The translations under genes were made by a program, and so were the position numbers. The notes beneath the pieces were generated by a model, which was not told the origin of the DNA, made no database searches, and worked only from the letters and a program-made list of their open reading frames with translations. 62,532 nucleotides of DNA. It comes from a virus. Its lineage: Duplodnaviria > Caudoviricetes. Every line of letters starts with the position of its first letter. Positions within the stretch are counted from its first letter, which is position 1. Location: the IMG/VR virus record IMGVR_UViG_3300048574_000038, positions 1 through 62,532 of that record. One strand, written 5' to 3'. This document shows, one piece after another, positions 1 to 62,532 of this stretch.

Positions 1-16
1 TAATCCAAAGCGTCAG
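1..16. repeat. Terminal direct repeat (copy 1), circular assembly overlap
   Basis: TAATCCAAAGCGTCAG at 1-16 is identical to 62517-62532. Confidence 0.95.
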
Positions 17-39
17 TGCGAGCGTGTCATGTACGTTAT

Positions 40-276
40 TCATAACTCTTCTCCATTAGCGTTGAGTAAATCAATTACAGCCTGTTTAATCACAACGTTC
101 TCGTACCATGTGGCTATGTTATCAGCTTTAATGACAGAGCATGCGTAGTAAAGATCTCGTAATTTTCTTGTAGGTAAATGAATGAGTACTTTAGATTTTT
201 TATACACGTCGAAAGCAAAACCCCAGCCAATTGCAAGCCCTAACAAACTTATAGATGTGATGATAATATAAAACAT
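40..276 (-). CDS. Hypothetical membrane protein
   Basis: GGAGG SD before ATG at 276 (MFYIIITSISLLGLAIGWGF, hydrophobic N-terminus); stop overlaps the ATG of the junction-spanning gene (ATGA). Confidence 0.7.
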   Translation of the reverse strand: MFYIIITSISLLGLAIGWGFAFDVYKKSKVLIHLPTRKLRDLYYACSVIKADNIATWYENVVIKQAVIDLLNANGEEL

Positions 277-292
277 AGCCCCTCCCATGTTA

Positions 293-965
293 GGGAACCT
301 AGAGATTGGCACGTCCCTAGGTTCCCGTAAAGTTTTTCATTCACATTACGGCGGCTCGTCTACACGTTTCATCGCTTTACTCCGTGTTTTCTTTAAACTG
401 TGTAACAGGAAATGCAGTTCTAGGTAAGTCTACCTAGTGTGGTCGTGAACTTTACTGGACAATTCCTAGCCCACGCTGGATTCACTAAGTCCTTACTAAC
501 CCTCTTCGTTAGTGCACGAACAAGGTGTTCATCTGTGAACCTCTATTGCTTTTTCAAGCAACCACCGTTAACGCTGATTGACCCTAACTCCCACGCATGG
601 GAGAGAGGCGGCTTTGCACCGTAGCTACTTTTCGTTTTGCAAGGCATCGAAAGCTTTTTCCGCATGAGTTGTACTGTCACTACAACCGTGGTTGGACACC
701 TCTTGTATGCAGCCTTTCGGGCATTAATGGCGGGACTGTCTTGTTGCAGTCTTTAGATACGCCATGCTGTGCTGATCTGGTATATTGTTGTTACACTCAA
801 CCAGTCTCCCTGTTTTCGTGCAGATTATTTCACCACACTTATCAGCACTACAAGACAACCATTGGCAATACGATCACTACTGTACTTCGTGACGGCTTAA
901 GACGCTTGTTAGAAACATACCTCTGCCTGTAGTTGAAAGGTTCATCTGTCGAATCCCACTTTCAA
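293..965 (-). ncRNA. Candidate large structured RNA A (about 670 nt)
   Basis: No credible CDS; continuous inverted repeats (293-302/317-326, 689-694/856-861, 701-707/849-855, 727-732/760-765, 769-776/841-848); GAAA tetraloops on the - strand at 546-561 and 707-724. Confidence 0.7.
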
Positions 966-992
966 AAGGTGGGACACAAGATGTGCCCCACT
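963..992 (-). terminator. Intrinsic terminator-like hairpin
   Basis: - strand GTGGGGCACA-TCT-TGTGTCCCAC followed by CTTTT, just after the stop of 1009..1716. Confidence 0.5.
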
Positions 993-1008
993 TGTTTGAA
1001 ATTAGGTA

Positions 1009-1716
1009 TTAGGCAGCCATGCCCTTGCCGGAGCCACGCGGCGGAACGATCTTCACGTTAGCAGGACGAGCCTTGCTGGCTTCTTCTGCTTGCTGTTCCA
1101 CAGCCTTTTCAGCTTCCTTCAGCTCATCACTGATGCCGGGGAGCATGCCGACAACGTAGTTGAGAACGCCCTCGATAGCAGCGTCCACATTGATGGCAGC
1201 ACCAGCTTCGAGGTAGATGGCCTTGATGCAGGCGCGGCCAACGAAGTCGAACTTCTTGGCACGTTCTTCATCACCCTGCTCACTGCAAATGCCCGCTTGC
1301 CGCAGCATGGCCGTGGCGAGAATGCCGAAGACCAGAGAGATAAAGCAGGTACGTGCTGTTTTCCAGAACTTGGACTCGTCGTGCCGGAAGTCATACAGAC
1401 GTGTGCCTTCCTCGGGCCGGAAGTATTTGTCGAAGATCTTCCAAATAAGGCCGCGAATAATCTTGGCCGTACCACGTTCAAGTTCTTCGACGCCCACGCT
1501 GGCAAAGACTTCTTTGCCCATGCGGTAAAGGACGAAGCCGTTGAGGACATCCTGTGCCTTGCCAGCGATATCGGAGGCTTTGTTCTTAAGCCTGCCGAAC
1601 CATCCGGCGTCTTTGATCGGAGCATCGTTGTCGTTGACGAGATTTTCCATATCCGCGCCCATCTGGTTGATGAACTCGTCGGTCATGTTCTTGGGCATTT
1701 CCTTCGTGTCTTTCAT
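1009..1716 (-). CDS. Hypothetical protein (235 aa) with a possible transmembrane segment
   Basis: Long ORF, GGGAG SD, strong GC3 codon bias. Confidence 0.8.
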   Translation of the reverse strand: MKDTKEMPKNMTDEFINQMGADMENLVNDNDAPIKDAGWFGRLKNKASDIAGKAQDVLNGFVLYRMGKEVFASVGVEELERGTAKIIRGLIWKIFDKYFRPEEGTRLYDFRHDESKFWKTARTCFISLVFGILATAMLRQAGICSEQGDEERAKKFDFVGRACIKAIYLEAGAAINVDAAIEGVLNYVVGMLPGISDELKEAEKAVEQQAEEASKARPANVKIVPPRGSGKGMAA

Positions 1717-1742
1717 AGTAACTCCCTACCTGAGTAAGATTG

Positions 1743-3680
1743 TTAGACGCGAGCCTTGGCGGCTTCAGCGCGGCGTTCGTGACGGTTCTTGCCTTTGCCC
1801 TTGTTCTTGCCAGAAGGCTTGGAAAGGACAACAGCCTTGTTGGCAGTGGCCTTGCTGATGGCTTCGCCGAGACTGTTGCCACTGGCCGCAGGCTTGGGAG
1901 CAGGGCCAACAGGAATGGCGGTACCGTTGCTGATGGCCGTGGCCTTTCTGTCAAAAGCGTTGAGCTTCAAACTGATGGTGGCGTAGTTCGTTTCGGCCTG
2001 CTGGAGATTGAACTTGGCATCTTCGAGAGCCGCTGCGGCATAAGGAGGAAGCTCACCAAGAGCGTCCTTGATTTTTTCGTTGTCCAAGGTGGTCTTGTCC
2101 ACAAGATCCTTCGCGGAAGTGACCTGCTGTTCGGCATCAAGAACTTCACGCAGAACAGCTTCTTCTTCGGCGGTAGCCTTGGCAGCTTCCTGCTTGGCCG
2201 TGTTGAAAGCTTTCACCGCAGCTTCACGCTGCTTGCGCAGGGCATCAGCGCAGGTGCCGCACATCCACGAGTTTTCGTACTTCACGGAGTCGGCAACGCC
2301 GGGGTAGTCATTGGCCATGCCTTCGGGCAATTTGGGCGGCTTGAGTTGGGACAGTCCGTTCTTCTTAAGGCCGGTCTTGCCGCACACGAGGCAAGAGTAT
2401 TTGTTGCCATTGCCGCACATTTCGCGAGTGATGGGCAGCTTTTCACCGCCGTTGTTTTCGTTGGTGGCGGAAATGTCAATGACCTTGGAGACACCTTCAC
2501 CGCCGTGCTGTTCGTTGTACACTTCCACGGTGCGTTCCCAGCTCTTCTGGATAATATCGGAGCCTTCCAGAACGTAGGTGTTCACCGCCGGGTCAAAGAT
2601 GGATTTGACCACAGGGATGCTGATGCACGGGATGCGAGTGATCGTGCCGTCGGCGTTTTGCACGTCCTTGTAGATCATGTCCTGCATCAGGTGCGGAGGA
2701 ACGTACGTGTGGACGCACTTGGGATCGTTCATCATGGTGGTGATGCGTTCGTGAATCATGCGGCGGGTGATCTGAAGAGGTTCCTTCACCGTGCCCACTT
2801 CGTAGCCGTACTGGACACCAACATACAAGCCAAGGGCGTCGTCGGTAGTGCGGTTCTGCAAATCCCAGTTGATGATCGCCGCTTCATCAAGAGTGGTATC
2901 TTTGCACAGAACTTCCTGAGGCCGTACCTGACCTTTAACGATTTCGCCATACCGAGAGTTGGGCCAGCGAACACACAGAAGAGCTTTGCCAGATGCCGCA
3001 GTAACGGTATCGATCTTACCGTTGCGTATGTCGTTGCTGATAACCGTAACTTCGTTTTCCGGCAGGCCATTGACATCGGTGATAATCACACGGTCACGGG
3101 TGGCATCCACGTTGATGGTGAGGTCGTTGACCTTAGCCTGCTGCATGCCGGGGATGGGGGCGACGGTCTTGTCGGCAAGGTTGATAACCATAGCCACGCC
3201 TTCGCCACCGGATTGCGTGTTGTAGAATTCGTCGTCGTTACCCCAACTGCGGTTGCGGTAGCCAAAGACGGAGCTTTGCGCTGCCTTCTCGGCGTAGTGC
3301 GCCACAATGGACTGCATAATGAGGGCAGGATCGGTGATGCCCTCCATGTCGCCGCCTTCCTTGAACTTCTTTTCGATGGCGCGGTCGTGCTTGAAGGTAT
3401 CCTTCAGCAGTTCGTGAACACGGAAAGCACTGGCCTTGAGGGCATTTTCGGCGGAAACACGCTGGAGGTCTGTGAGTTCAAAAGGATTGTTGGGGGACAG
3501 AGCAAAGACACTGGCGGCAAGAGCCGTACTGGCACGTTCCAGCGCCATGAGGTCGATGTTGCTGTTGACTTTGCCGACAACGATATCGGCGAAGGTGGTC
3601 TCCATACTGGAAGCTTTGGCTTCCGCAAGAGCTTTCTTCACCAACTCGTTCTGCATAAGACCAAGAATGTCGAAATGCAT
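1743..3680 (-). CDS. Hypothetical 645-aa protein with C-terminal Zn-ribbon and coiled coil
   Basis: AGGGAG SD; CLVC and CGTC motifs, Ala/Glu/Lys-rich helix, basic tail; strong codon bias. Confidence 0.85.
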   Translation of the reverse strand: MHFDILGLMQNELVKKALAEAKASSMETTFADIVVGKVNSNIDLMALERASTALAASVFALSPNNPFELTDLQRVSAENALKASAFRVHELLKDTFKHDRAIEKKFKEGGDMEGITDPALIMQSIVAHYAEKAAQSSVFGYRNRSWGNDDEFYNTQSGGEGVAMVINLADKTVAPIPGMQQAKVNDLTINVDATRDRVIITDVNGLPENEVTVISNDIRNGKIDTVTAASGKALLCVRWPNSRYGEIVKGQVRPQEVLCKDTTLDEAAIINWDLQNRTTDDALGLYVGVQYGYEVGTVKEPLQITRRMIHERITTMMNDPKCVHTYVPPHLMQDMIYKDVQNADGTITRIPCISIPVVKSIFDPAVNTYVLEGSDIIQKSWERTVEVYNEQHGGEGVSKVIDISATNENNGGEKLPITREMCGNGNKYSCLVCGKTGLKKNGLSQLKPPKLPEGMANDYPGVADSVKYENSWMCGTCADALRKQREAAVKAFNTAKQEAAKATAEEEAVLREVLDAEQQVTSAKDLVDKTTLDNEKIKDALGELPPYAAAALEDAKFNLQQAETNYATISLKLNAFDRKATAISNGTAIPVGPAPKPAASGNSLGEAISKATANKAVVLSKPSGKNKGKGKNRHERRAEAAKARV

Positions 3681-3697
3681 GTGTAACTCCCTTGTTG

Positions 3698-3955
3698 TTA
3701 ATGGTTTTTATTTTTGTCGCTACCACAGCCTTTGCCAGAGCATCTGCTGCACACGAGCAGAGACACAATAACCATGACTATGATAGCGATAGTCGCAGTG
3801 CTGATGAATACGTAAAACGCATCAAACATGCTGCTCATAACCTGTTCGTTGAACCGGCCAAGGAACATACCGAATGCGTAGACGGCAAGAAAAATGATAA
3901 CAGAGCCTACTTCAAGCTCCGCCAACAACACAATTGTCTTTCGGAGAGGGCACAT
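3698..3955 (-). CDS. Small two-TM membrane protein
   Basis: GGAGG SD before ATG at 3955; two hydrophobic stretches. Confidence 0.6.
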   Translation of the reverse strand: MCPLRKTIVLLAELEVGSVIIFLAVYAFGMFLGRFNEQVMSSMFDAFYVFISTATIAIIVMVIVSLLVCSRCSGKGCGSDKNKNH

Positions 3956-4184
3956 GATTTTCTTCCTCCACAGTGATCCATTTTGCTGAACCACGCAATC
4001 GTCTCTTGATGATTCGATTGGCTACAGGACAAAAGACTTCCACCTTGATAGCAATGCTCCTATCAAGGAGTCGCTTACCCTCTCGCATAGCACCCAAGAG
4101 AGTACGGTGGTACCGGTCAAACGTGCGTTCACGGCGCTGAATCTTGCCGACAACAAGCTTCGTGATGATAAGTCGGTATTCCAT
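3912..4184 (-). CDS. Small basic hypothetical protein
   Basis: AGGGAG SD before MEYRLIITK. Confidence 0.6.
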   Translation of the reverse strand: MEYRLIITKLVVGKIQRRERTFDRYHRTLLGAMREGKRLLDRSIAIKVEVFCPVANRIIKRRLRGSAKWITVEEENHVPSPKDNCVVGGA

Positions 4185-4206
4185 AGCCGTCTCCCTTGTA
4201 GCTAAG

Positions 4207-4479
4207 TTACTTGTTGTGGTGTCTCTTATGTAAAGTCTTTGCGCCTTTCTTTGTGACGCAATAGATCTTAACATCTGTGTAAATTCCATTACTGGAAACC
4301 ATAGCCAGAAGCATGCGCGATTCTTGAGCGGCGGCAATCGCATCACACGCTTCCGCAGTTTGCACAATTTCCAATCCGTCAGTGTGAAACTCTGGTTCTT
4401 GTTCAGCGATAGTGGCGGTACCGTCTGAACCCATGAGCATCACAATAAGAAGGAATGCAGATTTCATGCGAATGCCCAA
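4207..4479 (-). CDS. Hypothetical secreted or membrane protein
   Basis: Signal-like N-terminus; packed in the early operon. Confidence 0.55.
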   Translation of the reverse strand: MGIRMKSAFLLIVMLMGSDGTATIAEQEPEFHTDGLEIVQTAEACDAIAAAQESRMLLAMVSSNGIYTDVKIYCVTKKGAKTLHKRHHNK

Positions 4480-4766
4480 TGAATGAAGTCCGTTACAGGT
4501 TGATGGTACACAGCACCAAGAACGAAAACAATTGCTGCTGCGGCCAGACCTTTGAATATACCGTCCTCAGACTTGGCACACTCATGAAGGTAGGCATCTT
4601 CAACTGCGTCCATGTCTGCAAGCATAGATTGCCTGCGGTCGTGCATGATGGAAATGTATGTGGTGCACAGTTGCCGGTGAATAAGCAATGCAATCACAGC
4701 ATCACCAGATGCAAGAGCATTGGCAAACTTACGCTCGAGTTTCGTCACAGTGCGCATATCACGCAT
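4464..4766 (-). CDS. Hypothetical protein with C-terminal TM
   Basis: AGGAG SD before MRDMRTV; overlaps the stop of the upstream gene. Confidence 0.6.
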   Translation of the reverse strand: MRDMRTVTKLERKFANALASGDAVIALLIHRQLCTTYISIMHDRRQSMLADMDAVEDAYLHECAKSEDGIFKGLAAAAIVFVLGAVYHQPVTDFIHWAFA

Positions 4767-5163
4767 AAGAATCTCCTGAGATAGCGAAAGGGTACCCCAT
4801 GCACAGAAGTGGGTGGGCTTTCTTGTCCTCATGAATCGTGGCGATTACGCCGCGCAGGTATGTGCGGAACATACGAAGATCACTGTACTTGATCTTGTTT
4901 CCAACACGAGATACCCGATGCCGGACGACAATAACCAGACCGCCGTTGTCTTCCAACTGAACACTTGCAGTAGTTCCGAACTTACCGCGAGCCTTAAGCA
5001 AATACTTTGCTGCCCTTTCAGAGAACTCAAACAGAACGTACGGATGGTACCGTCTTCCGGGGTGGCCTGAGCAGCAGAAACGCGTGTGCAGACCGAGCAT
5101 ATTCAGGGCAATGATCTCCTGATATATGTAGCCGTCCAAGTGCACGTTAGGAAGTAAGCGCAT
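4759..5163 (-). CDS. Hypothetical protein with an LN-x-LGL-x-T-x-FCCSGH motif (TYW3-like signature)
   Basis: AAGGAG SD; motif ALNMLGLHTRFCCSGH...PYVLF. Confidence 0.6.
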   Translation of the reverse strand: MRLLPNVHLDGYIYQEIIALNMLGLHTRFCCSGHPGRRYHPYVLFEFSERAAKYLLKARGKFGTTASVQLEDNGGLVIVVRHRVSRVGNKIKYSDLRMFRTYLRGVIATIHEDKKAHPLLCMGYPFAISGDSYA

Positions 5164-5173
5164 CTCTTTCTCC

Positions 5174-5398
5174 TTATCCGTACAGATCAACGAGAATGCC
5201 AATCGTGCACAGAGCAGTAAAGACAGACAAGGCAGCATATGTCTTTTTAAACAAAAGCATGCTGTCTTTATAGATCTCTGGGTAGTCTTTCCTCAAAGGC
5301 ATGACGTTTAACAGCCAAGATACCGGAAGGCCAACTACTAAAGTAGCTACGCCACCTCCGGCAAAACCAGCTAAGCAAATTCTAAGTATCTCCTGCAT
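5174..5398 (-). CDS. Small membrane protein
   Basis: GAGGAG SD; two hydrophobic segments. Confidence 0.6.
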   Translation of the reverse strand: MQEILRICLAGFAGGGVATLVVGLPVSWLLNVMPLRKDYPEIYKDSMLLFKKTYAALSVFTALCTIGILVDLYG

Positions 5399-5600
5399 AG
5401 GTATTCTCCTCTACCATTCTGCGGTAGCGTCTTGCCCAAAGGAGCATACGAGCACGAGCCTGACGCATACGTTTGTATGCTGCTTCGAGCTTGGCATCAT
5501 AAGCATCGAGTTCCTGTTCCAATTGGCAGATTGTTTGAAGCATGTCGAAGCGTACGTACCTAAGGTTAGCTCTGCGCCGAGCGTGTGGCTTCACGCGCAA
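5382..5600 (-). CDS. Small basic coiled-coil protein
   Basis: GGAGG upstream; tightly packed ORF. Confidence 0.5.
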   Translation of the reverse strand: MRVKPHARRRANLRYVRFDMLQTICQLEQELDAYDAKLEAAYKRMRQARARMLLWARRYRRMVEENTYAGDT

Positions 5601-5919
5601 CCTCCGCAGGAATTATGGCAGTACGGGCAACACGTTCTTCCTTATTCGCATCGTGGTTAAGAGCAAACAACCACGTAGGTTCATTATGCGTACATGTTTG
5701 TACCTTCAACCAACGCCCTTGTCGCACATAAACACACAGCGTAGCACGGATAACACGAGGTTGCTTCTTGAGTTCGGATATTCTGGCATAAACTTCCGAC
5801 AAATTGCGCAGATATTCCCACGTAACTTTTTTGTTCTTGCCAGTAGGAATGCTGGTTCTCGGCATGACAGAATCGTGCTCTATCTTGAGAACCATTGCAG
5901 GAAAGGTTCTGTTCATCAC
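5566..5919 (-). CDS. Hypothetical protein
   Basis: ORF of 117 aa with a purine-rich leader, first gene of a packed cluster. Confidence 0.55.
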   Translation of the reverse strand: MMNRTFPAMVLKIEHDSVMPRTSIPTGKNKKVTWEYLRNLSEVYARISELKKQPRVIRATLCVYVRQGRWLKVQTCTHNEPTWLFALNHDANKEERVARTAIIPAEVAREATRSAQS

Positions 5920-6000
5920 CCACCTACCTAGTTAAAAGGTTATGTTCCTTGAAATAATAAAGCCACCAACTTTACGTTAGTGGCTCGATGTTGCAAGGAA

Positions 6001-7107
6001 TTATTCTACGTCCATCGGGGCGAAGTCGTTGTCCCTCGCGCCGTTCGTCTTACCCGGATGGTGCATCACACGGATTTTGCCTTCCGGCGGCCGCTTGTCT
6101 TCGTCGCTGGCGTGGCAAGTGCACACATGCTGCGGAGTTTCGGAATCATCCGCCTCCATCGGGTCAATGGCAGAAAGAAGTCGGAGAGATACGCGGGCTG
6201 CATCTTCCGCACTGATGCCGTCGATAACGATGGAAACACCACGCACAGCCATGTCGCCAGCACCAAGTTCATCCATTGTGATATCCAGCTTTGCCATGTT
6301 GTTCTCCTTCACAGGTTTGTAGGTGCGTGAAGCAAGCCAGTCGTATTCACCACGAAGTAAAAGAATATCTTTATCCTTCTGGTCAACGGTGTCGTGCAAA
6401 CTGTTGCACTCTTCTGTAAGCAGGTCGTTGCGCTGCTCCAGTTCCTTGATACGAACAGACGCAAGCCTCGCGTTGTGTTGGAGATTCTTGAGTGCTTCCA
6501 CGAGATACACCGGGTTAGTCCCGCTTGCTTTCAACTTGCGGAACTTGTTAACCAAGTGTTCCAACTTGTGCCTGTAACTAGCGGACATAAGGGACAAGTC
6601 TCTGTCCCGACGTTTGTGCGCTTGGCGTTGCCGTTCCAACTTGCTTTGCAACGCTGTGTTTTCCCGTTCAAGCTGACCAAGCCTGTGTTGGAGATCCTCA
6701 TTTTGTGCCTCAATAAATGTCAATCCGATATTGGGCACATTGCTTTCAGTGAGCAAAGCAAGTTCCTGCTCAAGTTGAGCAACCGTATCGAGAAGCTCCG
6801 CATTGCGATTGTTGCACTTCTCGCAGACGGTGTATTCCAACTGTTTGGGAGAACTTTCCGTGGGCAACTTCTGTCCAAACTGAAGAAACTTGCCTACTTC
6901 AGCATCCACTAACGCCACGAATTTGTCAAAAGCGCCGGATTCTTTGCTGACGATGTCGGGGATAAGTTCCCGTACACTTTCGTAGTCCAGTATCTGCTTA
7001 GCGAGAAGCAGCATGTTCTGCGCATGAGGGTAATCTTCCGCCAGTTTGTCAAGAATGTTGTTAGTAACACGCAGCGTCTCTTCCACGAGCGTTTCCAACT
7101 TTTCCAT
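6001..7107 (-). CDS. Coiled-coil protein (368 aa)
   Basis: AAGGAG SD; long heptad-rich region, CEKC motif; internal SD plus ATG at 6297. Confidence 0.8.
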   Translation of the reverse strand: MEKLETLVEETLRVTNNILDKLAEDYPHAQNMLLLAKQILDYESVRELIPDIVSKESGAFDKFVALVDAEVGKFLQFGQKLPTESSPKQLEYTVCEKCNNRNAELLDTVAQLEQELALLTESNVPNIGLTFIEAQNEDLQHRLGQLERENTALQSKLERQRQAHKRRDRDLSLMSASYRHKLEHLVNKFRKLKASGTNPVYLVEALKNLQHNARLASVRIKELEQRNDLLTEECNSLHDTVDQKDKDILLLRGEYDWLASRTYKPVKENNMAKLDITMDELGAGDMAVRGVSIVIDGISAEDAARVSLRLLSAIDPMEADDSETPQHVCTCHASDEDKRPPEGKIRVMHHPGKTNGARDNDFAPMDVE

Positions 7108-7127
7108 AATAGCTCCTTTGTTTTATT

Positions 7128-7483
7128 GGGCAGCCTTGCGCACGACTGCCCTAAAAACCAAGGATATTTTACGTTAATGAGTACCAACAAACTAGCAGGG
7201 AATTGCTAGACTTGGTAAATATCAGCCAACTGCTGTACATACAGAGTCCCAAACTCTGCGTTGCAACAGGCACAACACGGCGCATGGCACGTACACTAAT
7301 GTGTAGATAGCTGACTGTATTATGAATGTGGTGAACATGTGTTCCCATCCATCCCACAGCGGGGTAAGCCAGATACTAACACACTTGTACACGGCAGTAC
7401 GCATAATAGCTACTGCATACACAACCACTCCTTTGTTTTATGCAAGCCCCAACTCTAGGTCAGAGCTTGTATTAAAGCAAAGG
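7128..7483 (-). ncRNA. Possible structured RNA B or processing leader
   Basis: Hairpins GGGCAG/CTGCCC, ACCAA-CTAGCA/TGCTAG-TTGGT, CAGAG/CTCTG, GCAGTA/TACTGC and a long irregular stem at 7430-7483; ORFs here are unconvincing. Confidence 0.4.
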
Positions 7484-7519
7484 AATTGACCGAAGGGAAA
7501 CTAATTGACCGAAGGGAAA
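7484..7519 (+). repeat. Tandem 17-bp motif AATTGACCGAAGGGAAA (2 copies)
   Basis: Copies at 7484-7500 and 7503-7519; further copies at 10996-11012 and, inverted with 2 mismatches, at 9824-9840. Confidence 0.85.
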
Positions 7520-7528
7520 GGAAACAAG

Positions 7529-8224
7529 TTATGCCGCCTGCTTGTTAACCTGCAAGCAAGAGGCAATGGCCGCAACCACGCTTGCCATCATGGCGTTATT
7601 GTCGGCAACAGGAGAAAGCATTTTCACCACGTCTTCAAGAGGCTTGGGCAGAGGAGCCGCAGTACTGGAAGGCAGGTCAACGCCAAGCTCCTTTGCCTTC
7701 TTTTCAAGGCGAGAGAAGGAATCAAGAATGGCCTTCGCCTTGTCTTCCTGCGTCTTGGCGGCGTTCTTCGCTTCGCGTTCGGCCTTTTGTTCGGCCTTCA
7801 GGTTGTCGTACCACTTGCCCGCGCCAAGAACAGTGATGGCAATGGCGGACACAAAGGCCAGACATTCCTTGTCCACGTCAGACAGTTTGTTCGGGTCACG
7901 GCTGGACTCCCAAGCCTTGCCGCCGGACTTGTCCTTATAAATGGCCTGTGCGGCGCGGAAAGAGAAGACAACCTTCTTCTTGTCCTTGTCCCACATAACG
8001 GGAACGCCCTTGCGCGTCATGTACTCGCGCATGTAGGGCTTCATCTTGTCCGGCACGGCGGCAAGCAATTGGTTGCAGTATGTGGCGTTGCAATCACGAA
8101 TGGCACGTTCAACGCAGGGAAGCAGCAGGGTTTGCGCACCTTCCTGCATTTCCTTGACGGTTGCCGTGAACTTCGCCAGCTTGGAAACAAGATCACTTTC
8201 GCTCATAATGTACGCAGTGGCCAT
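7529..8224 (-). CDS. Early hypothetical protein (231 aa)
   Basis: GAGGAG SD; strong codon bias. Confidence 0.85.
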   Translation of the reverse strand: MATAYIMSESDLVSKLAKFTATVKEMQEGAQTLLLPCVERAIRDCNATYCNQLLAAVPDKMKPYMREYMTRKGVPVMWDKDKKKVVFSFRAAQAIYKDKSGGKAWESSRDPNKLSDVDKECLAFVSAIAITVLGAGKWYDNLKAEQKAEREAKNAAKTQEDKAKAILDSFSRLEKKAKELGVDLPSSTAAPLPKPLEDVVKMLSPVADNNAMMASVVAAIASCLQVNKQAA

Positions 8225-8253
8225 GGTGTATCTCCTCTGTATTAAATTGTTGT

Positions 8254-8269
8254 TGTTTCATGTGAAACA
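8254..8269. promoter_or_regulatory. parS-like palindrome
   Basis: TGTTTCATGTGAAACA, one mismatch from the chromosomal parS consensus TGTTTCACGTGAAACA. Confidence 0.75.
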
Positions 8270-8286
8270 TTGTTTAGTGACTAACC

Positions 8287-8334
8287 AAAAATAAAAACCG
8301 CTAGGTAAGACCTTTTGTCAAGGATACCTAGCGG
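8287..8334 (-). terminator. Intrinsic terminator
   Basis: CCGCTAGGTA...TACCTAGCGG stem followed by TTTTTATTTT on the - strand. Confidence 0.75.
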
Positions 8335-9014
8335 CTTGTATTTTGTTTTGTCTTTCCTGCCGTATCGTTGCTTCGCTAGAAACATCGTCTACGGCTACCT
8401 TTGAATCAAACGGATTTCGCCAGCCCATACTTTCGTTGCTGGTATTACACAAGCCCGTGTACTTGTGCTTTTACTGGCTATCTTTACAAGTAACCCCTTT
8501 TGCCTTTTATCAAGGCCAGCCTAGTGTTTGTGAAACACTAAACCGCGTTTCGGTTACTTGCTGGAAGCGTTGTTTCATGTGAAACGCATATTGTTTTCTC
8601 CGTAAAGAAAACTAACGTTCACTTAAAACGTACTTCCATCACGCAATCCCATTATGCTTATGCAAGGGCAATCCTTGCCATACTTGGGATATGCTATCCG
8701 CCGTATTGTCTCTTTATATGGCGCAATCTTGCGCGAGACTATCCCACTGCATTACGCTTTCTGAGTCTGCGCAATGTGCCAGTACAGCAGGAAGGCGGGC
8801 CAGTAACTAAGCATGTGCCTAGCTTGGCGGTCTTTACGGCAATGCAGTATTATGAGCGCTGCACCGTGTGACAATTCACACGCTAAGTATAGGGAAAAGT
8901 TAATCTAGTTAACCCTTTCGTTAATCCCTAACTTTTCGCCTTTTGTATCTTATGTGCGGCTTGCGCTGCACAACGTACTAAGGCTTGCGCTTGGTACTTT
9001 CGTACCTTCTCTTG
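8290..9014 (-). ncRNA. Candidate large structured RNA C (about 720 nt), bounded by promoter and terminator
   Basis: Starts just after the promoter at 9021-9049 and ends at the terminator; GGTAC-GAAA-GTACC and GC-GCAA-GC GNRA hairpins on the - strand; dense stems; no - strand ORF of 60 aa or more. Confidence 0.72.
8571..8586. promoter_or_regulatory. parS-like palindrome (second copy)
   Basis: TGTTTCATGTGAAACG. Confidence 0.7.
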
Positions 9015-9020
9015 ATAGTT

Positions 9021-9049
9021 ACCTTACACGAAAGCAAGGAACTTGTCAA
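9021..9049 (-). promoter_or_regulatory. Sigma70-type early promoter
   Basis: TTGACA-17bp-TAAGGT with TG upstream of the -10 and an AT-rich UP region. Confidence 0.75.
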
Positions 9050-9118
9050 GAAAAAACTTTATTTAATTTTCAGCGGGCTTGCGGCGCTTTGAGCTGCCAG
9101 CTACTGCCCTATGTGAAA

Positions 9119-9147
9119 ATCCTACTCTTTTGCGGCGGGCTTGTCAA
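9119..9147 (-). promoter_or_regulatory. Sigma70-type early promoter
   Basis: TTGACA-17bp-TAGGAT, A-tracts upstream. Confidence 0.75.
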
Positions 9148-9234
9148 CTACTTTTTTCACTTTTCAAAAACTTTCTTTTCTTGTATTTGCGGGTCAAATC
9201 TACTCTAGGTTGAGTGCCTACCCTGTTAGAAAAG

Positions 9235-9263
9235 AGATTAAAGAAAACTGGAAACAATGTCAA
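9235..9263 (-). promoter_or_regulatory. Sigma70-type early promoter
   Basis: TTGACA-17bp-TAATCT, AT-rich upstream. Confidence 0.72.
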
Positions 9264-9321
9264 GTAAAATTTTTGGGCTTGTCTTATTTAATGTAGCACA
9301 AGCCCTAAGCTACTGATATTG

Positions 9322-9807
9322 TTAGCTTTTTTCTTCTTGTCTTTTGCAATAGCGGCGAGCTATCACAAGATTGCATGCCCGCAAATGCCTTGCCTGCCGG
9401 ACATTATCCGCAGATACAGTGACCGTCATTGCGAGATTGTCACTTGTTTGGCCTATGTATATGGCCTTGCTGCGGCCTTTGCCTTGTGCAACGTCCATCC
9501 ACAAGGCGTTGCTGATTGTCTTGGCCTTGGATGCAATGCGGCAACCATTGTTTTTATACGTTCGCCGCGTGTTCTTTGCCGGTAATGTGATAACGTCCAC
9601 GCCCTCGATTGTTTCCACAATACACTTGCTCACATAGCGTTGCAATTTGTCGGCCTTGCGTTGTGCCTTGTCCTGCCATTCTTTGCCTTGCGCCATGAGC
9701 CGCATGGCCTCTCCGGCTAACTGCCTTGCTTCCTTGGCGGATTTGCCTTGCTTGCGATATAGCTTTATCAGCTTTTTGATATAGCCAGCCCTTTCGATTT
9801 TGTCCAT
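9322..9807 (-). CDS. Basic early hypothetical protein
   Basis: GAGGAGG SD before MDKIERAG; Lys/Arg-rich. Confidence 0.75.
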   Translation of the reverse strand: MDKIERAGYIKKLIKLYRKQGKSAKEARQLAGEAMRLMAQGKEWQDKAQRKADKLQRYVSKCIVETIEGVDVITLPAKNTRRTYKNNGCRIASKAKTISNALWMDVAQGKGRSKAIYIGQTSDNLAMTVTVSADNVRQARHLRACNLVIARRYCKRQEEKS

Positions 9808-9912
9808 TTTTTGCCTCCTCACTTTTCCCTTTAGTCAATTGTTGTCTATATAGATTGTTCTACCATAGCAAAGCACAAACTATACAGGCTTGTGCCTTGG
9901 CTGATAGAACAG

Positions 9913-10074
9913 CTAATAGTTGACAGTATGATTTGCACCGGGCATAAAATCGTATGCCCAATCTATGCCAGCACGCCATGCCCGCCAATGGGAGCCAAAA
10001 CATACAGATGCCGTGCTAAACCGCATATCGTTATGGGATACTGCCATGACGATACAAGAAAAGAAATTATCCAT
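9913..10074 (-). CDS. Small early protein (53 aa), absent from the ORF track
   Basis: GAGGTAGG SD, MDNFFSCIVMAV...TVNY*. Confidence 0.5.
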   Translation of the reverse strand: MDNFFSCIVMAVSHNDMRFSTASVCFGSHWRAWRAGIDWAYDFMPGANHTVNY

Positions 10075-10170
10075 TACCTACCTCGCAAGTTAATTGTTAA
10101 TCCAATCCAAGGCGCAAATATTCCAGCTACTTGCGCCTTGTATGATTCAACAATCGTAATTCCAGCGGCC

Positions 10171-10335
10171 TTACTCCGCATTGCGTCTGGTAATGTTGTC
10201 TATTTCAATCTGGATTGCCCTTTCTTCGGCCTCTTCACGCTCCTCGGCAAGCCGCCTGCGTTCTTCGGCTGATTGTTCAACCCGTTGTGACCATTCCAGC
10301 AAGAGAGATATGACATAATCGTTTGTATTGCTCAT
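10171..10335 (-). CDS. Small acidic helical early protein
   Basis: AGGGAG SD before MSNTND. Confidence 0.65.
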   Translation of the reverse strand: MSNTNDYVISLLLEWSQRVEQSAEERRRLAEEREEAEERAIQIEIDNITRRNAE

Positions 10336-10899
10336 GGTATTTGCTCCCTTTAATCGCAAAGGTTATTAAGCAGCAAGCTAGCTGATTGCATAGCCAAGTT
10401 TGCCTGAAACATACTCGCGCATTCATTGTAACGGCGTTGCGTCCAGCTATACGTTGTGTGCATGTGCAAGCGTTGCATACGGATTGCTCCAAGAGACATT
10501 GTTTCGAGGCGGGCTTGATCGTAGCGTTCGCGTCCGTAGTATGTGGCCATGTGCATTCTCCTGATGCCTTGCGGCGGTTAAGGTGAACTTGAACTGAAAA
10601 CAATTTAGCAAAGTTTTAAAAGAAAGTAAAGTTTTAATAAAATCAATTAGTTAGCTTTAAGTTCTTGTTGGAGCCTATGCTTCTAGCGAAGCGACGATGG
10701 TACTTGTCTTTCCATTGGTATCGTATTGCAGACTATGTGCCGATTCCGGGTAATTTTTGGGTGCAATTTCGCTTGTTTACGTCCAAATACCTGTAATTAT
10801 TGACAAAAAGTCACAAAAGTGAAGAATTTCACAAGGGGGAGAGGGGTTATAGGGGTACCAGTGGACACGAGGGTGACGGCTACGGGTGCAAGGAAAGCC

Positions 10900-11330
10900 A
10901 TCTCTGTGTATATTTATAAAATTTAGATTGATATTTATATCACCTCTATGTATATTTACTAAAGTTAGCTGTATATTTACAAAACTTAGATAAATAATTG
11001 ACCGAAGGGAAAAAGAAAAGGCCACCAATCTTTTCCTGATAATTCGGAGAAAACTGATGGCCAGTAGTGGGTATGAGAAGTACCAAAGGTACCATGAAGT
11101 TCTTTAAGCTACTTAAAGTAGTTTAATTATTTATAGTACTATATGTAGATAATAGCCTAGAACATATAGTATTATTATAATAAAATATAATATATTAAAG
11201 TATTTTAGTACTTTATGTAGATAAATTAACTATAAGTACTTGACATACTTATAGTATGTATTATAAGTACTTTAAGTTATTTAAGATAAATTTAAAGATC
11301 ATAATAGCCCGCCTTAAGTTTCTTAATTTC
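10900..11330. other. AT-rich non-coding region with short repeats and palindromes (candidate genome end or origin)
   Basis: TGTATATTTA x3 (10907, 10949, 10970), AGTACT/AAGTACTT palindromes, G-rich tract at about 10834-10890 just before. Confidence 0.5.
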
Positions 11331-11406
11331 CGAACTACGGTTATACTGCTTTTTGTTTTTAAAGAAGATAGTTGGTTGAACTGCCCTTTTACGAACTTTA
11401 ATATCT

Positions 11407-12351
11407 TCATTCCGAATTACTAGTTTGAAGTTTGCGCTCATCTTCGTATACATCCCATGTTAGATCTTCCGGAACTTGCTCAGGCAAGTGTGACGTATCT
11501 GTAAATTTCTTTTTATTTTTCTTTATACGAGACTCTAATACCTCATAGCGCGTCTTGCCACTTGCAACTTCTTTCTCCGTCATAAAGAAATTATTATCTG
11601 TGCCTACGAAATATTTACCGGGAAGATAGTTGTAATAGCACCAAAGCTTATTTACACCATTTTCAACGTCTCGAAGTACGAAACGCTTAATAACTTTCTT
11701 ATCTTCCTTATATCTTTTCTCTCGAAGTAGGCTTTGTAGGTGTTTAAGTTCTTTATCATCTGTTTCAGATGGGAAAACTTCACCCGTACTTTCTCTTAAT
11801 TTGTATTCTAATCCATTTAAACCAAGCATTTGGTGAGGATTATCATACAACATCAAGCCTCTTTTGTGAAATCTTAGATTATTTTTAAACCAAAGTATCT
11901 TACTGCCCGGCGTTGCTGAACTATTTTTATGTGTCAGATACCAAGCCGGGTCATTAAATGCATTTTTAGGCGAGCAAACGTGCATAGCATACGGGGATGG
12001 AAGCAAAATAGGCTGACATCTTTGTATGACTTTTGGCGTTGCATTAAATTGATTAAGGCCAATGTTAAAAGTAACACGTCCGGCGAAGTATTGTCCATGA
12101 AATCTTCCGAAATATGGCACTTTTACTTCCTTGCCTTCTCGAATGCACGTTAAAATTTCGTGAAATAAGCAATTTACCAGACGAACTTGTTCAGATCTTG
12201 GTATTGTAAAATACGGCATGATCCGATCCATAAGTTCGCTAAAGCAAATTGAGTTATTTCTTGGTTTACCAGTCTTAGGATCACGACTAACATACGGCAC
12301 ATGTGGTGAAAGACCCCTAAAAGGCAGTCTGTATGTTCCTAAATTTCCCAC
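11407..12351 (-). CDS. Protein with an HU/IHF-like DNA-binding domain and unknown C-terminal region
   Basis: SEQVRLVNCLFHEILTCIREGKEVKVPYFGRFH...RVTFN matches the HU/IHF pattern (L..GE.V.I.GFG.F...R.G.NP); AGGAG SD. Confidence 0.65.
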   Translation of the reverse strand: MGNLGTYRLPFRGLSPHVPYVSRDPKTGKPRNNSICFSELMDRIMPYFTIPRSEQVRLVNCLFHEILTCIREGKEVKVPYFGRFHGQYFAGRVTFNIGLNQFNATPKVIQRCQPILLPSPYAMHVCSPKNAFNDPAWYLTHKNSSATPGSKILWFKNNLRFHKRGLMLYDNPHQMLGLNGLEYKLRESTGEVFPSETDDKELKHLQSLLREKRYKEDKKVIKRFVLRDVENGVNKLWCYYNYLPGKYFVGTDNNFFMTEKEVASGKTRYEVLESRIKKNKKKFTDTSHLPEQVPEDLTWDVYEDERKLQTSNSE

Positions 12352-12393
12352 AACTATCTCCTACTTAAAATAAATATCTGAGTGTGAACAACA

Positions 12394-12675
12394 ATGGACG
12401 TTTCTACAGTACTTGAGTTCTTTAAAGACATAAGCCCGCTGATAAATACGGCTAGTTTCGCTACATTTTTGATTTTGTATTCAAAAATACGGGACATAGA
12501 GGCTACAATAGCACTGCTTGATGGCAGAGTTACGAGATATCTTGAAAGAACAGTAACTGTAGAGCAAGATCTTAAAGAAATTACTTCTTTTGTCTACTCA
12601 CACTACAATCTTACTCCCGAAAATGCTTTGAAATATCTTCATAGGCATAACGGGTGTCAATCTGTAGAAAAATAA
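12394..12675 (+). CDS. Small membrane/coiled-coil protein
   Basis: N-terminal hydrophobic helix followed by heptads; first gene of the late block. Confidence 0.6.
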   Translation: MDVSTVLEFFKDISPLINTASFATFLILYSKIRDIEATIALLDGRVTRYLERTVTVEQDLKEITSFVYSHYNLTPENALKYLHRHNGCQSVEK

Positions 12676-12720
12676 ACATAAAAGTAGCAGTTGTCAAACT
12701 TAATTAGATAGGTATATACT

Positions 12721-13077
12721 ATGAGTAAGTCAATATCCGAAATACGAGATCTTGCTTTAGATCTAAAAGACCAATTTAAAGTACCCTGCGCTATGGCTGC
12801 TTCAAAAGCGCCCACTGGTGTTGGGAAAAGTAAGAATGACGTGCTTGTGCAGCGACTTGCAATGGAGTTTAATCACGATCCGGTGCAAGAGTTAGTTAAA
12901 CTCGCGCAGAGTAATCGCATTAGTCCAGATCTTAAAGCTAAAATCAATATGGAATTTTTGCAGTATTATCTTCCGAAGCTTCGTGCCATTGATACGAACC
13001 CGAATCAAGGCGAAGTTATTCAGATTAATATTGTAAACCCCCACGACATTGTGGATGCTGAAATAATAGACAGATAA
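12721..13077 (+). CDS. Putative terminase small subunit
   Basis: Position upstream of TerL; KNK-type segment (VGKSKND), DP..EL helices, YYLPKLRAI motif, C-terminal beta strand. Confidence 0.6.
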   Translation: MSKSISEIRDLALDLKDQFKVPCAMAASKAPTGVGKSKNDVLVQRLAMEFNHDPVQELVKLAQSNRISPDLKAKINMEFLQYYLPKLRAIDTNPNQGEVIQINIVNPHDIVDAEIIDR

Positions 13078-13095
13078 ATATAAATGAGGTAAGTT

Positions 13096-13416
13096 ATGTT
13101 GCTTAAAATTGTTTACGGTGCTGGTAACAGTTTGTACATTACAGATATTAAGTCTGTAAGTTTTGTAGCTCACCACTCGGATGATGCAGAGATCATTGAT
13201 TTTGACAAAGAGCTTGGCTGCAATGAACGTGTAATTTTTTCAGAAGATTACCTGCGAAATCAAGTAGGCTGTTCTCCTAAGGGGGAAGACGATCGTAAAT
13301 ACTATATGAACTCTGTGTGCATCTATACCCCGGCTACCGATCCGGAAGTTATTTTCTTCACCGGTACCGCGTACCTCTGTGATGATACGGGGAAGACTGT
13401 AGATACACTGAGGTAA
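13096..13416 (+). CDS. Hypothetical protein
   Basis: GAGG SD; C-terminal YLCDDTGKTV motif. Confidence 0.7.
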   Translation: MLLKIVYGAGNSLYITDIKSVSFVAHHSDDAEIIDFDKELGCNERVIFSEDYLRNQVGCSPKGEDDRKYYMNSVCIYTPATDPEVIFFTGTAYLCDDTGKTVDTLR

Positions 13417-13420
13417 TCTT

Positions 13421-14848
13421 ATGCAGATTACTTACGAAGTATCTCCCACTTTCGCACTGTTTCATAAGTGTGAAAAGTTTATGAAATTTGTAATGGGGCC
13501 AGTTGGTTCGGGTAAAAGCTCCAGTTGTGTTATGGACTTGTTCTTTAATGCAATGAAACAAGTTCCAGATAAAGATGGTATACGTAGATCTCGTTACTGT
13601 GTTATCCGCGCAACCTATCCTCAGCTTCGGTCGTCAACAGTTAAGACGTGGCAGGAATGGTTCAAGGATAAGATTCAAATTACGTATACTAACCCGATCA
13701 CTGGCCGCATTCGCTACGATCTTGCCGATGGTACAAAACTTGACATGGAAATATTCTTTGTCGCCATCGAAGATGAAGTAGCGGCTGAAAAATTACGTTC
13801 TTGGGAATTTACAGGTGCGTGGGTTAACGAAGCTCACGAAATACCTGAATATCTTCTTGAAGCTATTCTTCCTGCTCGTGTAAACCGTTATCCATCTATC
13901 AACAGTGGACATGGTGCTGTGTGCCCTCAGATAGTAGTTGACTACAACGCTGTCTCTACGGAGCACTGGCTTTATAAATGGGCTGAGGAAATAAAACCTG
14001 AGAATTGTGAGTTCTTTAGACAGCCTCCTGCGGTACTTAAAGATGCTTCCGGGAGATACTTCGTAAATCCAGATGCTGAGAATTTAAATCACCTTGCTGA
14101 TAATTATTATCAGAACATGTTAGCTGTCGCTTCTACGGAAGTTATTCAGACAGACTTGATGAACATGTATGGTGAACGTAAAGCTGGTAAGCCTGTATAT
14201 AAAGACTTTGAAGATGCAAGTCACACAGCAGTAGCTACATTGACTCCTCCACAAGGTCTCCCTGTTATCATTGGCCTTGACCAAGGATTAACTCCTGCCG
14301 CAGCTTTTACGTACCAAGCAATGGATGGTACACTCTGTATTTTTGATGAAATCTCTACAGAAGATTGTTCTCTTAAAGAGTTCGCAGAAAGCTATCTGTG
14401 GCCGATGATTAATACAAAATACCCTTGGATCAAAAAGAATTTCGTTTGTGTAATAGATCCTGCCGCAGCGCAGAGAAGTATGAACGATGCCAAGGCTGGT
14501 CTAGAAATATTAAAGGAAGCTGGATTACCTGTAAAGCTAGCTAAATCCAACTCTCCTGTAGAACGACGAGAAGCTGTTACACACTTCCTGTTGTTACGTG
14601 ACAAATTTAAGTTGTCTCCAGATTGCCATATGCTTAGACGCGGCTTCATATCTGAATATAAATATGAAGAGCGTAGAGCAGTATCCGGCGAACGGTTCAA
14701 AGATAAACCTTTGAAAAATATGTATTCTCATGTGCATGATGCTTTGCAATATGCTGCTATGGAGTACGTTGGTTCAAGGAAACGGAATAAATTCATAAAT
14801 CAACATCCTAAAAAGTATACAGTCGCTAGCACTATCGGTGGTTATTAA
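13421..14848 (+). CDS. terL: Terminase large subunit
   Basis: Walker A GPVGSGKS, IRATYPQL, Walker B WVNEA, nuclease GLDQG, DPA and HVHDALQY. Confidence 0.93.
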   Translation: MQITYEVSPTFALFHKCEKFMKFVMGPVGSGKSSSCVMDLFFNAMKQVPDKDGIRRSRYCVIRATYPQLRSSTVKTWQEWFKDKIQITYTNPITGRIRYDLADGTKLDMEIFFVAIEDEVAAEKLRSWEFTGAWVNEAHEIPEYLLEAILPARVNRYPSINSGHGAVCPQIVVDYNAVSTEHWLYKWAEEIKPENCEFFRQPPAVLKDASGRYFVNPDAENLNHLADNYYQNMLAVASTEVIQTDLMNMYGERKAGKPVYKDFEDASHTAVATLTPPQGLPVIIGLDQGLTPAAAFTYQAMDGTLCIFDEISTEDCSLKEFAESYLWPMINTKYPWIKKNFVCVIDPAAAQRSMNDAKAGLEILKEAGLPVKLAKSNSPVERREAVTHFLLLRDKFKLSPDCHMLRRGFISEYKYEERRAVSGERFKDKPLKNMYSHVHDALQYAAMEYVGSRKRNKFINQHPKKYTVASTIGGY

Positions 14849-14850
14849 AC

Positions 14851-17046
14851 ATGGCAGAACTTGATTTTTTTAAGTATCCTATACAGCCTGAACAGAACAG
14901 CAATCCACAAGATGAACAACTTGCTGCAACAGAAGCTGCTATTAAGGATACCGTTAAAAAACTTGAAGAAGAGCAGGCTAAGAAAGATAAACTTGATAAG
15001 CTGGTTGCTCCGCTTACTGTTGATAGTACTACTAAAGAAGATGGTGCTAACTACAAAGAATACGCGGATAACCTCGCTATCTTTGTGCGCGATTGCTTTG
15101 AAGCTTCTGAGAACTCTCGTAAGACCATTGAAGATGGTTGGATTAAGTCTCTTAAGCAATATAAAGGTATCTATCAATCTGATGTTGCCGCGCGAATAGT
15201 TCCGAATCGTAGTCAAGCATTTGTGCGTATTACTCGTACAAAAGTTAAGACCGTCGATTCTCGTCTTTGTGACCTGTTGTTCCCGGCTAATGGCGAGAAG
15301 AACTGGGGTATTACTCCTACGCCAATTCCTGACTACTCTCCGCAGAAGAAACAAATGCTTATCCAAATGCATGCTCAGGAGACTGGTGAAGAAGTTACAC
15401 CTGAAGAATTTGATGTGCTTCTTACTGAAACAGCTAAGAAACAATCTACGAAGATGGCCAAGAGGATTGAAGACCAGCTTTCAGAAATGAAGTACAGGGA
15501 GATTATGCGTGAAGTTATTCACAGCGGTAATGTCTATGGTACAGGGTTTCTTAAAGGGCCATTCGTCTCTATCGTTGAAAATAAGCAGTATACCAAACAA
15601 CCAAGTGATGATGGTAGTGGCAAATGGCTGCTTGAAAATTACGACAGGATCATACCCTTCGCAGAAAACGTTCGTGTTTGGGACATCTACCCGGACATGG
15701 AAGCAACGACTATCAATGATTGTCGATATATTATCCAACGTCGTAAAATGAATAAGCATGATCTACTGTGTCTTTCTAAACGTAACGACTTCTCTACGGA
15801 TGTTATTAACAACTATGTTAAGATGTATCCGGAAGGTCGTTATACAAAGAAAGCCTTTGAGCTTGATCTGCAAACGATGGGTGATGTAACAAGTCTTCCT
15901 GCTGATAGCGAGAGCACAGCTCGTAAGTACGAAGTGCTTGAATTTTGGGGATACGTTGATGCTAAGTCTCTTACAGAGTTTGGCGTTAAAGTTCCCGATG
16001 ATAAACTTGGTTTGATTGACATTCCTGCTAACGTTTGGGTTCTTGGTAATAAAGTAATTAAAGCTATTCTCTCACCTCTCGAAGGTGTTAAATGGCCGTA
16101 TTTTACATATTACTACGATAAAGACGAGACATGTGTTTTTGGTGAAGGTATTCCCAGTATCATGTCTACAATGCAGGAAATGACGAACTCTGCTTTCCGT
16201 GCTATGCTTGATAATGCTGCTATTTCCGCTGGCCCTCAGATGGAAGTAAATCTTGATTTGCTTTCTGAGGATGAAGATCCGCGAGAAGTTCACCCATTTA
16301 AAGTATGGATGCGTACAGGTACAGGTAGTGATGCACAAGCACAATGCCTGCGTATGCTGGAAGTACCTTCATACACGGCAGAGTTTGAACGCATGCTCAA
16401 TCTGTTCTCTACGTATAACGATGAAATCACTACGATTCCTCGGTATATGTGGGGTGATAATTCTGGTGGTGCTGGTCGTACATCCAGTGGCCTGTCTATG
16501 CTTATGGGCAGTGCTAACATGGCTATTAAAGATCAGGTAAAGAACTTTGATGATGGTATTACTACTCCATTTATTCGTTCTATGTACCACTGGAATATGC
16601 AGTTTAGTGATGATGAAGACATCAAGGGAGATTATACAGTAATTGCTCGTGGTAGTGCTTCTCTCATTGCTAAAGAAATGTATGCTCAATATCTTATTCA
16701 GTTCCTTAACATTACGGCTAATCCAGAAGATGCGTCTATTGTTAAACGTCCTGATATTATTCGTGCAGTTGCGGATACCTTTGACTTGAACAGTGAAGCT
16801 TTCGTTCTTTCTGATAAGGAAATCGAAGCGCGTAATCAACAGAGTCAAGCTGAGCATCAACAACAGCAACAATTCATGTACAGCATTATTGAAGCTGCTC
16901 GTGAAAATGGTATCTCTCCCGAAGCTCTTATCTCGAATATGAGGCAACTGCAGCAGGAACAGCAGAAGACCTTGCAACAGCAAGTTAATATGCTGCAACA
17001 GCAGAAACAACAGCAACGTGCGCCACAAGCGCAAGGTATGATGTAA
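14851..17046 (+). CDS. Portal protein
   Basis: 731 aa after TerL; YGTGFLKGP, FGEGIP, AMLDNAAISAGP and RTSSGLSML motifs; Q-rich C-terminus. Confidence 0.88.
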   Translation: MAELDFFKYPIQPEQNSNPQDEQLAATEAAIKDTVKKLEEEQAKKDKLDKLVAPLTVDSTTKEDGANYKEYADNLAIFVRDCFEASENSRKTIEDGWIKSLKQYKGIYQSDVAARIVPNRSQAFVRITRTKVKTVDSRLCDLLFPANGEKNWGITPTPIPDYSPQKKQMLIQMHAQETGEEVTPEEFDVLLTETAKKQSTKMAKRIEDQLSEMKYREIMREVIHSGNVYGTGFLKGPFVSIVENKQYTKQPSDDGSGKWLLENYDRIIPFAENVRVWDIYPDMEATTINDCRYIIQRRKMNKHDLLCLSKRNDFSTDVINNYVKMYPEGRYTKKAFELDLQTMGDVTSLPADSESTARKYEVLEFWGYVDAKSLTEFGVKVPDDKLGLIDIPANVWVLGNKVIKAILSPLEGVKWPYFTYYYDKDETCVFGEGIPSIMSTMQEMTNSAFRAMLDNAAISAGPQMEVNLDLLSEDEDPREVHPFKVWMRTGTGSDAQAQCLRMLEVPSYTAEFERMLNLFSTYNDEITTIPRYMWGDNSGGAGRTSSGLSMLMGSANMAIKDQVKNFDDGITTPFIRSMYHWNMQFSDDEDIKGDYTVIARGSASLIAKEMYAQYLIQFLNITANPEDASIVKRPDIIRAVADTFDLNSEAFVLSDKEIEARNQQSQAEHQQQQQFMYSIIEAARENGISPEALISNMRQLQQEQQKTLQQQVNMLQQQKQQQRAPQAQGMM

Positions 17047-17047
17047 T

Positions 17048-17302
17048 ATGACTGGTGCAGAATTAAAAACTTTTGAAAAGTCATTTAAGTCCACAACAGA
17101 GAGTATGTTACAGAGAAATCTGAGGACATATCTCTCTGGACTTAAAGAACAAAAGTTTAATAGGTTGTTACAAGAAGGTACGACGGTTTTTACCGTGGAA
17201 GATAGAAACATTATTATTGGAGAACTTAGGGTCATTCAAAAGCTACTGGATGTTCTGGAACCGAAGTCAGAAGTTATCTCACTGACAAATTCGCAATCCT
17301 AA
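17048..17302 (+). CDS. Small head-assembly protein (hypothetical)
   Basis: Short ORF between portal and scaffold, as is usual in podoviruses. Confidence 0.6.
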   Translation: MTGAELKTFEKSFKSTTESMLQRNLRTYLSGLKEQKFNRLLQEGTTVFTVEDRNIIIGELRVIQKLLDVLEPKSEVISLTNSQS

Positions 17303-17357
17303 ACATTCTTCCAGTAATTTAGGACTTGGCACTTGTGTCCCCTAAAAGGAAAAAAGA

Positions 17358-18317
17358 ATGTCTGATATTAGTACTGTGGCGACCACTCCGGTCACTTCCA
17401 CAGAAAACATGGATAATAGTACAACAAGTTCAACAGCAGATAACCATTTGGACGCTGCCTTCGATAAACTAGCTCGCGAGTGGGACGGTACCTCCACCGA
17501 CGGCAAGCTCGGAGATTCAGAAGAGCCAACACAGGTATCTACCTCTGGTGAAAGTGTACAAACAAGCCAGCCTGAGGGTACGGAAACACAGACTGAAACG
17601 CAACCTGCGGAGCAGCCTGCCACACCGAACCTTGACTATCAGCAGCTTTATCAACAGATGCTCAAAGAGAAAGAGTTGCAACAGCAGAACGTTAATCTTC
17701 TGTATGACCGACTTAACGATCTTTCAGAGCGTTACCAGTCTCTTAAACAAGAGGTTACGAAAGCTCCTGAAGCTACTAAGACGGAAACTCCTCAAGAAGT
17801 ACAGGAACTGTATGAACTCTATCCTGACATTGCAAAAGCAGTGGACAAGATGATAGATTCTCGTACGAAATCTGTACAGAAAAGCGTCGAAGATACAACT
17901 GAATCTAAGTCGCTGCAACTTCAACAAGCAGTGCAAACACTTGCTCAGCAGAACTTTGTAAATAAGGTTATTTCGGTTCACCCCGATATGCCGCAGATTA
18001 TGCAAACTCGTGCTCTGCACACTTGGGTCGATGGCCTTGATCCTATTCAGAAAGCTGGTGCTTCTTACATCATGCAGTATGGATCGGCTGACGATATTAT
18101 CGGGCTTGTGTCGCAGTATAAAACTGCTACAACGAAGCCTGCCAATACCACTACGCAAACAAAAGAAGATCTCGTTGATCGAGTTAAAAATGCCATAAGC
18201 GTTCCGTCTAATCGACAAGAACCTGCGGTAATTAAGACTCAGGAACCTATTAGCGAGCAAGCAACATTTGATGCTCTTGCTAAGGACTATGAGAAGACTT
18301 TTGGTTTTCGTAGGTAA
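17358..18317 (+). CDS. Capsid scaffolding protein
   Basis: Acidic disordered N-terminus, coiled coil, YPD/HPD motifs, directly upstream of the major capsid gene. Confidence 0.75.
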   Translation: MSDISTVATTPVTSTENMDNSTTSSTADNHLDAAFDKLAREWDGTSTDGKLGDSEEPTQVSTSGESVQTSQPEGTETQTETQPAEQPATPNLDYQQLYQQMLKEKELQQQNVNLLYDRLNDLSERYQSLKQEVTKAPEATKTETPQEVQELYELYPDIAKAVDKMIDSRTKSVQKSVEDTTESKSLQLQQAVQTLAQQNFVNKVISVHPDMPQIMQTRALHTWVDGLDPIQKAGASYIMQYGSADDIIGLVSQYKTATTKPANTTTQTKEDLVDRVKNAISVPSNRQEPAVIKTQEPISEQATFDALAKDYEKTFGFRR

Positions 18318-18345
18318 TACTACACATCTTTAGAGGTTATCTACA

Positions 18346-19377
18346 ATGGCTATGAATACAACTGGCGGCACAATCGTCGCTAATGGTACTACTACTGGTG
18401 CGCTGAGCACCATGCTTAATGCGCATGCTATTTTCCAGTTCCTCGTGCGTGCTCTGCCGTATCTGGTTCTGGAAAAGTTTGGTCAGGCTTATCCCCTGCC
18501 CGAACGTAGCACCAAGCAGATCAAGTTCCGTCGTTACGAAGCTCTGCCTGCTACTCCCACGAAACTGACCGAAGGTGTTACACCTACGTCTCAGTCGCTG
18601 ACCACCACTGACATCACTGCTACGCTCGACCAGTACGGTTCGCTCGTGACTCTGACAGACGTGCTGATCGATACCAACGACAGTGAACCCTTGCGGAACG
18701 CTGCTGAAGTTATCGGTGAGCAGGCTGCTGAAATGATCGAACGTCTGCGTCTCGACGTGGTGCTCGGTGGCTCTAACGTGGAGTACGCTAACGGTTCCGC
18801 TCGTTCGGACGTGAATACCCCCATCTCTCTGTCTCTCCAGCGCCGCATCGTGCGTAAACTGAAGAACCAGAAAGCTCGTGGTATCACCAGCATCGTGCGT
18901 TCTACCCCTAACTTCAATACGGAAAACGTGGCGCCGTCTTTTGTGGCTATCTGCCATCCTGACTGCGAATCCGACATCCGTGATATGGTTCACTTCCAAG
19001 ACGTGAAAGACTACGGTAGCACGTCTGCTTGGGAAAACGAAATCGGTGCTGTGGAACAGGTTCGTTATCTGTACACCACACTGATGGAAGCCTTCCCGGA
19101 TGCTGGTGGTGTGAACGGTACTGGCGCTGACAAGATGCTGTCGACCACAGGCACCAATTGTGACGTATACCCCGTGCTCTTCATTGCGAAAGATGCTTAT
19201 GGCATCGTTCCCTTCAAGAACACTTCTGCCGTTACTCCTGTTATCGTGAATCCCGCTCCTTCTGCTTCCGATCCGCTTGGCCAGCGTGGCCATGTGGCGT
19301 GGAAGTCGATGCAGACCGCTGTGATTCTGAATCAGGCGTGGATGGTTCGTGCTGAAGTCGCCGTTTCCGCGAAGTAA
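18346..19377 (+). CDS. Major capsid protein, N4-gp56 family
   Basis: LEKFGQ..PLP....K.IKFRRY, LTEGVTP, ENEIG, SDPLGQRG..AWK, ILNQAWM.R.E. Confidence 0.93.
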   Translation: MAMNTTGGTIVANGTTTGALSTMLNAHAIFQFLVRALPYLVLEKFGQAYPLPERSTKQIKFRRYEALPATPTKLTEGVTPTSQSLTTTDITATLDQYGSLVTLTDVLIDTNDSEPLRNAAEVIGEQAAEMIERLRLDVVLGGSNVEYANGSARSDVNTPISLSLQRRIVRKLKNQKARGITSIVRSTPNFNTENVAPSFVAICHPDCESDIRDMVHFQDVKDYGSTSAWENEIGAVEQVRYLYTTLMEAFPDAGGVNGTGADKMLSTTGTNCDVYPVLFIAKDAYGIVPFKNTSAVTPVIVNPAPSASDPLGQRGHVAWKSMQTAVILNQAWMVRAEVAVSAK

Positions 19378-19391
19378 GCTTAGTTAGACTT

Positions 19392-19422
19392 TAGGGGAGC
19401 TGCTTTACGTGGCTCCCCTTAT
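19392..19422 (+). terminator. Hairpin after the capsid gene
   Basis: AGGGGAGC...GCTCCCCT followed by TTAT. Confidence 0.55.
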
Positions 19423-19444
19423 AAATAAAGAAAGGAACATAGAA

Positions 19445-19879
19445 ATGTTGAAGATTAATTATAATACGCTTAAAGATGCTGAGCTTATCAAAGCGTGTGA
19501 CGATCGTGGCTTTGTTGCTCCCATGAATGAAGATGGTCGAGTGATTCGTACAGAAGCCATCCGTATGCTTAAAGAGCGTGATGATACAGAAGCGAAGAAT
19601 GATGTTTCGGAACGTGTGTGGGTTGTTTTCCACAACAGTGGTAGCCCTAGCGCTGGCCCTTACGTGTTCGCGTCTGTTAACGAAAAGAATTTTCAGGCTC
19701 CTTACGAAAAGGAAGTTTGTATTCCTAAGTACTTCCTTACAGAGTGCATTGATCGCGCATCTACTATTAAGCGTTCTTACAGCATCCAAGCTGATGGTTC
19801 TACAGCCTCTGTCGTAACTAAGATACCTACGTATCCTTACACGATTATTCGTCCTGCTTCTGCCGAAGACTTTGCGTAG
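19445..19879 (+). CDS. Hypothetical virion-associated protein
   Basis: AAGGA SD; VFASVN motif typical of genes following N4-type capsid genes. Confidence 0.7.
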   Translation: MLKINYNTLKDAELIKACDDRGFVAPMNEDGRVIRTEAIRMLKERDDTEAKNDVSERVWVVFHNSGSPSAGPYVFASVNEKNFQAPYEKEVCIPKYFLTECIDRASTIKRSYSIQADGSTASVVTKIPTYPYTIIRPASAEDFA

Positions 19880-19886
19880 GTGACTT

Positions 19887-20381
19887 ATGTTTGGCACATC
19901 TATGATATGTAAAACTTGGTATCCTGACGCAGACCGAGCCAAAAGTTTGTATGCCGAATCCTTAGATTCTGTTGCTTTTGCTGCGCGAGATGTGGAAAAG
20001 ACTGTCGAAAGGTTGTACGCTTATGCAAATGATAGTCTTCTTAGCGGAGAAGTTGTATCTAGTGGTACCGTCGTCTTTAACAAGAATGACGTAGTTAATC
20101 CAGAACTGGTGTTTGATCCAAAAACAGCGCACATTCGGAAAGGTTTTCGTTGGCGGCTTGCGAACGATCTTGAACGCTTGAAAAATGAGTATGCTAAAAC
20201 TTGTATTATTCGTGACTGGCTTAATAGCGATGAAGAGCGAAATGCTTTAAAGAGTAAGATAGCTGAATTGCAGGATAAACTTTTTGATAAGCAATGTAAT
20301 CTCGCTGCTGCTCTAGTCGATAAAGACATCGTGAATTTGAATACAGTTTTTAATAAAATGTGTGAAGAAGCAAACAAATAA
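19887..20381 (+). CDS. Hypothetical protein
   Basis: 164-aa ORF in the late operon. Confidence 0.65.
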   Translation: MFGTSMICKTWYPDADRAKSLYAESLDSVAFAARDVEKTVERLYAYANDSLLSGEVVSSGTVVFNKNDVVNPELVFDPKTAHIRKGFRWRLANDLERLKNEYAKTCIIRDWLNSDEERNALKSKIAELQDKLFDKQCNLAAALVDKDIVNLNTVFNKMCEEANK

Positions 20382-20394
20382 GCTAAGGTGAGTT

Positions 20395-21153
20395 GTGAAA
20401 GTAAAAGACATTATTAATCGCGTTATTCTTCTGTATCATGATGAAGACTATGTACGAATGACTGAGCAGCAGTATCTTCGCTTCCTTGATGATGCGCTTT
20501 TGCAACTCATTCTTGCTCGTCCTGATGCTAATGAAAAGCGGGATGTCGTAAAGCTCTCTCCGGGAGCAAGACAAACGCTTCCTGATGAAGCGTATACTCT
20601 GATAGATGTGTATCTTAATAAAGTATATCTTAAAGATATTGATGCGTATCTTGATGGTAAACCTATTTATCAAGTTGCACGAAAAGACTTGGATTACTTT
20701 AATAACTGGTATAGTGTTTCTGGTAATACAGAAGAGATAAATGAATTTGCGTATGACATACGTACACCTAAAAGTTACTGGGTTAATCCCCCTGTAACTA
20801 ATTCTCCTGATGTGTATGTAGAAATTGGTTACAGCTATGGTGTGCCAGCGTTCGCGGATACGACAGATGAGTACGCAGTAACACTTGAAAAAGTTGTTCC
20901 GGTTTCAGAAGAGTTTCGTAACGCACTTGTGAACTACATGCTGTATCTTTGTTACAGTGTAGACAGTACTTCTCAATACGATCGTGCTGTTGCCGATAAG
21001 TACTTGCAACTCTTTGTGCAAATGCTCCAGCTTGACAATAAGACTTCTCTTACATCGTCTAACCGTATTATTGAGAATACTACGCAGGGTATTGGTGTTT
21101 ATGGCACTACAGCGCCTATGACTGCCTCTCCTGCTGCACAAGCGAGGTCGTAA
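20395..21153 (+). CDS. Head-tail adaptor-like protein
   Basis: M.V.DII.RV..L..D, L.FLDDA..Q....RPDA and ALVNYMLY motifs. Confidence 0.7.
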   Translation: MKVKDIINRVILLYHDEDYVRMTEQQYLRFLDDALLQLILARPDANEKRDVVKLSPGARQTLPDEAYTLIDVYLNKVYLKDIDAYLDGKPIYQVARKDLDYFNNWYSVSGNTEEINEFAYDIRTPKSYWVNPPVTNSPDVYVEIGYSYGVPAFADTTDEYAVTLEKVVPVSEEFRNALVNYMLYLCYSVDSTSQYDRAVADKYLQLFVQMLQLDNKTSLTSSNRIIENTTQGIGVYGTTAPMTASPAAQARS

Positions 21154-22034
21154 TGGCCATTGATCTTATTGCACAATATTCTATAGGTTTACAACCTCTG
21201 TGCTTCTCTAAAGTACGGTCTCTTGGCTTTATGCGTAATAAGTGTAAGGCTGATGGTTCCCTTAAAGCAAATGTGGATATGGCTATAGTACGTCCACAAC
21301 ATTTAACTTTTGCGGGTGTTTTGTTTTCATATTCGCAACCTACTGTAGGAAAATATGCTATGGTGACTTGGGACGCATTCTACGAATACGTTTTTCCTAG
21401 TGTACAGGGTTGTCCGACTTCTATTGTTAAACATGCTATTCGTAGTGCTTGCATTGATTTTTGTGCACGTACTTTGATCTGGAAACAAGATAGTATTCTT
21501 AATGATATTGTTGCTGGACTTAGTATGTACACATTTGCTCCGCCTACTGGGGCAAAAGTAGTTACGCCATACCGTGTAGCTATTAAAGATGTAGACAGTG
21601 GTAAGGATAAAGAACTTGCTCCTTACTCTTTGGAAACTCTAGAATCTTTTGCACCTAGTTGGCGAGAAGAGACAGCAGAGTATCCAGATAAGTACGTGCT
21701 TATTACAGACGACACTGTTCGTCTTATTGGTACACCCACAAAGGATTTGCCAGAAGCGTTGAGTGCATGTGTTGCACTTAAACCTTCAAGGGATGCGGAA
21801 GATTGTCCCTCCTTTATTTATGAGGACTGGGCTGAAACTGTAGCCGCAGGTGCTCTTGCAAAGCTTCACGCAAGTAAAGAGAAAGTGTGGGCTATTCCTG
21901 AACTTGTTGCTTACTACACAAAGATGTATCGTGATGGTATTTCTCGTGCTCGTAGTAAGGCTACTAAATCCGGTCTGCGTGAGAGTAAGGATATCTTGCC
22001 CGTGCAGTTCTCTAATCTAAAAGGATATAACTAA
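21153..22034 (+). CDS. Adaptor / tail tubular A-like protein (possible alternative start at 21360)
   Basis: V.P.V.GCP......AIR.A.IDFC..T.IW and E.VAAGALA.L....K.W..P motifs. Confidence 0.7.
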   Translation: MAIDLIAQYSIGLQPLCFSKVRSLGFMRNKCKADGSLKANVDMAIVRPQHLTFAGVLFSYSQPTVGKYAMVTWDAFYEYVFPSVQGCPTSIVKHAIRSACIDFCARTLIWKQDSILNDIVAGLSMYTFAPPTGAKVVTPYRVAIKDVDSGKDKELAPYSLETLESFAPSWREETAEYPDKYVLITDDTVRLIGTPTKDLPEALSACVALKPSRDAEDCPSFIYEDWAETVAAGALAKLHASKEKVWAIPELVAYYTKMYRDGISRARSKATKSGLRESKDILPVQFSNLKGYN

Positions 22035-22447
22035 TGGCTAGTTTTTCTGACTATTCTGAAAATAAGGTTCTAAACTACCTTCTGCGCGGCGAAGCTTTTG
22101 CCGTTCCTAATCTCTATCTCGCTCTGTTCACGTCGAGTAACGGTCTTGAAGCTAATACTCCTCTGACACAGACTGAGGTGGCTACAGCTAGCACAGGTTA
22201 CGCTCGTGTGGCTATTCCCAGTTACACAGCTTTCTCTGATGCAGCTTCTGGTTCTTCTTCTAATACGGTTACTTTTGAATTTCCTGTCGCTCAAGCTGAC
22301 TGGGGTACCATTACACATGGTGCTTTGATGGATGCAGCTACTGGTGGTAATGTGATTTGGTGGAGCGCTCTTTCTGCTCCTCGTGTTGTGTACAGTGGTG
22401 ACACTATTCGCTTTGCTCCTGCTACGACTGTTGTAACTCTTGATTAA
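22034..22447 (+). CDS. Virion structural protein (fibre-associated)
   Basis: SDYSEN..L, YLALFT, GYARV and FP.A.ADWGTITH motifs. Confidence 0.75.
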   Translation: MASFSDYSENKVLNYLLRGEAFAVPNLYLALFTSSNGLEANTPLTQTEVATASTGYARVAIPSYTAFSDAASGSSSNTVTFEFPVAQADWGTITHGALMDAATGGNVIWWSALSAPRVVYSGDTIRFAPATTVVTLD

Positions 22448-22462
22448 TAGTGGGTATTCGTT

Positions 22463-22924
22463 ATGAGTTTAGTTAATGCTAAAGAGATAAATGCTGTAGC
22501 TATCAATGCAGACAGTGGTAGTATCAAAGATGCTGCTATGCTTCTGTCATGCAGTAGTTCTGGTATTCTTTTGGAAACACGAGTAGTACCGTCGTCTATA
22601 GCATTAACTACTTATAGCGATGGTTCTATAGACAGACCTGTTCTTATTGTTAGTCCTAACATGTCTTTCTTATGTCAAAGTAGTGGAAAACTTAAATTAG
22701 TAATTCCCCTTTACCTTGACATAACTTTTGACACATCTTCAGATTTACAATTGAATGTTGCTGAAGTATTTAATCTAGGTTTAAATTTTGTAGCTAAGAG
22801 TGATGGCAGCATAGGTAGATTTGTTATTTATAGAAAGGCAAATCCCGGTATTGTCTTTACTTTGCATAGTCTGCAATACCTTAATTCTGGTAGAATACGG
22901 ATTAATAAAAATAAGTACCTTTAA
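22463..22924 (+). CDS. Hypothetical beta-rich structural protein
   Basis: N-terminal INAVAIN and repeated S[SD]G motifs. Confidence 0.6.
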   Translation: MSLVNAKEINAVAINADSGSIKDAAMLLSCSSSGILLETRVVPSSIALTTYSDGSIDRPVLIVSPNMSFLCQSSGKLKLVIPLYLDITFDTSSDLQLNVAEVFNLGLNFVAKSDGSIGRFVIYRKANPGIVFTLHSLQYLNSGRIRINKNKYL

Positions 22925-22942
22925 TCTTGGTAATGTGATAGT

Positions 22943-24124
22943 ATGTACAGTGGCATTAAATTTACAAATAACGCAAGTACTCAGTTAACACAGACGTTGC
23001 TGGCTACAGATACAGTTTTGTACGTAGGGACTAACGGTGCTTCGATATTTCCTAAATTGGATACTACCGACGACTACTTTTTACTTACCCTACTTGACGT
23101 AGATAAAAATAGAGAAGTCGTTAAGTGCACTTCTCGTACAGATGATTCTTGTACCGTTGTACGAGCACAAGAAGGAACGACAGCTAGAACCTTTCAAGTT
23201 GGTACGTTAGTTGAACTGCGACTAACAGCGAATAGTATTACGAAAGTTGCAGAAGACGCAAGTGTTACAAAACCACACGCTTCTACAGATCCTGCTGCGT
23301 GTGGTCAAGCTACGGCACAAGTGTACAGTCATGTAAAACTTACAGACAATTTTGAATTGGGTACACAGGCTATTAACGGTGTGATCTGTACTCCATATGC
23401 TTTACAGCAGGCTGTGGCCAGACTTACATCTGTTGCAGGTACACAACTAATTACTTCTTCTACAACCTATGTTGTTCCTGAAACTGGTACTTACACAGTT
23501 ACGTGTGTTGGTGGTGGTGGGAATGGTGGCAGAGGCGGTAATGGTTCAGCACGATGGGACGCATACTCACAAACATGTATTACTGGCTGTGAAGAGCACT
23601 CCGTCTACTCTGAAGCACATTCCGGTGGTAGTGGTGGTGGTGGTGGTGCAGGTCAGGTTATCACACGTCAACTATCTTTAACTAAAGGAACTAGTATACC
23701 GATTACTGTAGGCGGTGTTAGTGGTACTACTACCTTTGGGACACACATTACAGCTTTAGGTGGCGGAGCTGGTGGCAATGGTGGCAATGCTCATACCGGA
23801 GATGGTTGTTCTACTGGTAATCATGGTGGTGCTGGAGCTTTGGGTGTATCATATGGTACAGCCTCTACCGCTGGTACTGCCGGTTCTTCTAGTGTAAATG
23901 TGTTTTGTAGTAATCTTTCTGGAAATAGAGGTTTTGTATCTGTGTCTGGAACGTCTGGTGGGTATTCTGGAAAGTCTTTCGACGGTGTTTACGGGAACGG
24001 TGGCGATGGTGGTAACGGTGGTGGTACTGCAATAACGTACGATGGCCCGGTAGGTTATTCTGGAACTGTCGGTAAAAGCGGAACACAAGGCTGTGTTAAA
24101 ATTACTATGAAACTAGGATCTTAA
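22943..24124 (+). CDS. Gly-rich tail fibre-like protein 1
   Basis: IKFTNNAS...RAQEGT..VELRLTA module, HAS..HVKL fibre motif, Gly-rich C-domain. Confidence 0.8.
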   Translation: MYSGIKFTNNASTQLTQTLLATDTVLYVGTNGASIFPKLDTTDDYFLLTLLDVDKNREVVKCTSRTDDSCTVVRAQEGTTARTFQVGTLVELRLTANSITKVAEDASVTKPHASTDPAACGQATAQVYSHVKLTDNFELGTQAINGVICTPYALQQAVARLTSVAGTQLITSSTTYVVPETGTYTVTCVGGGGNGGRGGNGSARWDAYSQTCITGCEEHSVYSEAHSGGSGGGGGAGQVITRQLSLTKGTSIPITVGGVSGTTTFGTHITALGGGAGGNGGNAHTGDGCSTGNHGGAGALGVSYGTASTAGTAGSSSVNVFCSNLSGNRGFVSVSGTSGGYSGKSFDGVYGNGGDGGNGGGTAITYDGPVGYSGTVGKSGTQGCVKITMKLGS

Positions 24125-24126
24125 TT

Positions 24127-25275
24127 GTGGCTAATATAAAATTTACAAATCTGGCTAGTTCTACACTTCAAGTAGCAATTAATAATCTTGCTACTGCTGT
24201 TACAATAGATCCTGCTGACGTTGCAAAGTTTCCTAGTATCTCGGGTAATGAGTATTTTATTATCGTACTCATTACATCTGCTGGTGACTTTGAGATCATG
24301 CGCGTTACAGATGTTAATTCTAACGTCTTCACGGTAATTCGTGCGCAAGAGGGTACTCCTGCTCGGGCTTTCGACATAGGTGATAAAGTAGAGCATCGTC
24401 TGACAGCAGAGAGCTTGGTCACTATCGTTGAAGAAGCTAGCATAACTAAGCCTCATACATCTACAGACGCAGACACTTATGGTCATGCTACTTCTACTTT
24501 GTTTAGTCATGTAAAAATCACTGACGAAACAAATAGTTCAGCATCGTCAATACTTGGTATTGGTATATCTCCATATGCTGTTAAAACACGTTTTGACCAA
24601 CTGCTTGGCGCTAGTAACCAAAACGTGATTACGGCGTCCGGTTCATTTGTTGTACCGGAAAGTGGTACATACGAAGTTGTTGCCATTGGTGGCGGTGGAG
24701 CTGGTGGTACTGGTGGTAATGCTAGTGAAGGCACGGTCGTTTATGAAGGTGGTGGCGGAGATTACGTTATTGGTTCCGGTGGTGGAGCAGGTGGTGGTGG
24801 TGCTGGTCAAGTTATAACTCAACAAATAGCCCTCACTAAAGGAACAAGTATACCTGTTACTATAGGTGGTTCTGGTGGTGTTACTACTTTTGGCACGTAC
24901 ATAACAGCTCTTGCTGGTGAACGTGGTAACAACGGTGGCAGTTCCTCTGGCTGTGGGTGTAACTGTGGGAACACTAGAGATTATTTCTTTAGTGGGCCGG
25001 GTGCTGGTGGTGCTGGTGGATACTCTTATGGTTCTTTGGCTATGACCGGTAGCGCTGGCGCAAGTGGCACATATTCATATCGTACTTGCAATGGTGGTGC
25101 TGGTGGCACCGGTGGTGTATCCATCGAAGGTACCTACGGTAATGGTGGTAATGGCGGTGCTGGACAGGGGATAAGTAATCCGCAAGCCGGTTGTAGTACA
25201 CAGTTTTTCGGTTCCACAGCAGGCACAGCAGGTACGCAGGGTTGTGTTAAAATTCGTTTAGTTCTTGGAAGTTAA
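24127..25275 (+). CDS. Gly-rich tail fibre-like protein 2 (paralog of fibre 1)
   Basis: Collinear with 22943..24124 (LTKGTSIP.T.GG..G.TTFGT.ITAL.G; GTQGCVKI...LGS). Confidence 0.8.
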   Translation: MANIKFTNLASSTLQVAINNLATAVTIDPADVAKFPSISGNEYFIIVLITSAGDFEIMRVTDVNSNVFTVIRAQEGTPARAFDIGDKVEHRLTAESLVTIVEEASITKPHTSTDADTYGHATSTLFSHVKITDETNSSASSILGIGISPYAVKTRFDQLLGASNQNVITASGSFVVPESGTYEVVAIGGGGAGGTGGNASEGTVVYEGGGGDYVIGSGGGAGGGGAGQVITQQIALTKGTSIPVTIGGSGGVTTFGTYITALAGERGNNGGSSSGCGCNCGNTRDYFFSGPGAGGAGGYSYGSLAMTGSAGASGTYSYRTCNGGAGGTGGVSIEGTYGNGGNGGAGQGISNPQAGCSTQFFGSTAGTAGTQGCVKIRLVLGS

Positions 25276-25276
25276 T

Positions 25277-25804
25277 ATGAGTAATACTTACTATTCTCCG
25301 GAAGGTAATCCCGAAATATGGGATCGCAAACCTAAAGGTTATATGTCTGTTGCAGAGTGGGAAGTTTATAGTGCTGCGCAACAGAAGATAAAAGACGAAG
25401 AGGCCGAAAAGGAACGACTGCTTCCGCAGAACTTGTATATTGCTCGTTTGCAGGAAGTAGAGACAGCTTACACACAAGCTATGGCTAAGCTTACACGTAA
25501 GTATCAGGATGCCGAGACTTCTACTTTTTATCGTCAATTGCAAGAAGCTAAAGACTATATAGCCAATAGTGCTACAGCAGATGCACCATTTATTATTAAT
25601 GCGGCAAAGCAACGAAACATTTCTCCTACTGCATTAGCCAATAGTATACTTGAACAAGCTGATACATACGCTGCTGTTTCTGGATATCTCACAGGTCTTC
25701 GTCATAAGTATGCCAAAACTATTCAAGATATTGGCCCTACAAGTACCGAAGCTCTTCTTAATGTAGCTATTGACTATGCAATAGTCGACGAGGAAGTTAT
25801 CTAA
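25277..25804 (+). CDS. Tail fibre assembly/chaperone-like protein
   Basis: YYSPEGN.E.W..KP.GY; Y..AE.STF..Q..EA; follows the fibre genes. Confidence 0.65.
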   Translation: MSNTYYSPEGNPEIWDRKPKGYMSVAEWEVYSAAQQKIKDEEAEKERLLPQNLYIARLQEVETAYTQAMAKLTRKYQDAETSTFYRQLQEAKDYIANSATADAPFIINAAKQRNISPTALANSILEQADTYAAVSGYLTGLRHKYAKTIQDIGPTSTEALLNVAIDYAIVDEEVI

Positions 25805-25805
25805 T

Positions 25806-26516
25806 ATGCCTGATTATAATTTCAAAAATAACTTAAAGTCTACACTACAGTCTAAACTGTGGAGTGATGCTACATCAATCTACTGTAATCATGTAGTTGA
25901 GAGCGAAGATGCAGAAACTCGCCGCAGTGCTTGGCCTGCTTTTCCTTTTACACTTACTCTTGTAGATACAGCAAATGATAATATAGAGGTAATTAAATGT
26001 ACTGGTTTAGCTGATAATGCTAATAACTTTATTGCTTTTGCCTGTGATAGAGCACAAGAAAACACAACTGCTCAAACTTTTGAAATAGCTACTACTAGTG
26101 TAGAACATAGGTTAACTTCCGGAGCACTTAACTCTATAGTTAATGATATATCTACAGCAAATACAAATATAGCCACATTAAGTACAGAAGTTTCTACATC
26201 ATTAACTAGCAAGCTTAATACAAGTGTAAGCAACATAACTGCATCTGGTATCAACGTCTTATTTCCGGCATTAAAGAGCACGTCTGGATATCAAAAATTT
26301 GCCAATGGCTTGATTATTCAGTGGGGGTCAGTGGCTGCAAACGCCACGTACTCATTTCCTATAACCTTCCCCACCGCAGCAGTATCTCTCACATTTGGTA
26401 GGGTATTTGGTGGCGAAGGTACGCCTGGCGCAGACAATATTACAACGTCAAGCTTTGTATATCGTAGCCTTAACATTGCAAACGTCCCTGCGCGCTACAT
26501 GGCAATCGGATATTAG
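25806..26516 (+). CDS. Short tail fibre with gp53-like C-terminal domain
   Basis: Shared N-module plus SGYQKFANGLIIQWG...FPITFP...YMAIGY. Confidence 0.8.
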   Translation: MPDYNFKNNLKSTLQSKLWSDATSIYCNHVVESEDAETRRSAWPAFPFTLTLVDTANDNIEVIKCTGLADNANNFIAFACDRAQENTTAQTFEIATTSVEHRLTSGALNSIVNDISTANTNIATLSTEVSTSLTSKLNTSVSNITASGINVLFPALKSTSGYQKFANGLIIQWGSVAANATYSFPITFPTAAVSLTFGRVFGGEGTPGADNITTSSFVYRSLNIANVPARYMAIGY

Positions 26517-26525
26517 GAGGATACT

Positions 26526-26900
26526 ATGAAATATTATAGTATTAGTACTGGCGGATTTTATGACCCAGAAATTAATCAGGTTATTCCACATGATGCACTT
26601 GCAGTAAGTGACGATCTGCATATGGCATTGTTAGCCGGGCAACGTGAAGGAAAAGTAATTATTTGCGATGGTGGTGTGCCACAGTTGGGTATGCCACCAG
26701 CCAAAACAATCAATGAAAAGATTGCGGATGTAGAAGCCGAGTATCAGAAGAAACTCGCTGATCTTGATGCATCGCTGCTTGCAGTTCTGTGGGCTGGCGG
26801 TGCAAATGAAGTTGCTAACAGGCAAGCGTTGTCTGCTCAGCGACAGCAACTGACAGCAGACAAAACTGCTGCCATAACAAACGTATTCCTTAATGGTTAA
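26526..26900 (+). CDS. Tail fibre assembly protein
   Basis: YS.STGGFY......IP.DA..VS......LL.GQ..GK.I, typical partner of gp53-like fibres. Confidence 0.75.
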   Translation: MKYYSISTGGFYDPEINQVIPHDALAVSDDLHMALLAGQREGKVIICDGGVPQLGMPPAKTINEKIADVEAEYQKKLADLDASLLAVLWAGGANEVANRQALSAQRQQLTADKTAAITNVFLNG

Positions 26901-27102
26901 TCATATGATGCAATGTCCTCTTTGTGGTGATGTCCCTGCTACTTGCCTTACGCAAGAAGGCATGAATCCCAATCCTGAATACAATGCTATCCTCGTGTCG
27001 ATGGGTTACTGGCTGTGTACAGTACATCACGCACTCATCAAACCGAACATGATTCCTGACCGCATTGTGGCTCCTGAAGCGCCTGTGGCTGAAGCGGCTT
27101 AA
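26893..27102 (+). CDS. Small Cys/His protein
   Basis: CPLC...C..H; overlaps the upstream stop. Confidence 0.5.
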   Translation: MVNHMMQCPLCGDVPATCLTQEGMNPNPEYNAILVSMGYWLCTVHHALIKPNMIPDRIVAPEAPVAEAA

Positions 27103-27127
27103 GTAAAAACTACCTGAGTAAGTAATT

Positions 27128-28003
27128 ATGGAAATTAAATTCTCGAACATGGCGTCGTCGTTGCTGCTTGATAATATCACGGACACATCTACGACACTTA
27201 GTGTCATTCCTGATACAGGTGCACTGTTCCCTATTCTCGTGCAGGTTGCAGATTATTTTAAGATCTGCGTCACAAATCCCGGCGATGGTACGTACGAGAT
27301 TATGAAAGTGACGAAAACTCAGGGAGATCAGTTCACTGTTGAACGTGGGCAAGAAGATACGCTTGCTATCGCTTTTCCTCAGAACTCTATTGTCGAAAAC
27401 CGACTTACTGCTGGTTCTATTGAACAGATTCTGAATGATGTGGCTGCGACTACTACCAACGAAGGTCGTATTCGTATTGCTACAGCAGCAGAAGCTAAAG
27501 CTGGTGTTCTTAATACTGTCGCAATGACACCACTCAACAGCGCTAGTATTGGTGTTCTTGTTGGTACCATCATGATGTTTGCTGGTCAAATCGACGACGA
27601 CGGTTTCGTCATTGATGCTAAGACTAGCACCTCTCGGACAGACTGGCACGTCTGTGATGGTACCAACGGTACACCAGATATGCGTGATAAGTTCATCGTT
27701 GGTGCTGGTCACGATTATACACTTCACGCTACTGGCGGCAATAAGAAAGTTACACCTACAGCAACAGTTGCTGGTACAGCACTTACTGTTGAACAGATGC
27801 CTGCACATAACCACCAAGTCTACCAAGACTGTGGTGTATCTGGTGAAGGTAATGTATCCTCGGCTGACGAAGATCACGGGCCGGGCGGTCGTTATACGTC
27901 TACTGTTGGTGGTGGGCAGGAGCATACGCATACTGCTACAGTTTCGGAAATAGATACTCGTTCTCCGTATCATGCACTTTATTACATAATGAAGATTAAC
28001 TAA
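27128..28003 (+). CDS. Tail collar domain fibre protein
   Basis: Shared N-module; GTIMMFAG, W.VCDGTNGTPDMRDKFIVGAG, LTVEQMPAHNH, PY.ALYYIMK. Confidence 0.85.
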   Translation: MEIKFSNMASSLLLDNITDTSTTLSVIPDTGALFPILVQVADYFKICVTNPGDGTYEIMKVTKTQGDQFTVERGQEDTLAIAFPQNSIVENRLTAGSIEQILNDVAATTTNEGRIRIATAAEAKAGVLNTVAMTPLNSASIGVLVGTIMMFAGQIDDDGFVIDAKTSTSRTDWHVCDGTNGTPDMRDKFIVGAGHDYTLHATGGNKKVTPTATVAGTALTVEQMPAHNHQVYQDCGVSGEGNVSSADEDHGPGGRYTSTVGGGQEHTHTATVSEIDTRSPYHALYYIMKIN

Positions 28004-28004
28004 T

Positions 28005-30512
28005 ATGGCAGCAGCAGATAGCACATCCGCAGCGTTAATGGAACTCCTTTCTGGAGACGCTAGTACTAAGAGTAAAATGAAGTACTCTCTTAGTGGTTTT
28101 CTTGGTATGTTTCCTCGTTACCAAGCATATCTCATTAAGGATAGTGCTTCTCAAACAGCCATAGATGTAAACACCCTATCTGGTGGGCTGGAAGCTTTTC
28201 GTCAAGACTCTGTTGTTCTTAAAACAGATAAGCTTTACAAAGATGTTTACAGATACGTACATGACGATATTAATACATGGTTGTTTTTTGATAAGCATGT
28301 AAACATTGTTCGTAGTGCAGTTATTGACGATCTTAACAACCAGACTTATATTACAGGATATAGTGATTTACGTGTGTTTGATTCTAACACGCTCGTAAAC
28401 GATACTACTCTCAGTACTACTAAAACAATCACGACTAGTAACTCGTACAAGGCCGGGCTTTCTCGGCCTGTACGTCCTACTATAGATACAACGAAGAACT
28501 TCATAACAACAACTGTGTATGAAGCTATTCCGTATTTTAATAAAACAACGGCGTATGCCTCTGTTAACTCTTCTGCAACCACGATTAATGTAGCTAAACC
28601 TACTGTTAATATGTGGCCTGCAACAGTTAGCACAGGAGCGCCGTTAGCTTTAACTATAACAAATATTCTTACGAATGCTGTAGAGAAGGTATCCTGTACT
28701 GCGGTAGACAAGAGTAACACTAATTACGACCAGCTTACCATAGTTCGTGCTCAAAGTGGCACAACAGCTATGGATATACCTACGGGTTCCAAGATTATGG
28801 CTGGTACAGATCTACTTAAAGTAGCTAAGCCGTCTAAAGCTTGGCCTACAGATATTACTACAGTTAATACACTTCGTCTTACTCTGCAAAATGCGGCAGG
28901 TACATTAGAAATAGCTAGTTGTACAAATATTGACACAACTAACGGTTCTTACGATGTTCTTACACTTAATCGTGCAGTAACAACAGTGTCGGATTCTGAG
29001 GATGAAGATATAGTATTTTCTGCAACAGCAATACCTCTTGCTGTAGGTGACTCTGTTAAAGAACGTTCTAAGAAAACTTCTACTACCCGTGCTTATGCCA
29101 TATCGTATGTGCGACAGTGGGATAGTGGTAAAATAGACCTTGGGCCTATTTCTAATCCAGCTCGTACAGCGGACGGTCTTACATACATTGATGCTATTGA
29201 CGGCCAATCTGTTGTTGTATCTGATATGGTGGCTGATCCTACTGCGGATGAACACGCTAACTATATTCAAGTCTACAGGTCTGCTGTATCTAACGCGAGT
29301 TCTGTAACTAGTGCTACAGCAAATTGGCGAGAAGTAATTAAATTTAGTACCAAACCCGGTGCAGTACTACCTCCCGGCGTTACCTATGACAATGCTACGC
29401 ATAAGTTCTCTTTTGTTGATAGCATTCTCGATGAAGACTTGGGTGACACGCCTACCAATGCAGACTGGACTTGTCCGGCTAACCTGCAAGGTATCGTGTC
29501 CTTGCGTAACGGTGTCTTTGCTGCTTATAGTAATAACACAATCTACTTCTCTGTAGCTTATCAAGGGCATGCGTGGCCAGAAGCTTACGCAATCCCTCTG
29601 GACTATAAGATCGTTGGACTTGGATGTTTCGGTAATACATTAGTTATCTGTACTACTGCTAATACATTCTTGTGCATGGTTTCTAATCCGGAAAGTGTAA
29701 TACTTATTCCAATGCAAGAAGCTTGTGCTTGTGTATCTGCACAGAGTATTGTTTCTATGCAAGAAGCTGTGGTGTTTGCTACAGACTTTGGTTTGGTAAA
29801 GATTACAAACAATGGTATTTCTCGAATCACAGCAGGTATTCTATCCGAACGTGCTTGGCGAAGGTTAGTTCCTTCTACAATTAGGGCATGTGTCTGGAAT
29901 GGTCAATACCTTATGTTCTTCGATTCACCAGAACTTCCGTACAGTGGCTGTGTAATTGACCTTAGTGATCTGTCTACAGGTATCTTTGGTTTGTCTCAAA
30001 AGATATCTTGTATACGTAAAGACGATTATAGTTCTGATGTATACATTCAATATACACACCCTATCCTGCGTAAGCCTTGTATCTTTACTTTCGCTACGTC
30101 TAGCTCATTGAAACGTATCTATCGTTGGGTTAGTAAGAAGTTCTTAAACACCCTAGGTTTGTTTAACATTGCCTGTGGTAAAGTTAACTTCTATGACGAC
30201 TCAACATACATTGAAAATAAAGAATTTGTTTTTCAACAAGAGTCTAATGCTTTCAATGCATGTTACGTGAATAAGTTTTCAATAGCTGGTGATGCTAGTA
30301 CGAATGAATACGTACAGCAAGTATTTAATAAGAAGTGGTGCAAATTTACATTGTACCTTAATGACAAAGAATATTGTACAGTTTATGCGAAAGATAACAC
30401 ACCCTTCCGTCTGCCTGCTGGTAAACGTGGTGATTCTTTCTATGTTGAAATTGTAAGTACTGAACCTATCGCTAGGGTGCAAGTTGCAGCTAGCATTGGA
30501 GAATTGGAATAA
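28005..30512 (+). CDS. Tail tubular/nozzle (stabilisation) protein
   Basis: F.GM.PR N-terminus, NGVFAAY.....YFS..Y..HAWP, ACVS..SIV, FRLPAG C-terminus. Confidence 0.75.
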   Translation: MAAADSTSAALMELLSGDASTKSKMKYSLSGFLGMFPRYQAYLIKDSASQTAIDVNTLSGGLEAFRQDSVVLKTDKLYKDVYRYVHDDINTWLFFDKHVNIVRSAVIDDLNNQTYITGYSDLRVFDSNTLVNDTTLSTTKTITTSNSYKAGLSRPVRPTIDTTKNFITTTVYEAIPYFNKTTAYASVNSSATTINVAKPTVNMWPATVSTGAPLALTITNILTNAVEKVSCTAVDKSNTNYDQLTIVRAQSGTTAMDIPTGSKIMAGTDLLKVAKPSKAWPTDITTVNTLRLTLQNAAGTLEIASCTNIDTTNGSYDVLTLNRAVTTVSDSEDEDIVFSATAIPLAVGDSVKERSKKTSTTRAYAISYVRQWDSGKIDLGPISNPARTADGLTYIDAIDGQSVVVSDMVADPTADEHANYIQVYRSAVSNASSVTSATANWREVIKFSTKPGAVLPPGVTYDNATHKFSFVDSILDEDLGDTPTNADWTCPANLQGIVSLRNGVFAAYSNNTIYFSVAYQGHAWPEAYAIPLDYKIVGLGCFGNTLVICTTANTFLCMVSNPESVILIPMQEACACVSAQSIVSMQEAVVFATDFGLVKITNNGISRITAGILSERAWRRLVPSTIRACVWNGQYLMFFDSPELPYSGCVIDLSDLSTGIFGLSQKISCIRKDDYSSDVYIQYTHPILRKPCIFTFATSSSLKRIYRWVSKKFLNTLGLFNIACGKVNFYDDSTYIENKEFVFQQESNAFNACYVNKFSIAGDASTNEYVQQVFNKKWCKFTLYLNDKEYCTVYAKDNTPFRLPAGKRGDSFYVEIVSTEPIARVQVAASIGELE

Positions 30513-30641
30513 ATGGCAATAACTATTAAGCTTCCTGAAATTCCGAAAGATATCAATACAGAAATGTATAATTATTATGTGCAACTTCATCTTAATCTTA
30601 AGACGATTGTAGATGCCATCAATGCACTAGAGGGTAAATAA
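30513..30641 (+). CDS. Small 42-aa virion protein, absent from the ORF track
   Basis: ATG immediately after the tail gene stop; MAITIKLPEIPKD...ALEGK*. Confidence 0.55.
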   Translation: MAITIKLPEIPKDINTEMYNYYVQLHLNLKTIVDAINALEGK

Positions 30642-30643
30642 CT

Positions 30644-31537
30644 ATGTTTGATTTAGGTGGTGCATCTGGCCTGTTTAGTGCCGGGTCGTCTATTTTAGGG
30701 GGACTTGGTAGTATTGGTGGTGGTTTGTTTGGTGGTGGCGGTTCTGAGTCTGATCTGGCTGATCAAGCAAGCGGTGTCTCTGCACAACAACTCGCATTCC
30801 TTAGTAACATATACAGTAAGTACAACGATCTGTATAACAACTACTACTGGCCCATTGAGACAAAGCAAGCTGCTAACTATCTGGATAACCTGAATACAGC
30901 TACTCCGTATATGCAGACAATGCGTAATTACCAGCTTAACCGTGGTAACGAACTCATTGATCTTGCTCAAGACACAAATCCTGTTCTTGATGAAAACAGG
31001 AAGTCTCTTATCCAGCGGCTTACTGAAGGTGAAGATGTTCTTGCTAACCGTTATCGTTCAGATGCATCTAACGATGTAGCTGCTTCGTTTGCACAGCAAC
31101 GTAACTCTCTGAATAACCAAATGGCCCAGTATGGTGTTAACCCTAACAGTGGTCAATGGGCTTCTCAGACAGCTAAGCTTGGTCGTTCTGAAGCTCTTGG
31201 TCAAGCTGCTGCTCGTACAAATGCCTCCCGTACAGCAGAGGATACATCCCTTAGTCGTATGGCACAAGCTAATAACTACTACACAACACCTACGATGCAG
31301 TACAGCCTTGGTAACGCTCCTACTCCGGGTCTTAGCCTTGGTAGCCTTATGGGTGGTAATGCTTCTTCTGGCTTTAAGTCCTCTACCGGTAGTGATATGT
31401 GGAGTTCTATGGGTTCAGGTCTTGGCCTTATCGGCTCTGGTTTGGATGCCTTTAGTTCCTTGTTTGGTAGTGGAAGTGGCAGTGCTGGCGATGGTGTAGA
31501 CTATGCAGCAGCTCTTCGTGCAGATATGTACGCATAA
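30644..31537 (+). CDS. Internal virion (ejection) protein 1
   Basis: Gly/Ser-rich termini, YGVNPNSG motif, position after the tail genes. Confidence 0.7.
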   Translation: MFDLGGASGLFSAGSSILGGLGSIGGGLFGGGGSESDLADQASGVSAQQLAFLSNIYSKYNDLYNNYYWPIETKQAANYLDNLNTATPYMQTMRNYQLNRGNELIDLAQDTNPVLDENRKSLIQRLTEGEDVLANRYRSDASNDVAASFAQQRNSLNNQMAQYGVNPNSGQWASQTAKLGRSEALGQAAARTNASRTAEDTSLSRMAQANNYYTTPTMQYSLGNAPTPGLSLGSLMGGNASSGFKSSTGSDMWSSMGSGLGLIGSGLDAFSSLFGSGSGSAGDGVDYAAALRADMYA

Positions 31538-31546
31538 GGAAATCAC

Positions 31547-32695
31547 ATGAATAATCCTTTTTCTCGCATCCCCGGACTTTCCTTGGCGCAAGGTCTGCAA
31601 GCTGGCTATCAGGCTGCTGGTACTGGTCTACAAAACGTAGATACTATCAATAAACTTAGTGAGTGGAATAAAAATGCAGCTATTCGTGATCTTCAACGTG
31701 CCGCTGCTCAAGATCAGCTCACAACAAACAACCAACTCAATGCTGCATCTAACCAAGCACTTCTCGGTATTCAGAAGCTTCGTCCACAACTTTATAGTAG
31801 TCCAGATGGATACCTTCAAGCACTTAATCAAATAAGTCCTGTTGGTCAAGGGTTTACTCGTAGGCTTTCTTCTGATGGAAAGACTATTGAGACAGTTAAC
31901 CCTCTTGGTGCTGTTGTAGGCACAACTCCGAATTACACTGGCAAAGCTGCTGAGAATGCTCTGCTTAATGCTGGTGGTATATCTCTTGCTGCTCGTGCAC
32001 AACAACTTCCGCAACAAGAAGAAGCTGATGCTAAGAATCAGACAGCTCTTATGGTTGCAAAGATGCATGCTGACGCACAACGTGATGTTGCTCTGTATGG
32101 ACTTAGGGCAGCTCGTGCTGCCGCAGGTGCTGCTGGTAAAGGTCTTGGCCCTGATGCCGCACCCAAACTTGATGCAGAGACTTACAAGAAGTTGCATCAA
32201 GAACTCATTCGTCAATTTGACGCTCGTAATGGCTTTAAGTTGCCTTGGGCTAAAGACGGTTCTGTAGATATGAGTATGTTGCAAGGTAACAACGATGCTG
32301 GTGCTCTGTATGCAGATTACAGCAGACGAGCTGATGCAGCATTGATGCAAAGTGCTCAAGCTGGTGTTCAACCTGCTATTGCTGTAATGGGTAGTCTTGC
32401 TCAGTTTGATAGGGATCTCGGAGCAGCTAATGCCCGTTCTGCTGAACGTGCTGCTGCTGAAAAAGCTAAGCAAGATGCTGAACGTCAAGCTAAGATGGAT
32501 CAACCTGTACAACCGCTCTTCCAAAATACGAATCCGTATTCAGTAGAGACGACACCACAATTTAATCCTAACTTCGCGAACGAGTTGGGACAAGCTCTTC
32601 AACCGCTTGTGCCTAATGTCTTGCAACGCCAAGTTACTCCGCAAGCTCCTTCACAGGATTTCCTTAATCGTTACGGTAATGTGTATTTAGACTAA
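31547..32695 (+). CDS. Internal virion (ejection) protein 2
   Basis: Ala/Gln-rich helical protein in the ejection gene position. Confidence 0.65.
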   Translation: MNNPFSRIPGLSLAQGLQAGYQAAGTGLQNVDTINKLSEWNKNAAIRDLQRAAAQDQLTTNNQLNAASNQALLGIQKLRPQLYSSPDGYLQALNQISPVGQGFTRRLSSDGKTIETVNPLGAVVGTTPNYTGKAAENALLNAGGISLAARAQQLPQQEEADAKNQTALMVAKMHADAQRDVALYGLRAARAAAGAAGKGLGPDAAPKLDAETYKKLHQELIRQFDARNGFKLPWAKDGSVDMSMLQGNNDAGALYADYSRRADAALMQSAQAGVQPAIAVMGSLAQFDRDLGAANARSAERAAAEKAKQDAERQAKMDQPVQPLFQNTNPYSVETTPQFNPNFANELGQALQPLVPNVLQRQVTPQAPSQDFLNRYGNVYLD

Positions 32696-32705
32696 GAGGT
32701 AGTAT

Positions 32706-35700
32706 ATGGCTATTGATTTGAGCACAGATGCCCTTCTGTCTTCAGCTAACCCTGCTGTGAATAACTTAGGTACATTTATGCAAGGGTACGATGCTGCTAG
32801 AGCAGATCAGACAGCCGCTATGTTGGCTGCACAAGAGGCATACAAAGGAAGGCAAGGGCCGAACCCTAATGCTGCTGCTTATTTAAAAACAGCATTTGAG
32901 AATGCTCAATATCCTGCTGCCTTTATGCCGCAGGAACCTACTGCTCCTAAAGCATCATTTACAAACTCTGTTGGACGTGGTGTTGACCAACTTCAACAGT
33001 CTTTGTATGGTTTCGCTGCGCAAGTCGGTGATATGGCTGGCTCCAAAGATCTTCGTAACTGGGGTCTGCTTGGAGCCTACAATAACGAAGATCAGATTAA
33101 TGCTAATCCAAGAGCAGTACCGTCTATTAGTAATATTAATAGCATGGGTGACTTTGGTAACTGGGCTGTTGAAACACTCGGTGAACAGATTCCGAATCTT
33201 GGTTTAAGTCTTGGTACTGCTGCTCTTACAGGTGGTGCTAGCCTTGCTGCTGGTCTTCCTGCTGCCGCTGCTCGTGGTCTTGGTACTGCTGGCTTTTATG
33301 GTACAGTGATGGCACCAGAGTCTGGTCAAGCATATCTTACAGACTTTGAAAAACATGGTAGTAATACCAGCCCTTGGAAAGACCTTGGCGTTGGTGCTAT
33401 CAACGCTGCTCTTGAGACTGCCTTCTCTGTTGAAGGCGGCCTGATGCGTCGCATCCTTGGACATCCTGTGTCTGAAGCTGCTAACGAAACAGCTAAGAAT
33501 ACTGTAGGTAGTTTCCTTCGTAACCGGGCAATGGGTGGTTTGCGAGAGGGTGCTACGGAAGGCGCACAAGAGCTTACACAGATGCTCAACGAACGTATGC
33601 AAGATAACAACTTTGGTGATATGTTCAACAAAGATGATGTCATGCGTATTCTTGATTCAGTTGCTGCTGGTGCTGTTCTTGGTGCCCCGCTTAGTGTCTT
33701 TGAAGGTGGTAAGCGTAAAGGTGCACAAGTTACTCCGGACACAACTAACGTTGATCCTACAAATAGAACATTTGGTCAGGATTGGGTTAGCGGTGTAACA
33801 CCTTCTGCAACTCCTGAAGGCTTTGCTACTACTCCAGATTCTTTTCTTGCTAGTGCTCCTAGAATAGCTGAGTTCTCGAACTCGCTAGATAACAACTTCT
33901 TAGATCAAGCACAACCTGTAGTTAATCCTGCACCGTCTGCTCTTGTACGAGAAGCTGGCTTTGCTCCTTTTGAAGCTACACCTGATTCTTTCCTGCAACA
34001 GCAACAATCTGTTACTCCTTACCAAGAACGTGCTCCTTTCCAGAGTAGCATGGATAACGGCTTCCTTAATCAAGCTACAGCTTCTCCTGCTGGCTTTGAA
34101 CGTACACCAGACCAGTTCCTTCAGAATACAGCTTCTGTTGTTCCGAACATTACTACACCTCCGACTACTGCGGAGATTATGTCTGGTCAAGCTGCGGCAC
34201 TTGGCTCTTCTCGTGATACAGCTCTGAAGACAGTTTCTAATAACTTTCTCCCTCTGATTAATAATCAAGTTGAGACAGCTAACCGTGCACAAGATCAGGT
34301 AGCCATGATGATGGCTAACAGTGTTGCACGTAAGAGTGAAATACTTCAACGTATACAGACTGCTGATCCTATTCAGCAACGCCAGCTTAATAAGATTATG
34401 TCTGGTCTTGATGAACAAGTACAGCAAGCTAAAGACAGCGTTGTTAAAGAACAAGCTAAACTCGCTGCTATGCGTCAACAGTTTACTGATGCACAAGAGC
34501 GCGTCAATAAGTTGTATGATGCTCGTGAACGTAAACTCAGTGGTAATGCCCTTACTGCACAAGAGACTGCACGTCAACAGTTAGTTACGAAGGATGCTAA
34601 TTACTTTACTCGTATGCAAGCTATTGCTGACGATACTAAAGTACTTGGCTCTCGTATAGCGAATAATATTCAAGAATCTCTTGATGCTGCACGTAATAAG
34701 GTACTTGAACTTCGTAATCTTGCAGATAATCCTCGTAATGGTTTATCTCCTGACGAGATCCGCCGTGTACGTAAACAACTCCGTGCAGCTGAAGCTACAC
34801 AACTTGATCTGTCCGGTAAAATGAAAAAAGCTTCAAAGCTTGCTGATACACTTATGCAGAGGACTACAGATCCTGCAAAGTTGTATAACAGCATTCTCGA
34901 GGCTCAGACAGACTTTGATCAGCTCAGGTCGATTGGTTCTGTTGCACAAAGTGTTGGTGCTGAATCTGTTACATCTCAAATTGAAGCTCCTGTTGTTGAT
35001 AAAGTAGCAGAGCTTACTAAGACTATTGAACAGAATCGTGCTGAGCAAGCTCGGCAAAAAGCTGCTGAACAGGCTACGGGGGAGACCCAAAAAGCTCCGG
35101 CTCAGCAAGAAGCTACTGCACCGAAAGCTGAAAATGCCCCCGCGCAAATTGCTCAAACTCAATCGTCAGTGCAGAACGTAACTGAACAACCTACTGCTCC
35201 AGTTCAACAAACACAGACAGTTCCTACACAAGAGACAGGTACACGACAAGTTAGCCCATTGGCTCGGCGATTTGCTGAAGTTCGTGCGGCGCAAACAGCA
35301 GCCCAAGAACAAGCAAGAACTCGTCCTGCTAATATGCAAGTTGTTAGTGCGGTCTCTAAGCACATTACGAGTTTTACAAGTAAATTCAAAGGTCTTGCTG
35401 GAAAGATATCTCAAGTGTGGCAAGCACCTGCGGAACACCTCAATGACCTTGGTTTCATAGATCAAAACGGTAATATCGTACTTATCGCCTCTAATCTTGA
35501 AAACTATGCAAGGACTAATGGTATAAGCCTTAAGGATGTTGTCACGGCAACAATTCAACATGAAGGTATCGGCCATTATGGATTACGCACTGTTTTCGAT
35601 AATGCAGGACTTACTTCCTTCCTTACAAACGTTAGGGATAGCTTATCTTCTAGTCCGGCATGGAAAGCTCTCGAAGCAAGTAGCGAAGCTTTCAGAAATC

Positions 35701-38700
35701 AGTCTCCTATTAGGCAAGCAGAGGAGTTCTGTTCCCTTATCGCAGAACGATCCATTAATGCAGCTAATCTTGGAACACCAGAAAGATCTGCGTGGACTAA
35801 ACTTAAAAGCATAGTAAAGTCTGCTTTGACTAAACTCGGATTCGTTTCTGAAAATAAGCTTCTTGGTAAGCAGAACGCCAACATCACAGAAAAGGATATC
35901 GTTGATATTCTTACGAAAGGTGCTCAAAATTTAACTGATGCAGGTGCTCAACGCATAACTGACATCAACGAGTCGATGGGTAGAAGTGGTGATATCACTA
36001 CAGAAAATACTCCTGCTGCTCGTACAGTTAGGGCTACCGAAGAGTCTAATAAGACTATTGCGGATAAGTTTAAGCATGCTATGGACTTAGTAATGAGTCC
36101 GGATAAACGTTCAGATGTTCGTAACTACTGGTACGATAGACTTGTAGATGCTAATGATCCTGTTCGTCGCATGGTTGATTCGTTAAAAGCACTTGGTTAC
36201 AAAGAAGATGGCACGTCTCGTGTCAACATGTTTAATAACGTATTTAAACATCTTCAAGTGTTGAATAACAAGACAGTCATTCAGCTTGACCAGCATCGTG
36301 CGAAGTATGTTCAACCTCTACTTGAGGCTATTAATAAGCTTAAGCAACCGGGTGAAGATGCAAGTATAGCTTATGCTAAAGCTGCTGACTATCTTGAAGC
36401 ACAGCATGCTCTTGAACGTAATAAGTTTGCAAGAGAGAATAGTAAGAATGCTGGTAATCATCCAGTGTCTGGTATCTCTGACGAACTTGCACGTAAGACT
36501 ATTGAGCAACTTAGTTCCCCGCAGATGGATGAAGTATCTCGTAAGATGCAAGAACTCAATGAAGCTCGTCTGCGTATGATTGAAGAGTACAAACTTATTC
36601 CTAATGCTAAAGAGGTAGTTAATAACTGGCGACAAGCTTACCAATATTATGTACCTTTTAAGGGTTGGGAAGATGTAGTTAAAGTACTCGATCCTTCTTG
36701 GTATAAGAGTGATACTCGCAAGAATATTAGTACACCTTCTGCACAGAAGACTATTACTAAACGTGCGATTGGTCGTGAAGGTGAAGCTCACAACCCTGTA
36801 GCTCACGGTATCATGCAGATGTATGATGTTGTGTATCTGGCTAATAAGACAGAAGCTGGCAGGTCTTTGCTTCAACTTGCACGAGACAATGCTGATGCTT
36901 CTGATATCCTTGAACTTGTTAAGACAAAGAAGACTGATCCTGAAGAAGCATTTGGTCTGCGTCCCCGTGTGGACAGTAAGACTGGTGAAATAACTTGGAT
37001 TAACAACACGCATTCTGCTGTTGGTGAAATGGTTAATACAGTAGCTGTCATTGACGAACAAGGTAACATGCAACGTGTTCTTGTTAAAGACGAGAATGCT
37101 GCACGAGCTATGCGTGGTGAAAATATCCTACAGTCTCACCCAATCATTAAAGCTATTGGTAACATACAGAGTGTGATGGCTAGGTACGTAACTGCACTTA
37201 ACCCGCTGTTCTGGCTCCGTAACCCATTCAGGGATACTGTTACCGCAGCTTTGAATATGAAGTCTGTAGAAAATGAGTTAAGGAACCTTGGCATCCCTTC
37301 TTCTAAGGATATTGCAAAGTCCCTTATGTTCAAAGGTCTTATGGGTTCTTTTAGTAAGAACTCTGTAAGACAGGCTTTGTTTGACTACTATCGTACACAC
37401 GATATGTCTTTCAGTAAGTTCTCTCCTGAGATTCAAAGGTACATGGGAGACTTGAATAAGTTTCTTGAATACGGTGGTCAGACGGAATACTTTACGCAGA
37501 CATCCTACAATGCCATTCAGAAAGATATAGTGTCAGCCCTTCGTGATTTAAGTCCTAACGGACGGCTTCAAAAAGGTCAAGCATTAGCACGAAATATGGT
37601 TGAATATATGAGTCACATATCTGACTCTCTCGAAAATATGACTAGGTACATTGCTTTTAAAGAAATGGTTGATGCCATTAAAGCTAACAACAAGCAACTT
37701 AGTCCCGGTCTGTGGCAACGTGCAGATGGTAGACTTCTTCATGAGAATGAAATCTACTCTCGTGCTGCTAACGTAGCTCTTAACCTTACGGTTAACTTTG
37801 GCATGAAGGGTAGTTGGGCACCAGTAATCAACTCTCTGTATATGTTCGCTAGCGCTAGTATTGCTGGTAACGCACGTATGCTTGAAACGATCATGCGTAA
37901 GAATCCTGCTACAGGCAAGTTAGATGTTCCGAACTTTGCTAAGTTTATGATGGTGCCTGTTGTAGCTTATGCCGCGCAAGCTATGCTCTGTCGAGCCTTA
38001 ATGCCTGACGATGATGATGGTATTAATAAGTATGATAAGATTCCGGATTACGAGAAGAACTCGAACATGATTATTCCCGGCCCGGATGGATCACACATTA
38101 CAGTACCTCTTCCTTTTGGTTACAACTTCCTGTGGACTGCTGCAAGAAATATGATTGACGTGGCTTATGGTAAAGCTAATGGCGTATCTGGCCCGTCTGT
38201 TACGAAAGCAGCTTGGTCTACACTGATGTCTGCATTTGATACATTCAATGCTACAGGTCAACATGAGGAAGGACTTAACATGTTCATTCCCTCTGTTGTC
38301 AGACCTTTCTGGCAACTTGCAGAGAACAAGAACTTTGCTGGTAATCCTATTAAACCTGAAGGCAACGAATACGTAAAGGGTGAAGTTCCTGAACACCAGA
38401 AGTACTGGAGTACACAGAATGAGTCTGTAGTAAAGCTCTGCAAGGGTCTTTACCAAGCTACAGGTCTTGATGTGTCTCCTGAAACTCTCGAACATCTTGT
38501 TACATCTTACACAGGTGGTCTTGGTAAAATCTTTACTCAGACTCTTGCTCGTGTAGACGACTGGCAACGTGGAAAGCCTCTTGACATTGGTAGACTTCCC
38601 GGTGTTAACGTGTTTGTTAAAACGCCGCAAGATAGTGACACAAGTGCTGTATTCTCGAAGCTTCGTACACAGGTGCTCACTCAGAACACTGCTGCTGAAG

Positions 38701-38966
38701 AAGCTAAGATGGATAGGACACTTCCAATGGAAGAACGCCTGCGTATTCAAAAAGAGAATGCTGCTGGCACTAAACTTAAGAGTTCCTTGGATAGTATTCA
38801 AAACACTCTCAATAACCTGCGTCAGCAAGAACGAGCACTTGATAAACAAGATATCTCGAATGACGTTAAGCAACAACGGTTGGAAGCAATCAAAGCTGCA
38901 AAGACACGTACAATGATGCGCTTTAATAAACTTGCTATTTCAGCGGGTATTACAGACATTCAATAA
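32706..38966 (+). CDS. Large polyvalent internal virion protein (2086 aa) with zincin-like HExxxH and LPD38-like C-terminal domain
   Basis: EGATEGAQE N-terminal region, coiled coils, HEGIGHYGL, C-terminal PLPFGY...ENKNFAGNPI...SPETLEHLVTSYTGGLG. Confidence 0.8.
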   Translation: MAIDLSTDALLSSANPAVNNLGTFMQGYDAARADQTAAMLAAQEAYKGRQGPNPNAAAYLKTAFENAQYPAAFMPQEPTAPKASFTNSVGRGVDQLQQSLYGFAAQVGDMAGSKDLRNWGLLGAYNNEDQINANPRAVPSISNINSMGDFGNWAVETLGEQIPNLGLSLGTAALTGGASLAAGLPAAAARGLGTAGFYGTVMAPESGQAYLTDFEKHGSNTSPWKDLGVGAINAALETAFSVEGGLMRRILGHPVSEAANETAKNTVGSFLRNRAMGGLREGATEGAQELTQMLNERMQDNNFGDMFNKDDVMRILDSVAAGAVLGAPLSVFEGGKRKGAQVTPDTTNVDPTNRTFGQDWVSGVTPSATPEGFATTPDSFLASAPRIAEFSNSLDNNFLDQAQPVVNPAPSALVREAGFAPFEATPDSFLQQQQSVTPYQERAPFQSSMDNGFLNQATASPAGFERTPDQFLQNTASVVPNITTPPTTAEIMSGQAAALGSSRDTALKTVSNNFLPLINNQVETANRAQDQVAMMMANSVARKSEILQRIQTADPIQQRQLNKIMSGLDEQVQQAKDSVVKEQAKLAAMRQQFTDAQERVNKLYDARERKLSGNALTAQETARQQLVTKDANYFTRMQAIADDTKVLGSRIANNIQESLDAARNKVLELRNLADNPRNGLSPDEIRRVRKQLRAAEATQLDLSGKMKKASKLADTLMQRTTDPAKLYNSILEAQTDFDQLRSIGSVAQSVGAESVTSQIEAPVVDKVAELTKTIEQNRAEQARQKAAEQATGETQKAPAQQEATAPKAENAPAQIAQTQSSVQNVTEQPTAPVQQTQTVPTQETGTRQVSPLARRFAEVRAAQTAAQEQARTRPANMQVVSAVSKHITSFTSKFKGLAGKISQVWQAPAEHLNDLGFIDQNGNIVLIASNLENYARTNGISLKDVVTATIQHEGIGHYGLRTVFDNAGLTSFLTNVRDSLSSSPAWKALEASSEAFRNQSPIRQAEEFCSLIAERSINAANLGTPERSAWTKLKSIVKSALTKLGFVSENKLLGKQNANITEKDIVDILTKGAQNLTDAGAQRITDINESMGRSGDITTENTPAARTVRATEESNKTIADKFKHAMDLVMSPDKRSDVRNYWYDRLVDANDPVRRMVDSLKALGYKEDGTSRVNMFNNVFKHLQVLNNKTVIQLDQHRAKYVQPLLEAINKLKQPGEDASIAYAKAADYLEAQHALERNKFARENSKNAGNHPVSGISDELARKTIEQLSSPQMDEVSRKMQELNEARLRMIEEYKLIPNAKEVVNNWRQAYQYYVPFKGWEDVVKVLDPSWYKSDTRKNISTPSAQKTITKRAIGREGEAHNPVAHGIMQMYDVVYLANKTEAGRSLLQLARDNADASDILELVKTKKTDPEEAFGLRPRVDSKTGEITWINNTHSAVGEMVNTVAVIDEQGNMQRVLVKDENAARAMRGENILQSHPIIKAIGNIQSVMARYVTALNPLFWLRNPFRDTVTAALNMKSVENELRNLGIPSSKDIAKSLMFKGLMGSFSKNSVRQALFDYYRTHDMSFSKFSPEIQRYMGDLNKFLEYGGQTEYFTQTSYNAIQKDIVSALRDLSPNGRLQKGQALARNMVEYMSHISDSLENMTRYIAFKEMVDAIKANNKQLSPGLWQRADGRLLHENEIYSRAANVALNLTVNFGMKGSWAPVINSLYMFASASIAGNARMLETIMRKNPATGKLDVPNFAKFMMVPVVAYAAQAMLCRALMPDDDDGINKYDKIPDYEKNSNMIIPGPDGSHITVPLPFGYNFLWTAARNMIDVAYGKANGVSGPSVTKAAWSTLMSAFDTFNATGQHEEGLNMFIPSVVRPFWQLAENKNFAGNPIKPEGNEYVKGEVPEHQKYWSTQNESVVKLCKGLYQATGLDVSPETLEHLVTSYTGGLGKIFTQTLARVDDWQRGKPLDIGRLPGVNVFVKTPQDSDTSAVFSKLRTQVLTQNTAAEEAKMDRTLPMEERLRIQKENAAGTKLKSSLDSIQNTLNNLRQQERALDKQDISNDVKQQRLEAIKAAKTRTMMRFNKLAISAGITDIQ

Positions 38967-38979
38967 ACTGGAGTTACGA

Positions 38980-39426
38980 ATGTTTCCACTGTTAGTTCCT
39001 TTACTTTCAATTGGTACCTCCTTGATTGGTCAGATCACTGGCCAGTCAAGTGAGTCCAAGACTACCATGCTTAGTACGATTCAAAGGTTATTTGAGTCAG
39101 GTGACAAAGAACAACTTGAAGCAGAAGTGCAAAGAATAGCTCTTCTTGCCAAAGCCAATCAAACACAAGCCGATACTACGCAAGCCTCTATCGAGCAAGG
39201 TGGAGGTAAGTGGCGTGATGAACTTGGTTCTGTTGGTGTAAAATCTCTGTGGATTAACTGGATAGGTATTCCTGTCTTCAATATCTTAGCAGTGTGGATA
39301 AACGGTGTATTCCAAACTAGCGTGTCTGTAGTTCCGTATATGAATCTAGACCAAACAATTACAGTACTCTGCGGCTTAGCCGGAATAACGGGTCTCAATG
39401 CTCTAGCTCAAAACAGACAACAGTAG
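38980..39426 (+). CDS. Putative holin (3TM holin-like)
   Basis: GGAG SD; hydrophobic N-terminus, WR motif, two further TM segments. Confidence 0.6.
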   Translation: MFPLLVPLLSIGTSLIGQITGQSSESKTTMLSTIQRLFESGDKEQLEAEVQRIALLAKANQTQADTTQASIEQGGGKWRDELGSVGVKSLWINWIGIPVFNILAVWINGVFQTSVSVVPYMNLDQTITVLCGLAGITGLNALAQNRQQ

Positions 39427-39433
39427 GTAAAAT

Positions 39434-39949
39434 ATGTACCAACAAAGACAAGCAGGCGTTAACCCGCTTAACGGATTGAACGCCCTTAAAATGTATAGTA
39501 ATTACCAGAATGGTACAGGTCTAATGGGTCTGTTTAATTCTGGTGCAGCAGGTGGTACTGCTGGTGGTACTGGTGCAGCCGGTATGACAGGTACCGCTGG
39601 TGCAGCTACTGGAGGTACTGGTGCTACTGCTGGTGCCGGAGGTGCTGGTGGTATGGCAGGGATGGGTGGTCTTGGTGCTTTAGGTATGTTTGCTCTTCCA
39701 GCTTACATCCTTGGTGGTCTAGCTGCCGGTTCAGCAGATCCGGAAACCTTTGGTAAACTTCCTCTCGTAGGCACCACAGGTGAAGCACTTAATGGTCTGT
39801 TTAATGGCAAAGGACTTACTGAGTTCTTCGATACAGACAATATAGCTCAGAACTTGCTTCCCGGTATTGGCGACTTCTTGCCAGATGATACATCTGAAAG
39901 CATCTTTAAACCAGTTCAAAATATGTTTGGCAGCATCTTTGGTTTTTAA
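39434..39949 (+). CDS. Gly-rich hypothetical protein
   Basis: Gly/Ala/Thr low-complexity region plus a hydrophobic segment. Confidence 0.65.
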   Translation: MYQQRQAGVNPLNGLNALKMYSNYQNGTGLMGLFNSGAAGGTAGGTGAAGMTGTAGAATGGTGATAGAGGAGGMAGMGGLGALGMFALPAYILGGLAAGSADPETFGKLPLVGTTGEALNGLFNGKGLTEFFDTDNIAQNLLPGIGDFLPDDTSESIFKPVQNMFGSIFGF

Positions 39950-40006
39950 CCTATGCTCACTACGTTCACACCTATAAGACTGGAAACCGATTGCCGTATG
40001 GCTAAA

Positions 40007-40057
40007 TAAAATAAGAAAGCCCCGTTGGTATTTAACCTTCGGGGCTTTTCCTGTTTA
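40007..40057. terminator. Bidirectional terminator between the convergent blocks
   Basis: GAAAGCCCCG...CGGGGCTTTTC with A-tract on the left and T-rich sequence on the right. Confidence 0.75.
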
Positions 40058-40087
40058 TACAGTTCTGTTTAATATTTGTTGATTCAG

Positions 40088-40309
40088 TCATACTTTAAAC
40101 TTAGGAGAAGCAATGCATCGTTTAAATGCATTCTTCTTGTTTTGAAGTTGACTACGTTCATCACGTCCTTCGCCAACTGCACCAGAAGCATTGTGAATGC
40201 AGCGTACACCAGAGTCAGTTTTGTTTTGCTTCTGTCCGCCTTTACCTCCAGCCCTAAAAGTCTGAATTGTAAAGTCGTCTCTGGTTACTGAAAATAGGAG
40301 TTCTCGCAT
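40088..40309 (-). CDS. Stand-alone RF-1 (GGQ) peptidyl-tRNA hydrolase domain protein
   Basis: FRAGGKGGQKQNKTDSGVR.IH..SG......ERSQLQNK..A. Confidence 0.88.
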   Translation of the reverse strand: MRELLFSVTRDDFTIQTFRAGGKGGQKQNKTDSGVRCIHNASGAVGEGRDERSQLQNKKNAFKRCIASPKFKV

Positions 40310-40414
40310 ATACGTTAAATAAAGATTGTAACAATGTTAATTCAAAATTGGTAGCCTGTTTCTTCCAGTTTGCGTGGCCTATACAGAACCAGTGCCAAAG
40401 TATATTACTTTTCA

Positions 40415-40699
40415 TCAATACCCTTCTCCATACACTTTACCGACAATTCCTTGTAACTTATCTGATGGCCCTCTTTCTGAGTCTTTATTCCAATAACGTG
40501 GGACACTACTTACAAAATCATGGCCACCTACCGTAAAGAGAAAGTATACACGCTTTATCGTCCATGCATAAAATGGTGGAAACTCTTCTTGTTCTACATC
40601 AAGATCTCTTGTATCATACGTATGGAAGTTGATGTCGTCCATCTTTTCATGTGTATAATACATTTCTGCTTCAATAAGCTTTCGTAATGTTGTTTTCAT
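40415..40699 (-). CDS. Hypothetical phage protein
   Basis: F.AWT..RVYF......V.SVPR motif. Confidence 0.7.
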   Translation of the reverse strand: MKTTLRKLIEAEMYYTHEKMDDINFHTYDTRDLDVEQEEFPPFYAWTIKRVYFLFTVGGHDFVSSVPRYWNKDSERGPSDKLQGIVGKVYGEGY

Positions 40700-40707
40700 A
40701 CTACCTA

Positions 40708-40971
40708 TTATATACTTTTCATATTGTCGTACAGAGTGTCTATGTACGTATTTATCATATCCGTGATAAGATCCGGATGTGCGTTAACTACCCACAGGAT
40801 GTTTTTCTCAATTGCGTGTTTTCTTCCATGTGCTAGCCACAAATAGAGCTTACGCAGCAAACTGGCGGTAGGTTCTGCATTTATCTTTTTAAGCTCTGAA
40901 AGTCTATCTAGTAAATACGTGAGATACCAGACATCATTAAATATCTTATCCCGCTGTTCTAGTTTATTCAT
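40708..40971 (-). CDS. Hypothetical protein
   Basis: Packed ORF overlapping the upstream stop. Confidence 0.6.
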   Translation of the reverse strand: MNKLEQRDKIFNDVWYLTYLLDRLSELKKINAEPTASLLRKLYLWLAHGRKHAIEKNILWVVNAHPDLITDMINTYIDTLYDNMKSI

Positions 40972-41812
40972 ATCTTATTATCCAGTTACTATTGTAATCA
41001 TCTATATCTGAAAGACAAAGAAACTTACAATCCTTTACGTCTGCTGCAAATGGAACATGCCAATGACCAAAGAACCACTGCTTTGGTTTATAATCTCTCA
41101 GTATCTCTGATAGCTTATCGTTAGAAGGATCGTTAACCTTCTCACCACGAAAGGCATTTACACATTGCTTTATTTTACTAGCCAATTCCGTAGGACATGT
41201 GTGAGAGATAACTACATCAATGTCTGCATGGTGCAGTAGTTTTTCCATGTCAGCTTCTGTAATAACTTCTTGCGGAAACCAAGACACACCTTCTTTACGA
41301 AAGGCTTTATCAATACTGTCTGCTCCACCACAGAACATAATGTTTTTACCTAGAATATTAATCACACAGCCAAAATCACAAAAGTATACGTCACCTTCAT
41401 AACAAGGATTCATAAGCCTGTACGTTTTGCCAAAACTAGCCATACCTGCAATTTCATCCAGATCATCCCAATCTTCATGATTACCGGGGCAGAAATACAC
41501 AGCTACATCATTTGGTACTACCAGAGTGCCAAAATCATACTTAGGCCAGTGCCCGAAATCTCCACAGACAAATACATAAATGTGTTTGTGTGGATGTTGC
41601 ATTTTAAGCATGTGGAGTTTCTGGCTAAAGTCGACAAAATTACCGTGCACATCGCCACAGATGTAAACAACATTTGTACAGTATGTAAACAACCAACGTG
41701 TCATCGTTCTAAATATGTTCGGAATAAGTATGCATCTATTAGCCTCTGACCTTGGTATGTTTGACATATTGGGTGTTGTGCTACTGTATCTGCCTGTCAT
41801 TACTGACTCCAT
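40964..41812 (-). CDS. Calcineurin-like metallophosphoesterase
   Basis: GDVHG, GDFG, GNHE, GGADSID, SHTCP, FGHWH. Confidence 0.9.
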   Translation of the reverse strand: MESVMTGRYSSTTPNMSNIPRSEANRCILIPNIFRTMTRWLFTYCTNVVYICGDVHGNFVDFSQKLHMLKMQHPHKHIYVFVCGDFGHWPKYDFGTLVVPNDVAVYFCPGNHEDWDDLDEIAGMASFGKTYRLMNPCYEGDVYFCDFGCVINILGKNIMFCGGADSIDKAFRKEGVSWFPQEVITEADMEKLLHHADIDVVISHTCPTELASKIKQCVNAFRGEKVNDPSNDKLSEILRDYKPKQWFFGHWHVPFAADVKDCKFLCLSDIDDYNSNWIIRYE

Positions 41813-41869
41813 ATATACCTCAAAATGGGCCAGAAATGGCCTTCTAAGCGTTCAAAATAAGAAACGTGA

Positions 41870-42055
41870 CTAGTTGTCTATCTTGTAGTGAATACGGTCT
41901 TCTGTAATGGTTTCATAACCGAACAGCGGGTGAAAAATTCCGTACTTCGGAATACCATCTTCCATGTATACCATCTCAATTTCACCAACAACATCACGTC
42001 CATCATTCGGAGAACGATATTGAACCTGATCGCTCTTAGAAAAAGAAGGTTGCAT
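41870..42055 (-). CDS. Small SH3/Tudor-like protein
   Basis: GAGG SD; F...D.V.Y.......GEI......Y pattern. Confidence 0.6.
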   Translation of the reverse strand: MQPSFSKSDQVQYRSPNDGRDVVGEIEMVYMEDGIPKYGIFHPLFGYETITEDRIHYKIDN

Positions 42056-42228
42056 TACTTTACCTCTCTACAAATATTTCGTTCTTCAACAGTAAGATAG
42101 CCTAGTGTATCATGGTAAATACTATACCAATCACCGTTCTCTTCAATGTGCTCTACAATAGTACCACAGACTTTGCAACCAACTTCATAACAGTAAAACT
42201 GAACAAGTTTACCTATTTGATATTTCAT
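42055..42228 (-). CDS. Small SH3/Tudor-like protein (paralog of 41870..42055), absent from the ORF track
   Basis: MKYQIGKLVQFY...GTIVE...YSIYHDTLGYLTVEERNI; TAATG overlap with the next gene. Confidence 0.6.
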   Translation of the reverse strand: MKYQIGKLVQFYCYEVGCKVCGTIVEHIEENGDWYSIYHDTLGYLTVEERNICREVK

Positions 42229-42241
42229 AGAGTACCTATAA

Positions 42242-42275
42242 GAAATCCCACAGTAGCAAAACTATTGTGGGATTT
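42242..42275 (-). terminator. Hairpin/terminator
   Basis: AAATCCCACA...TGTGGGATTT. Confidence 0.55.
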
Positions 42276-42279
42276 GTTG

Positions 42280-42696
42280 TTAATCAGTAGTGGCGCTGTT
42301 AGCAAACACACTGTTTTCAAGTGTACGAATAATACTGTGGACTTCTTCTTCCCAGTCAAGATCAGAAGCTTTTGGATCAAAAGCTATACTTCCAGCTCGA
42401 GCAAGGAACAGTTCACAAACTTCGTGAAACGCACACTTACGTACTTCATATTCGTCAGGTTCATAATTCCAGTATTGGTTAAGTACAATATCTGCAACTT
42501 TACCAACACGGTTAGACCTGCAAATAGCTCTTGATTCAAGTAGGTTTTGATCTACAAGAGAACTACCGTCTTCTTGAGGTGTAACAACTTTCTCAAGTGT
42601 TATGTAAACTTCCCAATTCTTGAGATTAAAGAAGTCAAGCCACTTACCACACTCTTCCTTAAAGACAGGAAAGAAGTCTTCTGTGGAGTATGCCAT
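42280..42696 (-). CDS. Zincin-like protein with HExxE
   Basis: W...FNL.NWEV, AFHEVCELFL, EE..H. Confidence 0.6.
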   Translation of the reverse strand: MAYSTEDFFPVFKEECGKWLDFFNLKNWEVYITLEKVVTPQEDGSSLVDQNLLESRAICRSNRVGKVADIVLNQYWNYEPDEYEVRKCAFHEVCELFLARAGSIAFDPKASDLDWEEEVHSIIRTLENSVFANSATTD

Positions 42697-42699
42697 ATA

Positions 42700-42912
42700 T
42701 TAACTGAAAGTTACGTTAGCAATTGTGCCGTTTTCAGCAACAACAGGAATGATCTTGCCGAGACGGATATCATTCATCAAACGAAGTATTGCTTCATCTT
42801 TTTCCAGATCTTTAATTCGCGCGGAGTGAAAAGCTGTATGTATGGCCAGCTTCTTTTTTGACATCTGAATTTCTCGCTGGAATTTGCTAAGTTCTCGTTC
42901 AACATGTGTCAT
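42700..42912 (-). CDS. Small coiled-coil protein
   Basis: 70-aa ORF with AAGGA SD. Confidence 0.55.
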   Translation of the reverse strand: MTHVERELSKFQREIQMSKKKLAIHTAFHSARIKDLEKDEAILRLMNDIRLGKIIPVVAENGTIANVTFS

Positions 42913-42926
42913 ATATAAAATTCCTT

Positions 42927-42944
42927 AAGGGGCCGAAGCCCCTT
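42927..42944 (-). terminator. UUCG-capped hairpin
   Basis: - strand AAGGGGC-TTCG-GCCCCTT. Confidence 0.65.
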
Positions 42945-42961
42945 TATTGATCTATTGTAAA

Positions 42962-43144
42962 CTAGGCAGCTTCTGCAACAGGAGCTTCAGCAGTGGGTTC
43001 TTCAGTCTTGGGAGCGAAACCAGCCAGCATCTGTTCCAGCATAGCGCGCTGTTCAACAGTAATAGCTTCGGGCAGTTCAACTTCCACGGGAGTAACTTCG
43101 GGGGCCGAGCCTTCAAAAGTAATGATCATCTTGTACTTACTCAT
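42962..43144 (-). CDS. Small acidic protein
   Basis: AGGAAG SD; high-expression codon bias. Confidence 0.65.
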   Translation of the reverse strand: MSKYKMIITFEGSAPEVTPVEVELPEAITVEQRAMLEQMLAGFAPKTEEPTAEAPVAEAA

Positions 43145-44195
43145 TTGTTTCTTCCTTCTTTATATTAACCTGATTAACATGTTTGTGGTCAAACTCGATA
43201 GCGAGTGTTCGGAAATGGGCTACTTCGTCGTCACCGTGTGCGTTAGTAAACTGCTTAGCGAAGTCAATAGCACTACCGCCTTCTGGCAACTTAATAATCG
43301 TCACATCAAACCAAGGCTTGTCCTCGCAAGCGAGGTAATACCAGCCACAATAGGGGAAAGCACTTCCGTTGCTAACAAAGTAGTCACGGACTGTATCTAC
43401 GTCAAGGTCACGAGAATTAACCATAATGGCTCTCGTACCCTCTTCAAAGATGTGTGTTTTGAACTTGTTGCCATCAAGCAAATCTTGAGAGATAAGCCTT
43501 TGATAAGAGTCAACGATAGTTCCCATATTGATAATCTGATACGTAGCATCCCACGTCATACGAGTAAATACTTCGTCTTCCGTGTGGCCCATGTGTTCGA
43601 TGTCAACAGGATCATTAACTTGGAAACAAGCTTCCCAAACATTACTTGGATCATTCTCACCTTCACCAACAGCAGGATACTTAGCAAGTTCCTTAGGTGA
43701 AGTTTCGATAAGTTTAAGTCCATAGAAGAAAGCTTTTGCTGTAGCATTAGCTTTACCCTGCATGTACATATCAACCCAAGTAATACAAGGAGGAATCTTT
43801 TCATTAGGAAAGAGATCTGTCCACATCTGCTGTCCAAGGTCTGCAAGTGCAGTTCTTGAACCGGGCCAGTTCTCAATACCAGAAGATTCCTTATCCTCAA
43901 ATATCCTTTCAATCATAGATATGTGATAGTCATACCAGTAAACCTTTTTAGGTTTAGTCTCTGACTTAATATCAATCATACCCCGTTGAGTAGGACTTTG
44001 ACCAAGCATCCAGATAGTATCTTGCTTACTAATGGTCTTAGGCATCTGCAAGTGTGTAACCATACTTACAGTTTCGTTAGGCCAGTAAACAATCTCACTA
44101 CTTGGATGCTTAATCTTTATATACCTTTCCGCTATCGCAGCAAGCATGTGACCATACACATCATTTGCGTATATGAGCCAATGTTTGTTAGGCAT
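43137..44195 (-). CDS. DHH-family phosphoesterase-like protein (degenerate motifs)
   Basis: IYANDVYG in place of DxDG, WYDYHIS in place of DHH, AKQF.NAHG...A.F in place of GGGH. Confidence 0.65.
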   Translation of the reverse strand: MPNKHWLIYANDVYGHMLAAIAERYIKIKHPSSEIVYWPNETVSMVTHLQMPKTISKQDTIWMLGQSPTQRGMIDIKSETKPKKVYWYDYHISMIERIFEDKESSGIENWPGSRTALADLGQQMWTDLFPNEKIPPCITWVDMYMQGKANATAKAFFYGLKLIETSPKELAKYPAVGEGENDPSNVWEACFQVNDPVDIEHMGHTEDEVFTRMTWDATYQIINMGTIVDSYQRLISQDLLDGNKFKTHIFEEGTRAIMVNSRDLDVDTVRDYFVSNGSAFPYCGWYYLACEDKPWFDVTIIKLPEGGSAIDFAKQFTNAHGDDEVAHFRTLAIEFDHKHVNQVNIKKEETNE

Positions 44196-44198
44196 TTA

Positions 44199-44783
44199 TT
44201 ATTCCTCAATATTGACGATTTCACCTTCAAGAGGAAGGTCAGTAGTACTTTCGTCAGGAAGTTTTACAGAAAAAAGATCTTCGTAGCCACGAAGCTTAAG
44301 CCAAGCAACACTTGCATAGTGAGCAATCTTAAGAAGATCTGTAAGATTTTCCTGTTCACCGCGGGCATTACTGTCCATACGGGCAACGTACTTACCAATC
44401 TGCTTGATGCACTGATCAGGTGTCCAACTGTACAACTGATCGGTAGGTGCGTCACCGTACTGAGGCACGGCATATTCACGAAGATGCAGACCGACAACCG
44501 TAGAGAAGATCACCCACATATGTTCACGCATAGAACTACCGGTAGGAGAAAACACTTCATCATCAGGTGCAGCATCTTTCTTGTACAGTTTACCGAATGC
44601 ACCATTGCAAAGGTAGGACATGTATGCATCAATTTCGTTTGTGTAGTCTCGTGCTGCTACAGGAAGCTTGGGCTTATCAGTGGCATCTTCATCAGAAGAT
44701 TCTTCTTTAGTCTCTTTTTCAAGAGAGCATGTTTCACAATCTTCGCAAGAGCCACATGCACAATTAAGTTCTTTCTTTTCCAT
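44199..44783 (-). CDS. Hypothetical protein
   Basis: YAVPQYGD, KYVAR and DLLKIAHYA motifs; Cys-rich N-terminus. Confidence 0.7.
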   Translation of the reverse strand: MEKKELNCACGSCEDCETCSLEKETKEESSDEDATDKPKLPVAARDYTNEIDAYMSYLCNGAFGKLYKKDAAPDDEVFSPTGSSMREHMWVIFSTVVGLHLREYAVPQYGDAPTDQLYSWTPDQCIKQIGKYVARMDSNARGEQENLTDLLKIAHYASVAWLKLRGYEDLFSVKLPDESTTDLPLEGEIVNIEE

Positions 44784-44955
44784 AAATTTCCTTAAATACC
44801 TTCGTAGTTCTAAAATAATAAAGTGGACAATCAATTAAATGGCACAGTTCACGTTCTTTAGTATTACCACCAGAACACTCTAAGCAATATGCATGAATCG
44901 CACTAAGCGGCGAGCGATACTTCTTCTTTGGTACTACTTTCTTTCGTGGTGCCAT
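44764..44955 (-). CDS. Small Zn-binding protein
   Basis: AIHAYCLECSGG...C...DCPLY.FR. Confidence 0.65.
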   Translation of the reverse strand: MAPRKKVVPKKKYRSPLSAIHAYCLECSGGNTKERELCHLIDCPLYYFRTTKVFKEIYGKERT

Positions 44956-45184
44956 CAGCAGCCTCTACAAGATTACGTGTAATAGACGGTGCAACAGGTG
45001 CTGAACTGGTGGCATTAACGGACGACTTACCAAATGTAACATTAGCTTTGAAGTCCATCTTAATCTTGCCGCAACGAGAACACTTATAAAACACGAGTGT
45101 ACCATTACTCATAGGGCCAGATTCAGCATTGAATTGATAGGTCTGCTCCCACTTATGGGGAAGAAACAGGCACAAAAATTTCAT
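44903..45184 (-). CDS. Small Zn-ribbon protein (DUF1660-like)
   Basis: LC...PHKW...CSRCGK. Confidence 0.6.
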   Translation of the reverse strand: MKFLCLFLPHKWEQTYQFNAESGPMSNGTLVFYKCSRCGKIKMDFKANVTFGKSSVNATSSAPVAPSITRNLVEAADGTTKESSTKEEVSLAA

Positions 45185-45511
45185 TTACTTTACCTCTTCA
45201 TTATCAATATGTGACAGCAGATCTCGGTCGATAATCGTTCTGTAGCAAGCTGCCATTATGTCAATTAGTTCTTTATAGATTTTTGTATAGTCCCATTCCG
45301 AATCTTTCTTAAACAATTCAGCACAGAACTCACGATACTCTTCTTCAATAATCCAAGCAGCATGCTGGTAAGAAGGGTAATCCATGTACTTATCTTTTAT
45401 TTCCGCCAGTTTACAATCTATATCGCTAGATATCCTAGCACTTTTTACAAAAGTGAGACGTGCATCATCGTAGTCTTTTTTAATTTTCTCGGCTACATCA
45501 TTTAACAACAT
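45185..45511 (-). CDS. MazG-like all-alpha NTP pyrophosphohydrolase
   Basis: IIEEEYREF...KELIDIMAA. Confidence 0.55.
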   Translation of the reverse strand: MLLNDVAEKIKKDYDDARLTFVKSARISSDIDCKLAEIKDKYMDYPSYQHAAWIIEEEYREFCAELFKKDSEWDYTKIYKELIDIMAACYRTIIDRDLLSHIDNEEVK

Positions 45512-45947
45512 AATCAGTTACCTCTTCTTCTCCCTCAAGCCAAGTACCGTACTCGTTGAAGTGTCTTACAGGATATTTGTTTTTCTCTGCCCAATCAAGA
45601 TACGTCATTGGAGACTTAGGAGAAATACGAGTGTACTCTTTCATGAAGTGTAGAACAATAGGCATATCAGGATACTGCTGTTTAATCATCTGCATCTTAG
45701 TACGTGCTTGAGGATCAAAGTAGCCTTTGACTTCAATGTATTCAACACGTCCATCAGGATACGTAACTTTAAAATCCGGAGAGTACACTGCAAGAGGTGG
45801 TTGATACGTAAATTTCTCTGGTTCGTATTGCCATTTTACACCTTGTGCATCGAGTATCTGAGCCACTTGAGCCTCATATGTACTCTTGAAGCGTACGCCT
45901 TTGTACGTCTTTTGTTTAAAGTTACGTTTGTTTTTTACTTTATGCAT
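45498..45947 (-). CDS. T7 endonuclease I-like resolvase
   Basis: FKS.YE..VA..L, YEPEKF.Y, YSPDF, IEVKGYF, TY.DWAEK. Confidence 0.85.
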   Translation of the reverse strand: MHKVKNKRNFKQKTYKGVRFKSTYEAQVAQILDAQGVKWQYEPEKFTYQPPLAVYSPDFKVTYPDGRVEYIEVKGYFDPQARTKMQMIKQQYPDMPIVLHFMKEYTRISPKSPMTYLDWAEKNKYPVRHFNEYGTWLEGEEEVTDYVVK

Positions 45948-45990
45948 CTTAGGAAAGACCAACCTTACAACTAAGTCTAGAAATTTGTTC

Positions 45991-46245
45991 GGCCCACCCG
46001 AAACGCGGATAACGAGTGGGCCACAATGGTCGATTATTGATAGGAACGCTTAACTAGGGTGTCGTCTGTTAAGCTGTGTTTCCTTACGGTCGTTCCGGCA
46101 AAGCCGACAACTGGTGTAGCGACATGTAAGTACCCACTAACTGTAGAATAGTTCCTAATAGTCCGGCGCATTACACAGCCACCCTCTCGGTTCAAGTTTA
46201 GTAGCGCTGCCACTTGAAGCCACCTCTAGAAGCTAAAGAGAGGGA
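45991..46245. ncRNA. Candidate structured RNA D (about 255 nt)
   Basis: GGCCCAC/GTGGGCC; three-way junction TAGGAAC/GTTCCTA, GCTTAAC/GTTAAGC, CTTAC/GTAAG; CCCTCTC/GAGAGGG enclosing TTCAAGT/ACTTGAA. Confidence 0.65.
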
Positions 46246-46249
46246 ACTT

Positions 46250-46732
46250 TTAGTTACAAGGAATAGCTTTACAACACTCGTTACTGTACGAACTTTCCTG
46301 CATAGCAGCCCATTCTTCATAACCTGCGATCTTAGGGAAGTCACGAACACCAGCTTCACGAGCTTTATTGAACCCGTCATACACACGATTAAGCGCATCA
46401 ATGACGGCAGGAATGTCACGCATATAGATACGTGTGCTACCACCCTGATTAAAGGTGTTCAGCCGCACAAAAGAATACGTGTCGTAGTAATCCGTATTAA
46501 ACTGTTTGTGGTTTACCGGACTGTTAGGTGTATCCAGTGATACCTGAATAGGACAAACATCCGGCTCATACGGACTGCTAAGGAAAGCACTGTACGTAAG
46601 TCCAGAGATGTAGTCATTAAAAGCCTTTGTGTCAAAGCGCTTTTCAGGTTTTGTTGTGTCCACAAATGTGAGGAACTCTGGCACAACGGAAAGTTTATCT
46701 TCCTGCTTAGTTGTCATAATACTCATGTGCAT
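46250..46732 (-). CDS. Hypothetical protein
   Basis: 160-aa ORF with GAAGG SD. Confidence 0.7.
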   Translation of the reverse strand: MHMSIMTTKQEDKLSVVPEFLTFVDTTKPEKRFDTKAFNDYISGLTYSAFLSSPYEPDVCPIQVSLDTPNSPVNHKQFNTDYYDTYSFVRLNTFNQGGSTRIYMRDIPAVIDALNRVYDGFNKAREAGVRDFPKIAGYEEWAAMQESSYSNECCKAIPCN

Positions 46733-46754
46733 ACCTTCTTACTTAAATATTAAT

Positions 46755-46928
46755 GCGTCGGGAATATCTCTAGGTTACGCCAATAACCATAACCGGATAG
46801 ACGCTCCTCGCCGGGGCCAAAGGCTGGCCAACACCGTCACATTTTGTACGTAGTGCACTCTTTCGAGGCACGGGTAGAGTAGTTGTCTAGAATGTGACCA
46901 ACTCCACAACTATGGCGTTATCTCTACC
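46755..46928 (-). ncRNA. Candidate double-pseudoknot RNA E (about 175 nt)
   Basis: Stems GGTAGAG/CTCTACC and TAGTTGT/ACAACTA; crossing GTCACATT/AATGTGAC and ACGCCA/TGGCGT; CTC-GAAA-GAG tetraloop on the - strand. Confidence 0.72.
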
Positions 46929-46935
46929 ACAAACT

Positions 46936-47295
46936 TTAGTCGTCTTCGTCCGAATCCTTCATAGGAAGGACTTCAGTAAGAGCTTCACGGATCTGTTCCG
47001 CATCCTCAATAGCAGTAGTCAGATACGGAAGCAACGTACGCGCGTCTTCAAGGGAGAGAGAAAGATAGTCGTCCTCGTTGCCAATGTTGATGCTTACGCT
47101 GTTGTCGAACTCTTCCACAGAATCAAGCCAATTGCCAGCACCAAGCCACGTACGAATAATTTTAACATCCGACGGCTTGCTCTTATTTCCGATAAATACC
47201 GCGCCTACGTTACCACGAGCTTCCCTATACTTGTCACTATCGTACACAGAAGACTTAGAGGAATCTGCACTTTTCTTAAAATCAAATTTAGACAT
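46936..47295 (-). CDS. Hypothetical acidic protein
   Basis: 119-aa ORF with AGGTAGG SD. Confidence 0.7.
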   Translation of the reverse strand: MSKFDFKKSADSSKSSVYDSDKYREARGNVGAVFIGNKSKPSDVKIIRTWLGAGNWLDSVEEFDNSVSINIGNEDDYLSLSLEDARTLLPYLTTAIEDAEQIREALTEVLPMKDSDEDD

Positions 47296-47345
47296 TTTGT
47301 ACCTACCTATCTGTTTATATTAATCAACTCTACAACTATGTCTAG

Positions 47346-47972
47346 TTAAGCAACCAGACCTTGCTCATTGTATTTACCTACACGATTGAGAAGCCATCCA
47401 CGGACATACTTACGGTAATCCGAACGACCAGAATTAGAGTTGCCAAGATTAATATACCAACTAACCTGCAACCCATCCATAGCCTTTCGGAGAACTTCTG
47501 TGTACTTGGGATTGTTACCAACATCTGCAAGACGTTGACGTGTAGCCGGGCCAACAGCCCCATCTACAACGAGATCACTACCGAACTGGTAGTTGTAATT
47601 GAGAGCATTGAGAGCCTGCTGCATAAGCTGTGTAGTTTTACCTACGCCAAGATTAACAGACTGGTCGAATATCTCATAAGCAAGACTGTAATCATTAATA
47701 GAGTCAAGTCCAAACTTGTCCCAAAAATTATATTTGTACCAAGATTCTCGAAGCTCGGCAATACGCTGATCTCCAGAGAGTGCATTAATGAATGCTGTGG
47801 AACCAGCACCGAACTGTGACTTGTAGCTATCAACAATAGCCCAACCAGCCCAGTTAGGGAAATTATTACGAGAGATACCAAAGACTGTTTCGCCACCAGT
47901 ATCATTCGCATCATTATCGTAGACACCTTCGATGCCTACAACTTGAGCATAACTAATCTTAAAATTTGACAT
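47346..47972 (-). CDS. Endolysin, glycoside hydrolase family 108 with peptidoglycan-binding domain
   Basis: EGVY.ND.ND.GGET.FGIS, FD.SVNLG, LQ.ALN, VDG.VGP.T, GWL.NR. Confidence 0.9.
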   Translation of the reverse strand: MSNFKISYAQVVGIEGVYDNDANDTGGETVFGISRNNFPNWAGWAIVDSYKSQFGAGSTAFINALSGDQRIAELRESWYKYNFWDKFGLDSINDYSLAYEIFDQSVNLGVGKTTQLMQQALNALNYNYQFGSDLVVDGAVGPATRQRLADVGNNPKYTEVLRKAMDGLQVSWYINLGNSNSGRSDYRKYVRGWLLNRVGKYNEQGLVA

Positions 47973-47993
47973 ACCTTACCTCAGATAAAAATA

Positions 47994-48618
47994 ACACTAG
48001 CTAGAGAACAATCTGTAGCAGCAAGCCATTTCAGGCTTTCCATTACATAATCACTCCCTAGCTAGTGTCTAGACCCAAGGTGCACCCGATGTGCAATGTT
48101 ACCACCTACGTGGCTGCAACCAGTTGGTAGAGACTGGCTGGAAATTTAACACGGTACCGTTTGCGATCGTACTCGTTGGTATGCCTGTACTATTACTAAC
48201 AACGATTTAGCTAACAACAGTACTTAGTTGTTGGTATGCTTCCCAACAACACTCGGATAGTGTTATCGACGAGACACATTATTAAGGTTGTGTAACCCAA
48301 ACACAGCAGTGCGTCCCTTGCGTGGAGGGACATACACCTACACATGTACGATATGATAATCGGTTAGCTGTTGATCACCGAGGTACAAGAGCTAGCGAAC
48401 TCTCTTTTAGCAGCCGTGTACCAGTAGGCTGGTGGATCTTACGCTATATCTATGATGTATCCACTACCATCACAGTTTGAACATTGGTGCGGGGCTTCGT
48501 TACTTCCCCTATCTTCTCCGAAGAATTTCTGGAATAGCACCATCGTCCGGCTGATACATTCAAACGAAGTCCAACCCTCACAGCTTTGGTTGGTTGCACT
48601 GTAGCCTATTATCTAGGC
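47994..48618 (-). ncRNA. Candidate large structured RNA F (about 625 nt)
   Basis: No ORF of 60 aa or more within it; more than a dozen stems, e.g. ACACTAGCTAG/CTAGCTAGTGT extended by several G-U pairs on the - strand, GTTTGAA/TTCAAAC enclosing TGGTGC/GCACCA. Confidence 0.72.
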
Positions 48619-48620
48619 AG

Positions 48621-48851
48621 CTAAAACGAGAGTTGGAAGTTCTCTCGTATAAATTTGTAGGCATCCTCACCGTCCAACTCATACAACTTGGCAACGATGT
48701 CTTCCAAACTTACCATCTTTTCCAGATGAGAAGCGTTGTAGAACGCCTGTCCTACGCGTTGCCCCTCATACTTACCGTTAGCAACGTCTTGCTTAAACTG
48801 TATGTACGAAGGGCCATGCAACAGAGGTCTTTGTTCATTTTGTATAAACAC
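48621..48851 (-). CDS. Hypothetical protein
   Basis: QRVGQAFYN motif; abuts the upstream gene. Confidence 0.6.
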   Translation of the reverse strand: MFIQNEQRPLLHGPSYIQFKQDVANGKYEGQRVGQAFYNASHLEKMVSLEDIVAKLYELDGEDAYKFIRENFQLSF

Positions 48852-49268
48852 TTATGCAGCCTCTGCAAAGTCCACACCACCAGTAGTGAACGCCTGCTTG
48901 ATAGCGGCGGCCAACGTAGTGATGGTCTGGTGAGGCAGCTTGAGATCGCAGATAGAGTTGATGGCTTCAATCGTCTCGTGAACGAAGGAAGTCTCGCACA
49001 CATCTTTGTAATTCTCGTCGTGCCAGTTAGTAATCGCGTTCTCACGAACGGAGAACTTGCCAAGAACATAGGAGTTCTTTACAGGAATGGTGTTTTCACA
49101 ACCACAAGCCGGGCAAGCCTTGTCTTCACTGCCGAAAGGCACGGGAAACTCAAGGTGAGCACCGTTAAACATGCACACAGGGCATGTATGCTTCTGGTAG
49201 ATAGGCTTGTCAACAATGGACACGCCCACTTCCTGACCAAGGATTTTCATAGATTTGGGGTACTTCAT
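48852..49268 (-). CDS. Zincin-like protein with Zn-ribbon insert
   Basis: GGAGG SD; P.S.KILG, CPVC/CPAC, SFVHETIEAI. Confidence 0.7.
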   Translation of the reverse strand: MKYPKSMKILGQEVGVSIVDKPIYQKHTCPVCMFNGAHLEFPVPFGSEDKACPACGCENTIPVKNSYVLGKFSVRENAITNWHDENYKDVCETSFVHETIEAINSICDLKLPHQTITTLAAAIKQAFTTGGVDFAEAA

Positions 49269-49331
49269 AGCGCACCTCCGAAGTTAAAGATGGAGGTTGG
49301 CAATATCGCCTTACAGCACCTCGGATACCTA

Positions 49332-50282
49332 CTATTCTTCGGTCTCCGTCTCCTCTGTTTTTGGAGAGTTTTTAGCAAGCCAGTCTTTGTACTGGTTGCA
49401 AAAATTATTTACACGACAGTACTTTTCACACCGTCTGCGAGTACCAGCACGTTCTTGAATACGAACATCACCGGCAAGATTCTTAAATTTGATGTACTCT
49501 TCCGCTTCTCGTTGTGACTTACAAAGCTTCATAGCTTTAGTAGCATTAGGACGATACACAGCGTATACTGCTGGACTTTCCCAACAATACTCTCTGTCGC
49601 AGAAAGGAAGAAGATCATCTGGAATATTCTCTGCATCAACATGATTCTTCAGCAGACGAAGATACAAACCTTCACGATCCTGCATAGACCACGCTTTACA
49701 AGAAAAGGATGCACAAGGAGCTTCTGGATAATCACCCGGTTGAGCGTACTGCAAACGACTATCACGCCAGTCACAATAGATGGCATTGATCGTGCACACG
49801 TCAACGGGATAACCCTCTTTCTCAAGGAAGTAGGCATTAATCATCAACTGATGTACCCACTCGTCTTTCATTTCCTTGCCGTGCATAAAAGTTGTAATTG
49901 TTTTATGGTCGTAAAGAGTCTTAGATTCTTTATCATAAGCATCAAACTTTGCACCAACTCTACGGTAGTCTTTTTCAGTACCACCTATGGGCTTGTCAAA
50001 GCGAATAAGACGACGTTCAACAAGGTACTTATCATTGTTGTTGAGCTTCTTTTCCATGTAATCATGGACAGCATTGCCAAAGAAACTGTACCAATTGTCA
50101 AAGAAGCCACTCTGCTCGATTTCGTCTTTATGCCTACGTTCAAGTTGAACTTGTCGAGGAGACTTGCACAGTACTGTAGCGCTGTACTCAAAAGGACGAG
50201 CAAGAGTCATATCGTCACGCTTAGCGTCAATCTCGATAACGTCTCGCATAATCTGCGGAACTATATTAATATTCGGAGTCAT
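49332..50282 (-). CDS. PD-(D/E)XK nuclease, Cas4-like exonuclease
   Basis: SAT.L.KSPR, GNAVH, E.R, G.KFD, YDHK, Q...Y, C-terminal RC..YC....FC. Confidence 0.8.
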   Translation of the reverse strand: MTPNINIVPQIMRDVIEIDAKRDDMTLARPFEYSATVLCKSPRQVQLERRHKDEIEQSGFFDNWYSFFGNAVHDYMEKKLNNNDKYLVERRLIRFDKPIGGTEKDYRRVGAKFDAYDKESKTLYDHKTITTFMHGKEMKDEWVHQLMINAYFLEKEGYPVDVCTINAIYCDWRDSRLQYAQPGDYPEAPCASFSCKAWSMQDREGLYLRLLKNHVDAENIPDDLLPFCDREYCWESPAVYAVYRPNATKAMKLCKSQREAEEYIKFKNLAGDVRIQERAGTRRRCEKYCRVNNFCNQYKDWLAKNSPKTEETETEE

Positions 50283-50285
50283 TAC

Positions 50286-50945
50286 CTAATACTCAATGTC
50301 GTCAAAAATTACAGGAATACTGGCTTTAAGATCATCCAGAAGCGGACACATAAGTTCACGCATCTGCGGGTGAGCAGCTTTAGAAGTACGAAGCTTAAGG
50401 ATGTGTCGCCACTCTCGAAGATTAGCAGTCATTACAACTTCTGTTTTCAAACAAGTAGGAAGCACACAACGTGCAACTTGTGGAGAGCATCCATGAAGAA
50501 GCAACTGTTTATAACAAAGTTCAGCAGCGTTGACTGCGTTATACCAATGTTGCTTTTTTGTGTATACCTGTTCCTTCTCTGCAAAAGAAACGTCTTCGTA
50601 CTTAACAAACGGTGGCAGAAAACTAGGTTGGATAACCGTAATATTATCTTCATCTGTGCTACCGTAGTTGCAATACCGTGTACTCTCTTGCGAAAAAGAG
50701 GCAAGTCTGTGTCGTACAAGTTCGTGACTCACACCACGATCGCAGATGAATCGTACTGTAAGCATGCTGTGCTCCAGTACAGACTCGTGCCCACGACGAA
50801 CAATCTGCTCAAGAAAGTCTACAAAAGATGTATCTGTAGTTCTCTCTTCGGACTTGTAACAAACACGTCCGGCAGCCTCGATAAGTTTCATATCTTCCTT
50901 AGAAGGAAGCTTTTCAATTTTATAACTAGCGTCTATAGTATTCAT
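50286..50945 (-). CDS. thyX: FAD-dependent thymidylate synthase
   Basis: GHESVLEH, SHELVRHR..SFSQESTRY, NLREWRH...LR....AHPQMR. Confidence 0.95.
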   Translation of the reverse strand: MNTIDASYKIEKLPSKEDMKLIEAAGRVCYKSEERTTDTSFVDFLEQIVRRGHESVLEHSMLTVRFICDRGVSHELVRHRLASFSQESTRYCNYGSTDEDNITVIQPSFLPPFVKYEDVSFAEKEQVYTKKQHWYNAVNAAELCYKQLLLHGCSPQVARCVLPTCLKTEVVMTANLREWRHILKLRTSKAAHPQMRELMCPLLDDLKASIPVIFDDIEY

Positions 50946-51032
50946 ACTACCTCAATAAAAATACGGATAATGCTATGCCAAAAGGTAATGCACTATCCGT
51001 ACTAGTCAAGGTACTATAAATACCGAAATGTG

Positions 51033-51109
51033 TGGCAGCAGCGCTAGGATTCGAACCTAGGAATAACCGAGTCAAAGTCGGTTGTGTTAAACCACTTCAC
51101 CACGCTGCT
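51033..51109 (-). tRNA. tRNA-Gln(UUG)
   Basis: Acceptor AGCAGCG/CGCTGCT, anticodon arm ACCGA-CTTTGAC-TCGGT, T arm CTAGG-TTCGAAT-CCTAG, encoded CCA. Confidence 0.92.
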
Positions 51110-51111
51110 AC

Positions 51112-51510
51112 ATCTGGTAGGATAACCTGTTGTGGACTTTTGCTGGATCACACTCCTTCCAGTTATCCTACCAGTTCACCAAGCACAACGCTTGGATAAA
51201 TTCCTCCACCTAACTAGCGCCCTCACGTTACTAGTTACTAGTCAGATGGAGGCACGGCCCTTACAAGGAGGGAGAGTAAGGAGGCTTGCCGTGTAATTTG
51301 TTGGCTACCCAGACCGCCGAGACAGGGTAGCCATTCGTCCATGCGAGGGAGTAGGCACACGACGAAAATTTGTGGCACTAGCAACATGCTACGAGGCTAT
51401 CCTCCTTGTCGATTATACATGTCACTGTGCCAGTAGTTCAGTTTTAACAGCCAGTTATTATCAAACGCCGTACTGCGGTGTCCGGAACATACCGAACTAA
51501 CTGAACAATA
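51112..51510 (-). ncRNA. Candidate structured RNA G (about 400 nt) filling the tRNA-Thr/tRNA-Gln spacer
   Basis: Eight back-to-back hairpins; + strand A-C mismatches become G-U pairs on the - strand (51203-51252, 51373-51432); complementary loops. Confidence 0.8.
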
Positions 51511-51513
51511 AAA

Positions 51514-51589
51514 TGGAGCTAGCGAAGGGACTTGAACCCATAACCCCCTGATTACAAATCAGGCGCTCTGCCAATTGAGCTACGCTAGC
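51514..51589 (-). tRNA. tRNA-Thr(UGU)
   Basis: GCTAGCG/CGCTAGC acceptor, CCTGA-TTTGTAA-TCAGG anticodon arm, GTTCAAGTC T loop, CCA. Confidence 0.93.
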
Positions 51590-51599
51590 AAAAGAAATT

Positions 51600-51684
51600 T
51601 GGTGCGAGAGGTGGGATTTGAACCCACACGCCTTTCAGCAGCGGGGTTTAAAGCCGCCCTGTCTACCGTTCCATACACTCTCGC
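51600..51684 (-). tRNA. tRNA-Leu(UAA)
   Basis: GCGAGAG/CTCTCGC acceptor, loop TTTAAAC, long variable arm, GTGGG-TTCAAAT-CCCAC, A discriminator, CCA; C-C mismatch in the anticodon stem. Confidence 0.85.
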
Positions 51685-52554
51685 TTAATCTTTATCGTAT
51701 CTGGCACGTACAAATCTCGGGTGTCGTAGTGCTTTGCCTGTTTTGCCTTTAAAGGCTACTTCGATAATCTTCGGTAGATCCTCGCGGTGTTCCCACCAAT
51801 GACGAAGCTGTTCATGTGTGGCTTTACCCGGCGCTACAATACATGTATCGCACAAGAACTTACCTACGCAACCAGTAAGCTTTCCTTTACCTTCAACTAC
51901 ACCCGTAACAAGCAAATCTTCTGTGTGATGGATAAGACCCTTAACCCAAAGTTTGCAAGACTTCTTACCCTGCTCATACAAGGAGTCACGCTTTTTAAAT
52001 ACGACACCTTCCCATTTACTGTGGGCAATCACATTCTTTACAAAGCTACGTATCTTATCAGGTGTATGTTTTGCCTCCATAGCAAAAGCAACAACACAAT
52101 ATACGGGTTCTGTTGAAAGAATCTCTGCGTCCGCCATAGCCATCCATAATGTATCCTTGCGCACATTATAAGGCATGTTATTGACAACGATGTCAAAAAT
52201 TTGATAAGTTAGCTTTGTTGTGTCTACGTTTACTTCGCGAAACAGTTGTTCCGAGGCATCTTTAAATTCTGTTCCACAAACTTCCCCATCAAAAACTACA
52301 GGAAACGGTATATGCTTTTGGATTCTTTTACAGACCTCTTTAAGGAAGTCGAAATTTTTGTATACTGTGCCGGTGCGAGAATAACACTCGTCTGTGTTAG
52401 GATCATACAAGCAGCGAACGCCGTCGAATTTACGCTCATATACCCATTCTTCCGGACGAAAATCTGGAGAATCTAAAAGTTTGTCTAAATCAGGATGTGG
52501 CTGGAGCGTTTTAACAGGTTTCGTTGCTTTATCTTTAATTTTACTCACATCCAT
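51685..52554 (-). CDS. ATP-dependent DNA ligase
   Basis: E.KFDGVR, FDGE, IFDI, EGVVFK, W.K, LRHPRF..R.DK. Confidence 0.92.
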   Translation of the reverse strand: MDVSKIKDKATKPVKTLQPHPDLDKLLDSPDFRPEEWVYERKFDGVRCLYDPNTDECYSRTGTVYKNFDFLKEVCKRIQKHIPFPVVFDGEVCGTEFKDASEQLFREVNVDTTKLTYQIFDIVVNNMPYNVRKDTLWMAMADAEILSTEPVYCVVAFAMEAKHTPDKIRSFVKNVIAHSKWEGVVFKKRDSLYEQGKKSCKLWVKGLIHHTEDLLVTGVVEGKGKLTGCVGKFLCDTCIVAPGKATHEQLRHWWEHREDLPKIIEVAFKGKTGKALRHPRFVRARYDKD

Positions 52555-52566
52555 ATCCTTCTTTAA

Positions 52567-52614
52567 TTAGGGTGACATCCATGAACAACAAGGAAATCAC
52601 GGATGCCACCCTAA
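52567..52614 (-). other. Long G-U-containing hairpin (RNase III site-like) before the ligase RBS
   Basis: - strand TTAGGGTGGCATCCGTGA...TCATGGATGTCACCCTAA. Confidence 0.6.
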
Positions 52615-52636
52615 ATGTAGGTACTACTATGTCAAA

Positions 52637-53047
52637 CTACTCTGCCCAAGAGGGAATGTTATTTTCCGAATCTTCGGCAGGTTTCTGTGCGGAACGCAGG
52701 AGGTCAGCCTGTTCGTCGGTAAGAGGCTCATAAGAAGGATTTTCTTGAGACCGATTCTCAATCTTAGTCCAACGCCAAAACTTACCATCACGTTCCGATT
52801 GGATAGACAGTGTATCACCGGGTTTAACAGCCTTCTGCAAGAACTGCAAGAGCGATTGGCCACGACGCACCACACCCTTCTCAACAACGGTAATAGACTG
52901 ATTATCAAAAATTGTTTTCGTATACGGCTCGTCAGGAGTTTCTTGAAAACCCTTCTTCGTGCCGTGAATAACCCAACCGTCAAACTTTTTACCCTGACGG
53001 CTTACCATGTCTTTCTTTTCTTCGATACCTTCAAATACGAGCCACAT
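52637..53047 (-). CDS. Putative single-stranded DNA-binding protein
   Basis: Next to the polymerase, aromatic/basic beta-rich core, acidic tail ending IPSWAE. Confidence 0.55.
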   Translation of the reverse strand: MWLVFEGIEEKKDMVSRQGKKFDGWVIHGTKKGFQETPDEPYTKTIFDNQSITVVEKGVVRRGQSLLQFLQKAVKPGDTLSIQSERDGKFWRWTKIENRSQENPSYEPLTDEQADLLRSAQKPAEDSENNIPSWAE

Positions 53048-53074
53048 ATTATTTACCTTCTGTATATTTCTTGG

Positions 53075-55138
53075 CTAAAGCCAATCTTTATATAAGCCCT
53101 TGAGCTTATCTGTCAACATGTCAAACATAACAAAGCTATTAATTGTACCATAAGTAACTTCGCTAGCTTTAAATTCTGTCTTAAGATCACCGTAGGTTTT
53201 ACCTATAGCTACTTCACATGTAATAGGAATACCCATATCGTAATCAAAATACTTTTTAACTAGCTGCGGAATACTTTCAAAAGCTTTTGTGCAAATGCTT
53301 GATACAAGCCACACTTCTTCTGGTGGACAATCAAAGACCAAAGAGTCATGCACTTGCAGGATAACCTGTGATTTCAAATTAAGTGCAGTAATAGTCTTGT
53401 AGATTTCGTACATAGCCACAAGCATACAGTCCGTAGAGAATGACTGCACAGGGTAATTACAGACCTGTTGTGGACTGTAACCCAATGGGCCATCATCTGG
53501 ATTGGTGTTGTTCTTAAACGTAAGAACTCTACCACTTGGACTACGCAAATACTTCTGCTTGTCAAGCAATCTTTTATTAGCAAGCTGCCATGCACGAAGA
53601 CCCTTATACTTTTTATAAAAGTCCTGCACGATTTCTTCGTACTTATGCAATGGAAAGTCAGGCATGTTGCCATCGTAAAAGAAAGCTTTCGCAGTACCAC
53701 CGTAAATCATACGGAAGTTAAATGTCTTTGACGCCTGCCGCATAGCTTTAAATTCTTTACTATGTGGATCTAGGTTATCCCCACCAAAAGAACGTTTAGC
53801 TCTATCTGTATGTACGTCAAAGTTGTGCCAGAGTTCCTCACACATGATGGGATCTCTGCTCAAACAACCAGCATTACGCCACTCGATCTGTGACAAGTCG
53901 GCATTGACGATATAGCCAAGTTGACTCTTGATAAGTTTTTTAATCGGGGAAGTACCAGATCTAGGAAAGTTCTGGCCATTTGGGTTTGAAGAAGACAAAC
54001 GACCTGTACGAGTGACTGTTTGATTAAATCTAGGGTGCAAGCGACTACGCTTATCTACCTTGCTAACCAAACCTTTATCATTCGTTTCATCATCATCTGC
54101 TTCATCGCTGCCAATGAGTGTAGACACAACTTTCTGCGTAACAGATACATCATTCAGGAGTTTTATGAAATCTTTCTGTTTAGGTGTAGAAGCTTTAAGC
54201 AAAGCTCGAGCTTTCTTCCCGGTAGAGTACCTACCAGTCTTCTTGCTAAAACTCTGCTCACTAGGTTCAAAACCTAAACCATCATACGGGTACTCCATCA
54301 CAGCTTTGCGTGTATACACGCGAAAGGTGCCATCTTTGCGTTGCTTAGCAACCAACTCCTGCACTTCTTTCTTTAGTGTGCCACCATACATAACAGTTTC
54401 CATCTGCACACTTGACTTGTGTGAAAACGGAACGCCTGCCAGTACTTGCATATCTTTACGCAACACGGCAACTTTCTCTTTGTACTCTGCTCCGTACTTC
54501 TTTGCCTCTTTGGCATCAAAATACAAACCATTATACTCCATGCGCGCCAGCATCTTAGTCAACTGCATTGCAAAATACGCAATCTTGTCAACTCCAGCTT
54601 TCTTAAGCTCGTTGTACTGACGCAAGAATAGTTGCTTTGTAAGATGAACGTCTTGCCGCACATACTTATCGTGCACGTCAAATGGAATTTCATCGGTCTC
54701 AAAACCGTTATCCCAAAAGTCAGCCATGTCTCCGACTTTCTGTCCCAACTTCCTACGCCTTGCACAAGCATTCATGTTGAGAGCAACGTCAGGATTCTGA
54801 CCGTAAAGCATGTAGTCACCGAGCATAGTACACCACACTTCTTTGTGGTCAAACTCAATGCCCATGTGAATGAGCCAAGCTAAATCGTATTTAGCATTAT
54901 GGAAAATAAGCAGATCTGCGGCATCAATGCGCGCTTGCATTTCGGCAAGCATCTTCTTGTGCGGACGAATTGGTTCGGATACATGATTGAACAACCAGAC
55001 TGTGCTGGTGTCCTGCATGTGTGTATCTGGCATGTCTATTTCGCCGGACTCCATACACCAAGAGCAGATGTATGCTTTACTATCCCACGGCTCACTGTGA
55101 GGCAGTTTTGTTGCCTCGGAGTCTAAGACTTCAAACAT
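53075..55138 (-). CDS. DNA polymerase family A with 3'-5' exonuclease
   Basis: Exonuclease DSE, HNAKYD, YVRQD; TGRLSSSNPN, ADLSQIE, RQASK.FNF..IYG, NYPVQS, QVHDS. Confidence 0.95.
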   Translation of the reverse strand: MFEVLDSEATKLPHSEPWDSKAYICSWCMESGEIDMPDTHMQDTSTVWLFNHVSEPIRPHKKMLAEMQARIDAADLLIFHNAKYDLAWLIHMGIEFDHKEVWCTMLGDYMLYGQNPDVALNMNACARRRKLGQKVGDMADFWDNGFETDEIPFDVHDKYVRQDVHLTKQLFLRQYNELKKAGVDKIAYFAMQLTKMLARMEYNGLYFDAKEAKKYGAEYKEKVAVLRKDMQVLAGVPFSHKSSVQMETVMYGGTLKKEVQELVAKQRKDGTFRVYTRKAVMEYPYDGLGFEPSEQSFSKKTGRYSTGKKARALLKASTPKQKDFIKLLNDVSVTQKVVSTLIGSDEADDDETNDKGLVSKVDKRSRLHPRFNQTVTRTGRLSSSNPNGQNFPRSGTSPIKKLIKSQLGYIVNADLSQIEWRNAGCLSRDPIMCEELWHNFDVHTDRAKRSFGGDNLDPHSKEFKAMRQASKTFNFRMIYGGTAKAFFYDGNMPDFPLHKYEEIVQDFYKKYKGLRAWQLANKRLLDKQKYLRSPSGRVLTFKNNTNPDDGPLGYSPQQVCNYPVQSFSTDCMLVAMYEIYKTITALNLKSQVILQVHDSLVFDCPPEEVWLVSSICTKAFESIPQLVKKYFDYDMGIPITCEVAIGKTYGDLKTEFKASEVTYGTINSFVMFDMLTDKLKGLYKDWL

Positions 55139-55171
55139 AGTATCCTCAAAAATATACAGGGAAACGTACGG

Positions 55172-55438
55172 TTAAAGATTCATTTGCTTTTTAAGCTTTG
55201 CTATCTGCGCATCAACACTTGCAAGCGCTTTTTCATCTTGCCTGATACGGTTAGATAAGACTTCTCGCTTCTTAAGCAAGGCATCGTACTGTTGTTTATG
55301 TGCCCGAGTTGACTGTACTCCTCTTTGCTGTGCAGCCAACTTGGCACCGGGTACTCGTGCGAACACGATATCCGCGATGGTGTTAAGCAGCCATGTAAGC
55401 CAGTCTGTCCGGGGCTGTGTCGCTTGGGATGTTTCCAT
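55172..55438 (-). CDS. Small coiled-coil protein
   Basis: GGAG SD; C-terminal heptads; overlaps the helicase 3' end. Confidence 0.55.
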   Translation of the reverse strand: METSQATQPRTDWLTWLLNTIADIVFARVPGAKLAAQQRGVQSTRAHKQQYDALLKKREVLSNRIRQDEKALASVDAQIAKLKKQMNL

Positions 55439-56726
55439 AGGCTAACTCCAGCTCCTTGTACGTCGGTTCCCTGTATAAAGCTCGGGATGTGTCGATGATT
55501 GCTTCAAATTGGGCATGATTACCAGTACCCAACTTGTTCTTGCAAAGATGCATATAGCGAATATCAACAGCACCACTAATGGAATCTCCGAAAAGTTTGC
55601 CAATACCAATGATGTAGTCAAACTCACCCGGCTTAAGTGTCTTAGAGCTATCAAGGTCTGTGGGAAGAAGCCACTTCTTGTTCTCCGCAGATTGTGAAGC
55701 TTGGCCAACAGTGAGCACATGCACATCATACTTCTTCGATATTTCACGAAGTTTAGCATAAACCATTTGAAGTCTCGCAACGTCACCTAGTTTAGAGTGA
55801 CCTGTAAAGACAAGCTTATCTGCTTGGTCAACTACAATAATGCGAGCGTTACAGTTCTTTAGTTCTTCTTCAATATCTTCAATAGAGATAATAGCATCGT
55901 CGTAAAGTTTAAAGCGATTGCCACCTTTAGCATAAAATTCTTTCTTACACCTATCTGGAAATTTTGCGAGGGTGTCTTTATCAATATTAAGAAAAGCTTG
56001 ATAAAAACGTTTCATCAACTTCTTACCATCTTCTTCATTATTAAAATGAATGAGGCATTCATCATCTTTGAGTTGCTTTACCCAATAAGATTCTTCCGAG
56101 AACACAAAGGATGTTTTACCTGTATCAACACGAGCGAATATGTGGCCAAGTGTCTTACCAACAATATCTCCAAGATGCTCGTTAAGCGAGGGCAGTCTCC
56201 ACTTAAAGCCGGGACGCTCCTCTTGCTCACGAATGATCTCTTCAATATCCGTAGTCACGAACTTGCTGTCTTTATCAACAAGACGCAGCTTTGCGGCATC
56301 AAATTCGTCAATAGTTTTCTTTACCTCTTCAAGAACTTCCCGCTCGTCATTTTCAATTGCGGAGGAAAGTTTGAAGAGAATTTCGGAACTGTAATACTTT
56401 TCAAGCAAACTATTAAAATTTTCTTTAATTAAAACCGAATCAACTTTAAGAGTTTCAAGTTTTTGAAAAAGTTCGGAATATAGTTCTCTTTTCTTTATTA
56501 ACGGATTCCTTAAAGAATTATAAATAATCAACTCTGAAATTAGTATGTTTTCCTTATCAGGAAATTCTTTATAGTAATCCGTAATAGAATTAAGCACCGT
56601 GGATGTTTCTTGTTCCAGATTAAATTCTTTAATGTACCGAATATACTTATTATAATTCTCCTTGTTAGTTAAGAACTTTAACAGCGCTATTTCCTGCATT
56701 GCCTCATTAACATTGATATCTGACAT
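55383..56726 (-). CDS. DnaB-like (SF4) replicative helicase
   Basis: FARVDTGKT Walker A, FNNEE, IVVDQAD Walker B, GQAS, KNK. Confidence 0.9.
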   Translation of the reverse strand: MSDINVNEAMQEIALLKFLTNKENYNKYIRYIKEFNLEQETSTVLNSITDYYKEFPDKENILISELIIYNSLRNPLIKKRELYSELFQKLETLKVDSVLIKENFNSLLEKYYSSEILFKLSSAIENDEREVLEEVKKTIDEFDAAKLRLVDKDSKFVTTDIEEIIREQEERPGFKWRLPSLNEHLGDIVGKTLGHIFARVDTGKTSFVFSEESYWVKQLKDDECLIHFNNEEDGKKLMKRFYQAFLNIDKDTLAKFPDRCKKEFYAKGGNRFKLYDDAIISIEDIEEELKNCNARIIVVDQADKLVFTGHSKLGDVARLQMVYAKLREISKKYDVHVLTVGQASQSAENKKWLLPTDLDSSKTLKPGEFDYIIGIGKLFGDSISGAVDIRYMHLCKNKLGTGNHAQFEAIIDTSRALYREPTYKELELAYGNIPSDTAPDRLAYMAA

Positions 56727-56737
56727 AAACTAATACC

Positions 56738-56837
56738 TTTAAAGTTTATTAAGCTTAATATATATATATATATATATATTAAAGTTATTTAAAGCTAATA
56801 TTATATATATATATATATATATATTAAAGTATTTAAG
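56738..56837. repeat. Duplicated (TA)10-11 microsatellite unit
   Basis: TTAA(TA)10TTAA palindrome at 56755-56782 and (TA)11TTAAAGT at 56802-56830. Confidence 0.9.
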
Positions 56838-57105
56838 TTAGTTTAATAAACTAAATTTTCTTTGCTTCTTTCTTTTGTTCGAAGCTTTTTAGTTCAAAAA
56901 CCAACGAAAACACAACCTCGCAGCAGACCCTAGTTGGGAATTGCCCAAAGTGCGTTCATAAAAGATAGGGTCAAATGCTCAATAGACAAGGTGGGAAGTT
57001 GAAAGTAACTCCTGCACAATCAACTTCCGCATCTTGTTTGCGTGGGATTCTTCATGGGCTAGGCCACAAGCCCCTTTAGCAGGGTAACAAGTTCCGATAA
57101 TCACC

Positions 57106-57495
57106 TTAGTGCCTTGCTTTAACAAGACAGCCAGTTGCTGAGTCAACAACTCCATCTTTCGTGATAAAGAATGGCTGGCTATAACCAAAGTATGCATGAC
57201 TATCTCGCAGGAGGCCAAAATCCCGTGCAAGTTCCTCGTCAGAAAGTGTACTGAAATGCCGAAGACGGTCACGAATCTCCGGAGGATACTCTTCCTTGTG
57301 CAGCCGCCTGTACCGCGCAAGACTTTCAGAGTCTGGGTACACAATCTGGGTATCTGCAAATCGAAGCCAGAAGCTTAGAACCTTGCCTCGAACTTCTTTC
57401 TTGATATACTCACCGGCGTCTATGAAACTAGGCAACGAACCAAAGACGGTATCGGTAAGGCTCTGCCAAAGCTCTTTCAGCATAGAGTACCTCAT
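57106..57495 (-). CDS. Hypothetical protein
   Basis: 129-aa ORF; GAGG SD before the internal Met at 57483. Confidence 0.6.
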   Translation of the reverse strand: MRYSMLKELWQSLTDTVFGSLPSFIDAGEYIKKEVRGKVLSFWLRFADTQIVYPDSESLARYRRLHKEEYPPEIRDRLRHFSTLSDEELARDFGLLRDSHAYFGYSQPFFITKDGVVDSATGCLVKARH

Positions 57496-57617
57496 AATAG
57501 CGCAGAAATGGCCCTAGAAACGATAAAGTTACTAATCTTGACACATAGTCTAGCTTTCGCAATATCGTTGATTCTAGGGCCATTTACGGCTGATTTTGAG
57601 GGTTTGGGTGTTATCCA

Positions 57618-58832
57618 CTATACTGTGGTACGGCTGGCGCTTTCGAGTGGGTGCAGAATGTACCCGGCTACCAGTATCCGTTCCAGAATTAAATCAAAAG
57701 TCTCCGGAACTTGGTGATGCAAGCTCTGCCGTTCTGGTACACAAGTACCGCGTTGTAAAAGGCAGAAATCACCGATTTCAGCTTCTGGAAAAGCTGCGTG
57801 AGAATCACAGGGATTTTCGGAGGACGCCAAACCGGAATGGCCGTTCCGCAATTTTTGCGTGGGCCATTGGTCAGTACCATCGGGCCAACTCGCGCCATGG
57901 GAGGAAGGTACTTCTCGTACTTCCTCGAAAAGAGGTCGGAGATCATTGCCTTTATCGTCATTGAAAAGTTGGGGAAACGCATGGCGCAACTCCTTGCATA
58001 TCGTTGATGGTTTATAACACTTTGGGTCTTTTACCGTCGATACGGTCTTGGCAGTAATGCCAAACACATTAAGTCGCTTCGTGAAGACTAACGCATCACA
58101 CCGTTTATCTCGGTCAAGCCACACGCAGACTTGCCTATCCTCCGAGAGCAGCTTGACAATCAAGTTGTCGCTGATGAAACTCCCAAGGAGTGCAATGGCC
58201 CGAGCTTTGCCTGTTCGGGAAATAGCTATAGCAGACAGAATGTCTTCAACCAAGACGGTTATAGGAAAGTCACCACCCGTATCAAACCAAATATTGCCGC
58301 GAGAGCTTTTTGTGTTGATATACTTCGATTGCCTTTTATCAAGGCCGAAATACCTACCCTGCCAGTACACGAGTCTACCATTCTCGTCCCTTACGGGTAG
58401 GACTAGGCGGTTATATTTTGGACTCCAGCAAAATCCGTACTTTTGTATCTCCTGTTGAGTAATTCCGTACAGTCGCAACCACACTAAGGCGCTCGTTGGC
58501 AGCTCATCTGTGATATCCATTGGAAGATACACAGAATACTTAGTAATTGTTTGCGTGTTTGCCGATGGTACGCGCTTACGAGGATTCTGGATCATTCGTG
58601 CTTTTAGCTCACCAGATACTCGCAAACATTCTTTCCTTGGAGGTATGGCCCCACCAATACCATAAGACTTGTGACACCCATGACACCAGCAAATAAAGCC
58701 GGTATTTGTTCGGGTAACTACAAAGCCAAGGCGCTTAACCGTCCCACAGAATGGGCACTTACCGTACCTTTTGGTACCGCCTATGGTCTGGTTGTAATCA
58801 AGATACGTTCGCATCAAGTCTCGGTCAAACAT
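57618..58832 (-). CDS. DNA primase (Zn-binding plus Toprim)
   Basis: CPFC...CHGC, RLVLP, YWQGR, KY, LVEDILSA, ALLG, WLD.D, KDPK. Confidence 0.88.
   Translation of the reverse strand: MFDRDLMRTYLDYNQTIGGTKRYGKCPFCGTVKRLGFVVTRTNTGFICWCHGCHKSYGIGGAIPPRKECLRVSGELKARMIQNPRKRVPSANTQTITKYSVYLPMDITDELPTSALVWLRLYGITQQEIQKYGFCWSPKYNRLVLPVRDENGRLVYWQGRYFGLDKRQSKYINTKSSRGNIWFDTGGDFPITVLVEDILSAIAISRTGKARAIALLGSFISDNLIVKLLSEDRQVCVWLDRDKRCDALVFTKRLNVFGITAKTVSTVKDPKCYKPSTICKELRHAFPQLFNDDKGNDLRPLFEEVREVPSSHGASWPDGTDQWPTQKLRNGHSGLASSENPCDSHAAFPEAEIGDFCLLQRGTCVPERQSLHHQVPETFDLILERILVAGYILHPLESASRTTV
57689..57982 (-). CDS. Small basic protein nested in the primase 3' extension
   Basis: AAGGAG SD 7 nt upstream of ATG; starts right after the KDPK end of the Toprim domain. 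Confidence 0.5.
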   Translation of the reverse strand: MRFPNFSMTIKAMISDLFSRKYEKYLPPMARVGPMVLTNGPRKNCGTAIPVWRPPKIPVILTQLFQKLKSVISAFYNAVLVYQNGRACITKFRRLLI

Positions 58833-58890
58833 ACTGGTAGTTCCTTAAAAGTATTCAGTACTTCAAATAAGCACTCTCCTTATAAGTATG

Positions 58891-59256
58891 TTACATGCAG
58901 GCAAAGTCAATCTGGATCAGCGGACTTCCGCTATAGTTACCCGTACACCGGCTCCAGAAGGATTTCAGGCATCGGCTGAACGCCGCGAGAGGCTGTATGC
59001 CACTGGCCTCGAAACAATCTTCGTAGCCAACTTTCACGACGTTTTGCAAGGGCAAACTTGGGTAACGTCGCTTCGCATAAGCGGCCAGCCCACCGAGAAA
59101 AAAATGCTTTCCCTCGGTTTTCGCCATCTGTTTCAACTCCGTCTTAGTGATGGAGGCGAGATCATCTTGGCGAGCTTTGATCTCACGTTTAAGAATGCGT
59201 ACAGAATCATCAAAGAATCTGCACAACCAGTCCCACAGTTTTCGTAGGATGTTCAT
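58891..59256 (-). CDS. Hypothetical protein
   Basis: AGGAGG SD; amphipathic N-terminus. Confidence 0.7.
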   Translation of the reverse strand: MNILRKLWDWLCRFFDDSVRILKREIKARQDDLASITKTELKQMAKTEGKHFFLGGLAAYAKRRYPSLPLQNVVKVGYEDCFEASGIQPLAAFSRCLKSFWSRCTGNYSGSPLIQIDFACM

Positions 59257-59270
59257 AGTTACCTCCTACC

Positions 59271-60395
59271 TTAAAAGCCCTTGGAAACACACCGTTTGCA
59301 CACAACCCGCGTTGTGTTAGTGTTCGCCTCGTATCTGGTAGTGAAGTCAATCACCACCTTCCGGCACTCGTCGCACGTCATTAGTTCAACGGCCTTCATA
59401 AGAGGCCACGAACCGGCAAGGCTTTTGCCGTCGTCGCTTATCTTTTGTACGAATTGTGTGCCGAGATTTTCCACGATTCTGTAATAATGCTTATTCTTAT
59501 ACCAGACAGTTCTGCCACAGGCATCACAGTGGTATTCGTGATATTCTTTGGACGTGAGCTTTCCGCCGCAGTCGGGGCAAACAGGTTCCTTCTTCCACAA
59601 GGCCAACGTATTTGCGGTACTGGTGTTCATGCGCTCAACCTTGAGTTCAACAGCAAGTCTGTACCAGTTCGTAATGTTTATGCCACCCTTACGGTTACGC
59701 ATTTTGCGTATGCAAGTCGGGCAGAGATTGCCTTGTATTGCATGGAAGTATTGCAGGTCATTGCCTGTCTTGTGGCAACATACGCAACGCTTGTCCGTAT
59801 TGGGGCGTGTGAAGTTGCCGGGGAAGTCCATGCCTTTTTGGTAATTGTAATCAGGATACTCTTCCGCAAGGCAAGCCAAGAACTCCTTGATGTCCATGTA
59901 GTCCTGTTCAGCACCAACAAAGTGTGTACTCACCACAGGCTTGTTGAACATCTGACCAAGAGTTTCTGCGAAGCCGTTGCCCACGTTGGTATACTTGCCA
60001 AGGAACTTGATGTGGGCAAGCCTTTCTTCAAGTTGAAAAGGAAGGTTATTCCAATACGTAGCAAAGCCTTGCAAGAAGCCGAAACGTTCGTTGTTCATGG
60101 ACAGGATGCCATTGAACAGAGGAACAATCTCGTTAACTTCCAAATACGAGGCTACTGAAGCAGCGATGCTCGCTTGGTTGCCGTCTGTGATAAGGACAAT
60201 AGGTGGGGTGCCACACTCAAGCAAATACTTGACGATGTTGTGCGTGGCTTGGGAAATGTTTTTGTAGTCACAGTGCAGAAGCACTGGGTAGTATTCCGTA
60301 CCAACAGGCGGAACAATAACCATGTACTTGGAGGTTTGTTCAACCTCGCCAAAGGGCCGCAAAGACAGCGCGAGTTTATTCATAACGAGGCTCAT
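59271..60395 (-). CDS. Degenerate M20/M28 peptidase-like protein with C-terminal Zn fingers
   Basis: GGAGG SD; PVLLHCD, PIVLITDG; CVCC/CPTC, CPDC/CDAC, CDEC/CKRC. Confidence 0.6.
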   Translation of the reverse strand: MSLVMNKLALSLRPFGEVEQTSKYMVIVPPVGTEYYPVLLHCDYKNISQATHNIVKYLLECGTPPIVLITDGNQASIAASVASYLEVNEIVPLFNGILSMNNERFGFLQGFATYWNNLPFQLEERLAHIKFLGKYTNVGNGFAETLGQMFNKPVVSTHFVGAEQDYMDIKEFLACLAEEYPDYNYQKGMDFPGNFTRPNTDKRCVCCHKTGNDLQYFHAIQGNLCPTCIRKMRNRKGGINITNWYRLAVELKVERMNTSTANTLALWKKEPVCPDCGGKLTSKEYHEYHCDACGRTVWYKNKHYYRIVENLGTQFVQKISDDGKSLAGSWPLMKAVELMTCDECRKVVIDFTTRYEANTNTTRVVCKRCVSKGF

Positions 60396-60477
60396 ACTTA
60401 CCTCCCGTAAACATTGTTATATGTTAAGGAACCTATAAGGCAGGATACACTATCCTAACTTATTGAATTACTTAACA

Positions 60478-60509
60478 AAAGGCGGGAAGCTTTTACACTC
60501 CCCGCCTTT
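60478..60509 (-). terminator. Intrinsic terminator
   Basis: - strand AAAGGCGGGG...CCCGCCTTTTGTT. Confidence 0.7.
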
Positions 60510-60515
60510 ATTCAC

Positions 60516-60944
60516 TTACTTGGTTTCTGCCGGAGCCGCGCTGATGGCATTCAGCATATTGGTGACAGCTTCCTTGGACTTGCCGTCAGGATCACCCATT
60601 GCAGCAAGGGCCGGACTGACGGTCTTCACGACGTGGCGAAGTTCCGACAGCTTGAACTGTCCGCCTTCTGTAGCCTTGAGGAAAGCGCCCTTGAGAGCGT
60701 TGGTGTCGGAAACGTCGATGGTGTTGACCTTGGCGGCTTCGTCACTGATACCGAAGCCGAAGCGGCGCAGGAAGGGCATGCCCCAACGGAGGGCAAGCGC
60801 AGCAATGACCGTGACGCCAGCAATACCAGCCACATTGGCCAGCTTGTTGTCATTCATATCCGCCGGGTCAATGCCCACAGACATGGTAAGACCATTGGCA
60901 GCCTTCTGTTGACCGCCACCCTTGTTGTTATTGTTATCAGCCAT
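60516..60944 (-). CDS. Hypothetical membrane-anchored protein
   Basis: GAGGAG SD; TM segment; strong codon bias. Confidence 0.75.
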   Translation of the reverse strand: MADNNNNKGGGQQKAANGLTMSVGIDPADMNDNKLANVAGIAGVTVIAALALRWGMPFLRRFGFGISDEAAKVNTIDVSDTNALKGAFLKATEGGQFKLSELRHVVKTVSPALAAMGDPDGKSKEAVTNMLNAISAAPAETK

Positions 60945-60983
60945 GATGTAATTCTCCTCGCATGTTTGATGTGTTGATGAAAG

Positions 60984-61010
60984 AAAGGGGCGTATTGTTA
61001 GTACGCCCCT
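60984..61010 (-). terminator. Intrinsic terminator
   Basis: - strand AGGGGCGTA...TACGCCCCT-TTCTTT. Confidence 0.7.
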
Positions 61011-61022
61011 AGGTTTGTGCAG

Positions 61023-61268
61023 TTACGCCTTGGGTTCAGCCTTGCGGAAGAACTTGCGGTACAGGCCGTAGACAACGAGGCCCACAATGGCCGACACGGG
61101 GGTGTAGCCCGCGGCGGTCTTCACGCCGGAGGGCATTTTGTCCATAACGGAGGCCGGGGTCACGTCGGAAACGGTGGTCTTGAGAGCCTTGAAGCCCTTG
61201 TCGGCCAGATTCTTCAGAGTGGTGGTGCCTTCAGCGGTAACGACGGGAGTGGTGGGATTCTCGGACAT
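61023..61268 (-). CDS. Small C-terminally anchored membrane protein
   Basis: AAGGA SD before MSENPTT; C-terminal TM plus basic tail. Confidence 0.65.
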   Translation of the reverse strand: MSENPTTPVVTAEGTTTLKNLADKGFKALKTTVSDVTPASVMDKMPSGVKTAAGYTPVSAIVGLVVYGLYRKFFRKAEPKA

Positions 61269-61392
61269 GGTGTTTTCCTTATTGTCGTTGAGGTTAGGTT
61301 GTTCTGTTTCTGTTACCAAATTACTATCCAAAGAGCCTGCGGCTAAAGCCGGGCCACCCTTGGTGAAACGTCCAGCTTTGTCGCGAGCAGGC

Positions 61393-61680
61393 TTAGCTTC
61401 CCGCTTTGGGTGTTGCTTTTTCGGCATCTGCCTTCCTGTTCTTGAGTTCAAGCATTTTGGCAGACGCCGCAGTTGATGCCGCGTTGTGTATAGCGTCAGA
61501 CTCTTCCTGTGTGGAAGCTGATGTCTCAATGTGGCAATACATTTTGCCGTCTGTAGCATTTACCGCTTTGTCGCGGTGTTTTTTGGCCTTCTCGGCAAAA
61601 ACTACAACACCAAGACCGTATAAACCTGCTAGCGCAGCATACCCAACGCTTTTCAGCACGTTCTTCCAGTAAGGACTCAT
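61393..61680 (-). CDS. Small membrane protein
   Basis: GAGG SD; N-terminal TM. Confidence 0.6.
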   Translation of the reverse strand: MSPYWKNVLKSVGYAALAGLYGLGVVVFAEKAKKHRDKAVNATDGKMYCHIETSASTQEESDAIHNAASTAASAKMLELKNRKADAEKATPKAGS

Positions 61681-61682
61681 GG

Positions 61683-61913
61683 TTAACCTCGCACGAGGAT
61701 TTGTACGCGGACACTAGCGGAGTCAAGTTTCCGAACTTGCGATTCTGGAACAATGACATTCACACCGTCTTCGCGAAGGATGTAGTTAAAGCTCATGCCA
61801 TTCATGCGGCAAGAGCTTATGTATATCCCTTTTACAGTGCGACCATGCTCGTCTGTGTATTCACAAGGACGAGTAGGCCACGTTTCCACAGACACCAGAG
61901 TTTTCACATCCAT
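61683..61913 (-). CDS. Small beta-barrel-like protein
   Basis: AAGGA SD before MDVKTLV. Confidence 0.6.
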   Translation of the reverse strand: MDVKTLVSVETWPTRPCEYTDEHGRTVKGIYISSCRMNGMSFNYILREDGVNVIVPESQVRKLDSASVRVQILVRG

Positions 61914-61980
61914 AATTTTTCCTTTGTTAAGGTTTAAGAAAGACAAGAAAAGTATTGCCCGGAGCAGCACAGTTAATACA

Positions 61981-62260
61981 GGTGATATTGAGCAGTACTA
62001 CTTAGTTACTGACCCTCTCCGCAGACAAGGATTTCACAGTTTTTCCTGAACTCGTATTGCCTCCGTCGTCGCTTCGCTCATGTGAACGTAGTGAGCACTA
62101 GAAGCGTAGAAGCAGATCACCATAACTGGAGCTAATCGAGATGTTTTATCGACCGTTAAGTCCTCGTATGTGCGAACTCTGGCCAGAGCGCGTCTTATTT
62201 AACGGGTGTCAACCTACTATTAGGAGCTACCTAACTTCGGCGGAAGACGTTATCTCTGCG
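61981..62260. ncRNA. Candidate structured RNA H (about 280 nt)
   Basis: GGTGAT/ATCACC, CGCTTC-GCTCA/TGAGC-GAAGCG, CCGTTAA/TTAACGG crossed by CGTCTT/AAGACG, long-range CGCAGA/TCTGCG. Confidence 0.55.
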
Positions 62261-62262
62261 CA

Positions 62263-62532
62263 TCAACGGGCAAATTTTGAACGAATCCAGAAATATTGTC
62301 GGGCAAGTTTGTGAATGCACTGCCAGAAGAGGCGTTGATGCTTGTTTTTAGCACCCACGATCTTGCCATCGATACCAGCGAAGACAAAAATCTCATGCCA
62401 GTATCTTGTTTTTATATGAAAAATCAGGAGAAAAGTGAGGTTGAGGAGAAAGAGAACACCCAACACAGGGAACACAAAAGACACCGTTTGGAAAAACTCG
62501 CCGAGTAACTCGGACATAATCCAAAGCGTCAG
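62263..62532 (-). CDS. Membrane protein spanning the circular junction (true start at position 43)
   Basis: Frame continues through the 16-nt overlap to ATG at 41-43 with GGAG SD: MNNVHDTLALTLWIMSELLG... Confidence 0.75.
   Translation of the reverse strand: MTLWIMSELLGEFFQTVSFVFPVLGVLFLLNLTFLLIFHIKTRYWHEIFVFAGIDGKIVGAKNKHQRLFWQCIHKLARQYFWIRSKFAR
62517..62532. repeat. Terminal direct repeat (copy 2)
   Basis: Identical to 1-16. Confidence 0.95.

Follow-up and report, generated by a model that had tools for sequence, protein, structure and literature searches.

A predicted promoter-to-terminator gene for a large, structured non-coding RNA in the early region of an uncultured podovirus-like sewage phage

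Main finding

The minus strand of a 62,532 nt viral record (the window, by which we mean the whole stretch of DNA analysed) carries a predicted ORF-less, structured RNA body at positions 8288–9014 that is a new, uncatalogued large structured phage RNA. Judged from its sequence, the unit reads as a self-contained gene for a non-coding RNA of 0.73–0.94 kb, running from tandem promoters to an intrinsic terminator. An earlier sequence-only reading had proposed an abundant immediate-early RNA at this place, with a possible role as anti-defence decoy, protein sponge or put-like antiterminator. Its descriptive part is confirmed. What stands of its interpretation is a promoter-to-terminator, non-coding and strongly folded unit, on the strength of sequence statistics, of syntenic equivalents in three other phage lineages and of compensatory changes in one of these; what the RNA may do is treated below as conditional. 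We suggest, tentatively and with slightly less than even confidence, that the gene would yield a sizeable, discrete non-coding RNA that is made early and has its own function, and that the unit would also act as an attenuator of the early operon.

Genome context

The window corresponds to a complete IMG/VR virus record, estimated to be 94% complete, and the 62.5-kb contig is that of a podovirus-like, uncultured sewage phage. It encodes a large terminase, portal, major head protein and internal virion protein, a PolA-type DNA polymerase, a DnaB-like helicase and a primase, as well as a 2086-aa protein with an LPD38 domain. Minus-strand genes run from approximately 12.35 kb down to position 1 and from 62.5 kb down to 40.4 kb, with plus-strand genes occupying 12.4 to 40 kb. 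As the first minus-strand block starts at approximately 12.35 kb, the RNA unit is located some 3 kb into this early block. The nearest cultured phages, with hosts among Pseudoalteromonas, Pseudomonas, Xanthomonas and Stenotrophomonas, share just 35–41% capsid identity. Among public runs, 20 listed rows from 12 studies, none of them an RNA run, contain portions of this DNA; they derive from metagenomes of wastewater, sludge and bioreactors, and their word shares do not exceed 0.18. At the Rfam gathering score the entire 62.5 kb yields three tRNAs and nothing else; the three tRNA genes are found at 51033–51684, approximately 42 kb from the RNA.

Predicted promoters

The pattern TTGACA-N17-TANNNT occurs at four sites on both strands of the window, against 1.0 expected, and three of the four cluster within 243 bp of the minus strand (9021–9263). 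These predicted promoters are P1 (TTGACA-17 nt-TAATCT, 9235–9263), P2 (TTGACA-17 nt-TAGGAT, 9119–9147, with 10 of 12 matches) and P3 (TTGACA-17 nt-TAAGGT, 9021–9049), spaced 98 and 116 bp apart and each with an upstream A/T-rich tract (72–80% A+T over 25 nt; 72% for P1 and 80% for P3). Their predicted starts at approximately 9228, 9112 and 9014 would give RNAs of about 940, 825 and 727 nt, respectively, so that the length of 720 nt originally proposed holds for starts at P3 but not for those at P2 and P1. The description of all three as near-consensus sigma-70 promoters is correct for the −35 box and the spacer, but not for the −10 boxes, which are weak: TAAGGT, TAGGAT and TAATCT match TATAAT at 3, 4 and 3 of 6 positions, respectively. 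A strict promoter scan flagged the middle promoter (P2) alone. Calling the RNA the first product of the strongest early promoters also proved to be loose wording, as a fourth promoter of the same type lies at the head of the same strand block (12669–12697), with about 3 kb of genes ahead of the P1–P3 cluster.

Three tandem sigma-70 promoters on one strand, approximately 100–130 bp apart as judged by sequence, constitute a T7-type layout. T7 A1, A2 and A3 are likewise three tandem host-polymerase promoters about 100–130 bp apart, with strong −35 and imperfect −10 boxes, and in both phages an untranslated stretch precedes the first early gene. The T7 early leader of approximately 175 nt is untranslated, contains an RNase III site and is not known to have a terminator before gene 0.3; the window leader differs in being at least four times longer and in ending in a strong terminator.

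Terminator and first downstream gene

The RNA ends in an intrinsic terminator on the minus strand (inverted repeat I2, 8288–8344), which consists of a 13-bp stem and an inner 4-bp stem followed by UUUUUAUUUUU. The hairpin energy of −27.8 kcal/mol, together with the U-tract (U5AU5), substantiates the clear terminator that had been noted here. It was missed by a simple terminator scan owing to the loop rule of that scan, and its A-tract and U-tract flanks make it look bidirectional.

The terminator is located 62 nt ahead of the first ORF past it, a minus-strand gene of 231 aa (7529–8224) that has a GAGGAG ribosome-binding site and belongs to an orphan family. A promoter search of the 62-nt gap between the two found none. 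By prediction, then, a transcription start and a terminator both lie upstream of the first ORF with no promoter between, which is the arrangement of phage 5′UTR premature-termination RNAs. A model of the 231-aa protein (pLDDT 78.7) gave no PDB fold match at E below 0.001, and in the viral, metagenome and genome contigs searched the gene had relatives in G002 alone, a related phage described below, plus its identical ENA copy. For the neighbouring early proteins, PHROGs and Pfam returned nothing but one PHROG match of unknown function (to a 368-aa protein), and an Atlas look-up of a 166-aa neighbouring protein gave sub-threshold leads alone.

Coding potential and predicted fold

Whatever stop-codon code is applied, the approximately 730 nt contain no credible ORF. 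The longest sense-strand ORF between 8225 and 9321 has 44 aa and begins with TTG, the longest sense stop-free run is 50 codons, and reading through one stop codon raises the maximum to 109 codons. The 7 ORFs tested, on both strands, had no match in Pfam or PHROGs, in agreement with the earlier statement that no sizeable minus-strand ORF exists here.

The 728-nt RNA has a minimum free energy of −268.5 kcal/mol, compared with −197.0 ± 6.3 kcal/mol for 20 dinucleotide shuffles (z −11.3; excess −72 kcal/mol), and its fold comprises 234 predicted pairs, of which 21 are G-U. Normalised to length, this excess amounts to −0.099 kcal/nt, twice that of the best of 22 other 728-nt windows of the genome, which range from +0.001 to −0.050 kcal/nt, and on both measures the claim of a structured RNA is upheld. 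The RNA thus combines the properties by which large ornate RNAs are recognised, namely a length above 500 nt, no coding frame and a stability far above composition expectation. The local structure is not unique, since 200-nt windows of the region reach z −2.0 to −4.9 and others elsewhere in the genome go down to −7.2. The antisense strand also folds well (z −8.7), and strand asymmetry was discarded as evidence for an RNA because the sense-over-antisense difference of −28.5 kcal/mol is ordinary (genome controls: mean −17.9, sd 20).

Several elements have high pair probabilities in this fold, which is a prediction from one sequence. The transcript opens with the hairpin GGUAC-GAAA-GUACC (8993–9006, minus strand; +9 to +22 of the P3 transcript), which the sequence-only reading had named and which is present in the minimum-energy fold with a pair probability of 1.00, and this hairpin is probably a 5′-end stabiliser. 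A long-range closing helix of 20 bp in three segments is predicted to pair 8968–8990 with 8447–8468 (both on the minus strand; pair probabilities 0.85–0.99) and so to close a 544-nt multi-branched domain, again in a single-sequence prediction. Further towards the 3′ end, a hairpin at 8359–8395 (minus strand) pairs GCCGUA with UACGGC around an inner UGUUUC/GAAGCA stem with a pair probability of 1.00, and represents a variable peripheral element. All five stems that had been named by eye (GUGUGA/UCACAC, GUCUC/GAGAC, GCAAGG/CCUUGC, GUUUUCU/AGAAAAC and GCCGUA/UACGGC) are in the minimum-energy fold, at pair probabilities of 0.90–1.00. The GCAA-capped hairpin (8955–8972) is absent from that fold, and the emphasis placed on GNRA loops lacks statistical support, with one GNRA-capped hairpin found and 1.5 expected.

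Variation among close relatives

Contigs from four wastewater or sludge runs cover positions 7400–10000 at 80–99% identity; one of these runs is labelled 'RNA-Seq' but consists of contigs and was flagged as probably DNA. Substitutions are no denser in the RNA region of these sewage and sludge relatives than in the coding gene next to it: 38 are found in 647 nt of a contig spanning the RNA (8183–8874), against 39 in 679 nt of a second contig, from the same run, that spans the 231-aa gene, with 53 gap letters in the former versus 23 in the latter. Every candidate small ORF contains natural variants of this kind: 14 nt are deleted at 8363, 8359–8416 is replaced, 1 nt is lost at 8561 and 2 nt are inserted at 8569, with replacements spanning 50–58 nt. 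The hairpin at 8359–8395 is replaced by 7 or 19 other letters in two runs, or cut by the 14-nt deletion, and the swap looks like the exchange of a peripheral arm.

Six substitutions inside the RNA, among those listed, could be placed on the predicted fold. Two would strengthen predicted pairs by turning G-U into G-C (8449, in the closing helix, and 8382), one is in a loop (8657), and three would break predicted pairs unless compensated by partner changes among a further 374 substitutions (53 further indels were also recorded), namely 8292 in a weak A/U extension at the terminator U-tract, and 8987 and 8386 in core helices.

Equivalent modules in related phages

The module is present in four lineages: that of the window, G002, a group of eight genomes, and G019. 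In each, tandem promoters are followed by an ORF-less RNA of 0.5–0.85 kb and then by a terminator or long hairpin, and the module lies 2.9–3.5 kb from a small-terminase-like gene in divergent orientation. An intrinsic terminator ends the module in three of the four. G002, a complete 58.9-kb relative whose capsid identity is 81%, has three TTGACA promoters 109 and 125 bp apart; approximately 510 ORF-less nt, a 13-bp terminator and a homologue (25% identical) of the 231-aa gene follow in that order. The eight-genome group (66% capsid identity) has two or three such promoters and then about 800 nt without an ORF; its RNA ends in a long hairpin of approximately 20 bp with no canonical terminator, and a different first gene comes next. 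G019 (63% capsid identity) has two promoters, an ORF-less RNA of approximately 575 nt and a terminator, with a second terminator 230 nt further on, directly before yet another first gene. Another related phage, G022 (57% capsid identity), has tightly packed small genes at the syntenic place, with no gap above 291 nt.

All five equivalent RNAs that were tested fold better than their shuffles (z −3.1 to −11.0), and Rfam searches of the equivalent RNAs of five relatives gave nothing above chance. As the first ORF past the module belongs to three unrelated families depending on the lineage, the RNA is not tied, as a riboregulator, to any one gene. We treat the RNAs of the other lineages as syntenic equivalents, not as family members.

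Covariation in the eight-genome group

The eight related genomes allowed an alignment (A2) of the 3′ 311 positions of their RNA, and it is to this positional equivalent in another lineage, not to the window's own RNA, that the covariation evidence refers. The RNAalifold consensus contains 86 pairs in 14 helices, with 98.4% of pair cells occupied by standard pairs. Compensatory change, in which both sides are altered and still pair, was found at 27 of the 86 pairs, compared with 2–3 pairs when the partner column was slid by 1–3 positions and 13.0 ± 2.4 in column shuffles. These double changes count positions rather than independent events, since most reflect one split (G006 and G008 versus the other six). 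In several pairs G-U is invariant or alternates with G-C and A-U, a pattern that in this group fits RNA rather than duplex DNA.

The RNA domain is 73% identical between G006 and G007, compared with 80–89% for capsid, portal, terminase and polymerase DNA; thus the RNA of this group changes more rapidly than the structural genes, yet its helices are maintained. Subgroups differ by exchanges of its 5′ and middle parts. In the relatives, long-range helices predicted from one sequence at a time are unreliable and conflict with the covariation-supported fold.

Searches for related sequences

No match to the RNA was found by blastn in distant mode among 50,697 GenBank phage records, an exact 19-mer from it had 0 matches in viral contigs, and a DNA search of five related records gave matches of at most 22 nt (E of at least 0.017). 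Between lineages, blastn with word size 7 and nhmmer found nothing significant. A covariance model of the eight-genome RNA (R1) matched its own 8 training genomes alone among 50 records; with default filters it found nothing in 305 kb, and with filters off it scored the window at 8.3 bits and G019 at 9.0 bits, no better than wrong-strand matches. Shared 8- to 10-mers between lineages were marginal in three comparisons (P 0.01–0.07) and not significant in two, with similar values for coding controls, and the short shared motifs GCUUGUGUAA, CCGUAGACGAUGUU and UCAAAGGUAG were rejected as a sign of homology because they are not collinear. At the evolutionary rate of the RNA no sequence similarity would be expected to remain between the window and the other lineages, and failure to detect homology therefore neither proves nor excludes common descent.

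The RNA matches no family in Rfam 15, which includes GOLLD, ROOL, OLE, HEARO, raiA, tmRNA, RNase P, 6S and group I/II introns, and a cmscan of positions 7000–11000 at E up to 1 gave one chance miRNA match, outside the RNA. A search for complementarity between the RNA and the rest of the phage genome found none that was significant, and hence no antisense target.

Proposed function and alternative explanations

From the arrangement of these elements we infer the following course of events. Host sigma-70 RNA polymerase would start at the three tandem promoters, and the nascent RNA of 0.73–0.94 kb is predicted, from thermodynamics alone, to fold into a large closed multi-helix body with a 5′ hairpin ahead of it and 3′ hairpins after it. 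The strong intrinsic terminator would halt most polymerases and release the RNA, which should accumulate, as hairpins would protect both of its ends. The few polymerases that read through would produce the mRNA of the 231-aa gene and of those that follow it, none of which appears to have a comparable promoter. Once released, the RNA would most probably act in trans, by means of its folded shape rather than conserved sequence, possibly serving, early in infection, as decoy or scaffold for a factor of host or phage.

The main competitor is a purely cis-acting leader, which we consider unlikely on balance though a substantial contender. Such a leader would control read-through of the terminator (by conditional termination or put-like antitermination), be cleaved off by RNase III, or shield the 5′ end from Rho or RNases, the terminated RNA being a by-product. 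It would account for the terminator directly before a promoter-less first ORF in three of four lineages, for the approximately 8 kb downstream that contain no other strong-type promoter, and for the same 17-nt palindromic element occurring both inside the RNA and in the 5′UTR of the first gene. The eight-genome RNA, which runs through its hairpin of about 20 bp into mRNA and is thus continuous with it, fits a role in cis. There are also precedents, as far as the sources describe them: bimodal premature termination is documented in phage 5′UTRs (PMC10914365), and the nascent put RNA of HK022 alone makes polymerase terminator-resistant (PMC9378689). Nevertheless, known leaders of this kind measure 70–250 nt, as against 500–940 nt here, and the predicted fold contains no alternative anti-terminator pairing with the terminator stem, the probability of which is 0.98. 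Three points favour an RNA that is a product in its own right: it is several times longer than known cis leaders, selection acts on many helices of its sister-lineage equivalent (a 311-position domain there has 86 selected base pairs, far in excess of what a terminator switch needs), and the module stays while its cargo gene changes by lineage.

A wider version of the own-product reading, which we regard as doubtful, is that an uncultured sewage and gut podophage clade spends its strongest early promoters on a fast-evolving, structure-keeping RNA of 0.5–0.95 kb for RNA-based host takeover or anti-defence, as a decoy or scaffold for a host factor. Turnover and module swapping would then be the marks of an arms race, and the RNA would be the RNA counterpart of T7's first gene product.

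It is improbable that the region is a decayed early-gene spacer, non-functional or weakly functional, that is kept for its flanking promoters and terminator and in which structure is incidental. Pointing that way, the RNA is unalignable between lineages whose capsid proteins are 63–81% identical, it evolves faster than structural genes in the G006/G007 comparison, modules are swapped or deleted among close relatives, and G022 is without such a gap. A spacer would not, however, be expected to show a fold excess twice that of any control window, 27 compensatory pairs in a sister lineage or a substitution density equal to that of its coding neighbour, nor would an ORF-less module of 0.5–0.85 kb be kept in four lineages despite the dense packing of phage genomes.

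Still more improbable is a DNA-level element or replication primer, in which transcription activates or primes an origin, as with ColE1 RNA II or the T7 primary origin, or in which the palindromes are protein operators. The replication genes listed above (PolA-type DNA polymerase, primase and DnaB-like helicase), a cumulative GC skew minimum near 10–13 kb, a perfect 14-nt palindrome found twice and the stable antisense fold are all compatible with such an element. However, the skew turn coincides with the coding-strand switch and therefore says little, and a more origin-like stretch, AT-rich and ORF-poor, lies at 10.6–11.4 kb, upstream of P1–P3. The conserved G-U pairs and G-U/G-C changes in the sister lineage fit RNA rather than duplex DNA, and the strong terminator would free the RNA rather than leave a hybrid.

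Least probable of all is that the region encodes one or more very small proteins missed by ORF statistics: six sense ORFs of 22–44 aa are present, one of which (8385–8281, ATG start, 34 aa) has a Shine-Dalgarno-like AAGG 6–15 nt upstream, but TTG is the start codon of four of them, a real Shine-Dalgarno sequence is lacking from all six, the 34-aa ORF has its ATG within a stem of pair probability 1.00 and crosses the terminator, natural relatives delete or frameshift the ORFs, no family match was found, and no ORF is common to the window RNA and the equivalent RNAs.

Comparison with known phage and bacterial RNAs

To our knowledge, few structured RNAs of more than 500 nt come from bacteria or phages, and the ones studied so far are structurally remarkable. 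Shorter promoter-proximal RNAs are familiar, with HK022 put at approximately 70 nt and the lambda pR′-tR′ 6S transcript at approximately 200 nt. The own-product RNA proposed here resembles put, as described in part in PMC9378689, and lambda 6S in being a promoter-proximal RNA or short terminated transcript where read-through decides downstream expression. The likeness is one of description, and unlike those systems the window has no identifiable antiterminator protein.

Closer in arrangement are the predominant short RNAs that arise in Pseudomonas phages by termination inside 5′UTRs (Putzeys et al. 2024, PMC10914365). As far as that account describes them, they too have a promoter and then a terminator before the first ORF, with the terminated RNA predominant and the read-through mRNA a minority, and in both cases sequence conservation is confined to a narrow group (a genus in the Pseudomonas phages). 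Those RNAs are shorter than 250 nt, come from single promoters and have forms seen in long-read data (PMC10914365, as excerpted), whereas the window RNA measures 727–940 nt, has three tandem promoters and a multi-domain fold, and its two forms are predicted.

With respect to size, a counterpart is the most abundant transcript of the vibriophage ICP1, an ORF-less RNA of approximately 800 nt (Barth et al. 2020, PMC7567579). In the part of that report bearing on this RNA, it likewise occupies an ORF-free gap (about 1 kb in ICP1) that is not beside tRNA genes; it differs in lying beside the lysis cluster and in having measured expression, whereas the window RNA heads an early operon and is known from sequence alone, the two being likened by description (PMC7567579). 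Large non-coding RNAs have also been reported for phage K, according to a partial account (PMC9241854). GOLLD, ROOL and OLE share with the window RNA a length above 500 nt, the lack of coding capacity and heavy structure, and are often phage- or prophage-borne in the portions of the literature available to us (PMC12286853, PMC5737381). Those families are recognisable across phyla (same sources, same scope), unlike the window RNA, the conservation of which is confined to a narrow lineage and which has no Rfam 15 match. The position beside tRNA genes that is typical of GOLLD and ROOL, as far as PMC7567579 describes it, also contrasts with the distance of approximately 42 kb in the window.

A literature search covering main texts found no structured RNA of at least 0.5 kb directly behind tandem early promoters in a phage. 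If real, the RNA adds an uncatalogued large structured example whose promoters and 5′ and 3′ ends can be read from the sequence, and its context is unusually informative, as it stands at the very head of an early operon and the sister lineages provide natural 'swap' variants. It also offers a well-defined example, open to experiment, of a phage that would commit its strongest host-polymerase promoters to making an RNA, and the promoter-RNA-terminator cassette could be tested with a laboratory reporter without phage cultivation. Should it prove to be just a long leader, it would still be the largest promoter-proximal phage attenuator module in the literature searched.

A repeated palindromic element

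A 25-nt element (family D1) is present on the minus strand both inside the RNA, where copy A (8569–8593) contains the palindrome GUUUCACAUGAAAC, and between the terminator and the ribosome-binding site of the 231-aa gene (copy C, 8252–8276). The variable hairpin at 8359–8395 is a degenerate third copy. The motif AATGTTTCACA was rejected as a genome-wide signal, being local and unused elsewhere in the genome, and a search of viral contigs with the 17-mer palindrome motif matched 81 contigs, which were unrelated and mostly represented coding contexts. The 25-nt element could be an operator for an RNA- or DNA-binding protein.

The first gene and an additional small ORF

The first ORF after the terminator of the predicted structured early RNA (body 8288-9014, minus strand) is a 231-aa gene on the same strand (7529-8224), and its product belongs to a small orphan family represented by 6 clusters among 5.8 billion proteins. 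The C-terminal 70 residues are nearly identical between members of this family, whereas the N-terminal parts are ~55% identical, a pattern that suggests a mosaic. No PDB match was found for the AF2 model of the 231-aa protein (pLDDT 78.7). Three of the eight genomes in the related group with a syntenic equivalent of the RNA (G015, G016 and G017) carry an additional small ORF of ~50 aa (MLKYLSQRYV...), which has its own ribosome-binding site and is inserted past the 3′ hairpin of that equivalent RNA, before the first gene.

Repeats, hairpins and other structured regions

An 11-bp hairpin (GGGCUUGU...ACAAGCCC) at 9272-9308 lies directly after the 166-aa gene, between it and P1, one of the tandem minus-strand promoters of the RNA. 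The words ACAAGCC / GGCUUGU of this hairpin occur again in the -35 region of a second promoter, P2, and within the RNA at 8447-8456 and 8331-8337. The RNA also shares an 18-nt exact direct repeat (8500-8517; E 6e-4) with the primase coding region (58329-58346); the repeat is a small hairpin, GCCUU...AAGGC. Upstream of the promoter cluster, an AT-rich stretch (10600-11400; 33-42% G+C) contains few ORFs and has TTGACA sites on the plus strand at 10800 and 11240; it may represent an origin or regulatory region.

A further ORF-poor stretch of 621 nt was identified at 47973-48593 in the minus-strand sense, with a fold z of -5.7 (against 20 shuffles) and a long perfect terminator-like hairpin followed by a U run at its 3′ end, and is possibly another non-coding RNA. 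Among the 728-nt windows compared across the genome, the minus-strand control window at 61401-62128 ranked second, behind the RNA itself, with a folding energy excess over shuffled sequences of -36 kcal/mol (-0.050 per nt). A cluster of three tRNA genes, tRNA-Gln(UUG), tRNA-Thr(UGU) and tRNA-Leu(UAA), is located among the replication genes at 51033-51684.

Follow-up and report, generated by a model that had tools for sequence, protein, structure and literature searches.

On the minus strand, the 414 nt next to the endolysin gene (48386-47973) form a conserved structured unit, which we propose with moderate confidence, from folding predictions, to be a cis-acting mRNA leader that would block translation of the endolysin in read-through transcripts, possibly together with RNase III cutting or transcription termination. 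A leader delaying endolysin expression was among the readings offered by the original prediction, and the computations support it: the endolysin Shine-Dalgarno (SD) sequence is predicted to be paired in every tested transcript reaching 48100 or beyond, and the proximal 414 nt are conserved in close relatives.

The window, i.e. the whole stretch of DNA analysed (62,532 nt), is an entire IMG/VR virus record of 62.5 kb, estimated to be 94% complete. Its plus-strand arm (~12.4-40 kb) carries terminase, portal, major head, tail-fibre and internal-virion genes, and its minus-strand arm (62.5 to 40 kb) carries the genes for primase, helicase, DNA polymerase, ligase, three tRNAs, ThyX, exonuclease, endolysin and a T7-type endonuclease I. 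SD sequences at gene starts are of the GAGG/AGGU type. The virion arm also encodes a 2086-aa protein (32706-38966, +) that matches PHROG 14770 and 616 (unknown function) and possesses an LPD38 'large polyvalent protein' domain. The left 11 kb (1-11400) have a G+C content of 0.42-0.55 compared with ~0.42 elsewhere and contain several gaps of 420-1100 nt; all 8 of the 8 proteins tested from this part are without a PHROG or Pfam match. Sequence near-identical to the window occurs in wastewater, sludge and bioreactor runs, and 20 of the 24 listed runs (12 studies) contain part of the stretch.

The minus-strand order is 138-aa ORF (49268-48852), 76-aa ORF (48851-48621), a 648-nt gap (48620-47973) and endolysin (47972-47346). 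CxxC...CxxC motifs can be read in the sequence of the 138-aa protein (48852-49268, -), whose family is small, with 43 representatives at E ≤ 0.001; H97, E98, E101 and H113 are invariant. Its AlphaFold model reaches a pLDDT of 95.9; Foldseek against the PDB returns no match at E ≤ 0.001, and ESM Atlas scores are 0.85 at most. Any resemblance, to the minimal metalloproteases Wss1 and IrrE/PprI, is weak, and scanning 36 members of the family gives single weak matches only. Neither the 138-aa nor the 76-aa protein has a Pfam match, and the 76-aa ORF (48621-48851, -) weakly matches PHROG 15753, to which no function is assigned there. The 138-aa neighbour was considered as a regulator and set aside, with no lead from Pfam, ESM Atlas or Foldseek under these thresholds.

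Each of the six reading frames of the gap contains 8-14 stops, and the mixture of TAA, TAG and TGA in all of them rules out stop-codon recoding or a hidden gene. A plus-strand ORF of 39 aa (48091-48210) across the core was likewise rejected; it is broken by a 20-nt insertion in L008, a 1967-nt metagenome contig with a 98% identical endolysin, and by the loss of 1 nt at 48130, which contigs from three runs show. One frame of L008 stays open for 18 codons into the 414-nt unit, and the same frame is closed just upstream in the window; tblastn with the peptide of this frame gives a single 15-residue match (E 0.006) in the window and the loci. A pseudogene remnant may be the origin of the 5' boundary of the unit.

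The features of the gap and of the endolysin gene are, 5' to 3' on the minus strand:

48604-48618, minus strand: small hairpin GCCUA-GAUAA-UAGGC from the fold, just past the stop of the 76-aa ORF.
48387-48603, minus strand: variable distal part, unconserved and without significant structure; probably a dispensable spacer or remnant.
47973-48386, minus strand: conserved structured leader unit of 414 nt; conservation with L008 and with contig 12 of X19 starts at 48386.
48378-48385, minus strand: distal anti-SD candidate UACCUCGG at the 5' edge of the 414-nt unit; partner of the SD in the RNAalifold consensus and in the minimum free energy (MFE) structure of L008.
48252-48258, minus strand: 5' strand of P1, AUCCGAG, predicted to pair with CUUGGGU (48079-48073) and to close a 186-nt six-hairpin domain.
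48227-48250, minus strand: hairpin Ha (GUUGUUGG / CCAACAAC), a perfect 8-bp stem; variable, and the stem of the switch in the original prediction.
48187-48223, minus strand: hairpin Hb, 14 bp; the sole helix with informative variation.
48101-48176, minus strand: most conserved core, with Hc (48176-48151), H1 (48140-48117) and H2 (48114-48101); 3 substitutions in 80 aligned columns against L008.
48073-48081, minus strand: local anti-SD ACCUUGGGU, overlapping the 3' strand of P1; pairs with 47986-47978 in the MFE structure and by pairing probabilities.
47993-48069, minus strand: long hairpin of ~33 bp with three 1-nt bulges and the apical loop UGAAAU.
47985-47994, minus strand: U-rich run UUAUUUUUAU at and after the 3' foot of the long hairpin, with the look of a terminator tail as read from the sequence.
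47978-47986, minus strand: AUCUGAGGU, which carries the endolysin SD GAGG (47982-47979); the AUG lies at 47972-47970.
47346-47972, minus strand: endolysin gene, 208 aa, with Glyco_hydro_108 and PG_binding_3 domains (Pfam E 2.9e-15 and 3.3e-09) and a match to PHROG 315 endolysin (E 5.2e-25).

The seven stems from which the block had been recognised are, at the coordinates given for them, perfect Watson-Crick complements without exception (7/7), and GTTGTTGG (48227), CCAACAAC (48243) and CTAACAAC (48196 and 48211) are present. The same positions hold four 8-mer words of the form C[CT]AACAAC (48196, 48211, 48227 in inverted orientation, and 48243), spaced at 15-16 bp. G-U pairs lengthen the previously described 11-bp stem into the long hairpin on the minus strand only, and its lower stem is predicted to consist of ~21 continuous pairs including G-U. 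Comparison of the block with the other gaps of the window yields three 12-nt chance matches only.

Folding of the whole gap reaches z -5.8 on the minus strand (0/20 shuffles), compared with z -3.6 on the plus strand. The strength is unevenly distributed: 48286-48620 has z -1.5, with 8 of 100 shuffles folding equally well, 48069-48285 has z -3.1 (2/200 shuffles), and the 3' hairpin alone (-41.6 kcal/mol) has z -4.35 (2/200), or z -4.57 (0/200) with its basal helix included. The conserved 414 nt (47973-48386) fold at z -6.34 on the minus strand (0/100) and at -3.16 on the plus strand, and the homologous unit of L008 at z -3.03. In a GC-corrected scan with 300-nt windows, 47801-48200 ranks 5th-6th on the minus strand, below the tRNA region. 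The block is real, about two thirds of it stands out from chance, and the relevant strand is the minus strand. The original prediction had described a single structured block of 625 nt; of this, the gap without a usable frame stands (47973-48620), whereas the distal ~230 nt are variable and show no significant structure. Elsewhere in the window, the 404-nt gap between tRNA-Gln and tRNA-Thr (51110-51513, -) folds more strongly than the endolysin leader (-156.8 kcal/mol, z -6.94, 0/100 shuffles) and has no Rfam match at gathering score; according to this fold, it is a second candidate for a structured RNA, next to tRNAs.

Accessibility of the endolysin ribosome-binding site (RBS) was computed with 30 nt of coding sequence added and with the 5' end of the RNA varied. 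For all seven 5' ends from 48620 to 48100 the SD region is predicted to pair with ACCUUGGGU (48081-48073) at a probability of 0.87-1.00, with P > 0.96 for the SD, and the mean unpaired probability of the SD is 0.003-0.034; it rises to 0.29-0.39 only for RNA starting at 48075 or 47993. The endolysin SD takes third place for occlusion in a ranking of 67 gene starts (mean unpaired 0.046 vs ~0.42 mid-list), two other gene starts being predicted to be as occluded. The 9-bp SD helix is predicted to stack beneath the 33-bp hairpin (48069-47993), across an internal loop with UUAUUUUUAU. In the MFE structure of the L008 homologue the SD is paired too, but with the distal anti-SD UACCUCGG, an 8-bp match of a kind estimated to occur by chance about once per 640 nt. 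CUUGGGU is predicted to pair either with AUCCGAG, forming P1, or with the SD region, and the two pairings are mutually exclusive; the SD-occluded state is favoured over the P1 state by 9.0 kcal/mol in the window and by 3.3 kcal/mol in L008.

The endolysin sits amid the replication-gene arm and for this reason is probably part of a long minus-strand message. In such a read-through transcript the SD would be locked in the 9-bp helix (ACCUUGGGU with AUCUGAGGU) under the 33-bp hairpin, and ribosomes could not start. Because the SD-occluded state is the predicted ground state in both sequences, we can only infer how the site would be released. A second event could be the cleavage of the long hairpin by RNase III; alternatively, the competing P1 could close the six-hairpin domain with its conserved core, and a factor could stabilise P1; release might also come with a shorter transcript. 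The hairpin and its U-run may, in addition, halt some of the read-through transcription. The long hairpin with UUAUUUUUAU was not listed by the consensus terminator scan; its stem foot is A/U- and G-U-rich and the hairpin is far longer than usual. A scan for promoters of the sigma-70 type finds no minus-strand site in 47973-48620, and likewise none in 48000-48700; the phage's own promoter type may differ. Against a reading of tight control stands the point that a soluble endolysin without a nearby holin may not need to be tightly controlled.

Conservation of the leader was followed in phage records, related virus contigs and metagenome contigs. Blastn of the gap against 50,697 phage records gives no match, and against five related virus records only a 16-nt match (E 0.028); exact-pattern scans of viral and genome contig collections return no homologue of it, and a search for the 76-aa protein in viral contigs found nothing. 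The full leader sequences compared are two, those of the window and of L008. In L008 the leader is kept from exactly 48386 downstream, and the sequence upstream is unrelated. Positions 1-17 of this contig resemble a random-amplification primer and ~1700-1967 are unrelated to the phage; from these sequences, the contig ends are probably chimeric.

Comparison of the window with L008 gives 25 differences over the 627 nt of the endolysin gene and 21 over its 209 third codon positions, against 6 over 204 in leader columns 225-448, which comprise Hc, H1, H2, Hd, the anti-SD, the long hairpin and the SD (Fisher p 0.0045 vs third positions). The long hairpin is unchanged bar one substitution just outside it. 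Other parts are hypervariable in L008: one hairpin is replaced (19 of 31 positions different), and the Ha/Hb region shows 13 differences in 50 positions besides a 24-nt deletion that removes exactly the GUUGUUGG/CCAACAAC hairpin. With this deletion and a 20-nt insertion between H2 and Hd in L008, hairpins are gained or lost as whole units. The alternative partners of GTTGTTGG had been taken as a hint at a switch, an idea that the comparison does not support: L008 lacks its hairpin (48250-48227) through a clean deletion, and another relative has many indels in the repeat region. The claim is accordingly narrower than at the outset, as variable filler makes up about one third of the flagged block and the GTTGTTGG switch is unconserved.

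Variant wastewater contigs come from four runs (X1, X2, X8 and X19), and all of these are contig data. The X1 contig contains 48251-48622 (372 nt) with 4 differences and is the sole near-identical copy of the distal part. A contig of X19 joins 48294-48386 to 48600-48622 through 110 other letters, and a contig of X8 possesses 48102-48273, with an indel-rich repeat region, then 10 letters in place of 48274-48603, then 48604-48622 and 21 letters in place of the 76-aa gene. The small hairpin is kept with its flanks replaced, since the X8 and X19 contigs hold 48600/48604-48622 with 0 other letters. The sides of these joints are short (19-23 nt) and call for caution, yet they are chained inside single contigs. 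The 76-aa gene is accessory, with 21 letters instead of it in contigs of X8 and X19 and no such gene in L005. Contig depth leaves some bins between 48434 and 48865 uncovered (X2, X8, X19) and gives a higher figure for 48110-48163, but cannot rank the parts. As far as these sequences go, the junction is prone to recombination, and the distal ~230 nt together with the 76-aa ORF belong to its variable cargo, outside the element.

More distant relatives lack the block. The four virus contigs L003-L006 (exonuclease 60-61% identical) possess the 138-aa homologue followed by the endolysin, without the 76-aa gene or the block, and their spacer of ~132 nt (e.g. L005 7452-7583) contains an unrelated hairpin of its own of ~27 bp. 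Among the 39 predicted pairs of this hairpin, 8 show one-sided and 0 show two-sided changes, and 3 have one broken or gapped cell. An indel in L004 indicates that the annotated GTG start is wrong, and the likely start is the ATG at L005 7584. The endolysin homologues of L002 and L009-L013 possess no long leader; upstream ORFs (at least 60 aa) stop 1-25 nt before the endolysin ORF. Conservation of the leader is so far established, by sequence comparison, within one narrow lineage of uncultured wastewater phages only.

Covariation was assessed between the window and L008. In Hb, L008 has 9 substitutions at 28 stem positions and 13 of the 14 pairs are kept, the changes comprising 1 compensatory replacement of C-G by U-A, 5 one-sided changes and 1 C.C mismatch. 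Hb includes four G-U pairs; in a transcript of the plus strand, A.C mismatches would stand in their place, and likewise in place of the G-U pairs that extend the long hairpin. RNAalifold gives 117 pairs with 3 two-sided, 9 one-sided and 0 broken changes, for a structure fitted to both sequences. When the structure from one sequence is tested on the other, changed pairs are still paired in 9 of 21 cases (window structure) and 10 of 21 (L008 structure), and in slid controls 4-9 of 17-22 stay paired; the covariation support is consequently local and not global. No change between the two sequences falls in the SD helix, P1 or the long hairpin, and for P1 the identical AUCCGAG strand in L008 leaves no room for a covariation test. 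The covariation evidence is thin, as it stems from one hairpin in two sequences.

The first among the alternatives, which we nevertheless hold to be unlikely, is that only the long hairpin matters, for intercistronic processing or stability, e.g. as an RNase III site, and that the rest is a neutral recombination spacer whose conservation reflects recent descent or recombination. The mosaic of the junction, with 21 letters in place of the 76-aa gene and 10 or 110 letters in place of the distal part in relatives, suits this reading, and so do the absence of both the 76-aa gene and the unit from L005, the retention of just a hairpin at this place in L003-L006, and the missing global covariation. 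The lower stem, with ~21 continuous pairs, also comes close to the 22 bp given for an ideal substrate of E. coli RNase III (PMC3867540). The core speaks against a neutral spacer: in a 2277-nt contig of X19 (contig 9), 48100-48148 is nearly intact, showing 1 difference and 1 gap, where its endolysin part differs at 53 of 278 positions (19%) and the flanks are unalignable, the intervening 476 nt being of the 'same length, diverged'. Moreover, the last 204 leader columns vary less than neighbouring third codon positions (p 0.0045), and the middle part without the hairpin still has z -3.1.

Quite unlikely is a stable non-coding RNA in its own right, ~300-650 nt long and with the long hairpin and U-run as its intrinsic terminator, that acts in trans or resembles ROOL, GOLLD or OLE. 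The strong minus-strand fold, the multi-hairpin layout, highly conserved in the core and variable in the peripheral hairpins, and the hairpin followed by UUAUUUUUAU are what such an RNA would display, and large ornate RNAs are known in phages and bacteria (PMC12286853). The original prediction had named an independent large RNA of the ROOL or GOLLD kind and an Rfam search as a check; this idea finds no support in the database and promoter scans. Rfam 15 at gathering score recovers 3 tRNAs only from the whole window, and at E ≤ 10 the interval 47800-48800 gives two chance-level matches, neither of them a large RNA, namely a Na+ riboswitch (18.4 bits vs a cutoff of 40.5, inside the endolysin gene) and mir-379. 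The promoter scan finds no promoter-like site on the minus strand within 48000-48700, and the sequence above 48386 differs among relatives, so that any promoter must be within the unit. The ~10 nt from the U-run to the SD leave no space for an endolysin promoter, and a full terminator would therefore silence the endolysin; the hairpin is, besides, absent from the list of the consensus terminator scan. Membership in ROOL, GOLLD, OLE or other Rfam 15 families, or in riboswitches or T-boxes, is not supported.

A further reading, which we consider distinctly improbable, makes a sensor of the six-hairpin domain (48258-48073, 186 nt), whose core Hc/H1/H2 is near-invariant. A phage or host factor, or a small molecule, would bind and stabilise P1, drawing the anti-SD off the endolysin RBS, and the timing of lysis in a virulent phage would depend on an undescribed ON-switch of translation.

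Very improbable, finally, is an element acting as DNA (an origin, a protein-binding array of the four C[CT]AACAAC words, or a phage-specific promoter), which the four 8-mer copies (48196, 48211, 48227 inverted, 48243) and the very high core conservation, also suitable for a protein-binding site, would suit, but against which stand the repeat region being the least conserved (2 of the 4 words deleted in L008, indel-rich in the X8 contig), the reliance of the long hairpin and Hb on G-U pairs present only in minus-strand RNA, the fold asymmetry (z -6.3 vs -3.2), a core that is single-copy in the genome (no second copy in the window at up to 3 mismatches) and a better origin candidate in the AT-rich inverted-repeat region 56733-56848. 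This region is part of a gap of 379 nt that follows the helicase gene downstream, and is an AT-rich (TA)n tract in which direct and inverted repeats are nested, their arms reaching 36 nt; from its sequence it is a candidate for an origin or promoter region.

Few cases are understood in which a phage silences a lysis enzyme encoded in early or middle transcription units, T4 gene e being the textbook example. A 414-nt cis-acting leader that buries the endolysin RBS would, if true, be a far more elaborate version of this theme, and it would also be a candidate new RNA family of uncultured wastewater phages. If the competing helices are a real switch, the timing of lysis would be linked to a sensed signal.

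Several known systems share parts of this arrangement. A group I or group II intron was rejected: Rfam gives no match, and the endolysin is complete from residue 1 (GH108 profile from position 2) with its own SD and ATG. In riboswitch-type expression platforms, the 3' strand of the aptamer's P1 can double as an anti-SD. CUUGGGU is predicted to have this double role here, in P1 of the 186-nt six-hairpin domain or in the pairing with the SD, the two being mutually exclusive; unlike riboswitches, the leader has no Rfam riboswitch or T-box match, and the gene context implies no ligand. The late leader of phage lambda (pR'-qut-tR', 6S RNA) stands upstream of the lysis genes S, R and Rz. It is comparable in being a non-coding leader with a hairpin and U-run at its end, directly upstream of a lysis gene, but here no Q-like antiterminator is recognised and no promoter is found, and the downstream genes are replication and not late structural genes.

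Phage T7 possesses RNase III processing hairpins between genes, and its lysozyme gene 3.5 lies among DNA-metabolism genes beside endonuclease I. The present phage likewise has a long irregular intercistronic hairpin in a replication arm with an endonuclease I homologue, exonuclease, DNA polymerase and a lysozyme-type gene, and the predicted ~33-bp hairpin, whose lower stem spans about two helical turns, offers double-stranded RNA of the extent expected of a T7-type RNase III site. It differs from T7 in that no T7-type RNA polymerase gene is recognised among the proteins scanned, and a far greater length and a conserved non-hairpin core set the element apart from a T7 site. With ROOL, GOLLD and OLE (PMC12286853) it has in common the size class of 400-650 nt, the many hairpins and the phage context, but it matches no Rfam model, occurs in one narrow phage lineage and abuts an SD predicted to be occluded.

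The closest parallel in working is T4, in which an mRNA helix sequesters the SD or AUG of gene e (lysozyme), soc, 49 and I-TevI in early read-through transcripts; the hairpins involved are short and local, and late promoters with their start within the 5' strand relieve them (PMC3014915). As in gene e, a lysis enzyme gene lies where earlier transcription reads in, and its RBS is predicted to reside in a stable helix with the upstream leader, for 7 of 7 upstream 5' ends and in the MFE structure of L008. Unlike in gene e, this helix lies under a 33-bp hairpin that ends a 414-nt multi-hairpin leader, the sigma-70-type scan finds no internal promoter, and the two share no sequence similarity. By analogy, the element resembles the T4 e leader in its presumed working, but is far larger.

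Follow-up and report, generated by a model that had tools for sequence, protein, structure and literature searches.

Here, we describe a hairpin, H8, in the tRNA cluster of a podovirus-like phage as a putative docking site for 30S ribosomal subunits. H8 is predicted to be the final stem-loop of a non-coding RNA (ncRNA) of ~400 nt embedded in the cluster, and its loop carries an extended Shine-Dalgarno (SD)-like motif without a start codon. This reading, which draws on folding and duplex predictions, is put forward tentatively and is given somewhat less than an even chance. Nearly as likely is the alternative that the complementarity to the 16S rRNA is coincidental; H8 would then be a structural element conserved in the transcript of the tRNA operon, with the ribosome being uninvolved. 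Should the loop bind 30S subunits, phage and host would interact in a way that is new, the loop would be a compact natural ligand of the anti-SD sequence, and one of the many structured RNAs that lie unexplained in phage tRNA clusters would gain a function.

The phage genome and its tRNA locus

The window, i.e. the whole stretch of DNA analysed, is identical with a single IMG/VR virus record of 62,532 bp, for which a completeness of 94% is estimated. It derives from a podovirus-like phage of ~62 kb. The structural module with genes for the large terminase, the portal/adaptor, the major head protein, an internal virion protein and a protein of 2086 aa is encoded on the + strand, and the replication module comprising primase, DnaB-like helicase and family A DNA polymerase on the - strand. 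A long (TA)n and AT-rich palindromic tract at 56745-56848, in the gap after the helicase gene, is possibly a replication origin. The nearest named phages infect Proteobacteria and show less than 30% polymerase identity. Public runs with near-identical sequence originate from wastewater and sludge.

All elements of the locus are located on the - strand in the order ligase, tRNA-Leu, tRNA-Thr, ncRNA, tRNA-Gln and ThyX (Table 1). The tRNA trio of Leu-UAA, Thr-UGU and Gln-UUG has in common that each member reads A-ending codons. ARAGORN finds these three tRNAs only and no further tRNA or tmRNA. Among the 4227 families of Rfam, likewise, only the three tRNAs pass the gathering scores, and the extra matches at E <=10 all overlap the tRNA genes.

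Relatives were collected from IMG/VR with a polymerase profile (A1), which yielded 178 of them with a top identity of 55%; the best 80 of the 178 stretches, corresponding to 78 distinct loci, were kept. All five complete relatives (G001-G005; 45-55% polymerase identity) are devoid of tRNA genes and also of the ncRNA. Any tRNA was found in two (L029, L042) of 38 scanned loci taken from the 78 distinct ones, and in seven related loci the polymerase-side genes succeed one another with short gaps only. Judged by these comparisons, the tRNA/ncRNA block is an accessory and lineage-specific element that was inserted recently between the genes for the ligase and ThyX.

No relatives were returned when the ligase or the polymerase was used as a single protein query, and the ThyX relatives reach at most 58% identity. 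Close relatives with 97, 84, 80 and 63% polymerase identity (P0001-P0004) are present in ENA or Logan only. A scan of genome contigs gave four loci, the best of which (L162, 42% polymerase identity) is too distant to name the host. L162 is a contig of 60,355 bp, the size of a phage genome, in the MAG bin of an uncultured member of the Desulfovibrionaceae; it is probably a phage contig binned into the MAG and gives a weak hint at the host.

The spacer between tRNA-Gln and ThyX harbors a long hairpin of its own (50940-51021, - strand) with a folding energy of -35.3 kcal/mol (z = -6.75; 0 of 200 shuffles). In this hairpin, the SD (UUGAGGUAG) and start codon of ThyX are paired with a strand of the UACCUUGA type lying upstream, and the inner 14-bp stem (~50962-51001) followed by UUUUUAUU is terminator-like. 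The spacer diverges from the window in at least one relative, in which position 50955 is joined to 51033.

Table 1. Coordinates of the features of the tRNA locus (positions in the window)
Feature	Position	Strand	Remarks
tRNA-Leu(UAA)	51600-51684	-	ARAGORN, Rfam; upstream end of the cluster, directly 3′ of the ligase gene
tRNA-Thr(UGU)	51514-51589	-	ARAGORN, Rfam
Structured ncRNA, ~404 nt	51110-51513	-	Predicted chain of hairpins with H8 as the last; between tRNA-Thr and tRNA-Gln
Second SD-like site ACAAGGAGG	51401-51409	-	Perfect 9-nt complement of CCUCCUUGU (51271-51263, H5 loop)
Hairpin H5	51253-51293	-	Loop with two anti-SD-like CCUCCUU heptamers, 51284-51278 and 51271-51265
Hairpins H7 (51180-51195) and H6 (51203-51252)	51180-51252	-	With H8, block near-unchanged in relatives (X2, X1 and X19 records)
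Hairpin H8	51114-51174	-	Perfect 13-bp stem 51114-51126/51162-51174 and 35-nt loop 51127-51161
Extended SD-like motif AAGGAG-U-GUGAUCCAGC	51142-51158	-	Complementary to the 16S 3′ end
AUGU spacer, 4 nt	51110-51113	-	H8 stem to tRNA-Gln +1; expected RNase P cleavage site
tRNA-Gln(UUG), CCA encoded	51033-51109	-	ARAGORN, Rfam (65.2 bits)

Hairpin H8 within the structured ncRNA

The folding energy predicted for the ncRNA amounts to -156.8 kcal/mol (z = -5.15) and was matched by none of 100 shuffles. A 49-aa ORF at 51238-51387 was rejected as a coding sequence due to indels of 1 nt and 2 nt inside it in relatives, and the stretch 51110-51513 is thus regarded as non-coding. An HDV-like ribozyme in 51300-51360, a candidate suggested by a resemblance of motifs, was rejected as well: its would-be P2 strand pairs downstream in H4, and it has no Rfam match. 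Covariance models of Rfam for GOLLD, ROOL, tmRNA, ribozymes and 6S gave no match to the ncRNA.

Homologues were searched for at several levels. A 22-mer across the stem/tRNA junction has no match in IMG/VR or in the JGI metagenomes; a 24-mer of the T arm and acceptor of tRNA-Gln has none in IMG/VR and one in the metagenomes, which is an unrelated tRNA-Gln without the hairpin. Among 50,697 phage records, nothing matching the ncRNA was detected by megablast or blastn, and blastn and nhmmer searches of 51000-51700 against 80 and then 160 loci gave tRNA-like matches only (L029, L040). In these searches, in Rfam and in print, neither a homologue nor an RNA family nor a precedent for the H8 element was found.

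Runs of purines and of pyrimidines abound in the ncRNA. Three of the seven AAGGAGG heptamers on both strands of the window lie within 51265-51407; on the RNA, one of them is SD-like (51407-51401) and two appear as CCUCCUU in the H5 loop. From their sequences, ACAAGGAGG and CCUCCUUGU may form a long-range or loop-loop contact.

The arms of H8 comprise 13 nt each, are 100% complementary and lie 35 nt apart. In a context of 81 nt the hairpin is predicted to fold with -28.5 kcal/mol (z = -3.6), a value equalled by none of 200 shuffles. The motif in its loop (51142-51158) reads GCTGGATCACACTCCTT on the + strand and AAGGAGUGUGAUCCAGC on the - strand. Since both ARAGORN and Rfam place the 5′ end of tRNA-Gln at 51109, 4 nt remain between the stem and the tRNA. 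On re-reading, the motif, its strand, the 13-bp stem and this 4-nt gap to tRNA-Gln proved to be exactly as described in the first-pass annotation. The neighbouring genes and both other tRNAs are all encoded on the - strand, so that the RNA would read ...CUGGUAGGAUAAC-UGGAAGGAGUGUGAUCCAGCAAAAGUCCACAACAG-GUUAUCCUACCAG-AUGU-tRNA, the - strand presumably being the transcribed one at H8.

A scan for promoters and terminators revealed nothing convincing close to H8. In particular, the stem is followed by AUGUAGCAG without a U-run, and no intrinsic terminator is reported there by the terminator scan. With up to 3 mismatches, 19 matches to the stem were counted in the window (2 being the arms themselves) vs 13.5 expected, and no further copy of the stem sequence is present in the window. 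Within the phage genome, no target of the loop rises above noise. A stretch of 15 nt at 51170-51184, overlapping the 5′ arm of the stem (in RNA orientation), is 87% identical to 51091-51105, which represents the D-arm and part of the acceptor of tRNA-Gln. This likeness may be due to chance or may be the trace of a duplicated tRNA; the stretch shows no tRNA fold.

The sole ORF starting nearby has a length of 35 aa and a GTG start at 51151. A strong SD on the coding strand with a GTG after it could be taken as the genuine ribosome-binding site (RBS) of a very small or non-canonical ORF. This GTG, however, follows AAGGAG at a distance of only 1 nt, its frame crosses tRNA-Gln, and no ATG, GTG or TTG is located 4-12 nt downstream of the motif, which makes such a site highly improbable. 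No usable ORF follows the H8 motif, in agreement with the earlier statement that a plausible ORF is missing because the frame runs into the tRNA.

According to the first-pass annotation, a motif locked in stable intramolecular pairing would speak against the proposed role. When all 404 nt are folded, a weak pairing is predicted between GGA of the motif and a UCC of the same loop, with unpaired probabilities of ~0.2 for the paired GGA/UCC bases and >0.9 for AUCCA. The predicted cost of opening the motif is ~5.9 kcal/mol, so that by this model the motif is not locked. No internal fold of the loop is dominant: the alternative folds lie within 5 kcal/mol of one another, one of them being a UGGA/UCCA extension with AGGAGUGUGA in a 10-nt apical loop.

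Predicted pairing with the 16S rRNA 3′ end and conservation of the hairpin

According to PMC6107228, 13 nt of the E. coli 16S rRNA (GAUCACCUCCUUA) follow helix 45 as a free tail, and this part of the molecule, GAUCACCUCCUU(A), is highly conserved over ~20,000 taxids. In E. coli the tail is preceded by GUUG in place of GCUG. The 16S ends of two Bradyrhizobium genomes read gcggctGGATCACCTCCTTtct. With such an end, the H8 motif is predicted to form 6 bp (AAGGAG/CUCCUU), a bulged U and a further 10 bp (GUGAUC/GAUCAC, then CAGC), the CAGC pairing with the last 4 nt of helix 45. The 16 bp with one bulge considered possible in the first-pass annotation are thereby recovered as a prediction of 6 + 10 bp, but the free tail accounts for no more than 12 of these pairs, which would be available on the mature subunit; the other 4 need helix 45 to be open.

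RNAduplex assigns -28.9 kcal/mol to the pairing with the 16-nt 16S end and -19.8 kcal/mol to the next best site on either strand of the window. None of 76 dinucleotide shuffles of the whole window reaches -28.9 kcal/mol, the closest attaining -28.5 kcal/mol, and a Gumbel fit gives P ~0.005. For the free tail alone, -17.1 to -21.2 kcal/mol are predicted vs ~-6.5 kcal/mol for GAGGU, the usual SD of the phage. The 41 phage RBSs examined contain 3-7 contiguous complementary bases (none more than 7), and at least 4 in 37 of the 41, which indicates that the host reads SD signals. The predicted pairing of the H8 motif is far stronger than that of any RBS of the phage, and the initial impression of a motif longer than an ordinary SD was borne out.

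By our own arithmetic, a match of 12 nt to the free tail with one bulge anywhere would be met by chance in ~8% of windows as large as the present one. In IMG/VR, two matches to the exact 17-mer were obtained, both in unrelated and tRNA-free settings, and one of them is read in frame as K-E-C-D-P-A; the 13-mer also occurs inside a 195-aa ORF in L020. The motif is a clear outlier for the window, yet within chance for a scan of many windows, and it is its context that sets the H8 motif apart from chance instances. Full-text searches of the literature yielded no report of a phage RNA whose action consists in occupation of the anti-SD. Several of these observations weaken the 30S reading: the four helix-45 pairs need opening or are coincidental, and one shuffle comes as near as -28.5 kcal/mol. 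The ~8% chance figure, the occurrence of the 17-mer and the 13-mer elsewhere and the lack of a precedent found in print count against it as well.

The + strand resembles the 16S end with one inserted base, as would be expected if the 3′ end of a 16S rRNA gene had once been captured and had left a remnant in antisense orientation to the tRNAs. The similarity of the flanks, however, is at chance level, since their score is reached by 68 of 300 shuffles on the left and 66 of 300 on the right, and no SSU rRNA match appears even at E <=10, so that such an origin has very little probability. A 16S-tail-like sequence, TGGATCACCTCCTTTCG, is also found outside any rRNA gene in genome contigs of two Bradyrhizobium species (L168, 1499-1516, and L170). 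It precedes tRNA-Gly(UCC), encoded by the same strand, by ~145-180 nt, so this 16S look-alike, too, is located beside a tRNA, with a polarity opposite to that of the phage element.

The conservation data are Logan contigs from four runs. In X1, a run labelled RNA-Seq but judged 'probably DNA', a 155-nt contig with a depth of 1689 shows 0 differences over 51033-51187, and a ThyX variant of similar high depth has 10 listed differences between 50688 and 50775. Over the four runs, 18 of the 21 listed ThyX differences fall on third codon positions (own arithmetic), with 170 more being unlisted. A diverged contig of X2 (record 17) has 20 differences in 154 and 50 in 293 bases of ThyX. Its sequence leaves that of the window between ThyX and the tRNA, of which it lacks 2 nt, and its end at 51124 is shared by the window-like contig of X2. 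From 51095 onwards a single X2 contig takes over with a depth of 17.9 vs 6.1 and 6.6, which is about the sum of the depths of several strains. Over 174 nt this contig has 3 substitutions (51226 and 51234 in H6, the third without a listed position) and one lost A (51138) in the A-run of the loop. This 1-nt loss recurs in X9, for which no further change is listed in the hairpin. The tRNA-Gln itself varies (2 nt deleted at 51089; A>G at 51062), and no change is listed in the stem or the motif of H8. In the X19 metatranscriptome, one 251-nt contig covers 51033-51231 and continues past the tRNA 3′ end into non-window sequence; thus, it shows neither a mature end nor transcription.

These sequences suggest that strains 10-17% apart in ThyX share H6-H8 almost unchanged, including the loop. 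We infer the origin of the contigs from diverged relatives through depth only; the strains are linked by depths, by contig ends and by an overlap of 30 nt, which we take for the k-1 overlap of the assembly, and no contig bridges them. Taken as a sequence comparison, the conservation of H6-H8 speaks in favor of an RNA with a function. Since it extends over the entire 3′ part of the ncRNA (~51095-51268), the motif is not singled out by it. Regarding the check proposed at the outset, conservation of the motif versus its flanks, the motif is indeed kept in the relatives, and so are the H6-H8 flanks.

The conservation of the entire H6-H8 block, and not of the motif alone, fits the assumption that the match to the 16S rRNA is coincidental. 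H8 could then act as an exonuclease barrier at the ncRNA 3′ end or as an RNase P/E/III determinant for pre-tRNA-Gln, or it could be bound by another RNA or by a protein of the phage or the host. Given the many purine and pyrimidine runs of the ncRNA, including 3 of 7 AAGGAGG heptamers and the 9-nt internal complementarity, AAGGAG may serve RNA-RNA contacts inside the molecule. Furthermore, the UGGA/UCCA pairing within the loop (-19.9 kcal/mol) could explain part of the extension, and chance is possible at the level of the scan. Such a structural role is at odds with the finding that the contigs assigned to diverged relatives keep the loop unchanged along with the stem, as a purely structural hairpin should tolerate changes in the loop. 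In addition, the first CCUCCUU of H5, the candidate partner of AAGGAG, is altered to CCCCCUU in the X2 variant (loose end at 51268), where the H8 motif is intact; this speaks against a conserved kissing pair between H8 and H5. Sites of RNase III usually comprise about two helical turns of duplex, and the 13-bp stem of H8 is short of this length. Weighing these points, we consider the coincidental origin a serious competitor that ranks directly behind 30S docking.

Another explanation would place the feature at the DNA level, the inverted repeat being a protein-binding or recombination site or a passenger in a recently exchanged tRNA cassette; the identity among relatives would then result from recent transfer and not from selection. 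The inserted nature of the tRNA/ncRNA block, as seen from the five complete relatives without tRNA and the seven related loci with short gaps, is in favor of this explanation. The contigs also differ beyond the tRNA 3′ end (51033), and this sharp break fits a recently exchanged cassette, too. H8, however, is located in the middle of the block and not at the edge of the shared part, the tRNA varies inside the block with no listed change in the stem or motif of H8, and the stem sequence is without another copy in the window. We therefore regard a role at the DNA level as improbable.

Proposed mode of action and relation to known systems

RNase P generally cleaves at position +1 of tRNAs. A cut at +1 of tRNA-Gln would leave H8 at a distance of 4 nt from the 3′ end of the released ncRNA, and if cleavage by RNase P is slow, H8 would represent a 5′ leader hairpin of pre-tRNA-Gln. 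The 35-nt loop would display the extended SD without a start codon and pair with the free 16S tail over 12 nt with one bulge, and this pairing would dock the 30S subunit without starting translation. As an outcome, the anti-SD might be occupied and translation disturbed, or the RNA might be protected or localised in a ribosome-dependent manner. As the mRNAs of the phage use the same anti-SD, a pure decoy would hurt the phage, too.

A more invasive variant, which we consider unlikely, is that the terminal loop of the ncRNA is a trap for the 16S 3′ end, in which the whole free tail would be paired and the last pairs of helix 45 invaded. This might take place on immature 30S subunits and would block SD-dependent initiation or the maturation of the 16S 3′ end as a means of host takeover. 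Phages retune host translation with proteins and tRNAs; the trap, if true, would mean that an RNA and not a protein targets the ribosome. A decoy, a ribosome recruiter and an inhibitor of 16S maturation, the three functions proposed in the first-pass annotation, are indistinguishable by the computed premises, and all of them are putative. Altogether, that interpretation is partly supported, as every premise accessible to computation holds in the predictions and the functions are putative.

Several known systems resemble the phage element in part. The large, ornate ncRNAs GOLLD and ROOL are often located beside phage tRNAs and are represented in Rfam. The ncRNA described here is likewise a large structured RNA adjoining phage tRNA genes; unlike them, it has no Rfam match. 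The tRNA cluster of phage T4 contains two small stable RNAs, species 1 and 2, which are co-transcribed with the tRNAs and whose function is unknown. Similar to these, our ncRNA sits in a phage tRNA cluster and would be released by tRNA-processing enzymes; the likeness is positional.

Extended SDs ahead of start codons have been described for rpsU in Flavobacteria (PMC9976891) and for S. aureus (10.1101/2025.06.19.660503). Like such ordinary or extended SD sites, the H8 motif has Watson-Crick complementarity to the 16S 3′ tail. Unlike these ribosome-binding sites, it lacks both an ORF and a suitably spaced start codon, and its complementarity is longer than that of any of the 41 RBSs of the phage.

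SD-like sequences without a start codon are also represented by the STAB-SD and polypurine 5′ stabilisers, such as those of cry3A of B. thuringiensis and of the early RNA of the B. subtilis phage SP82, which are proposed to hold a 30S subunit on an RNA that is not translated from them. These elements have a length of 7-9 nt and are located near the mRNA 5′ end; the bound 30S subunit raises the half-life of the mRNA, which is shielded from 5′ exonuclease in Gram-positive hosts. In contrast, the H8 motif extends over 12 (to 16) nt with a bulge and is presented in the loop of a 13-bp hairpin, and it is a tRNA and not an mRNA that comes after H8. H8 shares with the STAB-SD elements an SD-like sequence lacking an associated start codon, the holding of 30S subunits being a putative property of H8. 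By analogy, the STAB-SD/polypurine class is the nearest functional analogue of H8.

What the first reader, a model, noticed from the sequence alone, without database searches (positions are those of the whole stretch)
51112..51510. tRNA-flanked eight-hairpin RNA with SD and anti-SD loops that can kiss
Seen: hairpins at 51114-51174, 51179-51195, 51203-51252, 51253-51293, 51302-51333, 51334-51366, 51373-51432 and 51436-51506 abut with very short linkers. The - strand loops include UCUCCCUCCUU, CUACUCCCUC, CAAGGAGGAU and GUGAGGG. Positions 51263-51271 and 51401-51409 are perfect 9-nt complements; GUGAGGG/CCCUCGC gives a second possible loop-loop pair. Known: tRNA maturation (RNase P plus 3' processing) would release this spacer with defined ends. 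Inference: either a compact or oligomerising RNA held by kissing loops, or an array of SD-masking antisense RNAs or a GGA-motif sponge for CsrA/RsmA.
Basis: partly seen in the sequence, partly recalled or inferred. Interest (0 to 1): 0.85.

Follow-up and report, generated by a model that had tools for sequence, protein, structure and literature searches.

The report
Structured RNA inside phage tRNA cluster
A 404-base gap between transfer-RNA genes of a wastewater phage folds into eight stable hairpins and is probably a non-coding RNA of unknown job, but the proposed loop-to-loop 'kissing' is no more than chance would give.

Summary
Window 51110-51513 lies between tRNA-Thr and tRNA-Gln on the minus strand of a 62.5-kb phage contig. 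All eight hairpins fold where stated. The minus-strand fold is far beyond shuffles (z -6.9, 0 of 100). The plus strand folds worse (z -3.3), and 15 G.U pairs favour the tRNA strand.

No ORF is credible. Every ORF of 30 aa or more is hit by a single-base indel in a wastewater relative. All 11 differences listed for relatives in the spacer spare the robust stems, and three strengthen or add a pair (simulated chance about 0.001).

No Rfam family matches, ROOL, GOLLD and Csr/Rsm models included. No DNA similarity was found in phage, plasmid or E. coli collections. 33 capsid-related phage records lack the element and almost all lack tRNAs, so it is a lineage-specific accessory module.

- A perfect 9-nt complement arises in 20% of shuffles.
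- The loop-loop duplex energies are matched by 56-69% of random loop sets.
- The second proposed kiss is not conserved.
- GGA is exposed at only two sites.

Best reading: a new, tRNA-operon-embedded stable structured phage RNA, released by tRNA processing. Its position matches T4 RNAC/RNAD and ROOL/GOLLD. Function is unknown.

The parts
51600..51684 (-). tRNA-Leu(UAA). It starts one base after the stop codon of the ATP-dependent ligase gene (51685-52554).
   Evidence: ARAGORN; Rfam tRNA model 39.2 bits; ligase domains
51514..51589 (-). tRNA-Thr(UGU) with encoded CCA. Its 3' processing would make the 5' end of the spacer RNA.
   Evidence: 69.3 bits; sequence
51110..51513 (-). The 404-nt structured non-coding spacer RNA. 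It is a chain of eight hairpins with 0-8 nt linkers. GC is 50% against 44% for the contig.
   Evidence: fold z -6.94; hairpins; 123 pairs with 15 G.U; GC values; no Rfam hit
51436..51506 (-). H1: an 8-bp closing stem around a three-way junction with two sub-hairpins. It closes the 5' end.
   Evidence: -20.2 kcal/mol, z -2.3
51373..51432 (-). H2: a 16-bp stem with a 26-nt apical region holding AAGGAGG. A 4-bp GAGG/CCUC mini-helix can form inside that region.
   Evidence: -24.4, z -4.2
51334..51366 (-). H3: a short hairpin with the pyrimidine loop CUACUCCCUC (9 of 10 pyrimidines). The loop is shortened by different 1-nt deletions in two relatives.
   Evidence: deletions at 51346 and 51354
51302..51333 (-). 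H4: a 9-bp perfect stem that abuts H3 with no linker. Relatives carry G instead of U at 51311, which adds a tenth (U.G) pair.
   Evidence: (I11)
51253..51293 (-). H5: a hairpin with the all-pyrimidine loop UCUCCCUCCUU (11 of 11) and a second CCUCCUU in its 5' arm and internal loop.
51203..51252 (-). H6: a 16-bp stem, -26.7 kcal/mol on the minus strand against -13.8 on the plus strand. The loop holds GUGAGGG. It abuts H5. The G.U pair 51209/51246 is G-C in relatives.
51179..51195 (-). H7: a 6-bp hairpin with a 5-nt loop. In the MFE fold it is replaced by a long-range helix to the H1 region.
51114..51174 (-). H8: a 14-bp stem (13 perfect Watson-Crick pairs) with a 33-nt purine-rich apical region holding GGAAGGAG. 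It closes the 3' end, 4 nt before tRNA-Gln.
   Evidence: (I2)
51033..51109 (-). tRNA-Gln(UUG). RNase P cleavage at its 5' end would make the 3' end of the spacer RNA.
   Evidence: 65.2 bits
50954..51003 (-). A 14-bp terminator-like hairpin followed by a U-rich tract. It lies between tRNA-Gln and thyX and is the likely end of the tRNA/spacer transcription unit.
   Evidence: fold of 50940-51034, z -6.54, 0 of 200 shuffles; no listed variant in its arms

Best explanation
Window 51110-51513 (minus strand) is a genuine non-coding, highly structured RNA of about 400 nt.

It is made as part of one transcript: ligase gene, tRNA-Leu, tRNA-Thr, this RNA, tRNA-Gln, then a terminator-like hairpin. Host tRNA maturation would cut it free. 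That means endonuclease and exonuclease trimming behind the CCA of tRNA-Thr and RNase P in front of tRNA-Gln. Stable stems lie 7 nt from its 5' end (H1) and 4 nt from its 3' end (H8), so it should persist as a stable RNA.

Shown here: the fold, its strand, the absence of a conserved reading frame, and stems spared by strain-level variation. Also shown: the whole tRNA-plus-RNA module is an accessory insertion of this phage lineage.

Inferred: co-transcription, release by processing, and stability.

Function is not known. My committed guess, at about 25% within this reading, is a trans-acting RNA that works through its exposed pyrimidine loops (UCCC/CCUCC, like the anti-Shine-Dalgarno word, recalled) and its purine-rich AAGGAGG-type loops. 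It would pair with ribosome-binding sites or with the 30S subunit, or titrate an RNA-binding protein. The remainder is a stable RNA of a function not yet guessable, as for T4 RNAC/RNAD and ROOL/GOLLD.
For: Fold and strand:
- Minus-strand fold z -6.94, 0 of 100 shuffles, against z -3.27 on the plus strand.
- All eight hairpins were confirmed. Summed energy is -144.8 kcal/mol on the minus strand and -118.9 on the plus strand.
- The model has 123 pairs, with 15 G.U and no A.C 1x1 mismatches on the minus strand.
- The region ranks among the most structured minus-strand windows of the contig after GC adjustment.

Non-coding:
- Pfam and PHROGs find nothing significant for the ORFs tested, 5 in Pfam and 3 in PHROGs; the one Pfam match, ankyrin repeats at E 0.012-0.04, is below its cut-off.
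- The 49-aa ORF has no homologue among 5.8 billion proteins.
- Single-base indels in relatives at 51138, 51346, 51354 and 51485 break every ORF of 30 aa or more.

Structural constraint in relatives:
- All 11 differences listed in the spacer (5 substitutions, 6 indels) lie outside robust helices or keep a pair.
- 51246 turns G.U into G-C, 51315 turns U.G into U-A, and 51311 turns U.U into U.G.
- The simulated chance of this pattern is 0.0014.

Divergence:
- In run X17 the contig over tRNA-Gln, the spacer and the 3' part of tRNA-Thr differs at 26 of 541 positions. The thyX contig differs at 71 of 474.
- In run X14 the spacer pieces differ by 8-10%, and the thyX and ligase pieces by 6-17%.

Transcription unit: a terminator-like hairpin lies behind tRNA-Gln.

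Precedents, from passages read:
- T4 RNAC and RNAD come from the tRNA region (PMC3014915).
- ROOL and GOLLD are encoded in phages near tRNA islands (bioRxiv 10.1101/2024.12.08.627333; PMC5737381).
- tRNA-operon spacers can be functional RNAs (bioRxiv 10.1101/2021.04.25.441314).
- Unpaired UCCC loops bind Shine-Dalgarno sites (PMC2790875).
Against: - Only one lineage carries the element. 0 of 33 capsid-related phage records have a real match.
- 1 of 24 of those records has any tRNA, and 0 of the 8 that are at least 90% complete.
- In 5 of 5 relatives checked, thyX is directly preceded by a gene. The element is therefore dispensable for the family.
- No two-sided compensatory change was seen. 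All supporting changes are one-sided.
- The variant list is truncated: 117 differences over the 2-kb stretch were not shown. Only 4 of the 26 differences of the X17 contig and 3 of the 14 of the X14 contig were visible.
- In X14 the spacer is not more conserved than the coding flanks.
- Transcription, processing and stability were not shown.
- No target, partner or host is known.
Confidence: 0.6

Rival explanations
1. Passive structured filler. The hairpins act only in cis within the tRNA precursor. They keep neighbouring tRNAs from misfolding, give nuclease entry or stop points, or are left over from the insertion event. The excised piece has no function of its own and is degraded.
For: The element is absent from 33 related phage records. 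No partner, target or homologue was found. Loop sequences drift in relatives, with deletions in the H3 loop and a substitution in the H6 loop.
Against: 404 nt is kept in a densely packed 62.5-kb genome. The tRNA-Leu/tRNA-Thr pair in the same cluster is separated by only 10 nt, and the four tRNAs of relative G025 are 5-12 nt apart, so phage tRNAs do not need such a spacer. Stems are spared by variation. Divergence is no higher than in coding flanks.
Confidence: 0.2
2. Self-assembling or compact RNA held by kissing loops, as in ROOL and GOLLD cages. H2 AAGGAGG pairs with H5 CCUCCUU. Further purine and pyrimidine loops (H6, H8 with H3, H5) pair within or between molecules.
For: Three purine-rich and three pyrimidine-rich exposed elements are mutually complementary. 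CCUCC and GGAGG words are 12-60 times enriched over the contig's rate. No variant is listed inside either 9-mer (truncated list). ROOL and GOLLD sit near phage tRNAs and use kissing loops.
Against: The complementarity is within chance: 404 of 2000 shuffles have a 9-nt complement, and 558-692 of 1000 random loop sets equal the best duplex. The H6-H3 pair is broken in relatives without compensation. There is no match to ROOL or GOLLD models. The predicted architecture is a simple chain of hairpins, not an ornate multi-junction fold.
Confidence: 0.07
3. DNA-level element. The inverted repeats act as cruciforms or protein sites for replication, recombination or packaging inside the replication module.
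For: It lies between replication genes (helicase, polymerase, ligase, thyX). The plus strand also folds better than shuffles (z -3.27).
Against: Strand asymmetry: 15 G.U pairs, which would be A.C mismatches on the other strand. H6 folds at -26.7 against -13.8 kcal/mol. There are no iterons or direct repeats longer than 16 nt. GC is above the contig mean. Relatives change G.U to G-C on the tRNA strand.
Confidence: 0.04
4. Small protein gene. The AAGGAGG in the H2 loop is a real ribosome-binding site for the 49-aa ORF 51387-51238, whose AUG lies 13 nt downstream.
For: It is one of only three AAGGAGG on the minus strand of the contig. An ATG-started ORF with a hydrophobic N-terminus follows (translation read by eye).
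Against: Single-base deletions at 51346 (X17, depth 6.3) and 51354 (X14, depth 8.7) shift the frame. There is no Pfam or PHROG family and no homologue among 5.8 billion proteins. The spacing of 13 nt is long. The ORF runs through five stable hairpins.
Confidence: 0.03
5. CsrA/RsmA sponge that titrates the host regulator through GGA motifs in loops.
For: AAGGA-type motifs are exposed in H2 and H8.
Against: Only 4 of 9 GGA, at 2 sites about 250 nt apart, lie outside robust stems. No Csr/Rsm family matches even at E 10. Two of the loops are pure pyrimidine. The host is unknown.
Confidence: 0.03
6. Decayed tRNA genes. The gap once held about five more tRNAs that have degenerated.
For: 404 nt is about five tRNA lengths. 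H1 is 71 nt with a closing stem and two arms. Two hairpins end in GCCA followed by CAAAUU, like the tRNA-Leu end (family D2).
Against: The tRNA model finds nothing in the spacer at E up to 10, and ARAGORN finds nothing. Decay would not create perfect 13-16-bp stems or a fold at z -6.9. Stems are kept in relatives.
Confidence: 0.03

Closest known systems
ROOL and GOLLD large ornate RNAs of phages and prophages
   Same: They are large structured non-coding RNAs encoded by phages, often next to or co-transcribed with tRNAs, and of unknown function. Their higher-order structure uses kissing loops (passages read).
   Different: No match to either Rfam model. The size is 404 nt against about 581 nt and over 800 nt. 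The predicted fold is a linear chain of hairpins with one three-way junction, not many multistem junctions and pseudoknots. The element is confined to one phage lineage rather than several phyla. Assembly is untested.
T4 RNAC and RNAD (small stable RNAs of the T4 tRNA region)
   Same: They are non-tRNA RNAs transcribed from a phage tRNA cluster, with unknown biological roles (PMC3014915 passage).
   Different: About three times longer, on sizes of about 120-140 nt that I recall and did not read. No DNA similarity to any record of the phage collection. I assume but did not check that T4 is in that collection. Expression is not shown here.
Spacer-derived RNAs of bacterial tRNA operons (3'ETS of glyW-cysT-leuZ; internal spacers)
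   Same: A by-product of tRNA operon processing that acts in trans by base pairing (passage in bioRxiv 10.1101/2021.04.25.441314).
   Different: Those are short, host-encoded, Hfq-associated sponges with known sRNA partners. This one is phage-encoded, 404 nt and far more structured, and no partner is known.
UCCC-loop regulatory RNAs of Firmicutes (RsaE, RNAIII, LhrC)
   Same: They carry unpaired C-rich UCCC motifs in hairpin loops that pair with Shine-Dalgarno sequences (PMC2790875 passages). H3 and H5 carry such loops.
   Different: No homology. The endolysin domains suggest to me a Gram-negative host (inference from recalled knowledge). No target preference was found among the phage's own start regions.
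CsrB/RsmZ-type protein sponges
   Same: A chain of hairpins with some GGA-containing loops.
   Different: Only two exposed GGA sites, no model match, and pyrimidine loops that have no place in a CsrA sponge.

Membership tests
ROOL RNA | Match to the Rfam covariance model | tested here: not met
   cmscan of 50900-51750, both strands, E up to 10. The only hits touch the tRNAs; none lies in the spacer. Nothing at gathering score.
ROOL RNA | [quoted passage not shown] | tested here: not met
   404 nt. The MFE and centroid folds show eight mostly simple hairpins and one three-way junction. Pseudoknots cannot be predicted with the tools used.
ROOL / GOLLD | Phage or prophage context, often beside tRNAs | tested here: met
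   Viral contig, 94% complete. The element is flanked by three tRNAs.
GOLLD RNA | Match to the Rfam covariance model; many members exceed 800 nt | tested here: not met
   No hit. Length is 404 nt.
ROOL / GOLLD | Homo-oligomeric cage held by kissing loops and A-minor contacts | not testable with these tools
   Loop complementarity exists but is within chance. No RNA 3D or assembly tool was available.
CsrB/RsmY/RsmZ sponges | Many GGA motifs exposed in hairpin loops | tested here: not met
   9 GGA in total. Only 4, at 2 sites (H2 and H8 apical regions), lie outside robust stems.
CsrB/RsmY/RsmZ sponges | Match to an Rfam Csr/Rsm model | tested here: not met
   No hit at E up to 10.
tRNA or tRNA pseudogene | Cloverleaf recognised by the tRNA covariance model or ARAGORN | tested here: not met
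   No tRNA-model hit inside 51110-51513 at E up to 10. ARAGORN finds only the three flanking tRNAs.
T4 RNAC/RNAD-like stable RNAs | Transcribed from the phage tRNA cluster and accumulating as a stable RNA | not testable with these tools
   The position fits. Contigs of RNA libraries cover it, but the tool states that this does not show transcription.
T4 RNAC/RNAD-like stable RNAs | Sequence similarity | tested here: not met
   No blastn match in 50,697 phage records at E up to 1.
tRNA-operon spacer sponges (3'ETS/ITS type) | Derived from a transcribed spacer of a tRNA operon | tested here: met
   It lies between tRNA-Thr and tRNA-Gln on their strand. A terminator-like hairpin appears only after tRNA-Gln.
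tRNA-operon spacer sponges (3'ETS/ITS type) | Base-pairs with defined sRNAs or mRNAs | not testable with these tools
   Host unknown. The phage's own start regions give no signal.
UCCC-motif SD-binding sRNAs | Unpaired UCCC in hairpin loops | tested here: met
   The H3 loop CUACUCCCUC and the H5 loop UCUCCCUCCUU are unpaired in the folds. UCCC is kept after both loop deletions in relatives (my reading).
UCCC-motif SD-binding sRNAs | Pairing to Shine-Dalgarno regions of targets | tested here: inconclusive
   Best duplexes with 71 phage start regions are -18.5 and -17.2 kcal/mol. Shuffled loops give -15.2 and -15.4 with sd 2.1. Host mRNAs are not available.

The most novel reading that the evidence does not exclude
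A previously unseen class of tRNA-operon-embedded phage RNA that, once cut out by tRNA processing, folds compactly or assembles into multimers. It would do so through Shine-Dalgarno-like and anti-Shine-Dalgarno-like loop-loop pairs (H2 with H5; H6 and H8 with H3 and H5). That would make it a small, independent counterpart of the ROOL/GOLLD cages, possibly engaging 30S subunits or ribosome-binding sites during infection.
Probability: 0.07. Interest if true: 0.85.

Novelty: new variant of a known kind. Interest (0 to 1): 0.42.

Why it matters
Phage tRNA clusters repeatedly harbour non-tRNA RNAs whose roles remain unknown after decades (T4 RNAC/RNAD) or despite atomic structures (ROOL, GOLLD). 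This would be a third, unrelated example. It is small enough (404 nt) for probing and cryo-EM. It has defined ends set by tRNA processing and unusual anti-SD-like and SD-like exposed loops. That would give a tractable system to ask what such RNAs do.

It also shows that tRNA-plus-RNA modules move as accessory cassettes. Capsid relatives at 81% identity lack the whole module.

The case is limited. There is one lineage, no deep covariation and no expression data, so for now it is a candidate and not a discovery.

Tried and rejected
Homologue searches that found nothing:
- Rfam at gathering score and at E up to 10.
- blastn against phages, plasmids and E. coli genomes.
- nhmmer and blastn of the spacer against 80, then 172 fetched loci.
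- Exact-word scans of viral contigs with a 21-nt word from H5 and a 29-nt word from tRNA-Gln: 0 hits each.
- The two 9-mers with a 110-140 nt gap gave 12 loci. All are unrelated: none has a tRNA, none is similar, and their folds are unrelated. I rejected them as chance.

Searches through neighbouring proteins:
- ThyX relatives in viral and metagenome contigs reach only 58-60% identity. None carries homologues of the window's other five neighbouring genes tested: ligase, polymerase, helicase, exonuclease, the 136-aa ORF and endolysin.
- The ligase and the polymerase have no close relative in viral contigs.
- The ligase in GTDB genomes gave only 25% hits in Brevibacterium.
- An alignment of 12 ligase homologues found one 40% relative in viral contigs. 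It has one tRNA-Leu and no spacer.
- The polymerase is under 30% identical to cultured phages.

Capsid relatives: 80 loci. 33 of their records were searched with the spacer: 0 real matches, and 3 trivial ones of 14-25 nt.

Analogous cases: among 288 loci only one other same-strand tRNA pair has a 150-1200 nt gap (L129). It has no Rfam hit in the gap and is overlapped by ORFs, so I did not pursue it.

Target search: the H3 and H5 loops against the phage's own 71 start regions do no better than shuffled loops.

RNA-library cover:
- Run X15 has a 251-nt contig over tRNA-Gln plus the last 122 nt of the spacer, and no cover of thyX, the ligase gene or the rest of the spacer.
- Run X17 has a 557-nt contig from 50997 to 51537.
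- The tool states that contigs of RNA libraries do not show transcription and that uncovered parts prove nothing. I draw no conclusion on expression or ends.

Other points:
- Runs with small shares that I did not lay (X16, X18-X20) are not used for habitat.
- A sigma-70-like match inside the spacer (51484-51457, 9 of 12) is within the shuffle expectation.
- Supplementary files of papers were not consulted. The supplements of PMC5737381 (the full list of 224 motifs) could hold a similar motif, but all curated ones should be in Rfam 15.
- I did not build a covariance model. The 404-nt length exceeds the practical calibration limit, and no plausible sequence set remained to search.
Full report
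CONTEXT
The window is a single viral record of 62,532 bases, estimated 94% complete, with 43.9% GC. The finding lies in the minus-strand replication module. The gene order is DnaB-like helicase (55383-56726), family A DNA polymerase (53075-55138), ATP-dependent ligase (51685-52554), then tRNA-Leu(UAA), tRNA-Thr(UGU), the 404-nt interval 51110-51513 and tRNA-Gln(UUG). ThyX (50286-50945) and an exonuclease (49332-50282) follow. tRNA-Leu starts one base after the ligase stop codon, and only 10 nt separate tRNA-Leu from tRNA-Thr. The 404-nt gap is therefore exceptional within its own cluster.

THE OBSERVATION
All eight hairpins fold at the coordinates given, with 0-8 nt linkers.
- The whole interval on the minus strand has an MFE of -156.8 kcal/mol against -120.7 +/- 5.2 for shuffles. 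That is z -6.94, with 0 of 100 shuffles as good.
- The plus strand gives z -3.27.
- The eight hairpins sum to -144.8 kcal/mol on the minus strand and -118.9 on the plus strand.
- The local-hairpin model has 123 pairs, including 15 G.U, and no A.C single mismatches.
- The RNA strand is therefore that of the tRNAs, and the signal is at the RNA level, not a DNA palindrome effect.
- In a GC-adjusted scan of the whole contig, the windows over tRNA-Gln and the spacer are among the most structured on the minus strand.
- The quoted loops and the 9-nt complement (51263-51271 with 51401-51409) are present.

WHAT IS AND IS NOT BEYOND CHANCE
The folding is beyond chance. The enrichment of CCUCC, CCUCCUU and GGAGG words is too: 3, 2 and 2 copies against 0.17, 0.03 and 0.16 expected from the contig's minus-strand rate. 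So are the two almost purely pyrimidine loops, 11 of 11 and 9 of 10.

The complementarity is not.
- A perfect 9-nt complement turns up in 404 of 2000 dinucleotide shuffles.
- The best loop-loop duplexes are H2-H8 at -11.7, H2-H5 at -11.3 and H5-H8 at -10.1 kcal/mol. They are equalled in 558-692 of 1000 random loop sets under three null models.
- The loops can pair. That fact alone carries no evidential weight.

NOT CODING
- The only ORF with a plausible ribosome-binding site is the 49-aa minus-strand ORF 51387-51238, with AAGGAGG 13 nt before the ATG.
- Pfam and PHROGs find no significant family for the ORFs tested, five in Pfam and three in PHROGs. The only match is a sub-threshold ankyrin-repeat hit (E 0.012-0.04, below cut-off) for the 55-aa plus-strand ORF 51032-51199.
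- The 49-aa ORF has no homologue in 5.8 billion proteins.
- Relatives in wastewater runs carry single-base indels at 51138, 51346, 51354 and 51485. Between them these shift every ORF of 30 aa or more in the interval (ORF list; indels).

RELATIVES AT STRAIN LEVEL
- 20 public runs from 13 studies hold part of the stretch, and 14 hold 42-68% of its words.
- I laid four runs from four studies: one sludge run and three wastewater runs. Their contigs are 83-100% identical.
- X17: the contig over tRNA-Gln, the spacer and the 3' part of tRNA-Thr differs at 26 of 541 positions (4.8%). Its thyX contig differs at 71 of 474 (15%).
- X14: the spacer pieces differ at 14 of 167 and 12 of 117. The thyX pieces differ at 10 of 142, 6 of 98 and 11 of 87, and the ligase piece at 17 of 103.
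- The spacer thus evolves no faster than the flanking genes, and in one strain three times slower. A neutral spacer would be expected to diverge faster than coding sequence. That expectation is my inference.
- Eleven differences in the spacer were listed. Mapped on the fold, seven lie in loops or linkers.
- One deletes an A in the weak apical part of H8, and one inserts a base at a loop edge.
- 51246 turns a G.U pair of H6 into G-C, and 51315 turns U.G into U-A. In addition, 51311, counted among the seven loop or linker changes because it lies in a 1x1 mismatch, turns U.U next to the H4 stem into U.G.
- None disrupts a helix of 4 bp or more. A simulation of five substitutions and six indels placed at random gives this outcome with probability 0.0014.
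- Caveats: the tool showed only the best-supported differences (117 over the 2-kb stretch were hidden). No two-sided compensatory change was seen.

THE KISSING LOOPS IN RELATIVES
No difference is listed in either 9-mer. Because the list is truncated, this says little.

The second proposed pair fares badly. The first G of GUGAGGG is U in contigs of X1, X14 and X15 (51226). The U of CCCUCGC is deleted in X17 (51346), while X17 keeps GUGAGGG. X14 has a different deletion in the same loop (51354).

RELATIVES AT FAMILY LEVEL
- The ligase and the polymerase have no close relative in IMG/VR.
- The major head protein does: 91, 81, 80 and 78% identity, then many at 66% on contigs of 61-62 kb.
- 0 of 33 such records have a real match to the spacer.
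- 1 of 24 has any tRNA, and 0 of the 8 that are at least 90% complete.
- 5 of 5 checked have thyX at 48-56% identity. In each, a gene on the same strand directly precedes it, with no tRNA and no large gap.
- The three tRNAs plus the RNA are therefore an accessory cassette of this lineage. In the relatives checked there is neither a tRNA nor a large gap upstream of thyX.
- Closer relatives of the ligase exist in ENA and Logan assemblies: 97%, 64% and 56-59% identity.

TRANSCRIPTION UNIT
The 87 nt between tRNA-Gln and thyX fold into a long hairpin (z -6.54, 0 of 200 shuffles). Its inner 14-bp stem is followed by a U-rich tract, which is terminator-like. Its outer helices pair the thyX Shine-Dalgarno sequence and start codon with upstream bases. 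No listed variant falls in the inner stem. I infer that the tRNAs and the RNA form the distal end of a transcript coming from the replication genes.

MECHANISM
Established knowledge of bacterial tRNA maturation implies release of the interval. That means endonucleolytic cuts in AU-rich trailers, 3' exonucleolytic trimming and RNase P at the 5' end. This is not tested here.
- The RNA would start in the U-rich trailer behind the CCA of tRNA-Thr, 7 nt before H1.
- It would end 4 nt after the 14-bp stem of H8, leaving little single strand for 3' exonucleases.
- Two internal linkers read CAAAUU, as does the trailer of tRNA-Leu (family D2). They resemble the RNase E preference that I recall. The RNA might therefore be cut further into pieces of about 140, 70 and 190 nt. 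This is speculation.
- What the RNA then does is unknown.
- Exposed UCCC/CCUCC loops are the signature of Shine-Dalgarno-binding regulatory RNAs in Firmicutes. The phage's own genes use short GAGG, AGGA or AAGG sites: 14, 13 and 10 of 38 inspected starts.
- I found no preferred target among the phage start regions, and the host is unknown.

COMPARISON WITH KNOWN SYSTEMS
- By position and kind it resembles T4 RNAC/RNAD and ROOL/GOLLD.
- By biogenesis it resembles spacer-derived RNAs of bacterial tRNA operons.
- It is not a member of ROOL, GOLLD, Csr/Rsm, tRNA or any other Rfam 15 family.
- It has no sequence relative in the collections searched.

VERDICT
The element is most likely a real, lineage-specific, structured non-coding RNA embedded in a phage tRNA operon. 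Interest is moderate. It is a new, unrelated instance of a known and still unexplained kind, resting on one lineage and strain-level evidence only.

Noticed in passing
window 47973-48593 (minus strand): A second long ORF-poor region (621 nt) lies upstream of the GH108 endolysin gene. It folds at -209.8 kcal/mol, z -5.74, with 0 of 20 shuffles as good. Near its 3' end is a hairpin of about 25 bp followed by a U-rich tract, just before the endolysin ribosome-binding site. It has no credible Rfam hit in 47000-49500 at E up to 1 (one chance-level match at E 0.98, outside this region) and no match in the phage collection.
   Followed up: partly
window 50940-51021 (minus strand): The thyX leader folds into a long hairpin (z -6.54). 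An upstream UACCUUGA pairs with the thyX Shine-Dalgarno sequence, and further bases pair with the start codon. This suggests translational control or a terminator/anti-terminator choice. In run X14 the outermost helix carries three uncompensated changes (51016, 51018, 51019), while the inner stems show none.
   Followed up: partly
window 50444-50664 (inside thyX): In runs X14 and X1, contigs join 50444/50448 to 50664/50661. In X14, 228 unlike letters replace 219. This is a swapped or highly diverged central segment of thyX in some wastewater strains (table 5).
   Followed up: no
window 10901-11400 (plus strand): A very AT-rich stretch (GC 24.5-28%) is the most structured plus-strand window after GC adjustment. 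It may be a regulatory or origin region between divergent gene blocks.
   Followed up: no
whole window against G003-G034: The genome is a mosaic. Head protein relatives reach 78-91% identity. The ligase and polymerase have no close counterpart in the same collection, and the ligase is absent or only 23-27% identical in five relatives. ThyX is 48-56% identical. All three tRNAs read A-ending codons (UUA, ACA, CAA), as is usual for an AT-rich phage.
   Followed up: partly
G025:C1:284-620 (loci L278-L281): The only capsid relative with tRNAs carries four of them in a tight array, with 5-12 nt spacers, at a contig end. This contrasts with the 404-nt spacer here.
   Followed up: no
window 51295-51303, 51367-51375, 51596-51604: A 9-nt word (minus strand C[AC]NCAAAUU) follows hairpins H4 and H2 and the 3' end of tRNA-Leu. 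Both hairpins begin with UGGC and end with GCCA. These are possible shared processing sites.
   Followed up: no
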